DNA from: Flaccisagitta enflata
Lineage: Eukaryota
Direction of reading: 5' to 3'
Assembly: GCA_965153355.1 (NCBI GenBank)
Contig: OZ231126.1
Span: 3,162,001 to 3,226,000, forward strand
DNA: 64,000 bases
Positions within the stretch are counted from its first letter, which is position 1, and every line of letters begins with the position of its first letter. Shown here piece after piece: positions 1 to 64,000 of this stretch. The notes under the pieces were generated by a model. It was not told the DNA's origin. It worked only from the letters and a program-made list of their open reading frames with translations, and did not search any database. The position numbers and the translations under genes were made by a program.

Positions 1-15
1 GTTGGGAAGCGGTCA

Positions 16-113
16 TGACGTAAAATACAGAACATGACCAATTGGCCAGAGAAAAGTCATGATTGAGAGAAAGATGGTCCAATGAGCGGAAACAGTTGTT
101 GAATAATTATAAA
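16..113 (+). promoter_or_regulatory. Possible Pol II promoter cluster (CRE-like, two CCAAT boxes, TATA) about 600 bp upstream of the NACHT ATG
   Basis: TGACGTAA at 16-23, CCAAT at 38 and 79, TATAAA at 108; motif order only. Confidence 0.25.
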
Positions 114-712
114 TCCCAGCACCATTAGGATGACTGTTCAGACAAGAAAAGAGAATGAGCACTATTGAAGACAGGATTTTACGTTTCGCTTAAGCATCAG
201 GCACATAAACAAGATACTCTCATACAGATGAGAATACGGTCATAATTGAGAACAAATGTGCGCAGCTTTCATTGACCACGGGAATGGGTGTGCTTGTATG
301 ACAAGCGGATCAATATTCCTCACCATACCCAAACTGTATAAGATGGAAGGGGGCCTCCATGACTAGTTAATACGAGCACCACTTCTGGTTTTCCATAAAA
401 CTGAATCTGAAAAACATTCAGTTTCCATCTAGCCCAAAAGCAAACTGCTTACCAAAAGTAGCAAATGAGTGTTACCTGTTTAACCAAAATTGTTATGTCA
501 CACAGATTTGATAAAACATTTGAACACGGTGAATAAAAAACGATGTTTTTGTGACGACAAACCTGATGGCATATTTTTGCTAATGCTGAAGACCCTGATA
601 GATTTTTCAGTCCACGGTTTGTGCTCTCGGGTCAGCATCAGTTTTGCTACTCGGTCTATGCGATTTTGTATCTAAGATTCCCTTTGCCCTGTAACGGTAA
701 GCCATATTCGAG

Positions 713-3434
713 ATGGAGCCGACAGATCCTAACTCCGCGGTGTTGATGCTGCCAGCGGATCACTTTCCATTTGGAGAAGACTGCAAACTATCGCGCTTGT
801 TCCAATCGGTCCTTTTCCATCATGATGTTCAACCCAAGGTTGTGGATATCTTGCAAGAGCAGGAAATCTTTTCACTTCAGGAGATACGTCTCGCCGACCC
901 GGATGGCAATCAGGAGAGCCAGAATCTTTTTCAGGAGATTGCAAATCAAGTTTCTTCTCCCGTGCGTTGTCTCAGATTGAAGAAAGCCTTCCGTCGAATG
1001 CTCCGTCCGGATCCATTGGCGGCCATCAATGACTTGCCGTCTGTCGCTGGCCATACTTCCTCTGCTGTGAATGCTATTACCACGGGCGCCACTGCCATCG
1101 GTGATGCCACTTCCACTAATTTGGCATCTGAGAGGGTGGCAAACAACATGAATGTTACGGTCAAGGAGTCAACTGTTCAAGAGCAGATTAATGCAAGCAC
1201 AGTCATTAAAAATGTAAATGTGACAGATAGCACCAAGGAACTTGGGAAAGATGATTTGAATGAATTAGAAAAAGAATTTCGAGAATATCTGAAAGAAAAC
1301 ATTAAAAATCATCATGGAGAAATCTCCATTCCGGCTTCCAAACAACGAGCAAAGTTGAGTGAAGCTGTTCTTAATTTGAAAGTAAAACTAAAGAGAGAAG
1401 CCGAGGAACCGCATTTTGTCCAAGAGACGAATGTATCAAACGAATCAGAATTCGCTCAAAATTCTGATTCTGATTCTGATTCTGATTATTTCGATTATTT
1501 TCATTTATTTTCTGATTCTGATTCTGATTCTGAGTCAGAGATGCAAGGTGCAAATTCTGAATCGGTGCCAGATACTGAAACCGACATGCCATATCAACTA
1601 TCAGCATACACACCAGATGAGGACCTTGATGAAGAGAGTTCTGATGATTTTCAGGAGCCAGTTGAGTTCATTGAAATATGTTCCACCATTGAAAGTGGTA
1701 ATAGGCTTGTGATAATAACAGCTCCCGGAGGAAGAGGAAAAACCACAATTGCCAAGAAGATAATGTGGTGTTGGGGAAATGATACCTACTTTCAACTCCA
1801 AGGCTTTTCCATGGTCATTTGGATCGATGCAAAGTACATTGACAATGATAGCAACCTCTTTGAAAATTTTGTGAAGCAATACAACTTCATCGAGGGAAAA
1901 TTTTCACCATCTAAATGGAAGAATTTACCCGAAGTGATCCGACAAATTCAAGAGCGAATCGTTTGGATGGTGGATGGCCTCGATGAAAGCGCAAATCATT
2001 CACTAATGGAAACATTCATCAAAAAAGAGATTGGCCGCTATGAGAAAAGTTCATTTATCTTTTTGACAAGAGAGGAGGGAAAAGAAATCCTGGGGCCAAT
2101 TGCTAATCGCGCGGTTGAATTTACTCTCTGCAATCTTGATGAAAACCTATGCCAGGAGTTCATCAAAGTGTACCCTTTCTCAGAGAACAAATTTGAGAAA
2201 ACAGAAGAATTATCATCTCAGTTACAAATCAATGTGGCGCTCAAGTCAATGTTTTCTGTCCCAATCAACGCTGCTATGATTTGCCGTCTGTTTGATGATA
2301 AGGGATTTGACGGTAATATCAAGGATGAATTGGACATCATTGGAAAAAATCTCGCAATGAACATCAAAGCCGCTCAGTTCAAGCAAATTGAAGGACAACT
2401 GGCTAAGGATTATGTCTCCGCACAGGAAAAAGAGCGTCTGGATTTGAAAAAACGAAAGCTACTTGAAACCCCGATTGATGAAGTGCAAAAGAAAAATAAG
2501 GAGACACTAATTAAGTTAGGACATGCAATTTACAAATGCAATGGCAACTCAGTGATAGGGTTTACCAATTTGAAGGAATGGATAATTGAGGAAGCATTAC
2601 AGGACCTTAATGTGACTGAGGAGGATAGGTCTCTCATATTAAGATTGGATATTTTTGAGAAAATACTTGACGGGGATCAAACGATGCTGCGTTTTTACCA
2701 TCGAAACATCCGCGAGTACCTGGTCAGTTTGTTCATTATCAGCGTCACAGACAGAGACTTGGTCCTACCAAGAGAAACAGGCTGCTCAAGCGCCATTAGA
2801 AAAATTGGAAAGATTGCCCTGTGTGGGATCATCAGTCATCGGTCCCTCCGTCACTACCCAGAAGGAAAACTGCAAGATGCTCATCTCGCCATTTTTAAAT
2901 GCGCAGCGGCGCAATTATTCAGTAGTTCAGACCTTGACAGCAAATTCGTGATAGGTCAGCTTTGCAAAATTGTCAAACATATTTTCGAAAGCTGCAAAGA
3001 GGCTGATCAATGGCGACTTTTGGAAATCATCTTTGAAGCGATTTATTATGCAACGCAAAGGCCAGAAATGAAGGATGATCTTCAGACTCTTTTGCTTTAT
3101 GTTATCAAAGTTGCCAAGAAGCAATCATTTCCAATCAATCCAAATTGGGCTGATGCCATCAACAAAGGCATCCTTGATGCTATTGTGACTCATGCCAAAG
3201 ATCTCGAAAACTATGGCTGCCAAAGCTGCATATCTCTGGCGGTATTCGGCAAACGGATGAGATCGCTGTTTCAGCGGGAAAGGACGTCAATGTACAACTG
3301 GCCTGAAAATCAACCAGTTGTTATCATTCCGTTTGTGGCAAAGACCGATGAATACATTGTCATAAATCTCCCTGGAGAACCTGGAGCCAAACATGTTACC
3401 CAAGGGTTCAAATCTTTATTTTTGAAAAAAAATG
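713..3434 (+). CDS. NACHT-domain NTPase (NLR/STAND-like), exon 1: SAM-like N-terminus, acidic Ser-Asp linker, NACHT and helical domains
   Basis: Walker A (ITAPGGRGKTT), Walker B (VWMVDGLDES), sensor-1-like FIFLTR, PINAAMIC and the winged-helix FYHRNIREYL motif. Donor AATG|GTATGC at 3434/3435 (phase 1). The 1108-aa ORF in the track reads through a 321-nt intron (3435-3755) that contains a T/C-rich tract and a HINE. Confidence 0.9.
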
Positions 3435-3552
3435 GTATGCTATATTATGCTCTTTCTCTCTTTTATTCTTTCTTTCTTTCATTCCTCTTTCTTTCTTTCT
3501 TTCTTTCTTTCTTTATTTCTTTCTTTCTTTCTCTCATTCTTTCTTTCTTTTT

Positions 3553-3696
3553 AGTTGCGGACACGCAACTCTATAAGAGCCTTCGTCCGTCCGTCCGTCG
3601 GTCCGTTGGTGTGCACGAGTCGAAAAGTGTGAAAACGCGCGTTTCCGCCCCTGCCCACCCATCCGCAACTGGTATAGCCTTGTATCCGGCCTTGTT
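3553..3696 (+). mobile_element. Short Helentron-type HINE/DINE-1-like element in intron 1 of the NACHT gene
   Basis: Starts after a T-run with palindrome AGTTGCGGACACGCAACT, then a (GTCC)n microsatellite and subterminal inverted copy TCCGCAACT. Ends ...GTATCCGGCCTTGTT. No TSD beyond flanking Ts. Confidence 0.75.
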
Positions 3697-3755
3697 ATTC
3701 TTCATATTCACAAGGACTTTCATTGTCAAATTTTATGTTTCTGTGTTTTTTTCAG

Positions 3756-3967
3756 ATACTGTTACCTCTCCAATACCTCTTCAATACCGTCAAATGGATT
3801 TTCAATCCAGATTTGGAGATGGATATGAAGTGATCGCCGAATGCATAGATGGAAACATTTTTGTCTGGGGCGGCATCAGTGCTATAGAGACTCATATGAC
3901 GCAGAGCCAGATCGGACGAGCAATTTCCAGTCACACCTTTCTAAGGGCTGTTGCGATTTTTTTTCAC
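3756..3967 (+). CDS. NACHT gene exon 2, carrying the first Kelch blade (GNIFVWGG); 3' boundary uncertain
   Basis: Acceptor TTTTTTTCAG|AT at 3755/3756 is in phase with exon 1 and translates DTVTSPIPLQY...ECIDGNIFVWGG. Possible donor CAC|GTATGT at 3967, but coding-like sequence may end near 3928. Confidence 0.7.
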
Positions 3968-6218
3968 GTATGTGATCATTTCATGAGTGTGGTCACATAT
4001 CATATTAATGCTATCTCATACCTCGATAGTCAAAAATGAGTTACAGGCTCGAGTAAAGTCGTTTTGTGGGTGAAAATCGCTAAGAAAATGGCCCTAAACG
4101 AAGGAAATTGAGTTCCCTAGCCTGTTTCATCAATGAAGATGTTGAAACAATCTGACAAAACCAACGCTTCCAGTATGAAAACAATGGAACGTATAGCTAA
4201 TCCTGGGTTTATTTTCACTACAAAAAAAATCTGGCGGCTTCCGGGGTGAAAGTGTGCGCATAAAAAGAATTATGAAGTGAAGATGTCATGGTGACCTTCA
4301 GAAATTGATTATTAGTACAATTTTTGTAATATTACTTAAAGAAGCTATCAAACAAGCAACGAGTGGGGATTTTTTAGTAGAATTAGTATGAATATGAGTC
4401 ATAGAGCATTGTTGCTCAGATTTGACCAATGGGGAGCTTTTTTTATATGCTAAATCGATTTTCAGAGTGAGGTTCTCACTCTTTTTCAAGATCTCGAAAA
4501 TATTATTTTCGTTTTTGAGAATTAAGAATAACAAAAATAAAGAAAAAACTAACAATTCTAAGAACATACCGGCCTTTGTATGATAAATAGCTAGCCCGGT
4601 ATGTTTTTGTTTTTTTCATTTTTTCATTTTTTATGCAAATTCTTAATTCTCAGTGAATTAACTATGTCATCTTTTTTCTTCTTTTTTTCTTCGGATTTTC
4701 CTTGAAATCAGTGAAGATTGCCAGACGAAAGACAAACACATCGGGTTCAACCTTAGTTGTAGGGGAGCAAGTAGGGACATTATCAGGGCTGGACATGGGT
4801 CATTTTCAAAAAAAAAGTACATTGGGCAGGGGCAGTAGCATGTTCTAGCAGAGGCAGAAATAAGCGGAATTTATTGATTTTACCAACCCCCTAAAGAAAT
4901 GTGTCAACAGAGCACAAACACAGAATTATAAACAACATGTACCCTTTGCAGATATGTATGAATGTATGAATGAATGATTGCATGAATGAATAAATGAATG
5001 AATGAATAAATGAATGAATGAATGAATGAATGAATAACTGAAAGACTGGCCGGATGAATGAATGAATGAATGATTGATTGGATCGATCAATCAACACAAG
5101 AAGGCACGAGAAGCAGGAGAGAACTTGATGGAGCGTGCGGGTGGGCACGTGCGTGCGTGCGGCTGGGCAGGGTTAGAGATAAGAGACTAACCAAAGTATT
5201 TGGGCAGGAGCGGTTACTCGAAACCTCCAATATTAGCTGAAAAAGCAAACGGGGATTGCTGCCCAAAAACCTATCGACCAACTGACCGACGGCGTTTTGA
5301 GCTCTGAGTTCACTGCGCCATTCCAAATTCCCAAATGATCCTCTTTCACTGCCCATCCGCACGTGACTTGGGTAGCCGTGTATCTGGCCTTGTTTTAAAT
5401 TCCAACAAACAAAAACTCTTCTAAGGCAGAGATTATTCTCTTAGCGGATTTTACTCCTGCTTAGTGCTTTTAGTTGAGTTAGTTGGTCAGTCTGTCGGTT
5501 GGTAACACGCGTTTTTCGCATTACCGCTCCAGGCCAAATGCTTGGTTACTTTTTTTAATCACTGTCCCTGCCCACCCCCACATTACTTTGGTAGCCATGT
5601 ATCCGACCTTTTTTTTGTTGGGGACATGCAACTCTACATTTTGCTGTGTCGGTCGGTAGGTAGTAGGTTGGTCTGTCCGTCACATTTCTGAATTGTGAGT
5701 GGTTTTGCATTACTGCCTATGCCCAACTGTCCGCTACTGTCTTGCCTCTTTGTCAACATTTTGGACAATGAGGTATACTCTTGATTAAATGAGTGAATGA
5801 AATTAGATGAATGAATTTTACAAAACCCTCGAACAAATCAATGCATGACTGTAAATATGATTAAATGAATGAATGAATGAATGAATGAATGAATGTATAA
5901 ATGAATGAATGAATGAATGAATGAATGAATGAATGAATGAATGAATGAATGAATGAATGAATGAATGATCAAAAGAACGACTTATATGATGACAAATATG
6001 AAAGAACTGGGAACATGTAATCATGTTATATACGATACGGTTTTCATGGCCAGAATAAGAAAATTATGACATGACGAAGGATACTATTGAAAAATGAATT
6101 CATAGGTGAACAAATTGAAAAAAAAATAAATGAATAAGAAAGTAAATAAGTGAATGAATAAATGAACAAACAAATAAATGAAATATGAATAAATGATACA
6201 AATGATATTTCATTGCTC

Positions 6219-6431
6219 TAAGGCCTTGCGGGTTTGACCGTGAGAAGGCCGAGGCTCGGTTTTCAGGCCAAACCCGAAATTCGGTTTTACCTTCAGACCC
6301 GACTTTGTTTTCAAAGATATTTTGCTTTTATATTATTCTTTCAATCTGACTCATCAAATCTTTTTTTTCTTCTCACCATTATGAAAATAGCATGCATGAA
6401 TGTGTAGGTTTATGTGTGTGTAAGTGTGTGT

Positions 6432-6476
<45 letters not shown>

Positions 6477-6532
6477 TATGTGTTTGTGTGTATGTATGTT
6501 TGTGTGTATGTATGTTTGTGTGTATGTATATA

Positions 6533-6607
<75 letters not shown>

Positions 6608-6961
6608 CAAGCACCGGCAGTCTCTGCCTCTGATGATGTTTCCCAAAGTGGATTCAAAAATTTAGGAAAACTTCTGTTCTGCATTTGCACTGTATGCTCC
6701 ATCATGAAATCGCAAGTTTTTGTATTATTCTCAGTGTTGTCTCAGTGTATTTGTGTCTGTATGTGTTTATGTATGCGTTTGTTTCTTTCCTTTTTATTCT
6801 CAATTTTTCTCCTATTTTTCATCTCTCTGGCCAATAACCAAACATCTTTTTGTTACTATATTTACTTTTTAAATAAACCCGTCATAAACCCGAAGAAAGG
6901 TTTTGAGGTATTCCGAACCCGAACCGAAACCGCGGGAAAAAACGCCATACGCAAGGCCTTA
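6219..6961. mobile_element. hAT-type non-autonomous element containing a (TG)n microsatellite
   Basis: TIR TAAGGCCTTGCG...CGCAAGGCCTTA, flanked by 8-bp TSD CATTGCTC (6211-6218 and 6962-6969). Confidence 0.85.
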
Positions 6962-7343
6962 CATTGCTCTGGAACAAAAAAAAAACAAATATAAAAGGTT
7001 TGCTTGGTTTGGATGAAAGAAAACCGTAAACTTGCATGTTTGAATGCTTTTCATGATTAAATGAGTGAATGAATTTATATAAAATAGACAAATATTACTC
7101 TAATGCCATATCACAACAATAGGGTAGCAAAAATCAATTGAAAAACAACTCATTGTGAATAAAATTAATGAATTTCTCCTAATAGTTTATTTTTCCTTAT
7201 TCAATTAGTTTTTTTGCAATAAATAGCTAAAAAATCAATATTTTGCATTGATTTTTTTGCAATGTGCTCAATATACAATGCCTAATGCTAACCAAAAGTT
7301 GAATAGCTTAAAATTAATAATCTATTTTTTGACCTATACGACT

Positions 7344-8282
7344 GGGACCTGCATGGCTGATCTTGCTCCGTGTCATATTTACAATGTCAGAGAGAAATCT
7401 TGGAAAACCATCCAAGCAACAGGTGACGTTCATCCCGGTTATAAATATGCCGCGAGTGTTGAGCTGAATCGTCTCATTTACCTATTTGGCGGTTGGGAAA
7501 GCTATTCTATTAACGGTTGGAAGGCTGTAAATTGCCTTTCGAGTCTCTCTGTCACTGGGGAATTCCGCCGAGTCCCCGTCAAGGATGACTCGTTGCCGTA
7601 TCCGCGGCATAAGTCAGTCGGTTGGACTTATAATGGCAATCTCTATTTCGCGTTTGGGGGATCTGGAGGGGACCAGCCAAAGCTTGAATTTATCAAAGGC
7701 GGGGCCTGGACCAGTGGAGATGGCGAAGGTTTTACGAATGAGGTTTTGAAATTTGATTTGAGAGAAAAGTCCTTTTCCTTTTTGGCGACAAAAGGACCTT
7801 CACCTGCACCTCGCGAGGATTGCGGATTCGCAAAGCTGCCGACGAAAGTTTTCATTCATGGTGGTGGCGATAGATATCGTTGTTTGCGTGACTTTTTTGT
7901 GTTAGACTTGCTATCCAATGAATGGACGGAATTGAAAGACTATGGTCTCCCTTCCGCCAAACGAGGGCAATCATTGATAGCATTAGGTCCGCGGCAAATC
8001 ATGCTTATGGGAGGATCTGAGTCGATTAATGGGAGATATCCGTCAAATGCAGTTAAGATCTACGATGTGGCTACTGAGACCTGGAAGGAAGATCAAACGC
8101 TGCCGGTTGAAGTCTGTGGCGAGCAAGGAGGATTGGCTTGGCATAATTCAGTCGCGGTTAAAGAAAATAAGCGGGTCACCAAAGTTATAACCTTTGGAGG
8201 CTATATCAGGGGATATAAATACAACACGGGCAAATACTCGTCCCATCTCCTAGAATTTGACGTAGAAGCCGCACGCCAGTAA
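7344..8282 (+). CDS. Kelch beta-propeller (KLHDC1/2-like), probably the terminal exon of the NACHT gene; 5' boundary uncertain
   Basis: Five Kelch GG motifs (IYLFGG, YFAFGG, VFIHGG, IMLMGG, VITFGG) plus W-containing blade ends. IYNVREKSWKTIQATGDVHP, SVGWTYNGNLYFAFGG and GPSPAPREDCG recall KLHDC2. Stop TAA at 8280-8282. Confidence 0.85.
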   Translation, partial: GTCMADLAPCHIYNVREKSWKTIQATGDVHPGYKYAASVELNRLIYLFGGWESYSINGWKAVNCLSSLSVTGEFRRVPVKDDSLPYPRHKSVGWTYNGNLYFAFGGSGGDQPKLEFIKGGAWTSGDGEGFTNEVLKFDLREKSFSFLATKGPSPAPREDCGFAKLPTKVFIHGGGDRYRCLRDFFVLDLLSNEWTELKDYGLPSAKRGQSLIALGPRQIMLMGGSESINGRYPSNAVKIYDVATETWKEDQTLPVEVCGEQGGLAWHNSVAVKENKRVTKVITFGGYIRGYKYNTGKYSSHLLEFDVEAARQ

Positions 8283-8285
8283 CTA

Positions 8286-9015
8286 CACCGTCTTTAAATC
8301 GAAATGGCAAATAGTAATCCTTCGTAACTCCAAAACTACTGGCCCAAAAGCCTTTAAATTTTCAGTGAATGTTGGTAACAACTGATCATTTTGTCATGCC
8401 AAAACTCAGATTTTATAAATAAATAGTTTGGGGTCTGTAAAACACTCGGAATATGCCTAATTTTTAGGGCTGAATCTTTTTTTCTTGCTTAATTTGAAAA
8501 GACTTGTCTTTATCAATAAACAGATGTCAAACAAATTAAGCTAGAACTCCGGGGTTGGTCTCAAACGATAGGAAATTTTTCAGAGATTACACTTTTACCA
8601 AAAAAATTGAAAAAAGTTGGAGATATTTTGAGGTTATCATTGGTTTTTGACACTCTTTGCTAAAATCCAGACTGTCAATCATTTGAAGATCATTTAAATC
8701 TTTCTAGATACAATAAATCAATGAAATTTTAAAGCAGAACTTACATTCATAATTTGTTCAAGCTTGCTTAATCAGGAAAAAAGCTATAAAAAAAACATTT
8801 TTCTAAGTATAACTGGGACAACTGGTTTTTTTCCATAAAATTGATAGTTTTTCAATAATTTAATGACCTCCAAACGATTCAGTATTAAAATCTAAGTTTG
8901 GACATGACAAAATGGTTAGCTGTTACCAACATTCACTGAAAATTTGAAGGCTTTTGAGCTAGTAGTTTTCTAGCTACAAAGGTTTACCATTTGCCATTTC
9001 GATTTAAAGACTGTG
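8286..9015. mobile_element. MITE with long TIRs and TA TSD (Tc1/mariner-like), inserted 3 bp after the Kelch stop codon
   Basis: CACCGTCTTTAAATCGAAATGGCAAA...TTTGCCATTTCGATTTAAAGACTGTG, TA on both sides; imperfect TIR extends over 100 bp. Confidence 0.85.
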
Positions 9016-9108
9016 TAAGTGATAGATAGTTTGAGCTCTGGATTTAGAGGCTATACTTTTTTCAAAAAGAAATCTTTGAAAACTACTAAACCACATCTTT
9101 CTGAAATA

Positions 9109-9697
9109 CAGGGTGTATCATGCCAAATTAGATATAAGAAAACGATGGCATTCTGCTTCTAAAAGTGCAAAAATAGATCTGAAAAAAGATTCAAAGAGCA
9201 TACAAGCTTCGGTTTTTTGTGTAAAAGTTCTATGAGTTTGGGTCAAATATTCTAGCCACAACATTAATTTGAAGTGAACTGAGCATTTTGAGGAGAAGCT
9301 TTTTGGATATGATTGTGATGCTGAAAGTTTTTCTTTGAGTTGCTCTCATTTCTAAACAGCTTGAGTCACATTTGCCAGATTGGTCTCAAATTAAAGAAAA
9401 TTTGATAAGCTTTAATTTGGGACCAATCTGGCATCTGTAACTTAAGTTGTTTAGAAATGAGAGCAATTCAAAAAAAAACTTTCAGAATCAAAATCATGTT
9501 CAAAGTGCTTCTCCTCTAAATGCTCAATTTATTTCAAATTGATATTGTGGCTACAATATTTAACCCAGACCCATGAAATTTTTACACAAAAAACCGGAGC
9601 TCATATGCTCTTTGAATCTTTTTTCAAAATTATTTTTGCATTTTTAGAAGCAGAATGCCAACGTTTTTTTATATCTAATTTGGCATGATACACCCTG
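9109..9697. mobile_element. Palindromic (foldback) MITE, TA TSD, Tc1/mariner-like
   Basis: CAGGGTGTATCATGCCAAATTAGATATAA...TTATATCTAATTTGGCATGATACACCCTG. The two arms are reverse complements up to a centre near 9400. Confidence 0.9.
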
Positions 9698-11120
9698 TAT
9701 AAAAAAATATCATTTTTAAAAAAAGTCTTTACACAATTCGACAATTCAAGAGGATGACCCAGTAAGACCGTCTTTAGATTGGATTGAAAGATTGCTAACC
9801 TTTATAGCTTGTAAAGTACTGTGTACCCGGCCTCGTTCCTCAGAATTGTTCCTCGAAAACACTAAAATGTACTTTTAAGGATTACAATTTTGTTTTCACT
9901 CTTTTCAAATTTTTTGTGAAAAAGCCGTTCAATTGATAAGCTGAACTTTATAGGTTTTTTAGGTGCCGCAAAGCACCTCTATAACTGGCTGTGTCCGTCT
10001 GTCTGTCGGTCGGTCTGTCGGTCGGTAACGCATTCGTTTGACGATCTATACGTCGCACCTATTGGCCTACTTGGCCTTGTTTTAGATAAAACACTTCTCA
10101 TTGAAATATTTGTAATATCTTGCTGCTTTACAAATGATAACCGCCAACGTGACTAAGGACAAGGCCAACACTTATAAGTCGCATGCGTGACATAGATAAC
10201 TCAGGACGACTTGAATTGACTTTTAAAGACTCAAGATGTCTTAAAATGACTCAAAAAGACATAAAATGACGTAAAGTGACATAATGACAAAGGTAATTGA
10301 CCTTATTGACTTAAGTGACTTAATATAACCTAAAATGACTGAAATTGACTTAGAATGAATTAGAATGACTTCAAATTACTCAGAATGAATAAAAATGACC
10401 TACCAATAAAGGCAGTAAACCCCCGTAGGAAAAAAGTCGTAAATGCTAAGAACAAGGTCATTAAACCTAAGTCGCATGCGTCGGCACTTTCAAAACAAGG
10501 CCGGATACACGGCAAATACCAGTCGTGGACGGGTGGGCAGAGGCGGAAATGCGTGTTTTCCCACTTTTTGACTCGAGCGTGACAGACCGACCGACCAACC
10601 GACCAACCAACCAACCGACGGACGGACGGACGGACAGAGCCTCTTATAGCGTCGCTAGTCCGCGACTAAAAAGTCAGGCAGACAGACAGACTAAGATTTT
10701 TTTTTCAAAAAGACATTTGGAATGACCATTTACTCCACAAAGTTTCTTTTCTACCATTCAGTGACATAAAAACGCTTTAAAAAAAGTTTTGTGACAAATC
10801 TTCAGTCTGTCCGATCGTTTCTAGTTGAAAAGTGTGAACACGCGCTGAGATGGTTTGAGTACGCGTGAGAGTGTGCGTGTGTGTGGGGGGGATGGGCGCA
10901 GATATAACCCCGGGTTACTTGTTCTTAACATGCCTGGTTTGCTCGCTCTCCATAGTGGCACACTTCCCCAATTCGATGGCTTCAGTCCTTTTGAATATGT
11001 TCTAATCGGGTAGGTCAAGATCCTACAGTTGTTTTGATCAGCATCTTGGCATAATATTACATCAATGCCATCATATCGCTCGTTTGACCATTGCTAGGGA
11101 GCGTATCCCTGTGTGACAAC

Positions 11121-11441
11121 CAGGCCTGTATATTATTGAGTTTCCCCCCCCCCCCCCCGTGGGGGGGGAAATCAAAGGGTCTGGAGATGGGGAAGAAAAT
11201 CAAAGAGGGAAAAAAGAGAAAAAAAGTAAATTTGGGGAAAATATAACTTTTGACAGTACCAAATCATAAAAACTAGTTAGTAAAACACAATTTAACACTT
11301 TTTAATCCTTAACTACACTGTTTTATAGCTTTATGGGGAAGAAAACCACAGATTTTAAAACGCGACGTGTTGCGTCGCGGGCAAGAAAATCAAAGGCAGG
11401 GGGGGAAAAAATCAAAAGCGACTCAATTATATACACCCCTG
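11121..11441. mobile_element. hAT-type MITE
   Basis: Imperfect TIR CAGGCCTGTATATTATTGAGT / ACTCAATTATATACACCCCTG; 8-bp TSD GTGACAAC (11113-11120 and 11442-11449). Confidence 0.85.
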
Positions 11442-11481
11442 GTGACAACCCCAAGCAACCGCTAAAAAAGCGACATTCTTA

Positions 11482-12054
11482 CACACCATTGTCTCAGCAA
11501 CACTTTGGATGTGCCTCATTATTACTCTGGGTTTTTTTTATGGATTTGTATGGTAAACGGCATTGCTAAACAAGACCTGAACAGTAGAAATCTTCATTTT
11601 TTTCATTTTTCACCCATGTTCAAACTTGTAGATTGTGCAGAGTCACTAGGATCCTGATAGAATTCCCTTTCATTTGATAGGTCGCACTATATAGTTTTAA
11701 AAAAGATTAGAATTTTCATTTTTGATGTTACCATTACAAACCTTAACGTTGGCATGAAAAACAAAAATTTTATCCCTGATTGAAAATATATCGTGTGACC
11801 TATCTGAGGAAAGGAAATTTCATCAGGCCAGGATTAACACTAAGCAAATAAAAATGTAGTCCAAGTAACTCAGCAGAATCTATATGCTAAAATATGGTTG
11901 AAAATTTACACAATTAGAAATTTCTCATAAACCGCCCCTTAAAATATTTTCTACTGCCCAGGTCATGTTTAGTATTGTCATAGACCGTACAAATCCACAA
12001 AAAAAAACAGAGTAATGTGGAGGCACACCAAAAGTGTCTCTGAGACAATGGTGT
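11482..12054. mobile_element. MITE with about 120-bp imperfect TIRs
   Basis: ACACCATTGTCTCAG...CTGAGACAATGGTGT inverted arms, TA at the ends. Confidence 0.75.
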
Positions 12055-14806
12055 ATAGAACATACTGGGGGAAAGTTGTAGCAAATTCAATTTCAAGAAA
12101 TGTTCCCTCAAAAAACTTCTCGAAATATTAATATATTAGCAGCAACACATGGAAGTGTGTTTTCATGGCAACCAGCTATTATGGGCAATAAAGCATCCTT
12201 TTATTATCCCATATTTGGAATATCACTCCCCTGGCTTTGTTTATTTTTCTATAATGCTTGCCCCCAATATTTCAGGTATAGACGAGATCTACTGTAGAAT
12301 CTATACAGAGAGTGCTTTGAGTGTCTGCCTGGCGACAAATGATAGTACTGATCAATAGCCTCAAAATGATCACTATCAAGATGTGCATTTCAAAGCTACA
12401 CTGTAACAAACTGTCATGTGTTTATATTCTATTCAACTCTTGTTTCCATTTCTTGATATCAACATTTTCACTTATTCCATGAGTCCTTACTTGGTGCCTG
12501 TTTATAAACTTTACAATGGTCAACAATCTTTATATCAAATCATGTGCGTTAAAGCTACAATATAAGAAAACGTCTTGGACTCTTATTTTTTCCAAGATAG
12601 TATGACATTGTTTATATTGTTGGTATGCTATTATGCATATTGACACACCCAAATGCCCAACGCAGCTAGCTAGCCCCAATGTTTGGGACGGTTCAGAAAA
12701 CTAAAGATAGAATTATGAAAAAATGTGATCACCAACTTACAAAATCTTGACGAAATTTTTGTTTTCTGGAATCAAAAAATTAAATTATGAGATGTTTGAA
12801 ACAACATTTCATTGAATAACTGGAATCAATCCAGTTTGTCACACGTCTCCCATCACAACGAAACCAATAACAATAAGATGGTGAAATCTGTCATCAGGAG
12901 TTCCATGAGTGAAAAAACAAAAAATAATAACAATTCATTTCTACAATAGCCATTCTCACCACTTGTCAAAACATGTAACCCTGATGATAGACTCAACCAA
13001 ATTTAAAAACACAAATAGAACGAAAGTAAGCTTCTTAGCATCCAAGGTGACAATACTTGAAAATTAACAGCATTGAAAAAAAAACAAAACTTGAAAAATA
13101 ACAGGTGACCCAGAGAAAAAGTGCTTCTCATTTCAACACCATCTTATCCACAAGTTAGAAGTTTCAATTGAAATGATGAAACAATTAAAATCATTTGACC
13201 AATCACATAAAACAATATTGAACAATATTGATACGAAAACACTTTTAGGGACCAACAATCAACAATTTCAATCAAGACAACAGCATTGGTCTCTTCACCC
13301 ATTTCATAATTGCATAATGTAACTTTGTGCATTAAAGAATCAGACCTGAAAAGCAATAACTGAGACCATAGATCATAATCAACCACGTCTGAAAGACAAA
13401 TTGTATGTTAGCATCCTTGCAAAAAAAAATTAGACATGCACCTGAGCATTTTGCAATTCTATGTTTATCAAATACACTCTCATGGTACAGTAACATAATG
13501 TTTTAGATCATTGCGCCTGTCAATCATAAAAGAATTATTGTCTAAGCCGTCATATCACTGGAATCTCAAGCATTATTAATTGGCATTCACAAAAACAAGG
13601 CCAACACCTATAAGTCGCATGCGGTACATAAGTAACTTAAGATGATTTTAATTGACTCAGGATGACTTAAAATGACTTAAGATGACTTGAAAATACTAAA
13701 AATGACTTGAAAATACTAAAAACGACTTAAACAACTATATTGACCTTATTAACTTGAGTGACTATGTATATGACTTACAATGACATAGAATGACTTAAAA
13801 TAACTTAGAATGACCTAACATGACTTAGAATGACTTAGAATGAATAAAAATGACTTAAAGTATAATAAAATAGTAAAGTGTGACGGACGGACAGACTGAC
13901 CGACGGACGGACCGACAAAGCATGGTGTAGAGTGTAGAGTGCACGCGACTAAAAACTCAGATCAAGGGGCCAATGATCAGTAATCAAATTTTCATCATGT
14001 TTTTAGACAATCACTCCTATCACCACGAAAATAAAAGTAATCTTGTAAAGGAACAAAGATCAGAGAAAAAGTATGATTTCTATGTTAGTTGTTAGTTTAG
14101 GTTAGTCACTTCCTTTGGTATACATTGAACAAACTAGCAATAAGATGGAATCAATACCTTTATGTTACACACAGAAAATGCTCAGTTAAAGAGCTTAAGT
14201 AATTAGTATGAACCCGTTGAACTTTTTGTACAAAACTTGAACTAGAATCTTTTTAATGGTATAAATATAATCTTGAATTGTGGATTAATTCTAGCGAATA
14301 AATAGGGAATGTAAAGAAAATTATGTCTTACTGTTTAATAGGATTTTATCAATACCGTGAACTATATTAAACATTAGTTAAAAGAATAGAATTAATATAT
14401 AACTTTGGTATGGGTTGATAAAAGAGTAACACCAGAATTCTTGAGCATAAGCCAGAGTCATACCAGGTGATCTACACAACTGTTACTTTCTTTGAATCTC
14501 TTGTATCATTAAAAGACAGGGTATAAATTCTTTGTTTTCAGTAAATTTAATTAAGTGGCTTTTTCTTTATATGCTTATTCTATAATATACTTTAAAAGAG
14601 AAAAAAAGCATTTTGGTCTACCCGGTAGCACAAAGACATTGTAAAGTAACGTCTCATATGAAAAGCATCTCCTCAATTCATTTCAATTTCTCTAGGCAGT
14701 ATTCAGTAAGCCAACTGTGAGATTATTCTAGTCTCTAATTAGCCATTTCTTTGAGTTGTTGTTAATTGGTCATCAATGATCCAACTGCTTGAGTTGCTGT
14801 TGGTCA

Positions 14807-15029
14807 TCAATGATCCAACTGTTTGAGTTGTTGTTCCTCAAGCGGTTGCACGTCGGCGACTTCAAAGAAGACTTGATGCCCATATTTGGCTCTGATGGTC
14901 GTCAATGACCTGAAGAACGTTTCTTTGTCCAAGTAAGAATTGAGGCGCAGAATCAAAGGTGTCAACTCGGAAGCCGAGTATCCGGAGTGAAACGTCAAAC
15001 TAGCGTCCCATGAGCCAACGTTCTTTAAT
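14807..15029 (-). CDS. CCNB3: Cyclin B3 terminal coding exon (end of the C-terminal cyclin fold); upstream exons not found in the window
   Basis: Acceptor CACAG|A at 15030/15029. Translates LKNVGSWDASLTFHSGYSASELTPLILRLNSYL...LTTIRAKYGHQVFFEVADVQPL, matching the cyclin B3 C-terminal signature (W..TL.YYSGY...EL...V..LN......L..I..KYSH.VFFEVA). Followed by a long AT-rich 3' UTR-like region. Confidence 0.8.
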
Positions 15030-15691
15030 CTGTGTCGTGGTTGGAGGGAAGGAAAAAGGGGAGAAAAAAAGGAGGGAATACAAGGTCAAATTGTAAAAAA
15101 AATGCAACAGAAAAACAGCAACGACAACAGAAAAACAACAACAACGAAAACGGAAAAAAAAAACAACAACAAAAACGGAAAAACAACAAGAACCAAAACG
15201 GAAAAACAACAACAACGAAAACGGAAAAACAACAACAATAACAACAACAAAATCAGAAAACAACGACATTAAAACAACAGCAAAAAAAACAGCAAGACTA
15301 CAAGATCAGAATATCGACACCAACAACAGCCGATTACAACAGAAACAATGACAAAAGAAAACAACACAACAATCAAAAAGGTCAAAAGAAACAACAACAA
15401 GTGGCGTTCGCCATAACGTGTTCCACAAAGACTTGATTTGGCATGAAAAAGAAAAGCAATAATTCATTACACAAATCTAATAATAATAACCAGACAAATC
15501 TGTGTTATAGACAATGGCCGCCTGTGGGTGGCCTAACTACCATGCATGGGCGACCTCACTGCCGCCGATGGGCGACCTCCACTACCATCCTGCCGCCTGT
15601 GGTGGCCCCGCCTGTGTGGCCTCACTGCCGCCTGTGGTGGTCACCACCACCTGTGGGTGGTCTCACTGCCGCCTGTGAAGCAGACATTACC

Positions 15692-15730
<39 letters not shown>

Positions 15731-15749
15731 GTGTGTGTGTGTGGAGAGC

Positions 15750-16737
15750 GGTTGTGTGACTCATTGGAAAATACAGGGCTGTGTGACATACATTGGAACA
15801 AACTAGGTGGTGTGATATACATCAAAGAATACAGGGCTGTGTGACATACATTGGAGATATACTGGGTGGTGTAACATACACCGGAGAATTCTGGACTGTG
15901 TGACATACATTGGAAAAAACTGGGTGGTGTGACACACATTGGAGAATTCTGGGCTGTGTGATATACATTGGAAAAAACTTGGTGGTGTGACATACGTTGG
16001 AGAAAACTAGGTGGTGTGACATACATCAGAGAATTCTAGGCTGTGTGACATACACTGGAGAAAACTGGGTGGTGTGACATACATCAGAGAATTCTGGGCT
16101 GTGTGACATACAGCTGAGAAAACTAGGTGGTGTGACATACATTGGAGAATTCTGGGCTGTGTGACATACATCAGAGAAAACTGGGTGGTGTGACATACAT
16201 CAGAGAATTTTGGGCTGTGTGACATACATTGGAGAAACTGGGTGGTGTGACATACATCGGAGAATTCTGGGCTGTGTGACATGACATACATCAGAGAAAA
16301 CTGGGTGTTGTGACATACATCGGAGAATTCTGCGCTGTGTGACATACATCGGAGAAAACTGGGTGGTGTGACATACATATAGGGAGAATTCTGGGCTGTG
16401 CTTGACATGCATGGGAAAAGCTGGGTAGTGCTGACATGTACGTTGGAGAATTCTGGGCGTGTGTCACATGCAAGGAAAAGCTGGGTGGTGTGACATGCAG
16501 TCCAGGTAAAATTCTGGGCTGTGTGACCTACATTGGAAAAAACGAGGGTGAGTGTGACACATACATTGGAGAAATCTGGATGCTGTGACATGCGTTGGAG
16601 AAAACTGGGTGAACTGACATACATCGGCGAATTCTGGGCTGTGTGACATACATCGGAGAAAACTGGGTGGTGTGACATATTTCGAAGAATTCTGGGCTGT
16701 GTGACATACATTGGAGAAAACTGGGTGGTGTCACATA
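15750..16737. repeat. Minisatellite with ~59-bp unit built from two alternating ~29/30-bp GTGTGACATAC subunits
   Basis: Alternating GTGTGACATACATTGGAGAATTCTGGGCT and GTGTGACATACATCAGAGAAAACTGGGTG; noticeably indel-rich around 16350-16620. Confidence 0.95.
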
Positions 16738-17023
16738 CTAAATGTCACATGTCACATGTCACATGTCATACTAAATAAACTAAGTGATGAATATGTTAAC
16801 TGAGTCAATGAAAGACTCAAAAAGGCCCTCTTCATTTATTTTAGTTGGGTATAGTGAGGGATGTTGTCCCACCTGTCATACTACTCAGTACCTTGGATCA
16901 GAGATATTCAGCGGTCTGCATGAAACGACCTCGATTCTATCCTTCAAGGAGTATGGTTTCTTGTAATGTTACCCTCAGGTGATTTGTTGAATTTTAGTAA
17001 CTCTGGTAGCAATAGGTATATAT

Positions 17024-18020
17024 CTATTTTGTAAGTATGGATTGAGGGAATGCCTCGAGCAGCACCTCCCAAATGCGGGAGAAAAGAGCGAAGAATCTAA
17101 AGCGATAAGCTTGGGGAGAGGATTGCCACTTGAGGTGGATGGCACGGACGAGGTGGACAAGTGGAGCAACATTGAATATTGCCGCAATGATGTTACTTTT
17201 TGGCGCGCCTCTTCTGACACGATCAATGATATAAACTTAAACGTTTGCAAGATTTATTTATGAGGATCAATTTATCCTCCAATCACTTAAAATATTGATG
17301 CAAAAATTATCAGTGCAAATGAACGATTGAAAATTGTAAAGCTAAAGAAATTGAAGAAAGGAAAATTTGATTATTAGCAAGCATCTATTTTTTCCCACAT
17401 TCTATAAAAAAAACCTCTCAGTACGCCCTCCCATGACTCAATGCGTCACACGATCAGTTGGCCGATCCAATTGTCGATCCGTATCACATAACTTAATAAC
17501 TAATGTAGTTTGAGAATCATTTTTTCATGTTCCTAATCGTATCACTGCTTGTTTTCAAAAGTCATTTTGGCCAAGGGGCGAGTATGAAGATGGTAGTGAA
17601 GAAACCAAACCACAGTTGGCCTTCATTGTAGTATCTGTAGCCAAGTGCCATGTCAGATCCAATATCTATGAGATAGATAGTGGCGCTCAAGATCAAGTGC
17701 GGAATGAAAATTTTGTCACGAGCCCAACTCAACAGATAGCAGCAGTTGTCTTTACGGCAGACGACAGTGAAGCAACTACAACTGGAAGAGGAATCCATTT
17801 CATGGACCGGATGAGTATGATCTTGAGTTGGATAAATCGGATCACTACCGAAATTGGTGATTCTGCTTATGCTATGTGTGTGGTCGATACATGTAGAAAA
17901 AGAATTAGTGACTTTGCATCGGCAAATCGATGGACACGAACATGAGCAGAAATCGTCGACCATCGAAGACACTGGATTACTACAGCATAGCGAAGCCGTT
18001 GATGCGCGATTAGCAGACAT
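17024..18020 (-). pseudogene. XK-related (XKR scramblase family) gene fragment with disrupted reading frame
   Basis: Segment 1 (17562-18020): YLIDIGSDMALGYRYYNEGQLWFGFFTTIFILAP, the XK N-terminal TM motif, ending in a stop with no clear donor. Segment 2 (17213-17024, after a CAG acceptor): FSRIWEVLLEAFPQSIL, the XK ExxxExxPQxxLQ motif, then frameshift/stop. Either a pseudogene or consensus errors. Confidence 0.65.
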
Positions 18021-19390
18021 TGCCGCTCTTTCAAGTTTCTTACTGGCTGGTAGGCTTTTAAAATCATGGAAAGTTATAGAGGTCGTTCAGACCTGGGAAG
18101 ATAGAATTTACCACAGAAGACAAATAAACTAAGACTGATTTGGAACTAATTAACTAATGAAAAGATGCTTTATTGCCCACGGGTGTTGGTTGTGAAACAC
18201 ATTTCCATGTATTCACGCCAAAGTATCATTATTCTTTTGAGAATTGTTTCAGGGAACAATAATGTTTAGAATTTGATTTATATAACTTTCAGAGAACAAG
18301 AATATTGCTCGTTCGATGGGTTACATGAGCATCACAGGGCTGTCACATAGCATAATTCCTTATATCTACAAAACAAGCACATTTGAGAATACATTGAAAA
18401 GTTTTAGCAAATTTCATTTTAAACAATGTTCCTTCAAAAAATTTCTCAAAATATTGATACTTTTGCATGAATACATAGAAATGTGATTCCATGGCAACCA
18501 ACACCCATAGGCAATAAAGCATCCTTTTATTAGTCTTATATTCAAACATTTAAATTTTAAGTTTATTTGTTTGGCTTTGTAATAATTTCTGCATTAAAAT
18601 CTAGACGATATCATCAGAATAAGGTTAATTAAATATCCTGTTCAAAAATTGATAATAAAAAGCCTTATTGTTAGATGGGAGGACAGCTTATATGTAACTT
18701 GGGTAGATTTGTTCGCCTTTCCATCTATAGGGCAATCTGGCTCCACCTTATTCAGTTTTTGAAGAATTTGAATTTGAATAACGCACAGGTAGCGCGGGAG
18801 CAGGAATGAACGTTACGAAACAAATTCCAGTTCTTAAGTTCTTTAAGTTTAACACGAGGTGCCCGCGAGCAAAATGTCATAAACAAAACCGGTTGGAGCT
18901 GAAATTCTGATATCTTATTCTTTTGAAAAATTTTTTGAAGTAACAATATTATACTCGATAGGAAGTGAGAGAAACAAGCCCAGGCGGGCAACTAGATGCG
19001 TCCTCTGCGTAATATCAGAAGAGGCGTAACCGACGGACGGACGGACGGACGGACAGACGGACGGACCGACCAACCGACCGACCGACGGACAGACCCTCCT
19101 ATAGAGATGCGATGACGCATCTGAAAAGAGGCCGGATAGACAAACACCAAACTTGCAGGGAGCAATCATTCAGATAACTCCCGTTAACGCCGAAAAAGCA
19201 TATAGTGTTACAGATCAACCGACCGATAGACAGATAGGCCAATAAATAGGTATAGCAGATTAAAGAGTCGCATGCACTCAATTCAAAGGCTACACAAACA
19301 AACAAAGAAACACACTCTCACACAAACACCCTAGTAAACATATTTTTACATAGACATAGACACACTCAACACGCATTCAACGTGACTAAC

Positions 19391-22759
<3,369 letters not shown>

Positions 22760-23375
22760 CTGAGTTTAGCATGAATGTTCAAAAACGGATTGAGTTAAAA
22801 AAGTGATATTTTAAAAGAAATGCGCAAAATTCAACACATTCGATGCAATGTTTGTTTACGCCTATTGACCACGAAAACACAAAGAAATTTAAACGAAAGT
22901 TTTTCATTTTCTTAACCTCCCTTACAAAAAAAAAAAAAAAAATGAAGAAAAAAAAAATTAAAAGTGATAATACAAAAAGGGTCAGTCAGTGTAGTTTAAG
23001 TCATAAGTGCTCAGCTTTTTTTCTTTCAAGACTAGCGTCAGGATACAGATGATTTACTGGTTTTTTTATTATCTTTCTTATGCTTGAAATACAAATATCA
23101 GATTGCAAGCCTTGGAAGAAGAAAGTTGAACTCTACCATAAATTTCAAGATAATAAATTGATAACTTAAAACTAAAAAGCGGGGGGACGGGGGAGGGGAA
23201 GGATATAAAGTGGAGGAAGGACCCGGCCAAGGGGGCTAGCATTTCTATGGCCGGGCCTGACTGTAAGATAGACCAAGTTATATTGCGGATCAAGTTTGGA
23301 TAACAGATCATATTATGATGCTTTTTGGAATGTAAGGTAATGCAATGTCATGTCATGCAATGTCATGTCAACTCA

Positions 23376-23506
23376 CTTTTTGGCGGGTCGGGCAGAAAGG
23401 GTTCCGGCTCGTGTCTGGGAGTCATATCGAGATCTACAAAGACGTCTTCATCTTCGGGAACGAGATGTTGCTCTTCTTCCATCGAAATCCGCTTTGAACG
23501 ACCATC
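23376..23506 (-). CDS. Probable isolated coding exon (acidic/Pro-rich), possibly a juxtamembrane part of the PTP gene
   Basis: CAG acceptor, A|GTGAGT donor and open frame DGRSKRISMEEEQHLVPEDEDVFVDLDMTPRHEPEPFLPDPPK. It is phase 1-1, so it cannot splice directly to the phase-0 PTP exon at 22759. Confidence 0.4.
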
Positions 23507-24454
23507 TGATTTGCAAAAACGTACAATAATATATACCGGGTGTCCCCAAAATCTTTTTTACATGGGTTGAACACGATTTTGAATAAAAAGTGTAGTTGAA
23601 TAAGTAGTAATTCTGCGAGCTTATCTTTAAAGTTGACCAAACTGTTTCTAAAATTTGAACTATTATCAAAATGCTGCGAATGGTTTTACTGGCCTCAATC
23701 ACAAATTACCAGTGATGGCTGGTACTAGAAGTGGAGGGAACATTCGGAATTCCGAAATGTTTCGGACAAATGTACATTTTTGTTGTTTTGTTGTTCTGTC
23801 CCTCCCCCAAATGTTCCAAATGATTTGCAACAAGCTCATATGTGGTAATATTAGCACATTTTACGTAATTCCAATCACTAAGTAGCAGTTTTGACCAAAA
23901 AATTGAGAGGTTAATATAAACAAGGTCAAGAAACCTTAGTCGCGTGGTAATAAGGGTAATAAAGGTAATAAAGGTAATAAAGGTAATAAAGGTAAAGGTA
24001 ATAAAGGCAAAGGTAATAAAGGCAAATGTAAAGGTAGAAAAGGTAAAGGTAACAAAGGTAATAAATAAAAATAAAGTACTTAAAGTACCTTTAAGTACCC
24101 TTAAGTGCTTAATGTACCCTAAAATAACCTTATGTACCCTAAAGTACCCTAAATACTTAAAGTACCCTATAGAACCTTTAATACCTATAGTACCCTTAAG
24201 TATCCTAAAGTACCCTAAAGTACCCTTAAGTACCTTTAAGTACTCTAAAGTACCCTTAAGTACCTTTAAAATGAAGACCAAAGCGATATTTCAAAAAAGT
24301 TATGTGACGTGAAGGGACCGACTGACCGACATAGCGGCTTCTAGAGTCGCGTTCACGCGACTAAAAAGGCGCGGTGGTGGTTGCAGTTTGATATGAGCAC
24401 CTGAGGTGACAGGGGTAGCTTGGGTGCTTCACATACAAAAATCTGATCAGTAAT

Positions 24455-25660
24455 TGGGTCCGCGACGGAAGGGGGTTAAAGACCACTAATTTCATAAGAT
24501 CGCTATGACCAAAAGATCACGAACCTTACTAAATGAATCTAAATCAAGAACATATATTGAGTCTTTCCATTTAAAGTCCCTATACCAAGTTTCAAGCAAA
24601 TTGGTTGAAAAATGACAAAGTTATACCCGTTTTTCACTTTTAGGCTGGTAAGCTGGTTGGGTGGTAGGCTGGATGGGTGGTAGGCTGGTTTGACAGAATT
24701 GATAGTATGCAAATGTTGAGTTCCTCCATTGAGAAACTCTTTACCAAGTTTCAACCGATTTGGTTGAAAAATATCAAAGTTAGGCAAGTTTTGCACTTTT
24801 GGGCTGGTAGGCTGGTTGGGTGGTAGGCTGGTTTGACAGGATAAATAGTGTGCATATGTTGAGTTCTTCCATTTAAAGTCTCCATACCAAGTTTCAACCC
24901 AATTAGTTGAAAAATGACAAAGTTATGCAAGTTTTTCACTTTAGGCCAGTTGGCTGGTTGGGTGGTAGGTCGGTTTGGCCGGTTAGCATGCTCAAATGCA
25001 TATAAATCACATACATATGTTGAGTCCTTCCATTTAGAAACTCCATACCAAATTTCAACCAAATCGGTTAAAAAACGCCAAAGTTATGCACGTTTTTCAC
25101 CTTTAGGCTGGTAGGCTGGTTGGGTGGTAGGCTGGTTTGACAGGAAAAATAGTGTGCATATGTTGAGTTCTTCCATTTAGAGACTCCATACCAAGTTTCA
25201 ACCAAATCAGTTGAAAAATGACAAAGTTATGCAAGTTTTTCACTTTTAGGCCGGTTGGCTGGTTGGGTGGTAGGTCGGTTTGGCCGGTTAGCATGCTCAA
25301 ATGCATATAAATCATATACATATGTTGAGTCCTTCCATTTAGAGACTCCATACCAAATTTCAGCCAAATCGGTTGAAAAATGCCAAAGTTATGCATGCTT
25401 TTCACTTTTAGGCCGGTAGGCTGGTTGGGCCGGTTGGGTTGGTCGGATCACAAAAATCGGATAGGATGTAAAGCGCCTTAACCTAGTACAACTTCCCACC
25501 AAATATGAACCAAATCGGTCAAAGCATAAAAAAGTTATCCATTTTTTAAAATCCGTGACGACAACGACGACAACGACAACGACAACAACGACAACGACGA
25601 CGACACCCACCCGCCTTGAATTATAGTCCGCGTCGGAATGATATTCCGTCGCGGACAAAA
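24455..25660 (-). mobile_element. Longer HINE-like element with internal tandem duplications; a degraded related copy lies at about 56630-57470
   Basis: Subterminal inverted pair GTCCGCGACGGAA (24458) / TTCCGTCGCGGAC (25643), a terminal palindrome next to an A-run, internal ~120/180-bp units repeated, and (ACGACA)n. Confidence 0.65.
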
Positions 25661-26061
25661 AGTTTGGCATTTCTTCTTGTCCCGCTTACCCAAGACGGAG
25701 GGACTAATTTCAAGGCCCTGACCCTTTTTAGTCGCGTGCACACGACTCTATGACCCACTCTGTCCGTCTGTTCGTCAGTCCCACTTAGCTTTTTTAGCTT
25801 TTTCGCCGCTCCTGCCCACCCGCACGCGACTTCGACTTGTGTATACGGCCTTGTTATTTTTCCAAAAATAGTCATCTTCTGTTTTTTTAGCAGCCTTCTT
25901 TTATGTCTTAATTTGCATAATACTGTGGGAGATACTGTTGGGCTTCAGTTTATTCCTAACACCATAAACATCTTTCTGTATATCAGCTAAGCCGGTCATC
26001 TGTGTAACAGACAACACCCAAAACATTCACGTCTTTGTTTTGTGGATGATTTTTGATTGAT

Positions 26062-27483
26062 ACGGTCGGGGTCCCCCATTTCAAATATCTCAATTTCAAA
26101 GGTTTTGAAAAATAAACAAAGCCAGATGCACAGCCCATACCAGTTGCGGACGGGTGGGCAGGCACTGTTTAACTTGTGTTCATGGCTGGACCAACAGACA
26201 AACCGACATACAAAACCTCTTATAGAGTTGCGTGTCCGCATCTAAAAATGTACCAATTTTTTCACAAAGTGGTCCTAAAAAGGGTGTAGAATCAGAATAT
26301 CATGTTAATTTTGGTCTTACCTTGGCCAAAAAAATTAGAAACGGTTTTTAGTGGTAAAAACAACTATTTTTACTATATTCAATATTTTTTTTTAGAAACA
26401 TGTTACCGTTATAGTCCATTAGCTACTATGAAAAAAATGTGTTTTTACCCTAATCAGGTCAGGTCTCAAAAATTTGAACTAATCTCATTTTACAGGAGAT
26501 AAATAGATAAAAGGATACTGAAAATGTATACTTGAGAACAGTTTTTAGTCGCGTGCTACGCGACTACACCTCGCTATGTTGGTCCGTTGGTTGGTCGGTC
26601 GGTCAGTCCCCTTTTTGGGCAGCGGCCCCGAAGGGGCCGATGACCTATGCTTTCACACAGGGGAATTTTCTCCTCCTCCTCCTCCAGCGTACCCCCCCCC
26701 CTCAAGGCCCAAATCCTGGCTTCGAGCCTCAAATCCCAGCCTGGAGGCTCAAATCCCAGCCTGGAGGCTCAAATCCCAGCCTGGAGGCTCCAATTCCAGC
26801 CTGGAGGCTCCAATTCCAGCCTGGAGGCTCCAATTCCAGCCTTGAGGCTCAAATCCCAGCCTCAAGGCTCAAATACTAGTCTGAAGGCCCTAATTCTAGT
26901 CTGAAGGCCCTAATTCTAGCCTCGAGGCTCAAATCTCAGCCTCGAGGCTCAAATCTCAGCCTCAAGGCTCAAATCTCAGCCTCGAGGCCCAAATCCCAGC
27001 CTTTCAAATACATACTCAAAAAAGTGTACCCTAATCAGGTCAGGCTCTTGAACTAATCTCATTTTACAGGAGATAAATAGATAAAAGGATACTGAAAATG
27101 TATACTTGAGAACAGTTTTTAGTCGCATGCTACGCGACTACACCTCGCTATGTTGGTCCGTTGGTTGGTCGGTCGCTGACCATCTAACGCTTTTGCGACT
27201 ATTATTTTTTTGGCGTTTTTGAACTGCTGCCCAGATGCCCTAGTGACCTTCTCCAGCACTGCTCCTGCCCACCTGCATGCAACTAGAGTAGCCGTGTATC
27301 CAGCCTTGTTATAATAAAAATGGCCATTTTTAACACAAATAACCGTTTCTAATTTTTTTGGCTCAGGTTTGGTAAAAATGAATATGATATTTTGATTTTA
27401 CACCTTTTTTAAGACTTCTCTGTAAAAATTGGAATCGGTACATTTTTTTTTCTTAGATATTTTCAATGGGGGACTCTGACCGT
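26062..27483. mobile_element. MITE with nested HINE insertions, a 21-bp minisatellite and an internal ~150-bp duplication
   Basis: TIR ACGGTCGGGGTCCCCCATT / AATGGGGGACTCTGACCGT; (GGCTCAAATCCCAGCCTGGA)n at about 26715-27000. Confidence 0.7.
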
Positions 27484-28127
27484 TTTAGGAGCGACAAAGC
27501 ACCTCTACAACTGGCTCTGTCCGTCAGTTGGTTGCTTGGTCAGTTGGTAACGCATTTGTTCGACGATCCACACGTCGCACCTTATTGGCCTACGTGGCCT
27601 TGTTCTTTTGTCTAAGAACAATTGTAAAGACGAAACAAGGCCGGATACACGGCTACCGGAGTCGCGTGCGGGTGGCCAGGGGCCATATTTGAGGTCACCA
27701 GACCATTTGGGCAGGAGCCATGAGGTCAAAGTAATAAAATCATAAAAAAAAAGTAAAGTGTGACCAACCAACCGACCAACAGACAAAGCGGGTTGTAGTC
27801 GCGTGCACGCGACTAAAAAGTCGCGTGAATCTTGCGTGAATCTTGCGTGTATTGGGTACACGGATACTCGGGTACACGGATATACGGCTACCCTAGTCGC
27901 GTGCGGGTGGGCAGGGGCACTTATGGAGGTTTCTGGGACGTTTGGGCAGGAGCAGTGAGCTCAAAACACGCTGAAATACGCTGAAAAAGTATAATAGGGA
28001 CCAACTGACGGATGGCATGACGGATGGACAAACGGACAGACAAAGCGGGGTGCAGAGTCGGGTAGCACTCGACTAAAAATATGTAACCTCTTTTTCTGTG
28101 TTGCTGTTTACCAAATCGCGTACAGTT

Positions 28128-28517
28128 GCAATGAAAATACAATGCGAGGAGCCGCAAAATCTCTAGCAACCCCCCCTGCAGCTTTTAATATGAATATAAT
28201 AGGAGTGAGTGAAATGGTAGATGCTAGTATATTTCAATTCAATTCCCATCATCAAGGCGATTTTTCAATTTTTTCATATTATCTGAGATAATAGCCATAA
28301 TAGGGCAAAATTCAACACTTGCAAAAATAGTTGATTTTGACCCTTTAAAAGGATGTTTCTTGAAAACTAAGTTGAAATAAAAAAATTGCCCCGATCACGA
28401 GAATTCCATTGGGACAAGTTATCAGCTGCTACTTTAAAAGTTAACTTAATATCAATCGTTCAAACTGCAGGGGGGGTTGCTAGATATTTTGGCTGCTCCT
28501 CATTGTATTTTCATTGC
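28128..28517. mobile_element. MITE with ~55-bp TIRs
   Basis: GCAATGAAAATACAATG...CTAGCAACCCCCCCTGCAG is the inverse of CTGCAGGGGGGGTTGCTAG...CATTGTATTTTCATTGC. Confidence 0.7.
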
Positions 28518-29699
28518 CTCTAGATGTAAAATAGAAAATCATCATTTCTATCCGCTTTCTGGCTTTTATACAACTGCAGCGTGACGGAAACTGCACTTTT
28601 TAGATGCGTCCGTCAGGAACGCATCTCTATAAGAGGGTCTGTCCGTCTGCCAATCTGTCCGTTGGTGTGTCCAGTACGCCTCCTTGAAAATCATAGTTTT
28701 CGGCACTTTTCAACCGCGGCAAGGTTACATATCAATCCAAACACTCTTTGAGATGCTCTGAGGTCATTGATCTGTCCGTCGGTCCATCTTAGTGTCCCTC
28801 CATATATCTGGCATGTTCGGCGCCAAATTCAATAACGCAGAGACACAGCCAGGACGCTTCTTTGCGTTGTAGTGCGTAGGTAGAGCAAATTTGGAAAATC
28901 ATTTCGCGTGAAATTCTTAATTTCTCTCTGAATGCAAAATTTTGCGTTTCTAAGAACACGGCCCCTATCTTAAATGTCTTTAGAACAGGGCCAAGTTTTT
29001 AGAAATGCAAATTTATGCATTCGCATATTCACAGATTCAGAATTTCACGTGAGACAAGTCAAAGAATGGAGGCCAATTTTCTTTTTTTCTCAATAGATTA
29101 AACTGATTTTGAAAACATTAATGATTCTCAATGCAAATAGATAAGTAAACTATACTAAAAATATGATTTCTTTTTTAAAAAACTGAATTCAACATATTTT
29201 TTTTTCTCGAATATGATTTGACCATAAAAATTGCACCTTGACTTGCCCGGTCGGGCTTGTTAAGGATGATAGCCGAGCTTAAACAAACAACTTTTTGGCA
29301 GGATGCACGCCTGCCCCAAATCGCGGTTGGGCATGGGCATGGGCCACGCAATTTTGCAAAAAACAACTTGCATCGTAATATTTTTTTCATCTTAAACCAG
29401 TGGGGATAGCTACTAGTATTTGTACTACAAAATGGAAACGGAAGCGAACCTAAAATTGTGTCCTCGGTGAGGACTACTCACCGTATTTATTGTTTTGTTT
29501 TTGTGTTTGCGTTTCTCCTCACCAGACGTTTCCAAATTTTTAGGTGCGACAAAGCACCTCTATAACTGGCTGTGTCCGTTGGTTGGTCGGTTGGTCGGTC
29601 GGTTGGTCGGGTAACGCATTCGTTCGACGATCCATTGGCCTTGTTTTTATTTTGTTTTTTTATTTTTTTTTTTTTATTTTTTTTATTTATTGACTTTTT

Positions 29700-30370
29700 A
29701 GTTGCTGTAGTTGCAGTTGTCGTCGTTGTCGCTACTGTTGTTGTCGTCATTGTCGCTGCTGTCGTTGTCGTCGTTGTCGCTGCTGTTGTTGTCGTCGTTG
29801 CCAGTGCTGTTGTTGTCGTCGTTGCCGCTGCTGTTGTTGTCGTCGTTGTCGCTACTGTTGTTGTCGTCGTTGTCGCTGCTGTTGTTGTCGTCGTTGTCGC
29901 TGCTGTTATTGTCGTCGTTGTCGCTGCTGTTATTGTCGTCGTTGTCGCTGCTGTTATTGTCGTCGTTGTCGCTGCTGTTATAGTCGTCGTTGTCGCTGCT
30001 GTTATTGTCGTCGTTGTCGCTGCTGTTATAGTCGTCGTTGTCGCTGCTGTTATAGTCGTTGTTGTCGCTGCTGTTATTGTCGTCGTTGTCGCTGCTGTTA
30101 TTGTCGTCGTTGTCGCTGCTGTTTTTGTCGTCGTTGTCGCTGCTGTTATAGTCGTCGTTGACGCTGCTGTTATTGTCGTCGTTGTCGCTGCTGTTATTGT
30201 CGTTGTCGTTGTTTTTGTAGTAGTAGTAGTTGTTGTTTTTGTTGACTTCTCGGGTCGTGGTCATTGCCGTTGCAACTTTTTTTTGCTATTGTTGTTGCTC
30301 GTGTTATTGCTGTTGCTGTTGTTGGTTTTTATTGTTGTTGCCGTTGTTGTTGTGCATGTGTTGGTGCTGC
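29700..30370. repeat. 24-bp GTT/GTC/GCT-derived minisatellite
   Basis: Unit GCTGCTGTTATTGTCGTCGTTGTC; it produces spurious poly-V and DNDDNNSS ORFs. Confidence 0.95.
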
Positions 30371-30821
30371 TGTAGTTCTATTTCTTGATGTTGTTTTTTG
30401 CAACCGTCACTTTGACCCAGTAAAAGACAGAGACCCAGAAGTGATCTCGCCTTCGCCTTCGTTCATAGTACAAATAATCTACGTTTTCAAAAATTTTCCG
30501 CGCAGAAAGTAAACAATGATCGCTAAGCGACCTGCTGACCACAAACATTAACTCCAAGAAGCTCTTACTGCGAAGATTCTACATTTGTTGGCGGGAGGCG
30601 ATCAATAATAAAACAGGAAGTTGACACGTAAATTTGAGGTGAGTTTCAATGAATTATCGAATTGAATTATCGAATTATCGAATTGAATTATCGAATTATC
30701 GAATCGCTTGAATAATCTTTGAATCGTATTGCAATGTCGATGTTCGTAGTTGTATAAAGTAAAGCTCATTAGAAAATTTCATAATCCTCTTTGACGTTCT
30801 TGTCATTTCAGGTGGACGAAA

Positions 30822-32152
30822 ATGGTTTCCTTTGCTCTGATTCTGGTTTGCCTTCTTGGTCTGGGGATGTGTCACGCAGATGTAAAAAACAGTAAGTGTA
30901 GATTTTGATAGATACGATTGCTATCATGAAATGCAAAACTAAAGAAATGTCACCCTGTGTCACCGCTGAATAATTGTTGATGACAGTTTGCGACTCGAAT
31001 ATTTTTTTTTTTTTTTTTCTTAAATGCAAAGTTACTGCGATGGCGGATTTGGAAGGACGGATTCTCGCCGTCGAGAAACGATTAGGTATGTATGCCAAAT
31101 TGCCGTTTCAAACCATGAGAAAACAGAATCAATTACCCGAAATGTCACCCTTTGTGACTGCTGAATTATTGTTGATGACCGTTTTCGCCTTAATTGTTTT
31201 TGTTTTTTTTTAATTGCATAGGTACCGCGAAGTCAAATAAGCATTTACGATCTGCGGACCTAATGCACAATGAGAAATCCTGATATGTTACCCTTGATCA
31301 TTTCTGAGTTTTCGACGAGAGCACGTAGTCCGCTGTTCGCATCAAACTTTCTTTTAAACCTATATCTAATGCAGGGAATAACTCCAGGCAAAGTCTGCGC
31401 GCTGCCGGTCACCTCGACGCAATGGTGGAAGCCATGCGCGAGGGACTGAACATTCCCCGGATAGAATCCGATATTCGCACTCTCCAAACAACATTAGGTA
31501 CAGTGTAATGGTCGATATCATGCGCGAAAAGCTCAATATCCCGCAAATTGAATCAAACATTCGATCCCTCCAGACAACATTAGGTACAGTATATCACAAC
31601 ATGATATCCTTATATATAGCCTGCAACCTATATTGCTTAATGTACTATTGATTGATCTATCCCTAATTTCATTATATGGTTCTAAAGCCACTTTAATGTC
31701 TTACATTAGAGGGAAGAATGTGTCAGCTTGGAACGTTTGGTTGCTCTGGCGATGAAGAATGCGAGGCAATGAAGGTAAGTAGCAAGCTCGCTTTCAATTT
31801 GCATATTCCACATTTTGTAATCATTCCTTTTTCCTCTCATGCCGATCAATCACGTTGATTCCATAATTTCTAAGGCTTGAATATCAATCTTTTACAGAAA
31901 GACGAGGGCGGCACCGACCGCGAAACGTACGATAAGTACATCTATTTCTCCCCACCGTTTGCAAAGACGCCAACCGTGAAAATAGCCATGCAATCGGCAT
32001 TTATGAATGCTGTTGTTGAAGACGACGGCGACTGGTGGGGTTACCATTTCTACGCTGATCACGTGTCCACGTCCGGGTTCCAGGCCAATGCCGAAATGAT
32101 TGATAGGCATTTCAGGAAGATCCGTGGGACCTGGATCGCCTGCTCTGTTTAG
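30822..32152 (+). CDS. Secreted protein, ~188 aa: signal peptide + coiled-coil stalk + C-terminal H-type-lectin-like domain
   Basis: Coding exons 30822-30891 (MVSFALILVCLLGLGMCHA signal peptide), 31032-31085, 31375-31497, 31710-31774 and 31898-32152, all GT-AG and in phase (1,1,1,0). C-terminus IYFSPPFAKTPTVKIAM...ADHVSTSGF...GTWIAC is H-lectin-like. Upstream non-coding exon donor at 30639; AATAAA at about 32255. Confidence 0.82.
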
Positions 32153-32524
32153 AAATCGGTTTAACGCTGAAGATATGTGACGCGTTGAAAATTGTCTCAT
32201 GAATGAATCATATGCTTCAATGAATTGTTCTTGGCCATCAGCCGAAATGGCCTTAATAAAGGTTTTCTGATGTTTTTTTTATGATGTTTACAATAATTTT
32301 TTTTTTTTCAATGGATATTCTTGATGGTAAATGTCACGGTTCCGCAGCAAGCTGGAGAGCCCGACTTTTTACCTATCTATGTAAGCCTAAGCTTCAGATA
32401 CATCATTATATACGGATTAAATGGTTCAAAGACATTCATAACTACCCAGGGCACAATTTCAAACCATTTTTTGTGACCCTCCCTACCTTTAGGGGGTCTA
32501 AAAGTTTGGTCAAAAGGCTCTTTT

Positions 32525-35685
<3,161 letters not shown>

Positions 35686-36293
35686 TTTTGGCTTGTCTCC
35701 ATTCTGTGTCCAGTAGAAAATAGCAAGCAAAACAAATCAAAAATGTCTTATTATAATTTATATGATATTATAGGTTTTCATTGACCGTTATCAATCTCAC
35801 AGTATACTCAAAAAATTTCAACTCATTACTCAAATGATAAGTTATCAAAAAATGGTATAAAAATCAAATTTTCCCCTCCTCGATTTTTTGCTTTTTAGCC
35901 GCGTGCACGCGACTCTACAACCTGCTTTGTCCGTCGGTCGGTTGGTTGGTCGGTTGGTCGATCACACTTTACTTTTTTATGATCTTATTTCTTTGACATC
36001 ACTGCTCCTGCCCAAATGGTCTGGTGACCTCAAATATGGCCCCTGCCCACCCGCACGCGAATGTAGTTTCCCGAATTGAGACGAGGAAGAGTGAAATGCT
36101 TTGACAGTTTCTGAATTCAGTCGCGTCATGTTGCTAAGTTACCTAGTGAACATAAACAGTTACGTGAAAACTGACCGTACTGAGAGGACGTAGTCGGAAT
36201 AATTTTCTTTCCGCATTTCAATTTTCTTCTCTAATTCTCTCGATCTCTCGATCAATTCAAATTTTCTCTCGTTGTGAATATTTCGGGCAGAAA

Positions 36294-37239
36294 ATGCCAC
36301 GGGATCGTTTTTACGACAGCGACGATTCAGAAACCGAAGCCTACGCCCAGTATGGGAGCAGTCGCAGCGGCAGCAGCTTTTCTCGGAGTCGCTCCCGCAG
36401 TCGCTCAAGAAGTCCGGCTGGGCCTCGGCGCCGCGTTTCGCGCTCTCGCGAGCAATCAGGGGAGCGCGAACGCGTGCATGGGGGTCGCGCGCGTGGCGGT
36501 CAGTCACGCGAGCGTCCCAGATCTGTTGTTTTGCCCGCATCATCTGGTATGCCGCCATTGGCTAATTTACCGCCTTCCGATCTTCGTTCTGAAATCGAAT
36601 CTTCGTTGGCCCAACGAGTCACCGAGGCCGTCACGTCTAACCTCAAGACGCAGTTGGTGGAGATTCTGTCAGAGAGAGATGGGCGATCATCGGACGTCGC
36701 CAAAGAAATGGAGTCCCTGAAAGCTGCTCAGCAACATACTTCGCTGCTGTCGGAAGCTGCGGAGTTTACAAGCGAATCGGCTCAGAGGCAGTTTATCGCT
36801 TTTGCTAAAGTGAAGTCGGGCATCTCCAACGCTCGTCGTCTTTTCCAGTCCGGCGACGCCACAGGGGCGGATGCTGCTTTGAAAGAGGTGGATTCCATAA
36901 CCGACTTCCGCCTCGACATGATTCGTCGCGCCGATTCTCAACCCGGTGGCTGGGCTGCAGCCAATGTTTATGAGAAAAAGATGGCAGGTCAATTAGACAG
37001 TAAGAAGGATCGAATCTGGAGAGCCGCCGTTGAAGAGTCAAATCAAACGCGCAAAGATAAGAAGAAGCCCTCAGGTTCTCAGAGGTCAAATCAGTCCTTC
37101 CAAGGTAAAAAGATACTACATACAAATATTTAATCTTATTCCTGCTATTCGGCAGTCGTGAATTTCCACTTGTCCTTTCAAGAATTTGTTTTAACGGTTC
37201 TTTCTTTCAACTTTTGTCTGTTGACGCTCGATTTACAAT

Positions 37240-37330
<91 letters not shown>

Positions 37331-37800
37331 CAGATTCAGATTGCTTTCTCGTCTTTGTGGTTGTTAGTGTCTCTCCGGCCAATACACGCTTCCCTGTCAT
37401 TTCACGAATTCCGTGTCTCGTATTTGGGAAAGGGAAGTTTTCCGGAGGAAAAATGTAGTTTCCCGAATTGAGACGAGGAAGAGTGAAATGCTTTGACAGT
37501 TTCTGAATTCAGTCGCGTCATGTTGCTAAGTTACCTAGTGAACATAAACAGTTACGTGAAAACTGACTTTCCCATCCCACCCAACCCTTAGTTGGCAGCT
37601 CCGCGAGACCGCGTTTGGAGTGTTATGCATGTGGCGCGAGAACGCATATTGCCTCCGATCCTTCCTGTCCTGAACGCGCAAATCGCCACTACTCCTTTGG
37701 CCACGACCAGAGACGTGCTAACTACAATGCTAGAGGAGGCCCCGTCCTCCCTTCTTACAACGCAGGATCGAGCCACGCCTCACATTCATCCCAAAGTTGA
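36294..37800 (+). CDS. Spliced gag-like protein (~339 aa): RS-rich N-terminus, helical core, C-terminal CCHC zinc knuckle
   Basis: Exon 1 36294-37104 (CAAG|GTAAAA, phase 1) plus exon 2 37592-37800 (CCCTTAG|TT) gives in-frame ...SFQVGSSARPRLECYACGARTHIASDPSCP... The RLDMIRRADSQPGGWAAANVYE segment resembles the DIRS-gag 'IADxSxxGWxxVxEY' motif. Confidence 0.8.
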
Positions 37801-37970
37801 TTCTGGTAAGGATAGTGTAGCTGGTACCGTGAGGGCCTCAATACTCGTGTTACAACATCGTCGAAGTAAGTAGCAATTGTGTAGGTCAAAAGCCTTTGAT
37901 GAGTTTTTCTAAGTTGGTGTCACAGCTAGATCATTTAATAGGGTTTGAAGTTTGGTTATGGCTTAGAGCT

Positions 37971-38167
37971 TGTCTCAGATGTTCCTAGAATGGAACGGGA
38001 AAGACATTAATTATTCAAAGTTTGTCTCAGATGTTCCTATTATGGAACGGGAAAGACAGTTGGATTGTTTAAAGCTTGTCTCAGATGTTCTTAATATGGA
38101 ACAGGAAAGACAAAGTTCATTGCTCTAAACTTGTCTCAGATGTTCCTAAAATGGAACGGGAAAGACA
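37971..38167 (+). repeat. Four 36-nt hairpin-forming repeats inside the split-repeat element
   Basis: Consensus TGTCTCAGATGTTCC-N6-GGAACGGGAAAGACA at 37971, 38023, 38077 and 38132, separated by 16-19-nt spacers. Confidence 0.9.
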
Positions 38168-40473
38168 ATTTTTCCTTGCTCAAAGTTTATAAGGCTGTAA
38201 GTATTTGTAAGTATAGAGGGAAGGCAGTATTGTATCTCTGTAATATTAATTATTTTCTTTTCCAGGTGAGCAAAATTGAAGTTTTTGCCTATGTTGGGCC
38301 TTTCTTCAGCTGGCTCAAAACGTGCCTCTTTTGACCATTTAGTTTTGTGCCAATTTGCATCAATAGACCCTTCAAAAGGAAGATAGTTGACAATGCTCTA
38401 AGCTACTTGCCTACTTGCTGTTTCCGTATCAAAAATAATCGATAATTCTATACTTCTATGAATTTCATTCTTTTAACAGTTTCAGGAACAACAGAGCCTC
38501 GTCTCTTGCCATTGATCACCAAGCTTAAATTACAAGCATTGGCAGATGCAAAATTGCTTGCTCTCATTCCTACAGGATTCTCAATACAGAGAGTTACAAT
38601 TTGTTCGAGCTGGCCTTGCTAATTGACAATTGGTAGACTTGTGTATTTCCTTCATAAAGGGTTCAGTTTGTATATTCACATACTCCACATTCGACAGGAT
38701 ACTGCTCATTTGACGTCTTAGTGACAATACTCTAATAATTGTTTTATTTCAGCTTCAAAAATTAACTTGTTTTCTTTGCAGGAGTGGATTTAATAATCAT
38801 TAAATAAAATTCAGCTCAATTTTTTAATTCTTTGCCATCACCTTCTTTGCCTCCCACCCTCCTATCCAGGCTGAAGTCCAGTTTCCACGAAATTCCGCCT
38901 CATTCGACATTCGTCAATCCAGTTGTCATCGCCATGTTTCGTCCCACTTCCGGTGACGACTCACTTCGTTCATTTTGAGTCCCAGGATCAATTTCCCGTT
39001 CTAGTCCAATCTACTATAGTCGCATTCTTCATACGGCAAGAAGTCAATTTAGCATACGGCAAGAAGTCAATCTAAATTGCTCTCATTCCAAAGCGACATG
39101 TGATCAAAATGATTTTGTCTTGAAATTCATTGTTCCTAATTGATTTTTCAATCTTGACATGACATGACATGATTCGAGCTCAGTCTCTGTCCTCTCTCCG
39201 GCCAATACACGCTTCCCTGTCATTTCACGAATTCCGTGTCTCGTATTTGGGAAAGGGAAGTTTTCCGGAGGAAAACTTCAGTAGCCGTGTATCCGGCCTT
39301 GTTTTCTTTTAAAACTGAACATTATGATATTCATTTTTTTTTTTAACCTCATTCTTCTTGAACAATAAGCATTTTTTCTTTTGTCATTCAATGGACAACT
39401 AATTGAGGGACATTCCCCTCCATTTTCATGTCATTGGGTTGATCCTAAGCAGAGAAATGAAATTTTTCTTGGAGCGTATCAATTCGCGAACACCCCCAAA
39501 TTTGTTCCATACGCATACCTAACGCTTAACATATGCCACTATGGTGTGAAAATGACACATTTTATATAAAATCTGACCACACCACGTGAAAGCGTGAAAT
39601 TTAACTCCCAGGCGTTCAGTCACAATGAAATTTTATATTTTGTTGGTCTTGAAAGTGTTGCAGAATTGATGCGCTCATCGAACAATCATCATAGTTATTT
39701 TCTTCTTTTTGGAAGTCAAGATTTTGCGGACTTTGAAGGAAAAAAATACAATTTATCCAATTTACAAAAATGTCCATATCTCATGAACCCTTTGAGCTAT
39801 ACACACGATCTTCTGCAGGAAAACAGATTTTACCAAAAGAGATCAGGAGAAAAAATTTGGTATTCTGAAGATGAGTCAAACTAGCCCAACCAGCCCAACC
39901 AACCTACCAGATGAAAAATGAAAAAGTGGCACAACTTTCGAATGAGTCTGCCGATTTGGCTGAAATTTTGCATGAAAGTTGTTGAAGAGTATCTACATTA
40001 CTAGTTTGAGCTTATAGCTTGGCCGAACAAGAGGCACAAGTGGCCCAACTGTTTGCATATCTAGCCCTGCTAGGCTAAGGTTGGTTGGTTTTGGTTGGGC
40101 AGGTCCAGTCAAAAAGGCTTACATGTGCAAGTTTTGTAACTGCCTGCTGGTGGGTTCCTATTCGGGCAGGGTCCCCCGTTGAAAATTCGTGGATGTTTGG
40201 GCAGGGGCAGTAATGCAAACAAGGCCGGATACACGGCCACCAGTTGCGGACGGGTGGGCAGGGGCGTTTTCCCACTTTTCAACTCGAGCGTGACGGACGG
40301 ACGGACGGACCAACGGACCAACGGACCGACAAAGCCTCTTACAGAGTTGCGTGTCCGCCACCAAAAAGTGCTCAGGGATATTGCAAGATGTAAAGTCGCG
40401 TATCCGCGTATAAAATGTTAAGGATGGACCAACCAACCGACATGGCTAAGTGCAGGGTCGCTTGTCTGCGACT

Positions 40474-41089
40474 CACTGTGCTTCCTACAGAAGTCTGAGT
40501 GAAAAATCGTATAACTTTGACTTTCTCAGCAGTTTTGTATAGTGTTGGGGTGTGATAACATGTAACTAGCCAAAATGAAATCATTCACCGAGCACTTTTT
40601 GAGTAATCTTCAAAATGGAAAAAAATTAGACCCATTTTCAATAAAGATTCTACTGAGTTGTATTGACCTATTTTTTGACTGCATATTGTTAATCTATGCA
40701 AAATTCCCTTTCATTTGATAGGTCGCACTACATGGTTTAATTTCAAAATAAAATTTTCATTTTTTGAGCCACCGTTGCGTTTTTGTAACGGTGACCCAAA
40801 AAATGAAAACTTCAATTCTTTGCAAAAGTATGGAGTGCGACCTATCAAATGAAAGGGAATTTTGCATAGATTAACAATATGCAGCCAAAAAATAGGTCAA
40901 TATAACCCAGTAGAATCTTTATTGAAAATGGGTCTAATTTTTTTCCATTTTGAAGATTACTCAAAAAGCGCTCGGTGAATGATTTCATTTTGGCTAGTTA
41001 CATGTAATCACACCCCAACACTATACAAAACTGCTGAGAAAGTCACAGTTATACAATTTTTCACTCAGACTTCTGTAGGAAGCACAGTG
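40474..41089. mobile_element. Palindromic MITE with CACTGTG...CACAGTG ends and 4-bp TSD (Chapaev-type)
   Basis: Arms are near-perfect reverse complements; GACT flanks both ends. Confidence 0.85.
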
Positions 41090-41490
41090 GACTACAAACG
41101 AAACAAACGAAATAAACGAAACAAACAAAACAAACGAAACGAAACAAAACAATTGAAAAAAAGCTTCAAAATTACAGTCCCCGACTGGGGACTGTAATTT
41201 TTGAAGATTTTCGCGCAAACGCGACTCGAGAAGATACACGACAAATGAAAAAAAAAAAAAAAAAAAATTCCAAAAAAAATTTCCAAAAAAAAAAAATTCC
41301 AAAAATTCAAAAAAAAAAAAAATCAAAAAAAAAAATTTCAAAAAAAAAAAAAAAAAAATTCAAAAAAAAATTCAAAAAAAAATTTCAAAAAAAAAATTTC
41401 AAAAAAAAAATTTCAAAAAAAAAAATTTCAAAAAAAAAAAATTTCAAAAAAAAAAAAAAAAAATTTTCAAAAAAAAAAAAAAAAAAAAGC

Positions 41491-42240
41491 AAGTCCATGA
41501 TGGCACACCTTGAAGTCCATGATGGCACACCTTGAAGTCCATGATGGCATACCTTGAAGTCCATGATGGCATACCTTGAAGTCCATGATGGCATACCTTG
41601 AAGTCCATGATGGCATACCTTGAAGTCCATGATGGCAAACCTAAAGAAAATCAGAATGTAATGAATGAGCAGGTAAAAAGTTTCATCAACCCAAATCCTC
41701 TATATAAATCGCTTAAGTCCTAGTAACATATTACTATGTATACAAATAAGCTAATATCTCATACACCAGACCTCAGATTTAATTCGAATTTTGCAGGGCT
41801 TGTTAATTTAGTACCCTTTAATTGTGTACCAAATTTAAAAAAAATTCACATGGTTTTACTACCCTTTACCTATGTAAATTGCCTAAGTCATAATAACATA
41901 TTACTACATAAATAAGCTAATATCTCATACACCAGACCTCAGATTTAATTCAAATTTTGCAGGGGTTGTTTATTTAGTATCCTTTACTTGTGTACCAAAT
42001 AAAAAAAAAATTCACAAGGTTTTACTACCCTCTACCTATGTAAATTGCCTAAGACTTAGTAACATATTACTACATAAATAAGCTAATATCTCATACACCA
42101 GACCTCAGATTTAATTCGAATTTTGCAGGGCTTATTTATTTAGTACCCTTTACTTGTATACCAAATTAAAAAAAAATTCATAAACTTTTACTACCCTCTA
42201 CCTATGTAAATTGCCTAAGTCCAGTAAAATATTACTACAA
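41491..42240. repeat. 22-bp tandem repeat (~6.5 copies) followed by ~167-bp tandem repeat (~3 copies), inside a probable HINE-like element (about 41160-42460)
   Basis: (GAAGTCCATGATGGCAYACCTT)n; TAACATATTACTA...CATACACCAGACCTCAG recurs at about 41725, 41894 and 42060; terminal hairpins at 41168-41201 and 42431-42450. Confidence 0.85.
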
Positions 42241-42818
42241 AAATAATAGGCAAAGGGTAGTAAAAGTTAATGAATTTTTCTGAAAATTGGTACACAAGCT
42301 CCCATTGACATAAAAATAACACTGGTAAAGTTTCATAAACTTCTGAGGCCTGGTTCAGAAGATATGAGAGGGTTTGACAGTAACAGAGTAACAGAGTAAC
42401 AGACTACACAAACAGGCTACTTCATAGTCACCGACGAAAACTGTTCGTCGGGGACAAAAAGAAAAAACAGGGCCGGATACATGGCTACCCTAGTCGCTTG
42501 CGGGTGGGCAGGGGCTGTATTTGAGCAGGAGCAGTGAGGCCAAAGACCGCAAATACCCCAAAAAAGTAAAGTGTGACGGACCGATGGACCGACAAAGCGA
42601 GATGTAGAGTCGCGTAGCACGCGACTAAAAACACATGTACTAACAAACAAACAAACAATAATGTAAACAAAAAACAAAAAACAAACATGCAGCTCCATGG
42701 AGGCAAATCAGGGTCCGACGATAACGTAACAACGTCTCCGCCATGCCGGCATAAGCCAACCTAGGAGATCCATTCGCTGTACTACCCTAACACGCACACA
42801 CGCGCGCACACACGCGCG

Positions 42819-42855
<37 letters not shown>

Positions 42856-43905
42856 GCACGCACGCACGCACGCACACGCACACACACACACACGCGCGCG
42901 CGCACGCACACACACTAAAAGCGCTTATTTCACGTTTTAAACACATGCGTAACGGACTAACGAGCCAATGTACCAGCCGACCGACAGACTAACGGACTGA
43001 TGGACGGACTGATGGACAAACGGATGGACAAAGCCTATTATAGAAGTGCGTGTCCGCAACTAGATAGAGGGGAATGAAACAAGGGATGTTGGTTATGTCC
43101 GTTGGCAGTTACTTCAATTTTTTTCCGAGTACAGCGGTTCATTGACGTTGGTGGTAGACAGATGCGCTTGATCAAAATTTTGAAGTGTTCGCAAGCTGTT
43201 GCCACATCCATGGGCCCCGGCTGACACGTGATGCTGTGCCGATGACCCGGTAGTTCATATAGGATGTTTGGTTGAAACTATCTGTCAATTTTGGTGGTCC
43301 TTGGACGTCATGGAAAAAAGCTCTGGTTTTTACTATCTTATGACACATAAATATGATCCTTGGAGGCTCCTTTAGACGCGTCGACGAGGCGTTTGACGGC
43401 CTTCGATTCAGCATAGCAATTTTGCATACTCCTCTCATAAATATCTTCCAAACAAGACTAATCCCAGGTCTGTAGCTAAATTTCTTTGGAAGTTATAGCG
43501 AAAACAAAACAACCTCTCAAAACTGCAGAGACTAGACCATTTGCCTTCATTTTGGTATATCTGTTCAACAAATTGAGCTAGCAGCCTCAGCTACGGTTGG
43601 GCTGAATCGAGGCATTTTTACATGGCTTTAAGCCAAATACAAAAAAATGGCCATAGAATTTGAACAAAGGTGGCTAGGGATAGAAAATGGAATAAAAAAG
43701 AGACTTATAAAACTGTCGGAATACAGCACATAATTTTCGTTCCTGCTGAACAGTTCGAAATTGTTTTTTTTTTTTTGCCAAAAAATGTCTAAAATCTGTT
43801 TTTACACCCTTCAGCAACTATATGATGGGAAAACAAGGACGCCAGAGACTTTTTAAGGTCCTGAAAAAAAACACTTTCTATACCTACCATAAGCTGACTT
43901 TTCAC

Positions 43906-44066
43906 CTGGCTGCATGGAGGGCGTTTGGCCGACGGATCCGCCGCGTTTGAAGGGAATCTTCTTGAAGATGGAGTCGCGATTGCTGACGGACCGCTGGAAG
44001 GATTTGGGAAGCAGTTCCGCTTTCGACTTCATCCTTTGAAAGATGAAAGACGTCCGCTGCTTCGGC
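43906..44066 (-). CDS. Possible isolated coding exon, product unknown
   Basis: CTTTTCAG acceptor, CAG|GTGAAA donor and a GC-richer open frame (PKQRTSFIFQRMKSKAELLPKSFQRSVSNRDSIFKKIPFKRGGSVGQTPSMQP). No family recognised. Confidence 0.4.
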
Positions 44067-45101
44067 CTGAAAAGATGGAACGAGAGCTCAAATGAACTGA
44101 CCATCTGGCCGACTGACCGACCGACTGACCGACCCATCGACCGACCGACCGATCGACCAACCGACCATGCCTCTCTCAAAGTCGTGAGTCGGCGACTATT
44201 AGGATGCATCGGTAGCATGGCCTTTCAGTCCAGATATGCGGCAAAAATGCGGCTGTTGATATTTGCGACCTTGTAATTTTGATGTCACTCACTCGTTCAA
44301 TGATTCCAACGAACGTCGGAGGTAGGACGATAAGTGCGGTTGGTTCATAATGGAAACAAATCAATTTATATTTTGAACCAGAGACATTCTGTATCCGTAT
44401 TCCAGCGTCGAAGAGCGAAAAAACGATTTTTGAGGATGATGAAACTACCAATACAAGAAAATGGCTTCGAAAGCTCCAAATTTATTGATGATGGGAGAGA
44501 CCATCGAACTAAACCCATTTGGGCCAATTCCCGTTTTACGGATTTTGGGGCACGCTTACAAACACGTCGAATGTCATAAAGCACAACGCCGGAGGATGAT
44601 AACAAGTAACCCAGGGCTACAAATTACAATCTTATCTTAAACGGGGGCGTGGGTGGAAATGAGCGATTTTAATTTGTCACCGACCGACGGACGTATATAG
44701 AGTCCGTGACTAAAAACGCCGTGTGTGATCGTATATGCGTGTATGGTTGATTGACCCGAGCAGCTTTTTAGATGCGTCATCGCATCTCTATAAGAGGGTC
44801 TGTCCGTCCGTCCGTCCGTCCGTCCGTCGGTCGGTCCGTCCGTCCGTCGGTCCGTCCGTCGGTCGGTCGGTCCGTTACGCCTGTGCAAAAATCAAGTTTA
44901 TCGGCTTTTTTTGGACACGGCGAGATTCTATACTGAATCAAACGATCGACAAACGAGTTTCAAATCACGCAGATGACGCATCTAGTTGCCCGATCGGGCT
45001 TGTTTTTTTATTCATTATCCATTTTCATTACAAATTGGATAAATAAAAACGTGTTTTCTTTCCTTTTTCATTGCAGAAAACTTTGGATCCCTTAAACAAC
45101 A

Positions 45102-46258
45102 CACAGTGTTTCGATACATAGACAAAGACAACTTTGAGTGCCCAGAGCTGAGAGTGGTTCAGAAGTGTTCTGTGATACTTGGTGAATACCAATCACCCGT
45201 TGGTAAATTTTTTTGAAAGCAAAATTGTGAAAAAATGCCTTTTTAAGCAAAAAAAAGGTGTTTTTTAGCATTTTTTAAAAATTAGGTTGTAATAGTGGTT
45301 TTTAAAATATTAAAAAATACTACAGATGCGTAGTTATAGTTGAAGTTTACACACTTTTACCTTAAACAGCAAGTCACATGAAATATTTTAAAGATTAAAG
45401 CTTAATAATAGCTCAAAAATAGCCTACAAAATGCAAAATATTGATTTTCTTATAGCTTTGAATAAAAAAATATCTCAAAAAAATTCTTATTAAAAGTCAA
45501 AGTATTTATACTTCAACTATTACCACATAGCGCTAGTATCATTCAAGATTTTATAAACTGCATAAACAATATTAGCTTAAATGTTGAAAAAAATAGATAT
45601 TTTGCATTTTTCAGGTTATCTTTAAGCCCCAAACTGCAAAGTATCCCAAACTACTTGTTATTCAGGGTAAAAATATTCATACTTTATTTGTTAGTAGACA
45701 TATGCAAGATTTTTTTTGATTTTTGGAACTGTATGAACAATGTTTAACTTAAAAATGTTAAAAATAAGCAGTATTATTCTGTTTTTAGACTTTTTTCAGC
45801 TCCAATCTTAAAATAGCCTTGTTAACTTGTTGTTCAGGGTAAGTGTATTTCTACTTTAACTAATACTACAAACTTCCAATAATTTCAAAGGTTTTTAAAG
45901 CTGCATGATCAAATTTAGGCTCTAAAATACTTAAAAAACATATTTTTATTCTTTTTAAGCTCTAATCTTAAAAATATTGCAAGAAACTTGCTGTATTGGG
46001 TCAAATTATGTATATTCTAACTATAACTACCCATTTCCAGTAATTTCGAGGATTTATGAAGCTGCTTTAACAATTCTATGCTGAAAAAATATTGAAAATA
46101 CTCATTTTTTGCCTAAAAAAAGATTTTTTTCAAAATTTTGCTTTCAAAAAAATTTACAAACGGGTGATTGATATTCACCAAGTATCATGGGACACTTCTG
46201 GACCACTCCCAGCTCTGGGCACTCAAAGTTGTCTTTGTCTATGTATCGTAACGCTGTG
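45102..46258. mobile_element. MITE with CACAGTG terminus, ~130-bp TIRs and 4-bp TSD (Chapaev-type)
   Basis: CACAGTGTTTCGATACATAGACAAAGACAACTTTGAGTGCCC...GGGCACTCAAAGTTGTCTTTGTCTATGTATCGTAACGCTGTG; AACA on both sides. Confidence 0.88.
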
Positions 46259-46667
46259 AACAGTTTACAGTATTTAAACTGCATGATCACAATTCTTTTC
46301 AGAGACAGAATTTTTTTATTTAAGAGGAAACTGAAAGTAGTAGTTATCTTTTTTTGTTTTGTGCTCTTCAACCTTCAAGATATCTTCCACAAGAAATAAA
46401 AGTTATTATTTTAACTTCACTAAGTAACTTTGACTGCTCTGATACAGGTTTGTTTTGATTAAGAATGTGAGTTTTTCTGAAATGATCAATGGTTTTCACA
46501 GATGTAGGGGCGTCAGAAAAGTTAACGAGCTTGGGAGTAAATCTTCCGGGCTTTAGACTAAAAAGTTAAGTAAATCCAGTTGTAAGCTTCCAAGTTGTAA
46601 GTTTTTTAAAGCGTGAATTTGAAACGAAATAAAACAGATTGGGTTGGATTTGGGTCGGTTCGAGCTT

Positions 46668-48290
46668 GATCGCACATCAAATTTCTGGAACCGCATGGTT
46701 TAAACTAGGAGAACTGCCACTTTTTCTGCGGTTTCTAGTGGTTCAGTCCATGCATAATCCATGGCAAAAAACAGCGAAATCATTCCCTTAGCTCATTTTT
46801 CTAAATTCCCATTTTTTTCTGGGTTGTTGTAACAGCCCTTTTTTGTCATTCCATACTGAATAGGTTCACTTCAAATGCTCATATCTCCTAAACGAATTGA
46901 GCTACAGACCTCAACTTGGGCTCATTTTAAAGAACAGATGATGCTCTTTAAAATGAGCCCAAATTGAGGTCAATTCGTCAATTCGTTTAGGAGCAGCAGT
47001 CCTTCAAAGTCACTGTTGTTTTCAGCATTTTCCACCATAAGAAGGTAACTTCTAAATCCTGAATCTCCTTAACGAATTGACGAATCGACCTCAACTTGGG
47101 CTCATTTTAAAGAGCAGACGCAGCTCTTTAAAATGAGCCCAAATTGAGGTCAATTCATCAATTTCTTTAGGAGCAGCAGTCCTTCAAAGTTGATGTTGTT
47201 TCCAGCATTTTCCATCAGAAGAAGTTAACTTCTAAAGCTCAAATCTCCTAAACGAATTGAGCTACTGACCTCAACTTGGGCTCACTTTAAATAGGAGACC
47301 CAGCTCTTTAAAATGAGGCCAAGTCGAGGTCTGTAGCTTTAACCATTTAGGAGCAGTGTGCTTCCAAAGTTGATGCTACTTCGAGAGAAAAATAAGTCAA
47401 TATTCTATGGCTCATATCTCCTAAACAAATTGAGCTACAGACCTCAACTTGGGACAGGCTGGCAGATAGACAACAGACAGACAGACAGACAGACAGACAA
47501 GCAGAGAGAGAAATAAAGCGGTTCATTGATAGAGTCGCATGCTCTCGACTAATGTTGCATCCAAATAAGTGAAAAGTATGTTGTAATCAACTTCACATAA
47601 ATACAATTTAATATGAGCAAGGTAAATTGAGATTCAACATTATTTCAACATTCCCACGTAAAAACTGTAAACCTGAAGTGTTGATAACTTTAAAAGATAA
47701 ATGAAAGTGTGATTAAAACGGACAAAACTCTCAGCCAAAGGAATAATTGAATGTGTAGAATAATTGCCAACTGGTTAAAAAAAAGAACATCTGAAGGTAC
47801 GACATGTGGAGAATGATCAGGAAGTACATAGTTAGAAATTTAACGAGACATTTGGCTGGGCAATTCTTGAATGGATTAAGGATGAAAATGTAACCGGCCA
47901 CCCAGTAAAAAGAGAAATGGGCTCATTTAAACATTACAACGTGAACCCGAACCGCCTTGAGTTGTACTTGACTACGGCTCTCTTCATCTTTTTAGCGTGG
48001 TCAGGATGGCTTTCAGCAACTGCAAACCGCTTTGCGGTCTTTTTGAAGTCATGATGAGACGCTTCGCATGTCTGCTCAGCATAGAGACCCAGCCCAGTTG
48101 GATGCTTATCGAGCCACTGTTCAACATGAACACCTAAGATGTGCATCTTCCACGTCGTTGGCACCTGAATTCCGTCATCCAGAACATCGCGGGCGTGCTC
48201 CTGCAGGACTGCGAATTTCTGGCGAAATGTGGCAATGAGGTCTGCGTAGTTGGGATCTAGATTTCTTCCAAAACAGCCTTTTTGTAGCGG

Positions 48291-48372
<82 letters not shown>

Positions 48373-49209
48373 CTTCAATTTGATTTAGAAACAAGCATTG
48401 ATTACATAGAAAATTGCAAAAAGCCTGTTTCATGGATAGCCCATAAAAGTCTTAAGCTACTGTTTTCTAACAAGGTCTATGATGACAATGCATATCAATA
48501 AAACGCTTTATCCAGTGGTTGGTTGATCTGTCTGGTGGTCTGTTGGTAATGCATTTGTTTGACGATCTACATGTTACACATATTTGCCTACACAGCCTTG
48601 TTTTTCTATTTTTCTCTTGGCACCTTCAACAACGTCCTGAACAGCTCGAGGTGAATCTATGATGGGAGCACAAGAGATTGGCAAGGAGGTCGCCAATTTG
48701 TCGACGCTGTCCAAAATCTTTGCGCTGTTGCCGTTGTACCCTCCACCTAATTCATTTTGATTTGAGTGTAGTACAAAGTAATCAAATTTTGAGGCGCTGT
48801 TCAAATAGCTATTTGAATTGGCTTAGTATTTTAAATCCATGTTTGTCCCCGCGAATCCTTACACTCAGTTGATTATTATCAGCAAGCATGCGAGTTGCAA
48901 ACTATTGCTCGATTTTCATTGTGACCGCGGATCTGTCTAGCGCTCATTTTATTTGCCACAAAAAAAAAAAAAAAATCCGGATGTAAAAAAATCCGGATGT
49001 AAAATGATGAGCAGGGGACAGACGTCTTTCTGGCTACTGCTCTATTCTTCAACCACACGATTTTGATGATAATGATGATGATGATGATGATTTCAATGAT
49101 AATGATAATTTCATGATGGGAATGATGAGGAGGATTTCTATGCAATGATGAGGATGATGATGGAGGATGATGATGGAGGATGATGATAATAATGACGATG
49201 ATAATGATA

Positions 49210-49264
<55 letters not shown>

Positions 49265-50139
49265 GGATGATGATGATGATGGTTATTTTGATGATGATGA
49301 TGACCATTGCCCTTTTAAAAAGCTTTGATAATTCACTCTAATGCGACCAATTTCCAGCTCAATTCATTTAGGAGATAAGAGAAAAAAACATCTTAGTCCT
49401 GAAATAGCATGAACTTTGGAAGCACACTGCTCCTTAATGAGTGATGCTACAGACCTCGACTTGGCCTCATTTTAAAGAGCTGGGTCTCCTCTTTGAAATG
49501 AGCCCAAGTTTAGATCAGTAGCTCAATTCGTTTAGGAGATTTAAGCTTTAGAAGATACCTTCTTTTGATGGAAAATGCTGGAAACAACATCAACTTTGAA
49601 GGACTGCTGCTCCTAAACGAATTGACGAATTGACCTCAATTTGGGCTCATTTTAAAGAGCTGCGTCTGCTCTTTAAAAAGAGCCCAAGTTGAGGTCGATT
49701 CGTCAATTTGTTAAGGAAATTCAGGCTTTAGAAGTTACCTTCTTATGGTGGAAAATGTTGAAAATAACAGCGACTTTGAAGGACTGCTGCTCCTAAACGA
49801 ATTGACGAATTGACCTCAATTTGGGCTCATTTTAAAGAGCATCATCTGTTCTTTAAAATGAGCTCAAGTTGAGGTCTGTAGCTCAATTCGTTTAGGAGAT
49901 ATGAGCATTTGAAGTGAACCTATTCAGTATGGAATGACAAAAAAGGGCTGTTACAACAACCCAGAAAAAAATGGGAATTTAGAAAAATGAGCTAAGGGAA
50001 TGATTTCGCTGTTTTTTGCCATGGATTATGCATGGACTGAACCACTAGAAACCGCAGAAAAAGTGGCAGTTCTCCTAGTTTAAACCATGCGGTTCCAGAA
50101 ATTTGATGTGGATCGCGTTTTAAGCAGAAGCGTACAGTG
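46668..50139 (-). mobile_element. Internally deleted Chapaev-superfamily DNA transposon with ~750-bp modular inverted arms
   Basis: 46670-47450 is the inverse of about 49410-50110, built from ~180-bp self-palindromic units. Right end is ...GCGTACAGTG; the left tip appears truncated. Transposase remnant inside. Confidence 0.8.
47934..48947 (-). pseudogene. Chapaev-type transposase remnant with an intron
   Basis: N-terminal MSARQIRGHNENRAIVC (Chapa-like H-x7-C start). GGYNGNSAKILDSVDKL...VVEG is joined by a phase-1 GT-AG intron (48623-48278) to CFGRNLDPNY...TWKMHILGVH...GLGLYAEQTCEASHHDF...AVVKYN. Most of the catalytic core is missing. Confidence 0.78.
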
Positions 50140-50207
50140 GGGTTCATGGAATAACAGCCTAAACTGGAGGAAGGTATTTGAGTGTCTTAATTTCATTTGA
50201 CATATTG

Positions 50208-52734
<2,527 letters not shown>

Positions 52735-52869
52735 ATTGATGTTTGTGTCCCTGAGTTTTTTTTGTTGCTATGAGAACCAAAATCATTTTTTTTTGAGCAT
52801 TCATAGCCGCTTAAGTATCAATATTTTGACAGATATGACTAGGAAACATACCAGAATAAATTCCTCATG

Positions 52870-53600
52870 TTAGCTCACAGACCACTAAATCCACCTATAA
52901 ATAGTCTCCACCCACACTTATCCCACTTGGCCACCTATGACAGACCTCACCAAATCCTACCCTGATATCAAAGCCCCTAACGACACTTTATCCCGCTCAG
53001 GCCACCTACACAGACCACCAAATCCCACCCTGATGGGAAACAGTTCCCAACGACACTGTCCGCTCCGCTTCACCTACACAGACCACCAACCCCACCCTGA
53101 TGGGAAATAAGCCCCTAACTGACACTTTGATCCTGCCCTGGCCACCACACAGGACCACCAAATCCCACCTGATGGGAAATAAGCCCCCAACGACACTTTA
53201 TCCGGTCGCCACCTTACATATGACTTCAATTTAAACTCACTCCTGATGGGAAAAGGTCTTAACGACACTTTATCCCGCCTGGCCACCCAGGAATCAGACC
53301 ACCAAAACCCACCCTGATGGGAATTAAGCCCCTAACGACTCCTTATCCCGCTCAAGCCACCTAGACAGACTGCCAAATCCCACCCTGATGGGAAATACGC
53401 CCCTAACAGATACCTGTGAGCACTGCCTGCCACCTACACAGACTCACTGGGATCCACTGACAAGGTCTCCTGCACCCACACTTTAGACCTGCCCAAGCCA
53501 CCTACACAGACCACCAAATCCCAACCTGATGGGAAATAAGCCCCTAACGACACTTTATCCCGCTCAAGCCACCTACACAGACCACCAAATCCTCCTAACA
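52870..53600. repeat. ~60-bp tandem repeat, indel-rich
   Basis: Unit approximately CCACCTACACAGACCACCAAATCCCACCCTGATGGGAAATAAGCCCCTAACGACACTTTATCCCGCTCAAG. Confidence 0.85.
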
Positions 53601-54460
53601 GGGGGGTGAAAGCTAAAATGTTTTTAGCATATTTTAGCATATTTTAGCAAATTTTAGCAAATTTTAGCACATTTTAGCACATTTTAGCACGATTTTGAGA
53701 TAAGGGGAACCCTGCCACTAGCTAAAATATGCTAAAATGTGTTAAAATGCGCTGAAATTTGCTAAAATGTGCTAAAATTTGCTAAAATGTGCTAAACGCC
53801 TTGGAAATCTTATCACCAGCTTTCAACCTCAAAAAATACTAAAATGTGCTAAAATGTGCTAAAATGTGCTAAAATTTGCTAAAATTTGCTAAAATTTGCT
53901 AAAAGATGGTAAAATCAACTGAAATCTTGAGAATCTCACTTGAGTAATTTTTCTAAAATCTACTAAAATGTGCTAAAACATTTTCATCTTGTCAACCTAC
54001 CAGCAATACAAAAATGTTAAAAGTTGCAATAATCATTAAGGGAATTTCAATTAATTTTAGCAGATTTTAGCATATTTTAGCATATTTTAGAATATTTTAG
54101 CATATTTTAGCGTTTTTGGCGGCCAAAGAAAGCAAATTCATTTTTAGGGCTTTTAGCATATTTTAGCAATTGGCTTGAATATTTTTCAGTCTTGACCACA
54201 AACACCTAAATACATTAAAATGGACCCATTTTCACACTTTCAGACCATTTTTCACTAGCCATTTCATCCAAAAAAGCGGATTTTGCATATATTTTTTAAA
54301 GCACATTTTAGCACATTTTAGCACATTTTAGCATTTTTTGAGGTTGAAAGCTGGTGATAAGATTTCCAAGGCGTTTAGCACATTTTAGCAAATTTTAGCA
54401 CATTTTAGCAAATTTCAGTGCTTTTTAACATATTTTAGCTAGTGGCAGGGGTCCCCTTGT
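53600..54460. repeat. Inverted-repeat element built from 10-bp TTTTAGCACA units
   Basis: 53700-53870 is the inverse of 54300-54458 (CCCCTGCCACTAGCTAAAATATG / CATATTTTAGCTAGTGGCAGGGG). Confidence 0.7.
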
Positions 54461-57400
54461 CCTAAGTGTAATATGTGCCCTACCCTCCCACCTCCACTTA
54501 TTTGCTCATTTCAAAAAGAATTCTATTTCCTCTCTTCATGGCAAAAAGAATGACAAAATCATAATCAAAAGAATTACATGGGTTGTCAAAAAAATATTTG
54601 ACAGTGCCATTAGTGGAAAAGCTTACTTTTGTTTTCCTTAGTAATGCAGGCAGATCTGGTATCCTTTTTTTTGAAAACATTTCAAACTGCCTTATGCAAA
54701 TTTCTTTGCATAGGACTTGAAAACGCTAAAGTATGATGGTCATAACATTGTTGTATGGGTGGGTAGGGGCAGCCAGCCACCATCCAAACTCAAGGACAAC
54801 CTAAGAAATGCTTAATAACCTAAGCAAAACATAAAAACTACCTTAGTACCTACCTACTTCAGGACAACTCAGCCAATGCAAAAACTATTGGAACATTTTT
54901 AGAACTAGTCATCCAAGGATTGCACATGGTCAGCGGTACCCGATGCCCTGATTAGAGTGAATAGCTGCAAAAGTGGAGTGAGAGCAGGGCAGCGGCCCCA
55001 AAGGGCTGATGTTCTGTAGGACACAGGGGTGAATTTCCAGACATCCCGAGAAGGTGCATTTGAGGCGCTTGGGGCTACTTTCCTTGTTACTCAATGAGCA
55101 CATTGAATTTTTTTTCCATTTCATTGTCAATTTTCCATGTTATTCAATCTGAATTTTGTATTTTTTTCGAAAGATAGTCAATTTTCCATGTTATTCAATA
55201 GGGATTTCCCATTTTTTAACTTCTATTAAATTTTCAATGTTATTCAATGGGAATTTTATATTTTTTTTATTTCTTTATCAATTTTCCATGTTATTCAATA
55301 GGAATTTTGCATTTCTTCAATTTTCCATGTTATTCAATTGGAACATGAGGCTCAGAGGCTTTGGTGGGGGGGGGACGAACGGACAGACATATGGACGTAT
55401 GGATGGACATCTGGAAATTCACCCCTGTGTCCTATAGGAGATTGGCCCTTAGGGGCCGCTGCCCAAAAACTATAGGAATACTATAGGGCAAGTTGCACGG
55501 CAACAGAACAACTGGACAACTTGGAGGATAACTTAAGACAATTTTGACAAAACTATAGTTAACTTCACAAACGAAATAAGGCTGTAATTCTAGACAACTA
55601 AAAACTAAAGGACAATTTAGACAACCTTAGGACACAACCTGACACCCTAAGACAACTAGGACAACTCAAACAATTTCTAGTATAACTCTGTTATAGAATA
55701 ACTTTTGACAACTTTGGAATAATTTGATATCAACCAGAGACAAATCAGTGACATTTCTAGACATCACATGACAATGAGAGTGACTTCATTAATACATAAG
55801 CTCAAAAAAGGCACTGTAGGAGGAACGATTGAACCTAAGGAAATTCTGAAGGAACCCAAAGCTATTTGCATATATCTCTTCCAGGCATGATGCTTGAAGT
55901 GATGCAAATTTCTCCCTAATCACTATTAGTTTTGAAAAGGCGCGCTCTAATTGTACTATGGCTCTACCCAATGACATCAGTTTATACAAAAATAGTTGAA
56001 AAAAGAGAGGAAATAACAAATATCTCTTAGGCTAATTTTTTATGATTGGGTAAAAAGAAACGTCAAGCTTTCCGTTCTGCTCATTCTCAGCTTAAACTCA
56101 TATGCGCAATTGCGAGCATCAGCTCTAGCTCTGCAGTCTGACTACGGAGGATTAGGAGCTACCGCCAATAAGCAAAACGCGCAACTCTAGAAAACCGGTT
56201 AACTTTTGTGAATCTCTATATTTTCTATGTATTTTACATAATGTTTTTATCATTATTTATATATTAAATACAATTTCAAATGATTTTTGTAGATATGAAA
56301 ACTAAACAGGTTAGTAGAAGTGGAAAATATAACAATAAGAGAGGTTTTAAAGAATGTGTCCATTACTTATATTTCCTATCATGGCGTTTGCGCAGCTTCC
56401 CACAGTATGCTCCCAAAGAATATTGCCCGTCTGGCCGTTGCTAGGGAGCATCACACATAGCAACCAGTACATAATGCTCCCTAGCAACAGTTAAACAAGC
56501 GATACTCTTACAGAACATACTGTTGGAAAGTTGTTGTAAATTTAATTTTGAGCAATGTTCTCTCATTACATTTTTGAAAACATTGATTTCTTAGCAGTTA
56601 TGACTGTTTGGAAAAAATCTGAACAGTAATTGGGTCCGCGACGGAATTTTTTGCGAAAAATAAAAATTTTAGATAAACGTTAGCGCAAAAGACAACAGAT
56701 GTATGAAAAAATATAACTAACTTTTTGCATGAATGTCTTACTTTTTGAAAAATCTTTAAATTGTTGACACGGTTGAAAAATGCCAAAGTTATGCACGTTT
56801 TTCACTTTTAGGCCGGTAGGCTGGTTGGGTGGTAGGCTGGTTTAACAGAGGAAAGAAGCTGGGCATGATCTTCCGTTTAGAGACTCCAGGCTGTGTCGGC
56901 CAGTCAGTTGAAAATGAAAAGACAGTTTTTTCACTTTGTACTGCTGGCTGGTAGGCAATGGTTTAGCCGGTTAGTGTACTCAAGGCATATAAATCATATA
57001 CATATGTTGAGGCCTCCATTTAGAGATTATACCAAATTTCAGCCAAATCGGTTGAAAAATGCCAAAGTTATGCACGTTTTTCACTTTTAGGCCGGTAGGC
57101 TGGGTTGGGTGGCAGGGCTGGTCAGATGGTGATAAAGAGTGTACAAAGAGCCCTTCCAATGGAGATCATACACGTTTCAACCAAACCAGTTAAACAAAGT
57201 TATGTTTTTCACTTTTAGGCCAGTTGGCTGGTTGGGTGGTAGGTCATTTGGGCTGTTAGCATGCTCAATGCATATAAATCATATACATATGTTGAGTCCT
57301 CCCATTAGAGACTCATAATAATTTCAGCCAAATCGGTTGAAAATGCCAAAGAGGTGACGTTTTTCTACTTTGAAATGGTAGGCTATTGGGCTGGTTGTCA

Positions 57401-57691
57401 TTGATCACAAAATCGATAGACAGCGCCCACCCTATTACAACTTTCCCACCAAATATGAACTGAACACAGAACGTAATAAATCATTAATGGTAACAAATAG
57501 GTTCAAGCAGGCCAAGTAGGCCAATAAGGTGCGACGTGCGACGTCGAACAAATGCGTTACCCGACAAACCACCGAGCGACCGACCAACGGACACAGACAT
57601 TTTTAAAAGAGGAGCGTTGTCGCACCTAAAAACATGACAAGTCTAGTCACCAAACAGTTAGTTTTCGACTGAGAAAAAAAAGGGGGAAATA

Positions 57692-58455
57692 CAGGGAATA
57701 CCGCGTCAAATGATACAAAAGAAAACGACATAACTTTGCTTCTAGAGATATAAGTAGATCAATTTTGTAAAAAGATCGAGAGCTCCTAAAGCGATTTTTT
57801 ACTGTACATCGTTTCTGTACATAGTTTGAAAAAAACTACAGCTTTTAAAAGTTTCAAAAGAAAAGGAATATTGAAAGGATTTTTGAGGATTTTTAATGGT
57901 TTTGAACATAAAATTAGTGGTTCCCATTAGGATATTGAGCAAAAATTGTAGGATTTTACCAAACTTGATTCAAATTCAATTTGAATTTTAGATATGCTCA
58001 CTTTGTTTTAAAAATTAAACATTTAGACTAATGAAGACAACTCAGAGGATCCATCTTCTTTGAGCAACATATTAGAAGTGGTGAAAAAAACCAGTTTTCT
58101 TGATTTGAAATGTCTCCACTGTATCTGTTCCATCAATTTCATAAAATTTTTTGAATTATCTTTGATATGAGCCCAATCTCATGTATTTAGCTCAATTTGT
58201 TTAGAAATGATACTGAATGGAAGATGCAGGTACAGCTGCTTTGAATGAGAGAAATTTGACGAAACGATTTTTTTCAAAATGAATGTTTTTAAAACACATT
58301 CTATTAGGGCCAAAACCGTTAGGAGGTTATAATGTATCAGAATAGGATAAAATCGTTTTATAGTGCTTTTTAACACTTTTTTTCAGATTTGAAATATTTT
58401 TTCCAATGCAGAATTACATCGTTTTCTTTTGTCTCTTTTGGCGGGGTATTCCCTG
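57692..58455. mobile_element. Tc1/mariner-like MITE, TA TSD
   Basis: CAGGGAATACC...CAAAAGAAAACGA / TCGTTTTCTTTTG...GGTATTCCCTG, flanked by TA. Confidence 0.8.
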
Positions 58456-58951
58456 TAGTAAAAATTAGCTAGAAAAGCAGGCACTCTAACTTCTAAACTA
58501 GAATTAGCTAGATTATCTTGCGAAATCGTTAGAATCATCTAGAAGCAACTAGATTGGCTTAGTGATTCTTGGACGCTGTTAGAACACTGGCTGGTATCTA
58601 GGAGCAATAAATGCGAAGCTAAATGGGTAGCTCAGAGGTCATAGAAAGTAAATCAATGCTGAAAAACCTCCAGTTCCTCTAATTCCACTTGTTATAGATT
58701 TCTTTTGAATATATTCAAGACGTGGTTATCATCTCACTTTACCCTTGGTAATAAGAACTAAATTTATTACTTCCACTCATGCAAGCAATTTCTCTTTTCT
58801 TCTGCGCTAAGTAAATGCAGTGTAATGATTTTTAGTATCGATTCCAATTCCATCAACTGTTGCCCAAAGTGTGCCGTTTGAATTATTGGTATTGTTAAAA
58901 CCGCATTATGCAAATTAAGTTCTTAATGCTGACGTTACAGCAACTTCTCAC

Positions 58952-59561
58952 CTTCCCACTAGAGTTCGAGAGATTTTCAAATTCCCATAATATACAAGAA
59001 TACAAATGTCCTACTACTATACCTTCAATAGCTTGCCATTCCCCCGCGAGGATGTACCATTCGTAAACTTCATTTGACATGGGCGGGCCTTCGGGATCGG
59101 GAAATCTTTTGCCTGTGAGTTCAGAAGATGGAATGAAAGTGAAATGAATCGGCAGGTTCACTTGGAAACGTTTTTTACAACTAAGTGTGGATAGAATGGC
59201 CGGAGAGCGTCTTTAAAAGCTCAGGGTAACTGTCGACCCCCTCACGACAGTTCCACTTAATCCATATTGCTCATAACCATGTCCACAATCCACATTCCAG
59301 AGTCAATTTACCAATCCAAACGTGGACTTCGGTATCTCTGAGGTATCGGCGTCCTACGTACTGAAATTCAGAGTCTTCCGGGTGAAATATCTCCATCGGA
59401 TTCTTCATGACTGCCAATTCAAAATGTCTGACTCGTCATGCATTCTCTCCTTTCTTCGTCGTTTCTCTGTTTCTCCTTGTTTTCGTCCGTCCATCCGTCC
59501 GCCTGCCTGTCTCAGTCCGTCCGTCTGCCTTTCTATCTCTCTGTCAGTATATTTGCCACTC

Positions 59562-59647
<86 letters not shown>

Positions 59648-61867
59648 CTCTCTCCTTCCTCTCATGAGACAGTTGGGGCCTGGCCCGAGCAACAACTCAC
59701 TTGGAACAGAGTCATCACCGGCAAAGGGTGGACAATACATCCAATTGAGTCCCGCAGAAGGCAGATCCAGACAGTTGCCTGTTGGGAAGAGAGAGTGGAG
59801 AAGAGAGAGAAGAAGAAGAAGAAGAAGAAGAAGAAGAAGAAGAGAGAGAGAGAGAGAGAGAGAGAAAGAAAAAGACAGACAGACAGACAGATAAAAATAT
59901 GGCCAGACAAAGTGACCAGAAGACCGACTTAGAGACATGTAGCTACATGAGGAGAACGACAGAAAGGTTTAGAAAATTGCAAGGACCCAGACACAAATTT
60001 GAATCTCATCATGAATGGGTGGGAACTGCGCAATGGGCGTGGGCGGAAATGCGCATGGGCGGAAATGCGCATTTTCGCTCTTTTCAACACCGTCACCAGT
60101 TACAGACGAAAGTGAAATACAAGAAGTTAACCCCCCAAAAACTGTAGCACCCCCCCCCCTAAACCGCGACATGAAGAAAAACATATAAGGTAGGGAATGG
60201 AAGCTTATATCCATACAATTAGCCTCATCAGAGCATTTTTGGAATTTCATTCCCAGTGAAGAATTATAGCAAGAAAACCAGTGAAAAATTGCATTTTTAG
60301 CATTATTCAAAAAATATTAAATTTGGATAGTTTTTTAGCTGTAGCTTTTTACGGGGATTGAAATTCCAAAATGTTTTTCTGCGACAAAAAAAAAAGCAAA
60401 ACAAAATACAAAACTAATACGATCCGCTTCCTTTTCTTACAAGCATGTATAACAACCTAGATTTTTTTCACCTTTAATTTGATCGATGGTGTAAGCCAAG
60501 CCGGTCCTAAAGTCGTGAATTTCCCTGATTGCGACCCCTTCAAAGTCCTCAATGTCGTCCATGTCGTCAAACACCATCGTCGGAATATGATCGTATCGTG
60601 CCAACAGACGAGGCTGATCGTACCAAAAACGAGTCGTACGCTGCCACAAAAATCAGGTAACGTGGGTTAAGTTATTGATAACACGCGCCGTGCTTGCGGA
60701 CACGGGCAGTAAACACGAACTAAAAAGTAAATTGTGACCGACAGTCCGACTAAAAAGTGGCTGATAGAAAGTCAAAACCAATCATAAATGAAAGAAACTA
60801 AAGGAAACAAGTACCCCGGGGGTACAACGATGCGTCCACATGCGGCTTAGCTTGTTAAGAATGATGCAATATTGCATCAACCTTGTGGAATGATGCAATA
60901 ATCTGAGATATTTCCAAGATTCTATGCATTTTCATCATTCTCCAACTCGATCACCACGGACCGACCAACCAGCGGACGGGCGTGCGGACGGACAAAGCCT
61001 CTTATAGAGATGCGTGGACGCATCTAAAAATAAGAAAAACAAGGCCAATAAGGTGCACCGTGTGGATCGTCAAACGAATGTGTTACCGTCCGACCAACCG
61101 ACAAACAGACCAACGAACACAGCCAGTGATAGAGGTACGTTGGCGCGCCCAAAAAAAGGAAGAGTCAAATAAAGAATGAGTGAATGAGATCAGGTATAGA
61201 AAGAAGTATCTAGATAGAAAAAAAAGAAAAAAAAAAGAATGCGAAAAGAGAGGAACAAGTTACGCGAGGTCACAATATCGTTGCGGACTGGTGGGCAGGG
61301 CATACAACCCCAGCCTATTAACCTCTCACTCAAGCGCGCGCACACACACACACGCACACACACACACAAAAAAAAAAATATCACTGCAGCAACATGAAGG
61401 TGCGTTTTTCGCGTTCTCAAGTGGAACGTAACGGACTAACGGACGGATCAAGTCTCTATAAATAGAGTTGTATCAGTAGGACCCGAATTGTGTGTGTGTG
61501 TGCAATACATTACAGGAAGAAAAAATTACTTAAGAGGCTGATATTTGGAATATAGACTAATGAAACGATGCTTTGTTGCCCATGAGTGTTGGTTGCTATG
61601 GAAACACATTTTCATGTATTCACGCTAAAGTATCAATATTTTGAGAACATTGTTTAAAACAAAATTTGCTACAACTTTCCAACAATATATTTTGAAGTGG
61701 CAGAGTAGCTTAACAACAGCCGTGGCCCCTTGCTCATCAACAGCCCTGGCCCCTTGCTCATCAACAGCCGTGGCCCCTTACCCATCAACACTCCGTGGCC
61801 CCTAGCACGTGGCCCCTTCCGTAATGGGGCCCGTGGCGAATGCCCCCCTACCGAGAGCAAGCATACC

Positions 61868-61929
<62 letters not shown>

Positions 61930-63455
61930 TATGTGTGTGTGTTTGTATGTGTGTGTGTTTGTATGTGTGTTTGTATGTGTGTTTGTATGTGTTTGTGTGT
62001 GTGTGTTTGTAAGTGTGTGTGTTTGTGTGTTTGTATGTGTGTGTGTTTGTTTGTGTGTGTGCGCGAGTGCGCGAAAGACATATATCATCGACCTTTATTT
62101 GATTTTGCGCTTTGACGTCTTCGATGGTTATTGCAAACTGAGGAGCCAGCTGCGGAAGTTCTCGGGTGTTTTTTCTGCCTGGACAAAAAACGCCAGGCGG
62201 TGTCTGGAACACACTGCCATGTGAGAAGAACGAGAAAACCGTGCAGATAATTACAGGGTGTGCAAAACAAAAATCGGAATGTCGAGAGAATAAGCGCACT
62301 TCCACTTGAAATTCTAGTTGATCTAGTGACATAAGATTTCACTTTCGCAGTCCAGTATTTTCTCAGTTCAAATCTTTACTGGTCCAAATGCAAGAATGCT
62401 TTTATTCCTGTTCACTTTTACCATATTTTCTATTTTTTCACACCCTGTTATTCACTTTGTCAACGCATAAGCTCATGGCTCCACACCCAGTACATTTTTC
62501 TAGATGAAAAACCATGTCTCGTTTTTAAAACAACATTATTCTTAATCAGGTGAAATCGAGAATGAAAAGAAACATATGCAAATTATAGAGAGGTTATGTT
62601 CAATATGGATAGAGATGGAGGAATAGACTGATTTATCAGTAAATACCATACCTTGGATCACCTGATAATCCGGGCTCCCATTTGACATACTCATAGACGT
62701 GAGAAAAGTACTCCACTCCACCTGGTAGCAGATATTCCCATCAAACGAGGTAATAGTTGATTGAAAAAAGGAGGGTACATTGGAGCGGCATTCTAGAATT
62801 GGATGATCTTTTAAAACTTTCCGTCGCCGAGAATCAGATTAAATTCATGGAACTATGCCGGGTGGTTCAAAAAAAGTTTTTTTTAAACTTGGTCGCAATA
62901 TGGCTCCAATCACCAAAATTTGTGACTGGCTCATTATGGAAGAAGGAACGGACAGACAAAAATCAGCAAACAAAAACAAGGCCGGACACTCGGCACCCAA
63001 ATCGTGGATGGCTGGGCAGGGGCAGTAATGCAGAAACCGCTCGCTATTCAAAAATGTGACGTGACGTGATGTGACCTATGACCTACCAACCGACACAGCA
63101 AGTTCTGGAGTAGTGTTAAAAAACACGAAATTTTAAGACATTTTAAGAACATAATATCTGTACCTGTGTAATTGACCTTTTCGCCATACCACTTGGCGGC
63201 AATAGGTATTTGTGACTTTCCTGTGGGAGATGTCCATCGATCCTTGTTGTCAAAATACCACAGAATAGTGACCATATTTATGCCCATGTCTGGAATAGGG
63301 CCGGAAAACTTCCAAAGATGACAAGGAATGCCGCGAGCCTCGTCCTCGCCTACGTATGTCTCGTTCAAGCTCCCTCCAAATCTGTTAAAGCAATTGGATG
63401 TACCGCCTCGAGCGTACCCGCTTTTTAAGGCGAAATCGCCTCTTAGGAATAACAC
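58952..63455 (-). CDS. Partial gene for a LolA-like/ependymin-related-fold repeat protein (large invertebrate extracellular/lysosomal protein family)
   Basis: Exons 63455-63164, 62721-62652, 62213-62093, 60640-60472, 59778-59701, 59410-59312 and 59112-59023 or 58952, all GT-AG with matching phases (1,2,0,1,1,1). Two repeats show YVG...RGIPCHLW / YVGRRYLRDTEVHVW, with VFQTPPGVFCPGRK, WYD....LARYD and IHDFRTGLAYTID...GNC. The 5' exons lie beyond the window. Confidence 0.8.
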
Positions 63456-64000
63456 CTAAAATCCACTTCAATACCAATAAAGGCAGCTAATCGCCGTAGG
63501 AAAAAAGTCGTAAATGCTGAGAGAGAGAGAGAGAGAGAGAGAATGAATGAGAGAGAGAGATAAAGAGAGGGACAGATGGATGGACAGACAGACAGATAGA
63601 TGGATGGACAGACAGACGGAAGGACAGACAGACAGATGGACAGACGGACAGAGAATGACACAGAGAGAGAACGCTTGTTTTTCCACTTGAAAGAACGCTT
63701 GTTTTTCCACTTGAAAGTACGCTTATTTTTCCACTTTTTCACCATGAATAGACTGATGGACCAACAGACCAACAGATGGTCTGATGGATAGAAGAGTGAG
63801 AGACTTTGCTGCTAGCATGTACAATCATCATCTGGGACAATTTGAAGTTCAAATAGACTTCAATATTGAACTTAATTCCTTATTTTTGGGAAAAATGCGA
63901 AATATACAAAAAAATAGAAAAAAATTCAGAAAATCATAGCTCTGAAACTATAGATCGCACAGAATTCTGTTGGCGTCATCTGAAAGAGGAGATTAGCTCT

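Follow-up and report, generated by a model that had tools for sequence, protein, structure and literature searches.

Organization of the locus

The window analyzed here, a 64,000-nucleotide stretch of DNA from Flaccisagitta enflata, contained two open coding regions on the same strand, the first encoding a NACHT NTPase and the second encoding Kelch repeats. The putative gene comprising them was modeled with three exons, the features of which are listed in Table 1; the model spans 3990 nt (1329 codons plus the stop codon), and its three coding pieces were stop free over ~1290 codons.

Table 1. Features of the putative NACHT-Kelch gene (window coordinates)
Feature	Position	Strand	Content or basis
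Exon 1	713..3434	+	907 codons + 1 base; ORF and translation, Pfam NACHT. N to C: N-terminal domain, linker, NACHT NTPase, helical domains, family-specific C-terminal module
N-terminal domain (~112 residues)	713..1048	+	Not SAM by sequence; unmatched in Pfam and, outside low complexity, in the PDB; common to many small transposon-ORF1-like proteins
NACHT NTPase core	1703..2089	+	Pfam PF05729, residues 331-459
Putative intron 1	3435..3755	+	(TTTC)n tract and one dispersed-repeat copy (3547-3704)
Acceptor TTTTTTTCAG	directly before 3756	+	Putative start of exon 2
Putative exon 2	3756..3967	+	Linker, then blade-1 strands A-B; codon usage resembles coding sequence only within 3776-3925
Blade-1 strands A-B, IAECIDGNIFVWGG	3833-3874	+	Part of putative exon 2
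Putative intron 2	3968..7226	+	3.3 kb, filled with microsatellites and dispersed repeats
Putative exon 3	7227..8282	+	Homologous Kelch from ~7359 (blade 1 strand C to blade 6); stop codon 8280-8282
Possible polyadenylation signal	8418..8423	+	First AATAAA past the stop codon; pattern scan

Exon 1 encodes an intact NACHT NTPase and an N-terminal domain of possible transposon type

In the ORF list, the plus strand from 701 to 4039 was a single open frame with a Met codon at 713. The NACHT domain assigned to this frame in the preliminary description was confirmed by Pfam (E 4.5e-8; 33.5 bits against a curated cut-off of 26.7), which placed it over residues 331-459 of the 701-4039 frame, a sequence that is divergent yet over the cut-off. 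The Walker A and Walker B motifs, defined as GxxxxGK[ST] and hhhhDGxDE, respectively, were both intact (APGGRGKTT at 1721-1747 and IVWMVDGLDES at 1958-1990). An N/T/V-rich motif region and an acidic Ser/Asp linker lay between the N-terminal domain and NACHT, and the C-terminal module of exon 1 was family specific and contained Cys and His residues. No CARD, PYD, DEATH, or TIR domain was detected by Pfam in the window protein, and the Pfam models NOD2_WH and NLRC4_HD2 did not match it. Among eight family members, conservation reached a K-K-x-G motif (3422-3434) and ended there, with diverging tails beyond, as would be expected of a common exon border. The more distant NACHT matches were NACHT-LRR proteins, and LRR families were present in 13 of the 30 homologues scanned.

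The first ~95 residues had been thought SAM-like, an assignment that sequence searches did not support: no SAM family matched residues 1-163 in Pfam at E values up to 10, none of the 31 aligned relatives matched any SAM family, and a profile of the N-terminal domain searched against solved structures (PDB) returned low-complexity matches only. The core of the domain was present (L-P..Q.P-F-G..C....Q...FH...PDG...AFRR), with residues P19, C24, Q31, H36, and P63 invariant in alignment A1. It was 29-48% identical to 29 small transposon-ORF1-like proteins and 91% identical to P0005, and 90 of the 150 homologues among the matches listed matched the N-terminal part alone, as small stand-alone proteins. 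Because one relative carries a GDSL esterase and another a CCHC-like tail (read by eye), comparison of these relatives suggests an uncharacterized domain of retrotransposon ORF1 type, and such a domain hints at capture from mobile elements. Five paralogues (P0004, P0013, P0018, P0058, and P0141) began only near residue 146.

The downstream ORF encodes a KLHDC2-like propeller with an altered pocket

The exon 3 ORF matched the Pfam family Kelch_KLHDC2_KLHL20_DRC7 (PF24681) with an E value of 1.4e-43 and encoded strands C-D of blade 1 together with five GG motifs (YLFGG, FAFGG, FIHGG, MLMGG, and ITFGG), so that all five motifs earlier attributed to a downstream same-strand ORF were found. Its best solved relative was human KLHDC2 (E 9.1e-18, residues 50-347), followed by KLHDC10 (5.6e-10) and KLHDC3 (9.5e-5), and by these alignments KLHDC2 is, among solved relatives, the closest across the window propeller. 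Since the alignment begins at KLHDC2 residue 69, the ORF lacks strands A-B of blade 1. At its other end, the ORF stops at residue 351, only 4 residues past the propeller alignment; the C-terminal helical part of KLHDC2, which docks to Elongin B/C (CUL2), is therefore absent from the window ORF. A Met codon (7353) directly precedes the homologous Kelch part.

Human KLHDC2, a CRL2 C-end degron receptor (PDB 6DO3 and 8SGE), shares with the window blades 1C-6, the long blade-3 insert, and K147, but it differs in having the C-terminal helical part and at seven of the pocket residues considered here. The available text of two papers (PMC11377542 and PMC12169847) names R236, R241, S269, Y163, W191, W270, K147, and R189 as residues of the C-end degron pocket. 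On that set, one of eight residues was identical in the HMMER alignment (K147) and one was conservatively replaced (W191->F), the other changes being R236->G, R241->C, S269->R, W270->G, Y163->S, and R189->E; the pocket comparison is one of sequence alignment only, and the loop following FIHGG carries three other arginines. Because the KLHDC2 pocket, as these residues define it, is not kept, the ligand of the window propeller is probably something other than a Gly-ended C terminus of the KLHDC2 kind, and the suggestion that a KLHDC2-like degron pocket serves as a sensor of C termini was not supported.

A distant homologue carries the same fusion in one ORF

Among the matches listed, a single full homologue was found, P0023, a protein of 1332 aa encoded by one ORF that fills a 4273-nt contig of a public run assembly and matching NACHT and Kelch_KLHDC2 in Pfam. 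Its parts stand in the same order as in the window (NACHT module, linker, and six-bladed KLHDC2-like Kelch) and are collinear with both window ORFs: in BLASTP, the match between the NACHT modules (2e-34) extends all the way to the exon 1 border, and that between the Kelch parts is 31% identical (1e-31). The window Kelch scored 114 bits against P0023 versus 67.7 bits against human KLHDC2. Blade 1 of P0023 directly follows its NACHT module and aligns to blade 1 of KLHDC2, which was also the best solved match of P0023 (E 9e-25, blade 1 included), with R236 and R241 kept. The two proteins differ in that they are only 23-31% identical and in that the N-terminal 340 residues of P0023 are different, without the transposon-like domain.

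Of the 30 NACHT homologues scanned, 1 carried the fusion, as did 1 of the 15 matches on the Kelch side, and most close homologues were short contigs ending just past the NACHT exon. Because the fusion is common to a homologue of such low identity, sequence comparison indicates that it is old and not lineage specific, contrary to the lineage-specific capture put forward in the preliminary description. The NACHT-then-Kelch order itself gained support from the collinear single ORF of P0023 and from the in-phase best splice sites of putative intron 1 in the window.

Candidate exon 2 and the joins of the gene model

The motif IFVWGG was found at 3857-3874, in a segment with 0 stops in the NACHT-compatible frame versus 5 and 1 in the other two. 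Compared with the blade-1 region of P0023, the exon 2 segment gave a Smith-Waterman score of 38 (shuffles, 21.5 +/- 4.2), which was reached by 20 of 5000 shuffles and by none of 131 stop-free non-coding windows. It was the sole WGG-bearing open piece between the NACHT and Kelch ORFs, where no other Kelch-like piece was found. Pfam gave only Kelch_2 at E 0.2, a half-blade HMM made from 11 other blades gave 3.7 bits (E 1.1, third among the gap pieces), and neither BLASTP against P0023 nor phmmer against the PDB returned anything significant for the segment. Together, these comparisons weakly indicate a Kelch blade; of the earlier claim that exon 2 supplies a Kelch GG motif, the presence of an in-frame IFVWGG stood, whereas generic Kelch profiles were not significant and the match to P0023 was modest. 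A Met codon lies at 3794, 13 residues into exon 2 (MDFQ...).

Putative intron 1 offered just three GT and three AG candidates; the best donor, TG/GTATGC (3434/3435), was in phase with the best acceptor (AG/3756), and the 3434^3756 join was stop free. By blastn, its dispersed repeat matched about 13 other places within the window (14 matches). Codon log-odds were positive over the repeat copy (~3551-3685), where they peaked at 5.0, and negative on either flank (3386-3550 and 3656-3790). Neither AATAAA nor ATTAAA occurred in 3300-4536 by pattern scan, so a NACHT transcript should read through exon 2.

For the 3' end of exon 2, the candidate donors were 3929, 3949, and 3967. The strongest, CAC/GTATGT (3967/3968), shares phase 0 with the T-rich acceptor AATAG before 7227, and the in-phase canonical joins to exon 3 were 3967^7227 and 3967^7299; there was no AG between 7307 and 7389. 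All canonical joins that keep the strand HIYNV add 50-80 non-coding-like residues to the blade-1 B-C loop, which measures ~12-20 residues in KLHDC2 and P0023. The region 7227-7316 looked non-coding by composition (codon log-odds), and the open stretch 7227-7352 was unremarkable, since 7-16% of local non-coding 42-codon windows and 3.3% of shuffles were likewise stop free. Because the model places ~76 non-coding-looking residues in the blade-1 loop, the join of exon 2 to exon 3 is only putative. Putative intron 2 itself gave 180 self-matches. In the polyA run X2, of which ~6/100 was sampled, read depth was found at 2199-2512, 3455-3768, and 4397-4710, and there were no exon-exon junctions among the five partly aligned reads; the X1 contigs mapped to repeats or low-complexity sequence, with no exon-exon joint.

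One gene or its alternatives

What was observed is that the domains are present and intact, in which order they stand, and that the same fusion exists elsewhere within a single ORF. We give a probability of roughly 58% to the reading that the domains belong to one gene of the three-exon form, encoding a member of a metazoan STAND/NLR-like family with a KLHDC2-type six-bladed Kelch propeller where NLRs carry leucine-rich repeats. Its two principal parts share a strand and are correctly ordered for such a gene, and what the Kelch ORF lacks is exactly strands A-B of blade 1. An XK-related exon elsewhere in the window, on the minus strand at 17562-18086, points to an animal genome. An unlikely but serious competitor is that the locus decayed from a fused NACHT-Kelch gene, once more compact, that was broken by repeat insertions (3435-3755 and ~3.3 kb at 3968-7226). 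Blade 1 could then no longer be spliced correctly; the locus would either make no stable product or make a NACHT protein that ends in a short remnant of Kelch (stop at 4037-4039), and the Kelch ORF would be a relic that is still open. Dispersed repeats and microsatellites do fill both gaps, no RNA of the gene was seen within the X2 sample or the X1 contigs, and no clean join leads from exon 2 to exon 3, in that the donor at which coding-like usage ends (3929) is phase 1 and the acceptor lying closest ahead of the homologous Kelch part (7307) needs phase 2. Canonical in-phase joins nevertheless exist, as given above. In addition, while the inserted repeats already show 67-95% divergence from copies elsewhere, neither the Kelch ORF (309 codons) nor the NACHT exon (907 codons) contains a stop or frameshift, which argues for continued selection.

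That a NACHT-only gene and a KLHDC-like gene starting at the ATG at 3794 are independent neighbors, close together by chance or through functional pairing, is considerably less probable still. The Met codons in exon 2 and directly before the homologous Kelch part would suit such an arrangement, as would the absence of Kelch from many NACHT homologues. Nevertheless, the NACHT frame stays open as far as 4039, with no polyadenylation signal up to 4536, and so would extend, in frame, across the exon that this view makes the first of the Kelch gene; a strong in-phase acceptor stands directly before exon 2; and P0023 holds both parts in a single ORF, to which the window Kelch is closer than it is to KLHDC2.

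A putative STAND receptor with a Kelch sensor

Familiar NLR and STAND receptors are modular, with LRR, WD40, TPR, or ankyrin repeats as sensors. Animal NLRs of the NOD1/NOD2/NLRC4 type resemble the window protein in their NACHT NTPase, Walker A and B motifs included, and in a tripartite layout of N-terminal part, NTPase, and C-terminal repeat sensor, whereas the window protein would have a Kelch propeller instead of LRRs and showed none of the NLR signaling domains sought in it. In NACHT-WD40 proteins (NWD1, TEP1 type) and NB-ARC-WD40 proteins (Apaf-1), a STAND NTPase precedes a closed beta-propeller that presumably senses the ligand. These may be the nearest functional analogy to the window layout, their sensor being WD40 and that of the window Kelch (PF24681), with no sequence relation.

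For the one-gene reading, splicing at the window locus, the ligand, and the signaling are matters that we infer, and the switch proposed here is drawn by analogy with NLRs and Apaf-1. Without ligand on its top face, the Kelch propeller would keep the NTPase inactive; once ligand has bound, exchange of nucleotide would permit oligomerization, which would in turn cluster the N-terminal parts and begin a downstream signal. A bolder version, possible but somewhat doubtful, is that the gene represents an old, undescribed animal NLR-like subfamily whose KLHDC2-derived sensor perhaps reads peptide ends or short linear motifs, since P0023 keeps both carboxylate-binding arginines, and whose signaling end has here given way to a retrotransposon ORF1-like domain that became domesticated. 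If so, one receptor would combine a reader of E3-ligase substrates with a STAND switch and a module derived from a transposon.

The sensor domains joined to a NACHT switch show which kinds of ligand innate immunity can read. If the one-gene reading is true, a KLHDC2-type Kelch would extend the range to a sensor with relatives that recognize protein C termini, and the protein would offer a compact, structurally tractable model of propeller autoinhibition; its value is limited because odd domain mixes are known in invertebrate NLR-like families and because expression and splicing at the locus are putative. A full-text literature search found no published description of a NACHT-Kelch protein, and the word Kelch was absent from the available text of two animal-NLR surveys (PMC3879445 and PMC11508797) and of a method paper on domain-model revision (PMC8662601).

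NACHT and Kelch parts and a collinear homologue

The NACHT domain named in the preliminary description was borne out by Pfam, which matched residues 331-459 of the upstream open frame with an E value of 4.5e-8 and a score of 33.5 bits (cut-off 26.7). Both Walker motifs were intact, and by Pfam score and Walker motifs alike the window protein belongs with the NACHT proteins. The coordinates of this frame and of the other features are collected in the table.

The downstream frame matched the Pfam family Kelch_KLHDC2_KLHL20_DRC7 with an E value of 1.4e-43 (model positions 28-221). Its closest solved relative was human KLHDC2 (E 9.1e-18), followed by KLHDC10 (5.6e-10) and KLHDC3 (9.5e-5), and the alignment covered KLHDC2 residues 69-361. 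Since the alignment starts at KLHDC2 residue 69, the frame lacks strands A and B of blade 1 and corresponds to the rest of that blade, beginning with strand C, and to blades 2 to 6. The six-bladed, KLHDC2-like propeller originally described thus stands from strand C of blade 1 through blade 6, and closure of the propeller would need the missing half-blade from some other piece, for which the evidence from putative exon 2 is mixed.

When the 896-residue NACHT ORF served as the query of an exhaustive HMMER search, 242 proteins passed E<=0.001; of these, 79 also passed E<=1e-10, and 12 reached E<=1e-30. Among the 30 longer or closer homologues scanned with Pfam, 13 combined NACHT with LRR families and one, the protein P0023, combined NACHT with Kelch_KLHDC2 (E 8.4e-52); the close homologues P0004 (42% identity), P0007, P0013, and P0029, from short contigs, had NACHT only. 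P0023 has 1332 residues and lies on a single 4273-nt contig of a run assembly, which its ORF nearly fills, so that the contig looks like a transcript. Residues 409-976 of P0023 matched window residues 303-906 (2e-34), with the match ending at the exon 1 border, and residues 1064-1331 matched the window Kelch ORF with 31% identity (1e-31), scoring 114 bits versus 67.7 bits for KLHDC2. Because P0023 is collinear with both window ORFs, the fused layout exists elsewhere in one reading frame and is old; the proposed fusion is therefore upheld in its domain order, but its supposed lineage-specific capture is not.

Word-indexed protein searches gave no match among 7997 candidates for the window NACHT part at E<=0.001 and none among 371 for the Kelch part. 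The same kind of search with P0023 residues 940-1332 found 15 proteins, none of which had NACHT besides P0023 itself. Two metagenome loci from a Kelch-alignment scan were rejected as relatives (71% and 51% GC, generic Kelch only, without NACHT), and tblastn with seven queries found no second copy within the window. In the literature text accessible to a full-text search, no description of a NACHT-Kelch protein was found. The NACHT-Kelch layout is considered real and apparently previously undescribed, with splicing at this locus being predicted and expression and function putative; invertebrates commonly have NLRs with unusual domain combinations, and both points limit the weight of the finding.

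Features of the window and their positions
Feature	Position	Strand	Remark
Open frame with NACHT domain	701-4039	+	First Met at 713
Putative exon 1	713-3434	+
N/T/V/Q-rich motif region	1058-1228		Residues 116-172; short runs such as NVTV, TVxG, HNxY
Walker A	1721-1747		APGGRGKTT
Walker B	1958-1990		IVWMVDGLDES
H-x(n)-C-x2-C	3188-3229		With the later K-H, just upstream of W-P-[ED]
K-H	3386-3394
K-K-x-G motif	3422-3434		End of family conservation in exon 1
Putative intron 1	3435-3755
Dispersed repeat	3547-3704		~155 bp; 67-82% identity between copies; ~13 other places in window, near 10494-10673, 40218-40368, 26106-26248, 51420-51472 and elsewhere; fragments in intron 2
Putative exon 2	3756-3967		Coding-like codon usage ~3776 to 3925
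IAECIDGNIFVWGG	3833-3874		In putative exon 2
Putative intron 2	3968-7226
Tandem 4-base repeat family	4950-5100, 5830-5980, 21145-21228		Up to 95% identity; first two in intron 2, third 15 kb downstream
Long (TG)n tract	6400-6650
Kelch ORF, putative exon 3	7227-8282	+	Kelch homology from near 7359 (DLAPCHIYNV)
Open frame, start matching XK-related	17562-18086	-	Pfam E 3.3e-7, model positions 3-43
321-codon open frame	36168-37133	+	Arg/Ser-rich start; no Pfam match; most G+C-rich part of window (0.49)

Predicted exon joints

The best of three GT candidates for the end of exon 1 was TG|GTATGC, with the exon ending at 3434, exactly where family conservation stops; beyond this point the tails of eight family members were wholly divergent. 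The best of three AG candidates was TTTTTTTCAG|, with the exon starting at 3756, and it was phase-compatible with the 3434 donor and gave a stop-free join. The 321 bases between them consisted of a (TTTC)n tract and one dispersed-repeat copy.

The middle piece that follows (putative exon 2) was stop-free solely in the frame compatible with the NACHT exon. Whether it forms Kelch blade 1 received evidence on both sides. Aligned locally to P0023 in the blade-1 region, which itself aligns to KLHDC2 blade 1, it scored 38, compared with 21.5 +/- 4.2 for shuffled sequences (20 of 5000 reached 38) and a maximum of 31 among 131 stop-free non-coding windows. Against this reading, Pfam reported Kelch_2 alone (E 0.2), an HMM for the half-blade, made from the 11 remaining blades present in the window protein and P0023, gave 3.7 bits (E 1.1, rank 3 among 185 gap pieces), and neither BLASTP versus P0023 nor phmmer versus PDB returned a significant match. 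The assignment of this segment to the propeller, as first put forward, may hold, being favored by the P0023 match and by the need for the missing half-blade if the propeller is to close.

For the second joint, the remaining canonical in-frame joins paired a donor at 3949 or 3967 with an acceptor at 7227 or 7299; the strongest donor was CAC|GTATGT at 3967, and the acceptor at 7227 was T-rich (AATAG|). The acceptor at 7307 was rejected, as it requires a phase-2 donor and none is present, and the acceptor at 7393 with a phase 1 donor at 3878 or 3929 is in frame but removes the conserved strand HIYNV; positions 7307-7389 contain no AG. The three-exon model that joins 3967 to 7227 would total 3990 nt, or 1329 codons plus stop, near the 1332 residues of P0023.

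This model would put about 76 residues into the blade-1 B-C loop, compared with about 12-20 in KLHDC2 and P0023. Codon usage was non-coding-like at 3926-3967 and 7227-7316, and the 42 open codons before 7353 were only mildly unusual; 3.3% of shuffled sequences and 7-16% of windows from the local non-coding DNA were likewise stop-free. Such a locus might be an intact three-exon gene with a long insert in the blade-1 loop, or a fused NACHT-Kelch gene damaged by insertions. About 1290 codons have stayed stop-free although the neighboring repeats are already 67-95% diverged, and we therefore favor an intact locus with a long loop insert over a damaged gene.

Degron-pocket residues

The pocket residues of KLHDC2 described in the available portions of two papers are R236, R241, S269, Y163, W191, W270, K147, and R189 (PMC11377542, PMC12169847), and the chain numbering in the HMMER alignment reproduced all eight residue types. 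At K147, W191, Y163, R189, R236, R241, S269, and W270, the residues of the window Kelch are K, F, S, E, G, C, R, and G, respectively. One of them is identical and one conservative; P0023 keeps R236 and R241 only. The loop after FIHGG in the window Kelch still has three arginines. Since the window ORF ends four residues past the propeller, the part of KLHDC2 beyond it is absent. By sequence alignment, the window Kelch, unlike KLHDC2, has neither a kept degron pocket nor the region following the propeller, the two properties in which it departs from functional KLHDC2 membership. The preliminary description had suggested that protease-generated C-termini might be detected; sensing of Gly-ended C-termini is not supported for the window copy because the pocket residues, as far as the sources list them, are mostly changed. 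In its mode of action, the window protein is predicted to come closest to a switch of the NLR or Apaf-1 type that carries a propeller as its sensor.

N-terminal domain and family-specific module

The SAM-like N-terminus suggested earlier was not recovered, with residues 1 to ~112 failing every sequence test used for SAM. Of the 150 HMMER matches listed, 90 covered only this N-terminal domain and none spanned both it and NACHT. The domain-only proteins were about 75-500 aa long and were built from the domain, a tract rich in Ser and Ala, another that was acidic, and a conserved short end; one had a GDSL esterase and another a CCHC-like tail (read by eye). The small proteins presumably resemble ORF1 proteins of non-LTR retrotransposons. 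Five paralogues (P0004, P0018, P0013, P0141, and P0058) start with a Met that corresponds to window residue ~146, which, together with the domain-only relatives, indicates that the N-terminal domain is an addition to the usual N-terminus of the family. Furthermore, P0005, a 168-aa homologue on a 637-nt contig, shared 90% identity with the window protein over residues 1-155 before it diverged and ended 13 residues later; the junction between the domain and the NLR-type motif region thus exists in at least one further sequence. P0005 may come from another allele or a paralogue, or may reflect alternative splicing in a gene of this type.

The N/T/V/Q-rich motif region also occurred at or near the N-termini of P0004, P0013, P0018, P0141, P0023, and P0011. 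We take it to resemble the short amyloid or RHIM-like signaling motifs of other NLR systems; no Pfam RHIM match was seen in it. Two paralogues begin with MGN, which we assume to resemble a myristoylation signal. Toward the other end of exon 1, the H-x(n)-C-x2-C and K-H residues were invariant in all eight aligned members, and this family-specific C-terminal module could carry a zinc site.

RNA alignments and surroundings of the locus

Two RNA runs were aligned to positions 1-9400, one as metatranscriptome contigs and the other, a polyA run, read to ~6 in 100. The polyA portion gave five reads, all partial alignments, at 2199-2512, 3455-3768, and 4397-4710. The metatranscriptome contributed 293 pieces that fell on repeats or on sequence of low complexity, and its single joint, 3675 to 5375, linked two repeat copies. 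Over this interval the two data sets gave neither unique-exon coverage nor an exon-exon joint and were uninformative on splicing and expression.

The window is eukaryotic, with ~40% G+C and abundant microsatellites and dispersed repeats. The frame with the XK-related start points to an animal genome; a neighboring animal gene probably begins its coding sequence with this exon.

Follow-up and report, generated by a model that had tools for sequence, protein, structure and literature searches.

The split-repeat structure at 36061-39275 (plus strand) of the window, the whole 64-kb stretch of DNA analyzed, is one precisely inserted unit of 3,215 bp with the arrangement A1-X-B1A2-Y-B2. A single gene spans X, which holds exon 1, and Y, which holds exon 2, and its intron wholly encloses an internal duplicate of the element's joined ends. 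On balance, the element is probably a non-autonomous split-direct-repeat (SDR) retroelement of the PAT/Ngaro type that keeps only a gag-like gene. To our knowledge, tyrosine recombinase (YR) retroelements are the least understood order of retrotransposons, and the regeneration of their ends has been tested only in DIRS-1; if the assignment is correct, a gene-bearing, gag-only type would join the few described non-autonomous elements of the YR type.

A single insertion bounded by split direct repeats

The unit is defined by two pairs of direct repeats, which the sequence-only reading had recognized and which proved to be 100% identical within each pair on blastn comparison of the window with itself. 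Repeat A (115 nt, or 116 nt with the A before it) is found at the 5' terminus (A1, 36061-36175) and internally (A2, 37453-37567; E 3e-58), and repeat B (83 nt) is found internally (B1, 37370-37452) and at the 3' terminus (B2, 39193-39275; E 1.5e-40), with all four on the plus strand. A2 starts directly after B1 through the junction GGAGG-AAAAA-TGTAG, the five A's of which equal the four that end B2 plus the one that opens A1, and the internal B1A2 is identical in sequence to B2 joined to A1. This composite (37370-37567) is positioned 1.3-1.5 kb into the 3.2-kb element, in its 5' half and inside the intron of the gag-like gene. Comparison within the window revealed no similarity between X and Y apart from A and B, the element's two termini, A on the 5' side and B on the 3' side, are unrelated to each other, and blastn identified no further copies of A, B or the element body in the rest of the 64-kb window. 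In the non-coding 3' part, a 55-nt unit is also repeated in tandem (3.7 copies, 37969-38167).

Both flanks belong to a very abundant interspersed repeat of the host, into which the element forms one precise insertion. The left flank (35945-36060, ending ...CACGCGA) aligns at 90.8% with the minus strand of 27780-27662 and reaches a summed contig depth in the millions, and comparison with uninterrupted copies in the window shows that the host repeat continues on the right (39276-39311, CTTCAGTAGCCGTG...). Three uninterrupted copies are present in the window on the minus strand (27662/27656, 42494/42488 and 51451/51445) with the sequence ...CACGCGA CT(CC/AG)GG TAGCCGTG..., while the occupied site reads ...CACGCGA, the element, and then CTTCAG TAGCCGTG... 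The element itself begins with ATGTAG... and ends with ...GGAAAA, and its insertion point lies between A and C. Many contigs from the DNA runs X1, X2 and X3 join 36056-36063 to 39274-39286, with the joint from 36060 to 39281 carried by 72, 88 and 31 contigs, respectively; in these uninterrupted joints, an allelic empty site and paralogous copies of the host repeat are indistinguishable. The contig joints combined with the uninterrupted host-repeat copies set the limits of the insert at 36061-39275, with one A assignable to either side and with zero target bases duplicated and zero lost (at all three paralogous window sites and in the contigs of the three DNA runs), which bears out the earlier claim that a target-site duplication (TSD) is lacking.

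Two further element classes were rejected on the structure of these ends. Helitrons insert between A and T and carry 5'-TC and 3'-CTRR ends, which fits neither the insertion point nor the termini described above. An LTR derivative (TR-GAG, LARD or TRIM) was rejected from the unrelated A and B ends and the lack of a 4-6 bp TSD. The TR-GAG elements of plants, gag-only non-autonomous LTR elements, nevertheless provide a precedent for keeping gag alone; they and the retroviruses differ from the studied element in having LTRs, DDE integrases and TSDs of 4-6 bp rather than split repeats and no TSD.

The gag-like gene and its protein family

ORF1 extends from 36294 to 37133, with its stop at 37131-37133, and would encode a protein of 279 aa if unspliced, just as the sequence-only reading had it. 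The coding part of exon 1 (36294-37104, plus strand) is matched by nine homologues (E 5e-70 to 1e-28); its product comprises a disordered, RS-rich N-terminus (residues 1-93) and a helical domain (residues 94-257). The sequence and its relatives together predict a phase 1 GT-AG intron of 487 nt (37105-37591, plus strand) that contains a (GA)43 microsatellite (37242-37327), B1 and A2. The earlier proposal that this intron holds all of B1A2 is upheld by the expected ends, a GT at 37105 (caag/gtaaaaag) and an AG at 37591 preceded by a pyrimidine-rich tract. The CTGAC at 37563-37567, also noticed beforehand, does constitute the last five bases of A2 and is situated 24 nt upstream of the 3' splice site. 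Exon 2, whose coding part with the stop (37592-37800, plus strand) is delimited by matches to the C-termini of the relatives P0004 and P0025, would extend the ORF1 domain to a spliced product of 339 aa, as compared with 343 aa for P0004. Both exons are intact, and the exon 2 stop coincides with the end of P0004.

The two-exon gene model is supported by homology to contiguous relatives. The predicted exon 2 peptide matches the C-terminus of P0004 at 62% identity across 65 residues (E 5e-25) and that of P0025 at 51% identity across 45 residues (E 2e-11), in each case directly after the ORF1-like domain. P0004 and P0025, which are relatives at 49% and 24% identity, hold the exon 1 and exon 2 parts in one ORF and represent contiguous, intron-free forms on contigs of 1.8-1.9 kb. 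A contiguous knuckle occurs in only four of the 82 family proteins, and of 49 database proteins that continue for 45 aa or more beyond the RADSxPGGW motif, 47 enter unrelated sequence near PF[QR]G; interruption just after PF[QR]G is therefore the family norm, and P0004 and P0025 read through it. The predicted splice draws its support from this pattern, since in two relatives the ORF1 domain leads without a break to the same knuckle and most others break off there. Of the CCHC gene that had been proposed at the outset, the two exons hold up on the evidence of the contiguous relatives, but the knuckle itself (37621-37668) departs from the canonical form: it reads CX2CX4HX6C, with a final spacing of X6 instead of X4, and scores below the Pfam cut-offs (14.2 bits against 22 for zf-CCHC_6 and 16.8 against 30 for DUF7129).

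The continuity of the gene also bears on whether the structure is a chance head-to-tail pair of different short non-autonomous elements that share their ends, A-X-B (36061-37452) and A-Y-B (37453-39275). Such an origin would account for the unrelated X and Y, and in formal terms A and B delimit each half; however, a single gene crosses both halves, its parts are joined in the ORFs of P0004 and P0025, and the outer ends fit one clean insertion. We consider a chance tandem very unlikely.

The protein family comprises at least 76 sequence clusters, identified in a search of 1.84 billion proteins, from marine invertebrates, and the names of these clusters go no further than 'hypothetical protein'. 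None of the 76 matches is a gag-pol fusion and all are at most 395 aa in length; searches with either ORF1 or the exon 2 peptide as query likewise returned no longer or fused forms, which is weak evidence. The protein has no match to a Pfam gag family, and Pfam analysis of ten relatives gave sub-threshold rows only. The AF2 model is mediocre (pLDDT 62.1, pTM 0.27), Foldseek found no solved fold in the PDB at E<=0.001, and the best result of the wide structure search with VIA (Z 7.0) fell on generic long helices. No capsid-like fold was seen in these fold searches, a result that speaks neither for nor against a gag. Look-alike clusters in the Atlas (from Mollusca, Nematoda and Cnidaria) carry zf-CCHC on 32-42% of their members and serve as leads only. 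With neither a Pfam gag family nor a solved fold matched, the label 'gag' rests on the position of the gene, the make-up of its product and the knuckle. The breadth of an unnamed family of 76 clusters, none of which matches Pfam, suggests that such elements have been overlooked in the genomes of marine invertebrates.

Missing enzymes and comparison with described elements

No RT, RNase H or YR was detected in the 91 of 109 window ORFs of at least 90 aa that were scanned, nor in the 27 scanned of the 36 ORFs of at least 30 aa within 37568-39192, and the initial claim that the element has none of these enzymes stands for the ORFs covered in element and window. The same ORFs yielded no match to Phage_integrase or any other YR and no MT of the kind present in DIRS/PAT. 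Because no YR is encoded by the scanned ORFs, the element is at most a non-autonomous member of the SDR group. No DNA relatives were recovered from the metagenome, viral and genome contig collections searched, and neither a hammerhead ribozyme nor any other Rfam family was found at E<=1, with two sub-threshold snoRNA-like rows as the only returns.

Split direct repeats and TSD-free integration are the features by which the available texts define PAT, Ngaro and VIPER (PMC4157794; PMC3266345, PMC6681497). The studied element has both, but YR, RT/RNase H and internal repeats on the 3' side are absent. In the SDR elements covered by the available text of PMC4157794, the internal repeats sit either in the interval from MT to YR or downstream of YR, and PAT-like elements have been recorded from Mollusca, Cnidaria, Echinodermata and Nematoda (PMC4157794; PMC3266345). 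PAT-like (Pat1-like) elements of the order DIRS share with the studied element the A1, B1A2 and B2 arrangement, the lack of a TSD and a gag-like first gene in which a zinc finger is possible (PMC4157794, PMC3266345). In contrast to them, the studied element is 3.2 kb in length, is without RT, RNase H, MT and YR, has its internal repeats in the 5' half within the gag intron rather than between MT and YR or beside the 3' repeat, and has a knuckle spacing of X6 rather than X4. Ngaro and VIPER/TATE likewise possess SDRs, with related repeats that are often 100% identical, and a gag-like ORF with no recognizable domain or, in some cases, a CCHC box (PMC6681497); they differ in that B1, A2 and B2 are grouped at the 3' end and follow YR. 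VIPER has a non-autonomous derivative, SIRE (PMC6681497). SIRE is without any gene, whereas here a gene is kept and is split by the junction. DIRS-1 of Dictyostelium also carries its joined ends a second time in the interior, as the ICR, from which the full ends are restored, but its terminal repeats are inverted, it has three ORFs, its ICR is close to the right end, and the available text describes no natural intron (PMC7192593).

The combination of an intron with a repeat junction is found in Penelope-like elements (PLEs) as well. The intron of Penelope and Chlamys-3_cRei extends across the border of the pLTR with the body, PLE introns survive retrotransposition, and PLEs have non-autonomous relatives (PMC8557442), all of which would suit a non-autonomous derivative of another intron-keeping retroelement class such as the PLEs. 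The repeats of the studied element, however, are not partial tandems of one unit, as A differs from B and X from Y, and it has no hammerhead, no tail extension and no TSD. PLEs as described in the available text have partial tandem repeats, a single RT-GIY-YIG (RT-EN) ORF without gag, hammerheads in many cases, and TSDs or tails (PMC8557442), and none of these is seen here. We regard a derivation of this kind as highly improbable. Membership of the PLEs proper was rejected from the absence of RT and EN in the scanned ORFs, of partial tandems and of a hammerhead at E<=1.

A retained intron would also be expected of an element that is never copied from RNA, namely a circular double-stranded DNA that is excised and re-inserted by a recombinase acting in trans (Crypton-like or other) and that carries the gene for a CCHC protein. 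Throughout a deep family the intron keeps its position, the scanned ORFs contain no RT and no TSD is present, and Cryptons, which are YR DNA transposons, integrate at microhomology without true TSDs (PMC13465315). The remaining features point the other way: split direct repeats have been described for retro-type YR elements, whereas Cryptons appear in the available text with short direct repeats only (PMC13465315); a protein with both a knuckle and an RS-rich tail is of the kind typical for RNA packaging; and the intron-free forms P0004 and P0025 exist on their 1.8-1.9 kb contigs. An element with no RNA stage is thus decidedly unlikely. The Crypton class as such was rejected because the scanned ORFs include no YR gene and long split repeats are present.

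Splicing as a possible switch, copy number and RNA

If the element is a non-autonomous SDR retroelement, the position of B1A2 lends itself to a 'splicing switch', which is a reasonable inference from the layout of gene and repeats. Transcription would run from A1 towards B2, and spliced RNA would be the messenger for the full, knuckle-bearing protein. B1A2 would be present only on intron-retaining RNA, where it might act as the template or splint to regenerate the ends and close the cDNA circle; as only intron-retaining RNA would carry it, only unspliced RNA could yield an integrating copy. An autonomous relative would provide RT and YR in trans, and the YR would recombine the circle junction (...GGAAAA joined to ATGTAG...) with the target, the two sharing at most 1 nt of sequence. 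We propose that the intron is kept across the family because a cDNA copied from spliced RNA could go no further. Two links of this proposal fit DIRS-1, in which the ICR is essential for retrotransposition and RT acts in trans, as given in the available text of PMC7192593.

Our searches of open-access literature turned up no description of an SDR junction within an intron or of a gag-only SDR element. Retroviruses solve the split between translation and replication through an intronic packaging signal: splicing removes it, and unspliced RNA alone is propagated. Should the proposed switch be correct, an end-regenerating junction that can be removed by splicing would show a transcript pool divided between translation and replication, and the role of the internal junction would be open to simple observation of RNA and DNA.

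A broader version, which we put forward tentatively and consider rather unlikely, is that the intron acts as a replication filter across an unrecognized family. The interruption would hold the joined ends in every member, splicing would sort messenger from genome, and the members would be gag-only parasites of YR retroelements, or else their partners would share the junction-in-intron design. Under such a filter, the messenger would encode the full knuckle protein and could not replicate, while the genome would keep the junction and encode a truncated protein, and the conserved RS-rich N-terminus might feed back on the choice of splicing.

Contig depths in X1, at 79.9-129.4 for the body and 188.8 for the A unitig, fit one element with two A's, and the copy number thus looks low. 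The element may then be an immobile relic, or a gene nearing domestication, in which an old YR-type insertion is now low-copy and either silent or in host use, and the intronic placement of B1A2 is without function. The depths agree with this explanation, as does the outcome for 12,162,974 records (approximately 6%) of the single RNA run X5: the 67 that were placed all fell on the host-repeat flank (35831-36092), and none on the element. Constraint relative to the X2 variant also appears only mild, with 11 of 24 changed codons synonymous in a partial list. The same observations count against the assignment to the SDR retroelements, as do the missing Pfam gag and fold matches, the location of the internal repeats in the 5' half and the poly(A)-like motifs described below. 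Against a relic, the exons are intact, the stop matches the end of P0004 and the repeats are identical; furthermore, a variant approximately 90-93% alike is present in another sample with the same organism label, and B-like summed depth reaches 772 at position 39243 versus approximately 84 for the body. We judge the relic explanation to be quite improbable. The recent mobility that the sequence-only reading suggested from the identical repeats has just 198 identical bases as its basis.

Overlapping ATTAAA/AATAAA motifs resembling poly(A) signals are located at 38799-38807 (plus strand), approximately 470 nt upstream of the element end. A transcript ending at this signal would be without B2, which lies downstream.

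Anatomy and insertion site of the element

The element (36061-39275, forward strand; 3,215 bp) interrupts an interspersed host repeat that flanks it on both sides, to the left of A1 (35831-36060) and to the right of B2 (39276-39600). The three uninterrupted copies of this host repeat in the window read ...CACGCGA CT(CC or AG)GG TAGCCGTGTATCCGGCC..., and the occupied site has ...CACGCGA / element / CTTCAG TAGCCGTGTATCCGGCC... with zero target bases duplicated, zero lost, and a single A ambiguous as to side. In three DNA runs aligned to 35700-39600, many contigs join 36056-36063 directly to 39274-39286, with the joint 36060->39281 present in 72 contigs of X1, 88 of X2 and 31 of X3. These are mostly paralogous host-repeat copies, and an allelic empty site is not separable among them because the summed depth of the host repeat runs into millions (X1, X2), against approximately 80-100 for the element. 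The uninterrupted copies and the contig joints bear out the claim, made in the sequence-only reading, that the target-site duplication (TSD) is absent, and the element is a single precise insertion. The host repeat also contains a GGTC/GGTT-rich stretch, and its other copies lie at 27626-27780, 42457-42525 and 51413-51469 (all on the reverse strand), with an inverted partial copy at 40185-40441.

Reading of 35800-39600 together with two repeat searches reproduced the proposed A1...B1A2...B2 layout to the exact base. The two A repeats, A1 (36061-36175) and A2 (37453-37567), match perfectly over 115 nt, or 116 nt with the preceding A, as do the two B repeats, B1 (37370-37452) and B2 (39193-39275), over 83 nt, and A2 directly adjoins B1. 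The five A's at the B1/A2 junction (GGAGG-AAAAA-TGTAG) correspond to four from the end of B2 and one from the start of A1, and B1A2 is therefore the exact sequence of the two joined ends. The inter-repeat parts X (36176-37369) and Y (37568-39192) showed no mutual relationship in the repeat search, which also revealed no further copy of A, B or the body within the 64-kb window.

A gag-like gene with a predicted intron

ORF1 (36294-37133, 279 aa), which consists of exon 1 and its unspliced run-on, has nine close relatives (BLASTP, E 5e-70 to 1e-28, identity 48-65%), and a profile of these nine identified 76 clusters among 1.84 billion representative proteins. The longest is at most 395 aa, the sole name is 'hypothetical protein', and the longest contigs span 0.7-4.0 kb. 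ORF1 matched no Pfam family at E<=1, and fold searches with Foldseek and VIA-align returned generic long-helix matches and nothing else. The AF2 model (pLDDT 62.1) has a disordered, RS-rich N-terminal region (residues 1-93) followed by helices over residues 94-257. The dipeptide run SRSRSRSRSRS (36381-36431, residues about 30-46) is reminiscent of RS domains in splicing factors, a suggestive likeness beside a putatively regulated intron, and RS/R-rich low complexity is kept in the consensus of the relatives' N-termini.

The predicted intron (37105-37591) runs from a GT to an AG preceded by a pyrimidine tract and wholly encloses B1A2; CTGAC, confirmed as the last five bases of A2, sits 24 nt upstream of the acceptor. 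The coding part of exon 2 (37592-37800) does contain the claimed CCHC zinc knuckle (37621-37668), albeit with a non-canonical CX2CX4HX6C spacing that scores below Pfam cut-offs, and the predicted spliced product is a knuckle-bearing protein of 339 aa. Support for this gene model is comparative. Two database relatives, P0004 (343 aa) and P0025 (395 aa), which may derive from RNA or intron-free DNA, carry the ORF1-like domain, the same knuckle and the tail in one unbroken frame; identity to the exon-2 peptide is 62% for P0004 (E 5e-25) and 51% for P0025 (E 2e-11), and the end of P0004 coincides with that of exon 2. A contiguous knuckle occurs in only 4 of 82 family proteins. Among the 49 database proteins that reach at least 45 aa beyond the RADSxPGGW motif, 47 derail around a conserved PF[QR]G and continue as unrelated sequence that often looks AT-rich, the pattern expected of an ORF caller entering an intron, and these counts argue that a break between helical domain and knuckle is the norm across the family.

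This gene contradicts a tandem of two elements with the same ends, since its exons lie in both halves and form one frame in relatives. An origin from a Penelope-type element has its appeal, as Penelope and Chlamys-3_cRei carry an intron across the pLTR/body boundary (PMC8557442), but the repeats of this element are not arranged as partial tandems, a search for a hammerhead ribozyme gave none, and the element has neither tail nor TSD.

Class assignment and a possible splicing switch

Scans of 91 of the 109 window ORFs of at least 90 aa (81, a further 9, and ORF1) detected no reverse transcriptase (RT), RNase H, methyltransferase (MT) or recombinase; the other 18 either overlap scanned ORFs in another frame or are of low complexity. 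The same enzymes were missing from 27 of Y's 36 ORFs with a length of 30 aa or more, which yielded two chance rows at E<=0.1; the earlier claim that RT, RNase H and tyrosine recombinase (YR) are lacking thus stands for the ORFs scanned. In the replication model of Goodwin and Poulter for elements with split direct repeats (SDRs), the transcript reportedly lacks complete ends, the internal junction restores them and closes a circle, and the YR recombines that circle with the target.

PMC4157794, PMC3266345 and PMC6681497 describe TSD-free integration and SDRs whose internal pair equals the joined ends as hallmarks of the PAT-like, Ngaro and VIPER/TATE retroelements, which belong to the DIRS order. 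According to PMC7192593, DIRS-1 cannot do without the corresponding internal region, and its RT works in trans on a copy from which that region is missing. SIRE is recorded as a non-autonomous derivative of VIPER (PMC6681497). We therefore read the element as a probable non-autonomous SDR retroelement dependent on the RT and YR of a partner; its repeats and TSD-free ends fit the PAT/Ngaro-type reading proposed earlier, with the class assignment only probable. A DNA-level element without an RNA stage would account for intron retention while leaving the SDRs and the RNA-binding type of protein unexplained.

The structural observation is solid, and a splicing switch built on the partner-dependent retroelement, each step of which we infer, is plausible. 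A partner element would supply RT and YR. The spliced form would be the messenger for the complete knuckle protein, yet with all of B1A2 removed as part of the intron it would yield no integration-competent copy. Intron-retaining RNA could give rise to such a copy and would encode only the 279-aa knuckle-less form. Replication solely through unspliced RNA would also guard the intron against loss during retrotransposition.

Described SDR elements differ in having the enzymes absent here, and SIRE has no gene whereas this element keeps one. In those elements the internal repeats sit between MT and YR or beside the 3' repeat (PMC4157794); here they occupy the 5' half, within the gag intron. The arrangement of SDRs is known to vary, as in an amphioxus Ngaro-like element (PMC2632668). 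In line with the earlier remark that no described element with this layout was known to its author, searches of the open-access literature, with Repbase and supplements outside scope, yielded no SDR junction inside an intron and no gag-only SDR element.

Reads, depth and neighboring features

In the raw reads of X5, a poly(A) RNA run of which approximately 6 in 100 of the content was read, none of 12,162,974 records fell on the element; 67 were placed, all on the host-repeat flank, 66 of them matching the host repeat only in part. This weakly suggests that expression is low in the sample and is uninformative on the spliced and unspliced forms proposed earlier. Such silence, like the low depth, would suit a dead or domesticating relic. 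Contig depth in X1 (79.9-129.4 for the body, 188.8 for the A unitig) is what one element carrying two A's would give. Summed depths, which are not copy numbers, reach 772 for B-like sequence at 39243, where all three contigs read A, not G, and average 523 and 967 in the bins with B and B1A2 (bins 37403-37533 and 39106-39236) versus approximately 84 across the body. Copies of B-like, and perhaps of A-like, sequence may thus outnumber the body, hinting at other elements with common ends.

X2, another sample under the same organism label, contains a variant roughly 90-93% alike, either an allele or a second copy; in a partial list of positions, 24 codons differ, 11 of them synonymously. Over 36146-37232, one X2 record differs at 48 letters and by 26 gap letters, with 18 nt inserted after 36559; over 38064-39222, another differs at 70 letters and by 51 gap letters. 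Four short pieces of the element, at depth 2-3, come from X3, a marine metagenome.

Elsewhere in the window, the region 29487-30375 has four open frames (155-269 aa) that overlap one another across both strands; it is probably repetitive or low-complexity sequence, since the two scanned (257 and 269 aa) had no Pfam match. Long GA/CT microsatellites at 34306-34460, 48294-48370, 52329-52436, 59566-59663, 59785-59891 and 63519-63601 resemble the (GA)43 within the element's intron. An uninterrupted 1,112-aa frame (701-4039, forward) has a NACHT domain (E 6e-8). Exons for Kelch repeats (7227-8282, forward, E 1e-43), a cyclin C-terminal domain (14810-15085, reverse), an XK-related protein (17562-18086, reverse), a protein-tyrosine phosphatase (21747-22073, reverse) and an H-type lectin (31874-32149, forward) fit host genes of a marine invertebrate genome.

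Follow-up and report, generated by a model that had tools for sequence, protein, structure and literature searches.

A conserved array of four hairpin-forming units in a small gag-only split-direct-repeat element: a candidate cis-acting module

Retroelements of the DIRS order typically insert without duplicating their target, and their cis-acting RNA signals are almost unknown. Among the tyrosine-recombinase retrotransposons, Ngaro/PAT-like elements are described as carrying split direct repeats in the arrangement A1-[ORFs]-B1A2B2 (PMC8547959, PMC9210276, PMC4157794; split direct repeats also in PMC3266345), and Pat1-like elements as having a gag-like first ORF with a zinc finger (PMC4157794). 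For DIRS-1 an internal region is reported to be required for retrotransposition and amplification to proceed via linear single-stranded cDNA; the primer of reverse transcription in DIRS-order elements has not been determined (PMC7192593).

The retroviral constitutive transport element (CTE) is the second system with which the present locus can be compared. AAGACA is the conserved NXF1/Tap-binding sequence of CTE loops (PMC4330393, PMC4174252) and is described as lying in the loop (PMC4330393). The CTE of MPMV has two such loops (PMC4330393, PMC4174252, PMC7551171) and, in some reporter contexts, four tandem copies are needed for an effect (PMC4174252).

We analysed 64 kb of the genome of Flaccisagitta enflata (the 'window', that is, the whole stretch of 64,000 nucleotides examined). 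An initial annotation had drawn attention to four structured 36-nt motifs downstream of gag in what it took to be a parasitic element. A gag-like gene with a zinc knuckle does lie upstream of the array, and both are contained in a discrete mobile insertion of 3.2 kb (36060-39275), which splits a copy of a dispersed repeat, R, without target duplication. The parts of the insertion and its flanks are as follows.

35891..36060, no strand assigned: left half of repeat R, matching an uninterrupted R copy at about 27626-27965 (minus strand) at 146 of 173 positions and ending in ...CGCGA
36060..36175, + strand: A1, left terminal repeat, 116 nt, 100% identical to 37452-37567
36294..37104, + strand: exon 1 of the gag-like gene, from the ATG to the splice donor (phase 1), defined by the ORF and nine homologues
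37105..37591, + strand: intron, GT...AG, 487 nt, containing (GA)43, B1 and A2
37370..37452, + strand: B1, internal repeat, 83 nt, 100% identical to 39193-39275
37452..37567, + strand: A2, internal repeat abutting B1, identical to A1 at 116 of 116 positions
37592..37800, + strand: exon 2 of the gag-like gene, with the CX2CX4HX6C knuckle and the TGA stop
38799..38808, + strand: ATTAAATAAA, candidate poly(A)-signal-like hexamers, the only ones from the stop codon to B2
39193..39275, + strand: B2, right terminal repeat, identical to B1 at 83 of 83 positions
39275..39311, no strand assigned: right half of repeat R, 33 of 37 positions matching the R copy

The right half of R starts where the left half ends; the target is thus not duplicated, with one A ambiguous, and in this the element is like members of the DIRS order. 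Its organization is A1 - 1.2 kb - B1A2 - 1.6 kb - B2 or, in full, A1 - gag exon 1 - B1A2 in the intron - gag exon 2 - array - B2. The scheme A1...B1A2...B2, with A1 equal to A2 and B1 equal to B2, is shared with the Ngaro/PAT-like elements, and the gag-like first ORF with a zinc finger is shared with the Pat1-like elements. Unlike the Ngaro/PAT-like elements, however, it is only 3.2 kb long and has no RT, RNase H, methyltransferase or recombinase (Pfam search of 12 ORFs of the non-coding part). In addition, B1A2 lies within the gag intron, 1.6 kb before B2, and not 3' of a recombinase gene as in the descriptions covered.

Between 37800 and 39300 there are 30 ORFs of at least 35 aa; 12 of these were searched for enzymes and none had a Pfam match at E<=1. 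Among the 50 long ORFs of the window, 30 were scanned and contained neither RT nor recombinase (the other 20 lie over simple repeats or are the element's own frames). Since its only gene is gag-like and there is no RT or recombinase, the element can only be a non-autonomous derivative. On the basis of its terminal architecture we file it, provisionally, as a gag-only non-autonomous derivative whose membership is unproven by enzymes. It is a small element of the split-direct-repeat type with an intron-borne junction and a constrained hairpin array. The Ngaro/PAT-like descriptions covered here, which were not gathered by a search aimed at such arrays, contain no reference to conserved hairpins of this kind.

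Several other classifications were considered and rejected. An LTR or TRIM element is ruled out: the ends consist of A only or B only and not of a full B+A, and there is no target duplication. The structure is not a tandem duplication, as its two internal parts bear no relation to each other and the spacing is 1392 for A-A compared with 1823 for B-B, nor does it represent two separate tandem elements, as the two exons encode one conserved protein that is contiguous in the relatives P0004 and P0025. A Penelope-like element or a retrozyme was discarded (no hammerhead or other Rfam match).

The terminal repeats carry short sequences of their own: GTCTCAATTCGGGAAA on the minus strand of A1, 7 nt from the end, and GTCTCGTATTTGGGAAA on the + strand of B2, 21 nt from the end. 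The motif GTCTC-N5/6-GGGAAA occurs four times in the window, compared with 0.10 expected. The sites are in B1 and B2 (+ strand) and in A1 and A2 (minus strand), and form inverted arms around the B|A junction. B1 and A2 together (198 nt) fold into a long hairpin centred on this junction (-60.5 kcal/mol, z -3.2), and a window at 37380-37499 reaches a fold z of -4.4. The long hairpin or palindrome at B1|A2 (37394-37500) arises from complementarity between the 3' part of B and the 5' part of A, and has a small UUUUCC-GGA-GGAAAA hairpin at its centre. The same complementarity exists between the two ends of the element (39217-39275 with 36060-36108). The B1|A2 palindrome is a candidate recombination or bridging site.

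The relative abundance of these sequences was estimated from a DNA run (X1). Contigs of exact A and B sequence have depths of 189 and 176, compared with 84 for the contig carrying exon 2 and the array, and the variants of B sum to a word depth of about 2137, compared with 84 for the adjoining contig. The high summed depth of the B variants indicates that related ends are repeated in the genome. No branches were seen in the contig that spans exon 2 and the array, which forms one single path, so that the array-bearing copy may be alone and inactive.

The gag-like gene has two exons and extends from the ATG at 36294 to the TGA at 37800. Its spliced frame encodes 339 aa, with an SR-rich N-terminus, a helical domain and the knuckle. 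Exon 1 has nine homologues from metagenome and run assemblies (48-65% identity). In five homologues the gene model reads past a conserved ...FQG/FKG/YQG at the end of exon 1 and into the intron, while P0004 and P0025 are contiguous across the intron position. Exon 2 matches the C-terminus of P0004 at 40 of 65 positions (E 5e-25) and P0025 at 23 of 45. A profile search of 1.84 billion representatives gave 76 relatives, all of 395 aa or less, and a polymerase-fused form is therefore absent among those representatives. Relatives are conserved down to about 20% identity, and the intron position is conserved as well.

The knuckle of the protein, CYACGARTHIASDPSC, has the spacing CX2CX4HX6C in place of the canonical CX2CX4HX4C, and the Pfam model zf-CCHC_6 matches it at E 0.052 (13.9 bits, with a cut-off of 22). 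The same variant is found in the relatives P0004 and P0025, and P0063 has the canonical spacing. Pfam showed no family shared by 34 members, and a PDB sequence search with the family profile gave nothing below E 0.33. In the AF2 model (pLDDT 74.7), helices are predicted at 94-257 behind a disordered SR-rich head. In a search for a capsid-like fold with this model, Foldseek returned no match to the PDB at E<=0.001 and VIA gave generic coiled coils (best Z 6.9). The nearest Atlas clusters have 67-132 members and are unnamed, the commonest known phylum being Mollusca or Cnidaria. Cluster names sought for five relatives yielded none. Clusters of this kind, large and without a name, look to us like those of a transposon protein.

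The array starts 170 nt 3' of the stop codon of the gag-like gene and is upstream of the sole poly(A)-signal-like site between the stop codon and B2. It consists of four units of 36 nt, starting at 37971, 38023, 38077 and 38132, all on the + strand and separated by spacers of 16, 18 and 19 nt.

37971..38006, + strand: hairpin unit 1, loop TAGAAT
38023..38058, + strand: hairpin unit 2, loop TATTAT
38077..38112, + strand: hairpin unit 3, loop TAATAT, with C14>U and G27>A, pairs kept on the + RNA
38132..38167, + strand: hairpin unit 4, loop TAAAAT

Tandem Repeats Finder reports the array as 37969-38167 (period 55, 3.7 copies, 81% matches). With up to three mismatches allowed, the pattern TGTCTCAGATGTTCCTNNNNTGGAACGGGAAAGACA has exactly four matches in the 64-kb window (0, 0, 2 and 0 mismatches in units 1 to 4) and no match in any of 100 shuffled sequences. 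A search of the window with a covariance model of the four units recovers just these, with E values from 1e-13 to 1e-17; the next best match has an E value of 3.3. The predicted fold of the + RNA is in register in all units: a 5-bp stem, a 4x4 internal loop CAGA/GGAA, a 6-bp stem and a 6-nt loop, or (((((....((((((......))))))....))))) in dot-bracket notation. The folding energies of units 1 to 4 are -12.5, -12.5, -10.8 and -12.5 kcal/mol. Units 1 and 4 have fold z values of -3.2 and -3.7, with 1 of 200 shuffles folding equally well, and the 241-nt array region has a z of -3.5 on the + strand. Across the element, 6 of 78 + strand windows are structured at z <= -2.5. Three of the six are in the array, one is at the B1|A2 junction and two are in GC-rich coding sequence.

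These results bear out most of the anatomy given in the initial annotation: the four 36-nt units downstream of gag, the terminal loop sequences and variable spacers (with the refinement that only the two central loop bases vary) and the C>U change in the stem of unit 3 (C14>U, C-G to U.G), which keeps a G-U pair. The proposed helices and internal loop (CAGAU/RGGAA) agree with the predicted architecture except that the minimum free energy fold adds U10.G27 to the inner stem, reducing the loop to CAGA/GGAA. The R of RGGAA does vary as claimed, through G27>A in unit 3, at a position that is not part of the loop but is paired (U.G to U-A). Two other interpretations of such units were set aside. 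They are too short, at 36 nt, for miRNA-type hairpins, and a transcription-factor palindrome (steroid-receptor-like TGTTCC/GGAACA) would have the wrong spacing and too small a footprint for the invariant positions seen here.

The cores are much less variable than the spacers. Four of 36 columns vary in the cores and 15 of 20 in the spacers (Fisher p=2.2e-6), and pairwise differences amount to 15/216 (6.9%) and 50/114 (44%), respectively. Units copied whole should diverge evenly in the absence of selection, so this difference means that the cores are constrained relative to the spacers. The near-invariance of stems and internal loop, already remarked on when the units were first described, is thus confirmed. 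Outside the loop centre there are only two changes in the cores, C-G>U.G and U.G>U-A, both in unit 3.

The nature of the constraint is another matter. The initial annotation took the pattern as suggesting selection on RNA structure, which the four units do not demonstrate. Of the 11 pairs, nine are invariant across the units and the other two have a change in one partner; no pair has both partners changed, and compensatory change is thus absent. Standard pairs occupy 44 of 44 pair cells on the + RNA, compared with 43-57% when the partners are slid, and 40 of 44 on the minus strand. Folding of the minus strand is as good or better (array z -7.2, compared with -3.5 on the + strand; single units -12.1 kcal/mol), and pair probabilities of the units in long context are 0.08-0.80 (+) and 0.08-0.98 (minus). 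The two transitions in unit 3 keep pairing on the + RNA only, and the evidence for RNA pairing rests on these two single changes in one unit. Furthermore, the internal-loop sides CAGA and GGAA are not complementary and yet both are invariant in all units, and four of the six terminal loop bases are also invariant across the units. These unpaired positions vary no more than the stems; the constraint is therefore one on sequence, and a DNA site fits it as well as an RNA site does. Invariance of both non-complementary sides of the internal loop is, however, not to be expected of a simple two-fold DNA site for a dimer.

In the sequences searched the motif is not a generic minisatellite: the window has no matches outside the array, and the contig collections gave only single matches due to chance. 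In metagenome contigs the motif CAGATGTTCYN6GGAACRGGAA gave 17 single matches, GC-rich and all attributable to chance, none of which (0/17) has the TGTCT/AGACA stem or a second unit. It gave none in viral contigs and 12 single chance matches in bacterial genomes. Loci encoding relatives of the protein were also sought, with 595 pattern matches in metagenome contigs, 69 in viral contigs and 257 in genome contigs, none of them confirmed. These collections evidently do not include this animal and the negative results from them say little. A search of Rfam, proposed as a check, gave no family match; the snoRNA hits obtained, at 15-24 bits where the thresholds are 52-100, are due to chance. No tRNA genes were found in the window. 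One RNA run from the same study had no reads on this stretch in the roughly 6% of the run covered, which is no test either way.

Pieces of the locus (37911-38072 and 38835-39165) occur at 95-99% identity in a run labelled marine metagenome. The two differences listed for the first piece, at 37958 and 37962, precede unit 1, and the cores of units 1 and 2 have none listed; the number of sites is too small for a test.

We favour, at a little under an even chance, the reading that the units form a multivalent protein-binding stem-loop array on the + RNA of the element. The array would be a cis-acting module of the 3.2-kb non-autonomous retroelement, acting on + strand RNA. It would lie in the 3' untranslated part of both the gag mRNA and the unspliced genomic RNA, and would offer four copies of one stem/internal-loop/stem hairpin as protein docking sites. 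This supposes transcription through the array, the + strand as the acting strand, a protein that binds it and one of the roles outlined below. The B1A2 junction is thought to be needed by such elements to rebuild their ends and, placed in the intron, it may be the counterpart of the internal region reported to be required for retrotransposition of DIRS-1 (PMC7192593). With B1A2 carried by the intron, the full RNA would have to leave the nucleus unspliced.

Two ways in which the array might act follow from this reading. It could promote export or expression of the intron-retaining genomic RNA, by analogy with a CTE, or it could bind the element's own knuckle protein for RNP assembly; recruitment of an RT, also suggested at first, is putative as well. 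Taken singly each is unlikely, and we consider them about equal, knuckle binding being almost as likely as CTE-like export. The analogy with the retroviral CTE extends to several features: a candidate cis RNA element placed 3' of gag on an RNA that would have to keep its intron, a stem and internal loop next to AAGACA, and multiplicity (four units). AAGACA is present in all four units, with 27 occurrences on the + strand of the window, four of them in the array. There are also clear differences. The units are of 36 nt each compared with a single stem of 150-175 nt in the CTE. The predicted fold places most of AAGACA in a stem and not in a loop, since AGACA pairs with UGUCU as the outer stem and leaves just the first A in the 4x4 loop. 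The array matches no Rfam family, the host is an invertebrate and NXF1 binding there is putative.

A more specific version of CTE-like export would be that of an invertebrate element with B1A2 in a gag intron, whose four CTE-like mini-hairpins recruit host NXF1. The retroviral CTE would then have a counterpart, convergent or ancestral, outside vertebrates and LTR elements. We regard this version as unlikely. The predicted pairing of AGACA and the far smaller size of the units count against any CTE-like reading, as does the chance expectation of AAGACA, about 0.01 per 36-nt unit, which is not negligible. Against the + RNA reading as a whole are the absence of compensatory change in the 11 pairs, the minus-strand fold, which is no worse, the chance that this copy is alone and inactive, the lack of a capsid-like match for the protein and the non-canonical spacing of its knuckle.

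The array was originally suggested to be a packaging signal, among other roles. It is like nucleocapsid-bound packaging signals in being a cluster of stem-loops with a knuckle protein encoded next to them, but the knuckle is single, of the form CX2CX4HX6C, and its binding is putative. Moreover, such signals are expected in sequence unique to unspliced RNA. The array is 3' of gag, in exon 2/3'UTR and downstream of the acceptor at 37591, and is therefore common to spliced and unspliced RNA. An array present in both forms cannot alone select genomic RNA for packaging, which disfavours this role. For the same reason an export or expression element fits better than a genomic-RNA packaging signal.

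The first alternative to an RNA array is that the units are DNA-level sites, in double-stranded DNA or in single-stranded minus cDNA, for a protein that binds the ends or the junction. This would most plausibly be the tyrosine recombinase of an autonomous partner, with the units as accessory sites comparable to arm-type or subterminal sites. The GTCTC-N5/6-GGGAAA sites described above, restricted as they are in the window to the vicinity of both element ends and the junction, speak for it. Units 1, 2 and 4 carry GTCTC and GGGAAA in the order and orientation of the arms, 20 nt apart, and account for three of the five matches in the window to GTCTC-N9-30-GGGAAA. In addition, the unit is an imperfect palindrome with the overall size of a recombinase core site, its minus strand also folds, and DIRS-1 is reported to amplify via linear single-stranded cDNA (PMC7192593). 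However, the block match was chosen after seeing the data, the block spacing differs (20 nt compared with 5-6 nt) and an unbiased alignment of units with the junction is not significant, with 180 of 2000 shuffles and 359 of 3805 random 40-mers scoring as high. For accessory sites the distances are also long: about 1.0-1.2 kb between the array and the right end, and about 400 nt between it and A2. Finally, the internal loop is asymmetric, and unit 3 loses a pair on the minus strand and not on the + RNA. We consider DNA sites possible, if unlikely.

Hypervariable tandem repeats occur in the 3' untranslated regions of LTR retrotransposons, and the array resembles these in lying between the last ORF and the terminal repeat. 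It could accordingly be an inert minisatellite in the 3' untranslated part of a retroelement, its palindrome incidental and its units the product of recent or biased duplication. Tandem repeats are frequent across the window, there is no covariation among the four units and the element may be a single, possibly dead, copy. The array differs from the LTR-retrotransposon repeats in that its cores are strongly conserved and palindromic and only the spacers drift. Core and spacer divergence differ by more than 6-fold (p=2.2e-6) in place of the single rate expected of a neutral minisatellite, and whole-unit duplication or homogenization does not yield such a pattern. Hairpin-templated repair is no explanation, as unpaired bases of the core are conserved too. 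An inert repeat thus seems to us distinctly improbable.

Least convincing, and in our view very improbable, is a domesticated host gene with the array as a 3'UTR control element (localization, stability or translation) for a host RNA-binding protein: the ORF is intact, the intron position is conserved, conserved relatives extend to identities as low as about 20%, X1 shows no branching of the contig that carries the array and the array is placed as is typical of 3'UTR elements, but the precise insertion in R and the 100% identical split repeats point to a recent mobile copy, the nearest Atlas clusters are large and unnamed (which we read as a transposon protein) and B-like ends are repeated in the genome.

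If the multivalent RNA array is the correct reading, the element would be of interest in several respects. Being gag-only, it could be copied by a partner provided that its cis signals are kept, and it would be a compact natural system for defining what must stay in cis for such copying. It would also bear on the nuclear escape of intron-retaining genomic RNA and on whether the AAGACA/NXF1 route of simple retroviruses has a greater age and a broader distribution than has been assumed. Should the units act at the DNA level, they would suggest that eukaryotic retroelement recombinases have accessory binding sites, of which the literature covered has no description either.

A number of minor features were noted in and around the element. 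Two tandem GTAAGT motifs resembling 5' splice sites (TGTAAGTATT, 1.9 copies) lie at 38196-38266, 29 nt after the array, and are followed by a pyrimidine tract and AG at about 38255-38266. The region may represent a short intron in the 3'UTR or two sites for U1 binding; cellular CTE loops are noted to have a conserved 5' splice site beside them (PMC4338338). The gag intron contains a perfect (GA)43 microsatellite (37242-37327), and similar GA runs are found at 34306-34460, 48294-48370, 52330-52436 and 59563-59892. Copies of the dispersed repeat R are located at 27626-27965, 35891-36060 with 39275-39311 (the copy that served as insertion target), 42494-42623 and 13862-13947, and are characterized by a GCGTGCACGCGAC palindrome and a (GGTC/GGTT)n run.

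Elsewhere in the window, the region 32550-35670 consists of tandem repeats of about 160 bp in two inverted blocks around a (GA)n core, with many inverted-repeat pairs of 71-95% complementarity, and looks like a satellite-bearing foldback or MITE-like element. An inverted repeat of 265 nt, 96% complementary and with 86 nt between its arms, occupies 40474-41089. Adjoining features are a low-complexity stretch rich in lysine (41116-41535) and two tandem repeats, one of 22 nt (41491-41644) and one of 166 nt (41739-42236). Other ORFs of the window mark it as animal DNA, namely an uninterrupted ORF of 1112 aa with a NACHT domain (701-4036, E 6e-8), an ORF of 351 aa with Kelch repeats (7227-8279, E 1e-43) and, on the minus strand, an XK-related fragment (17565-18086).
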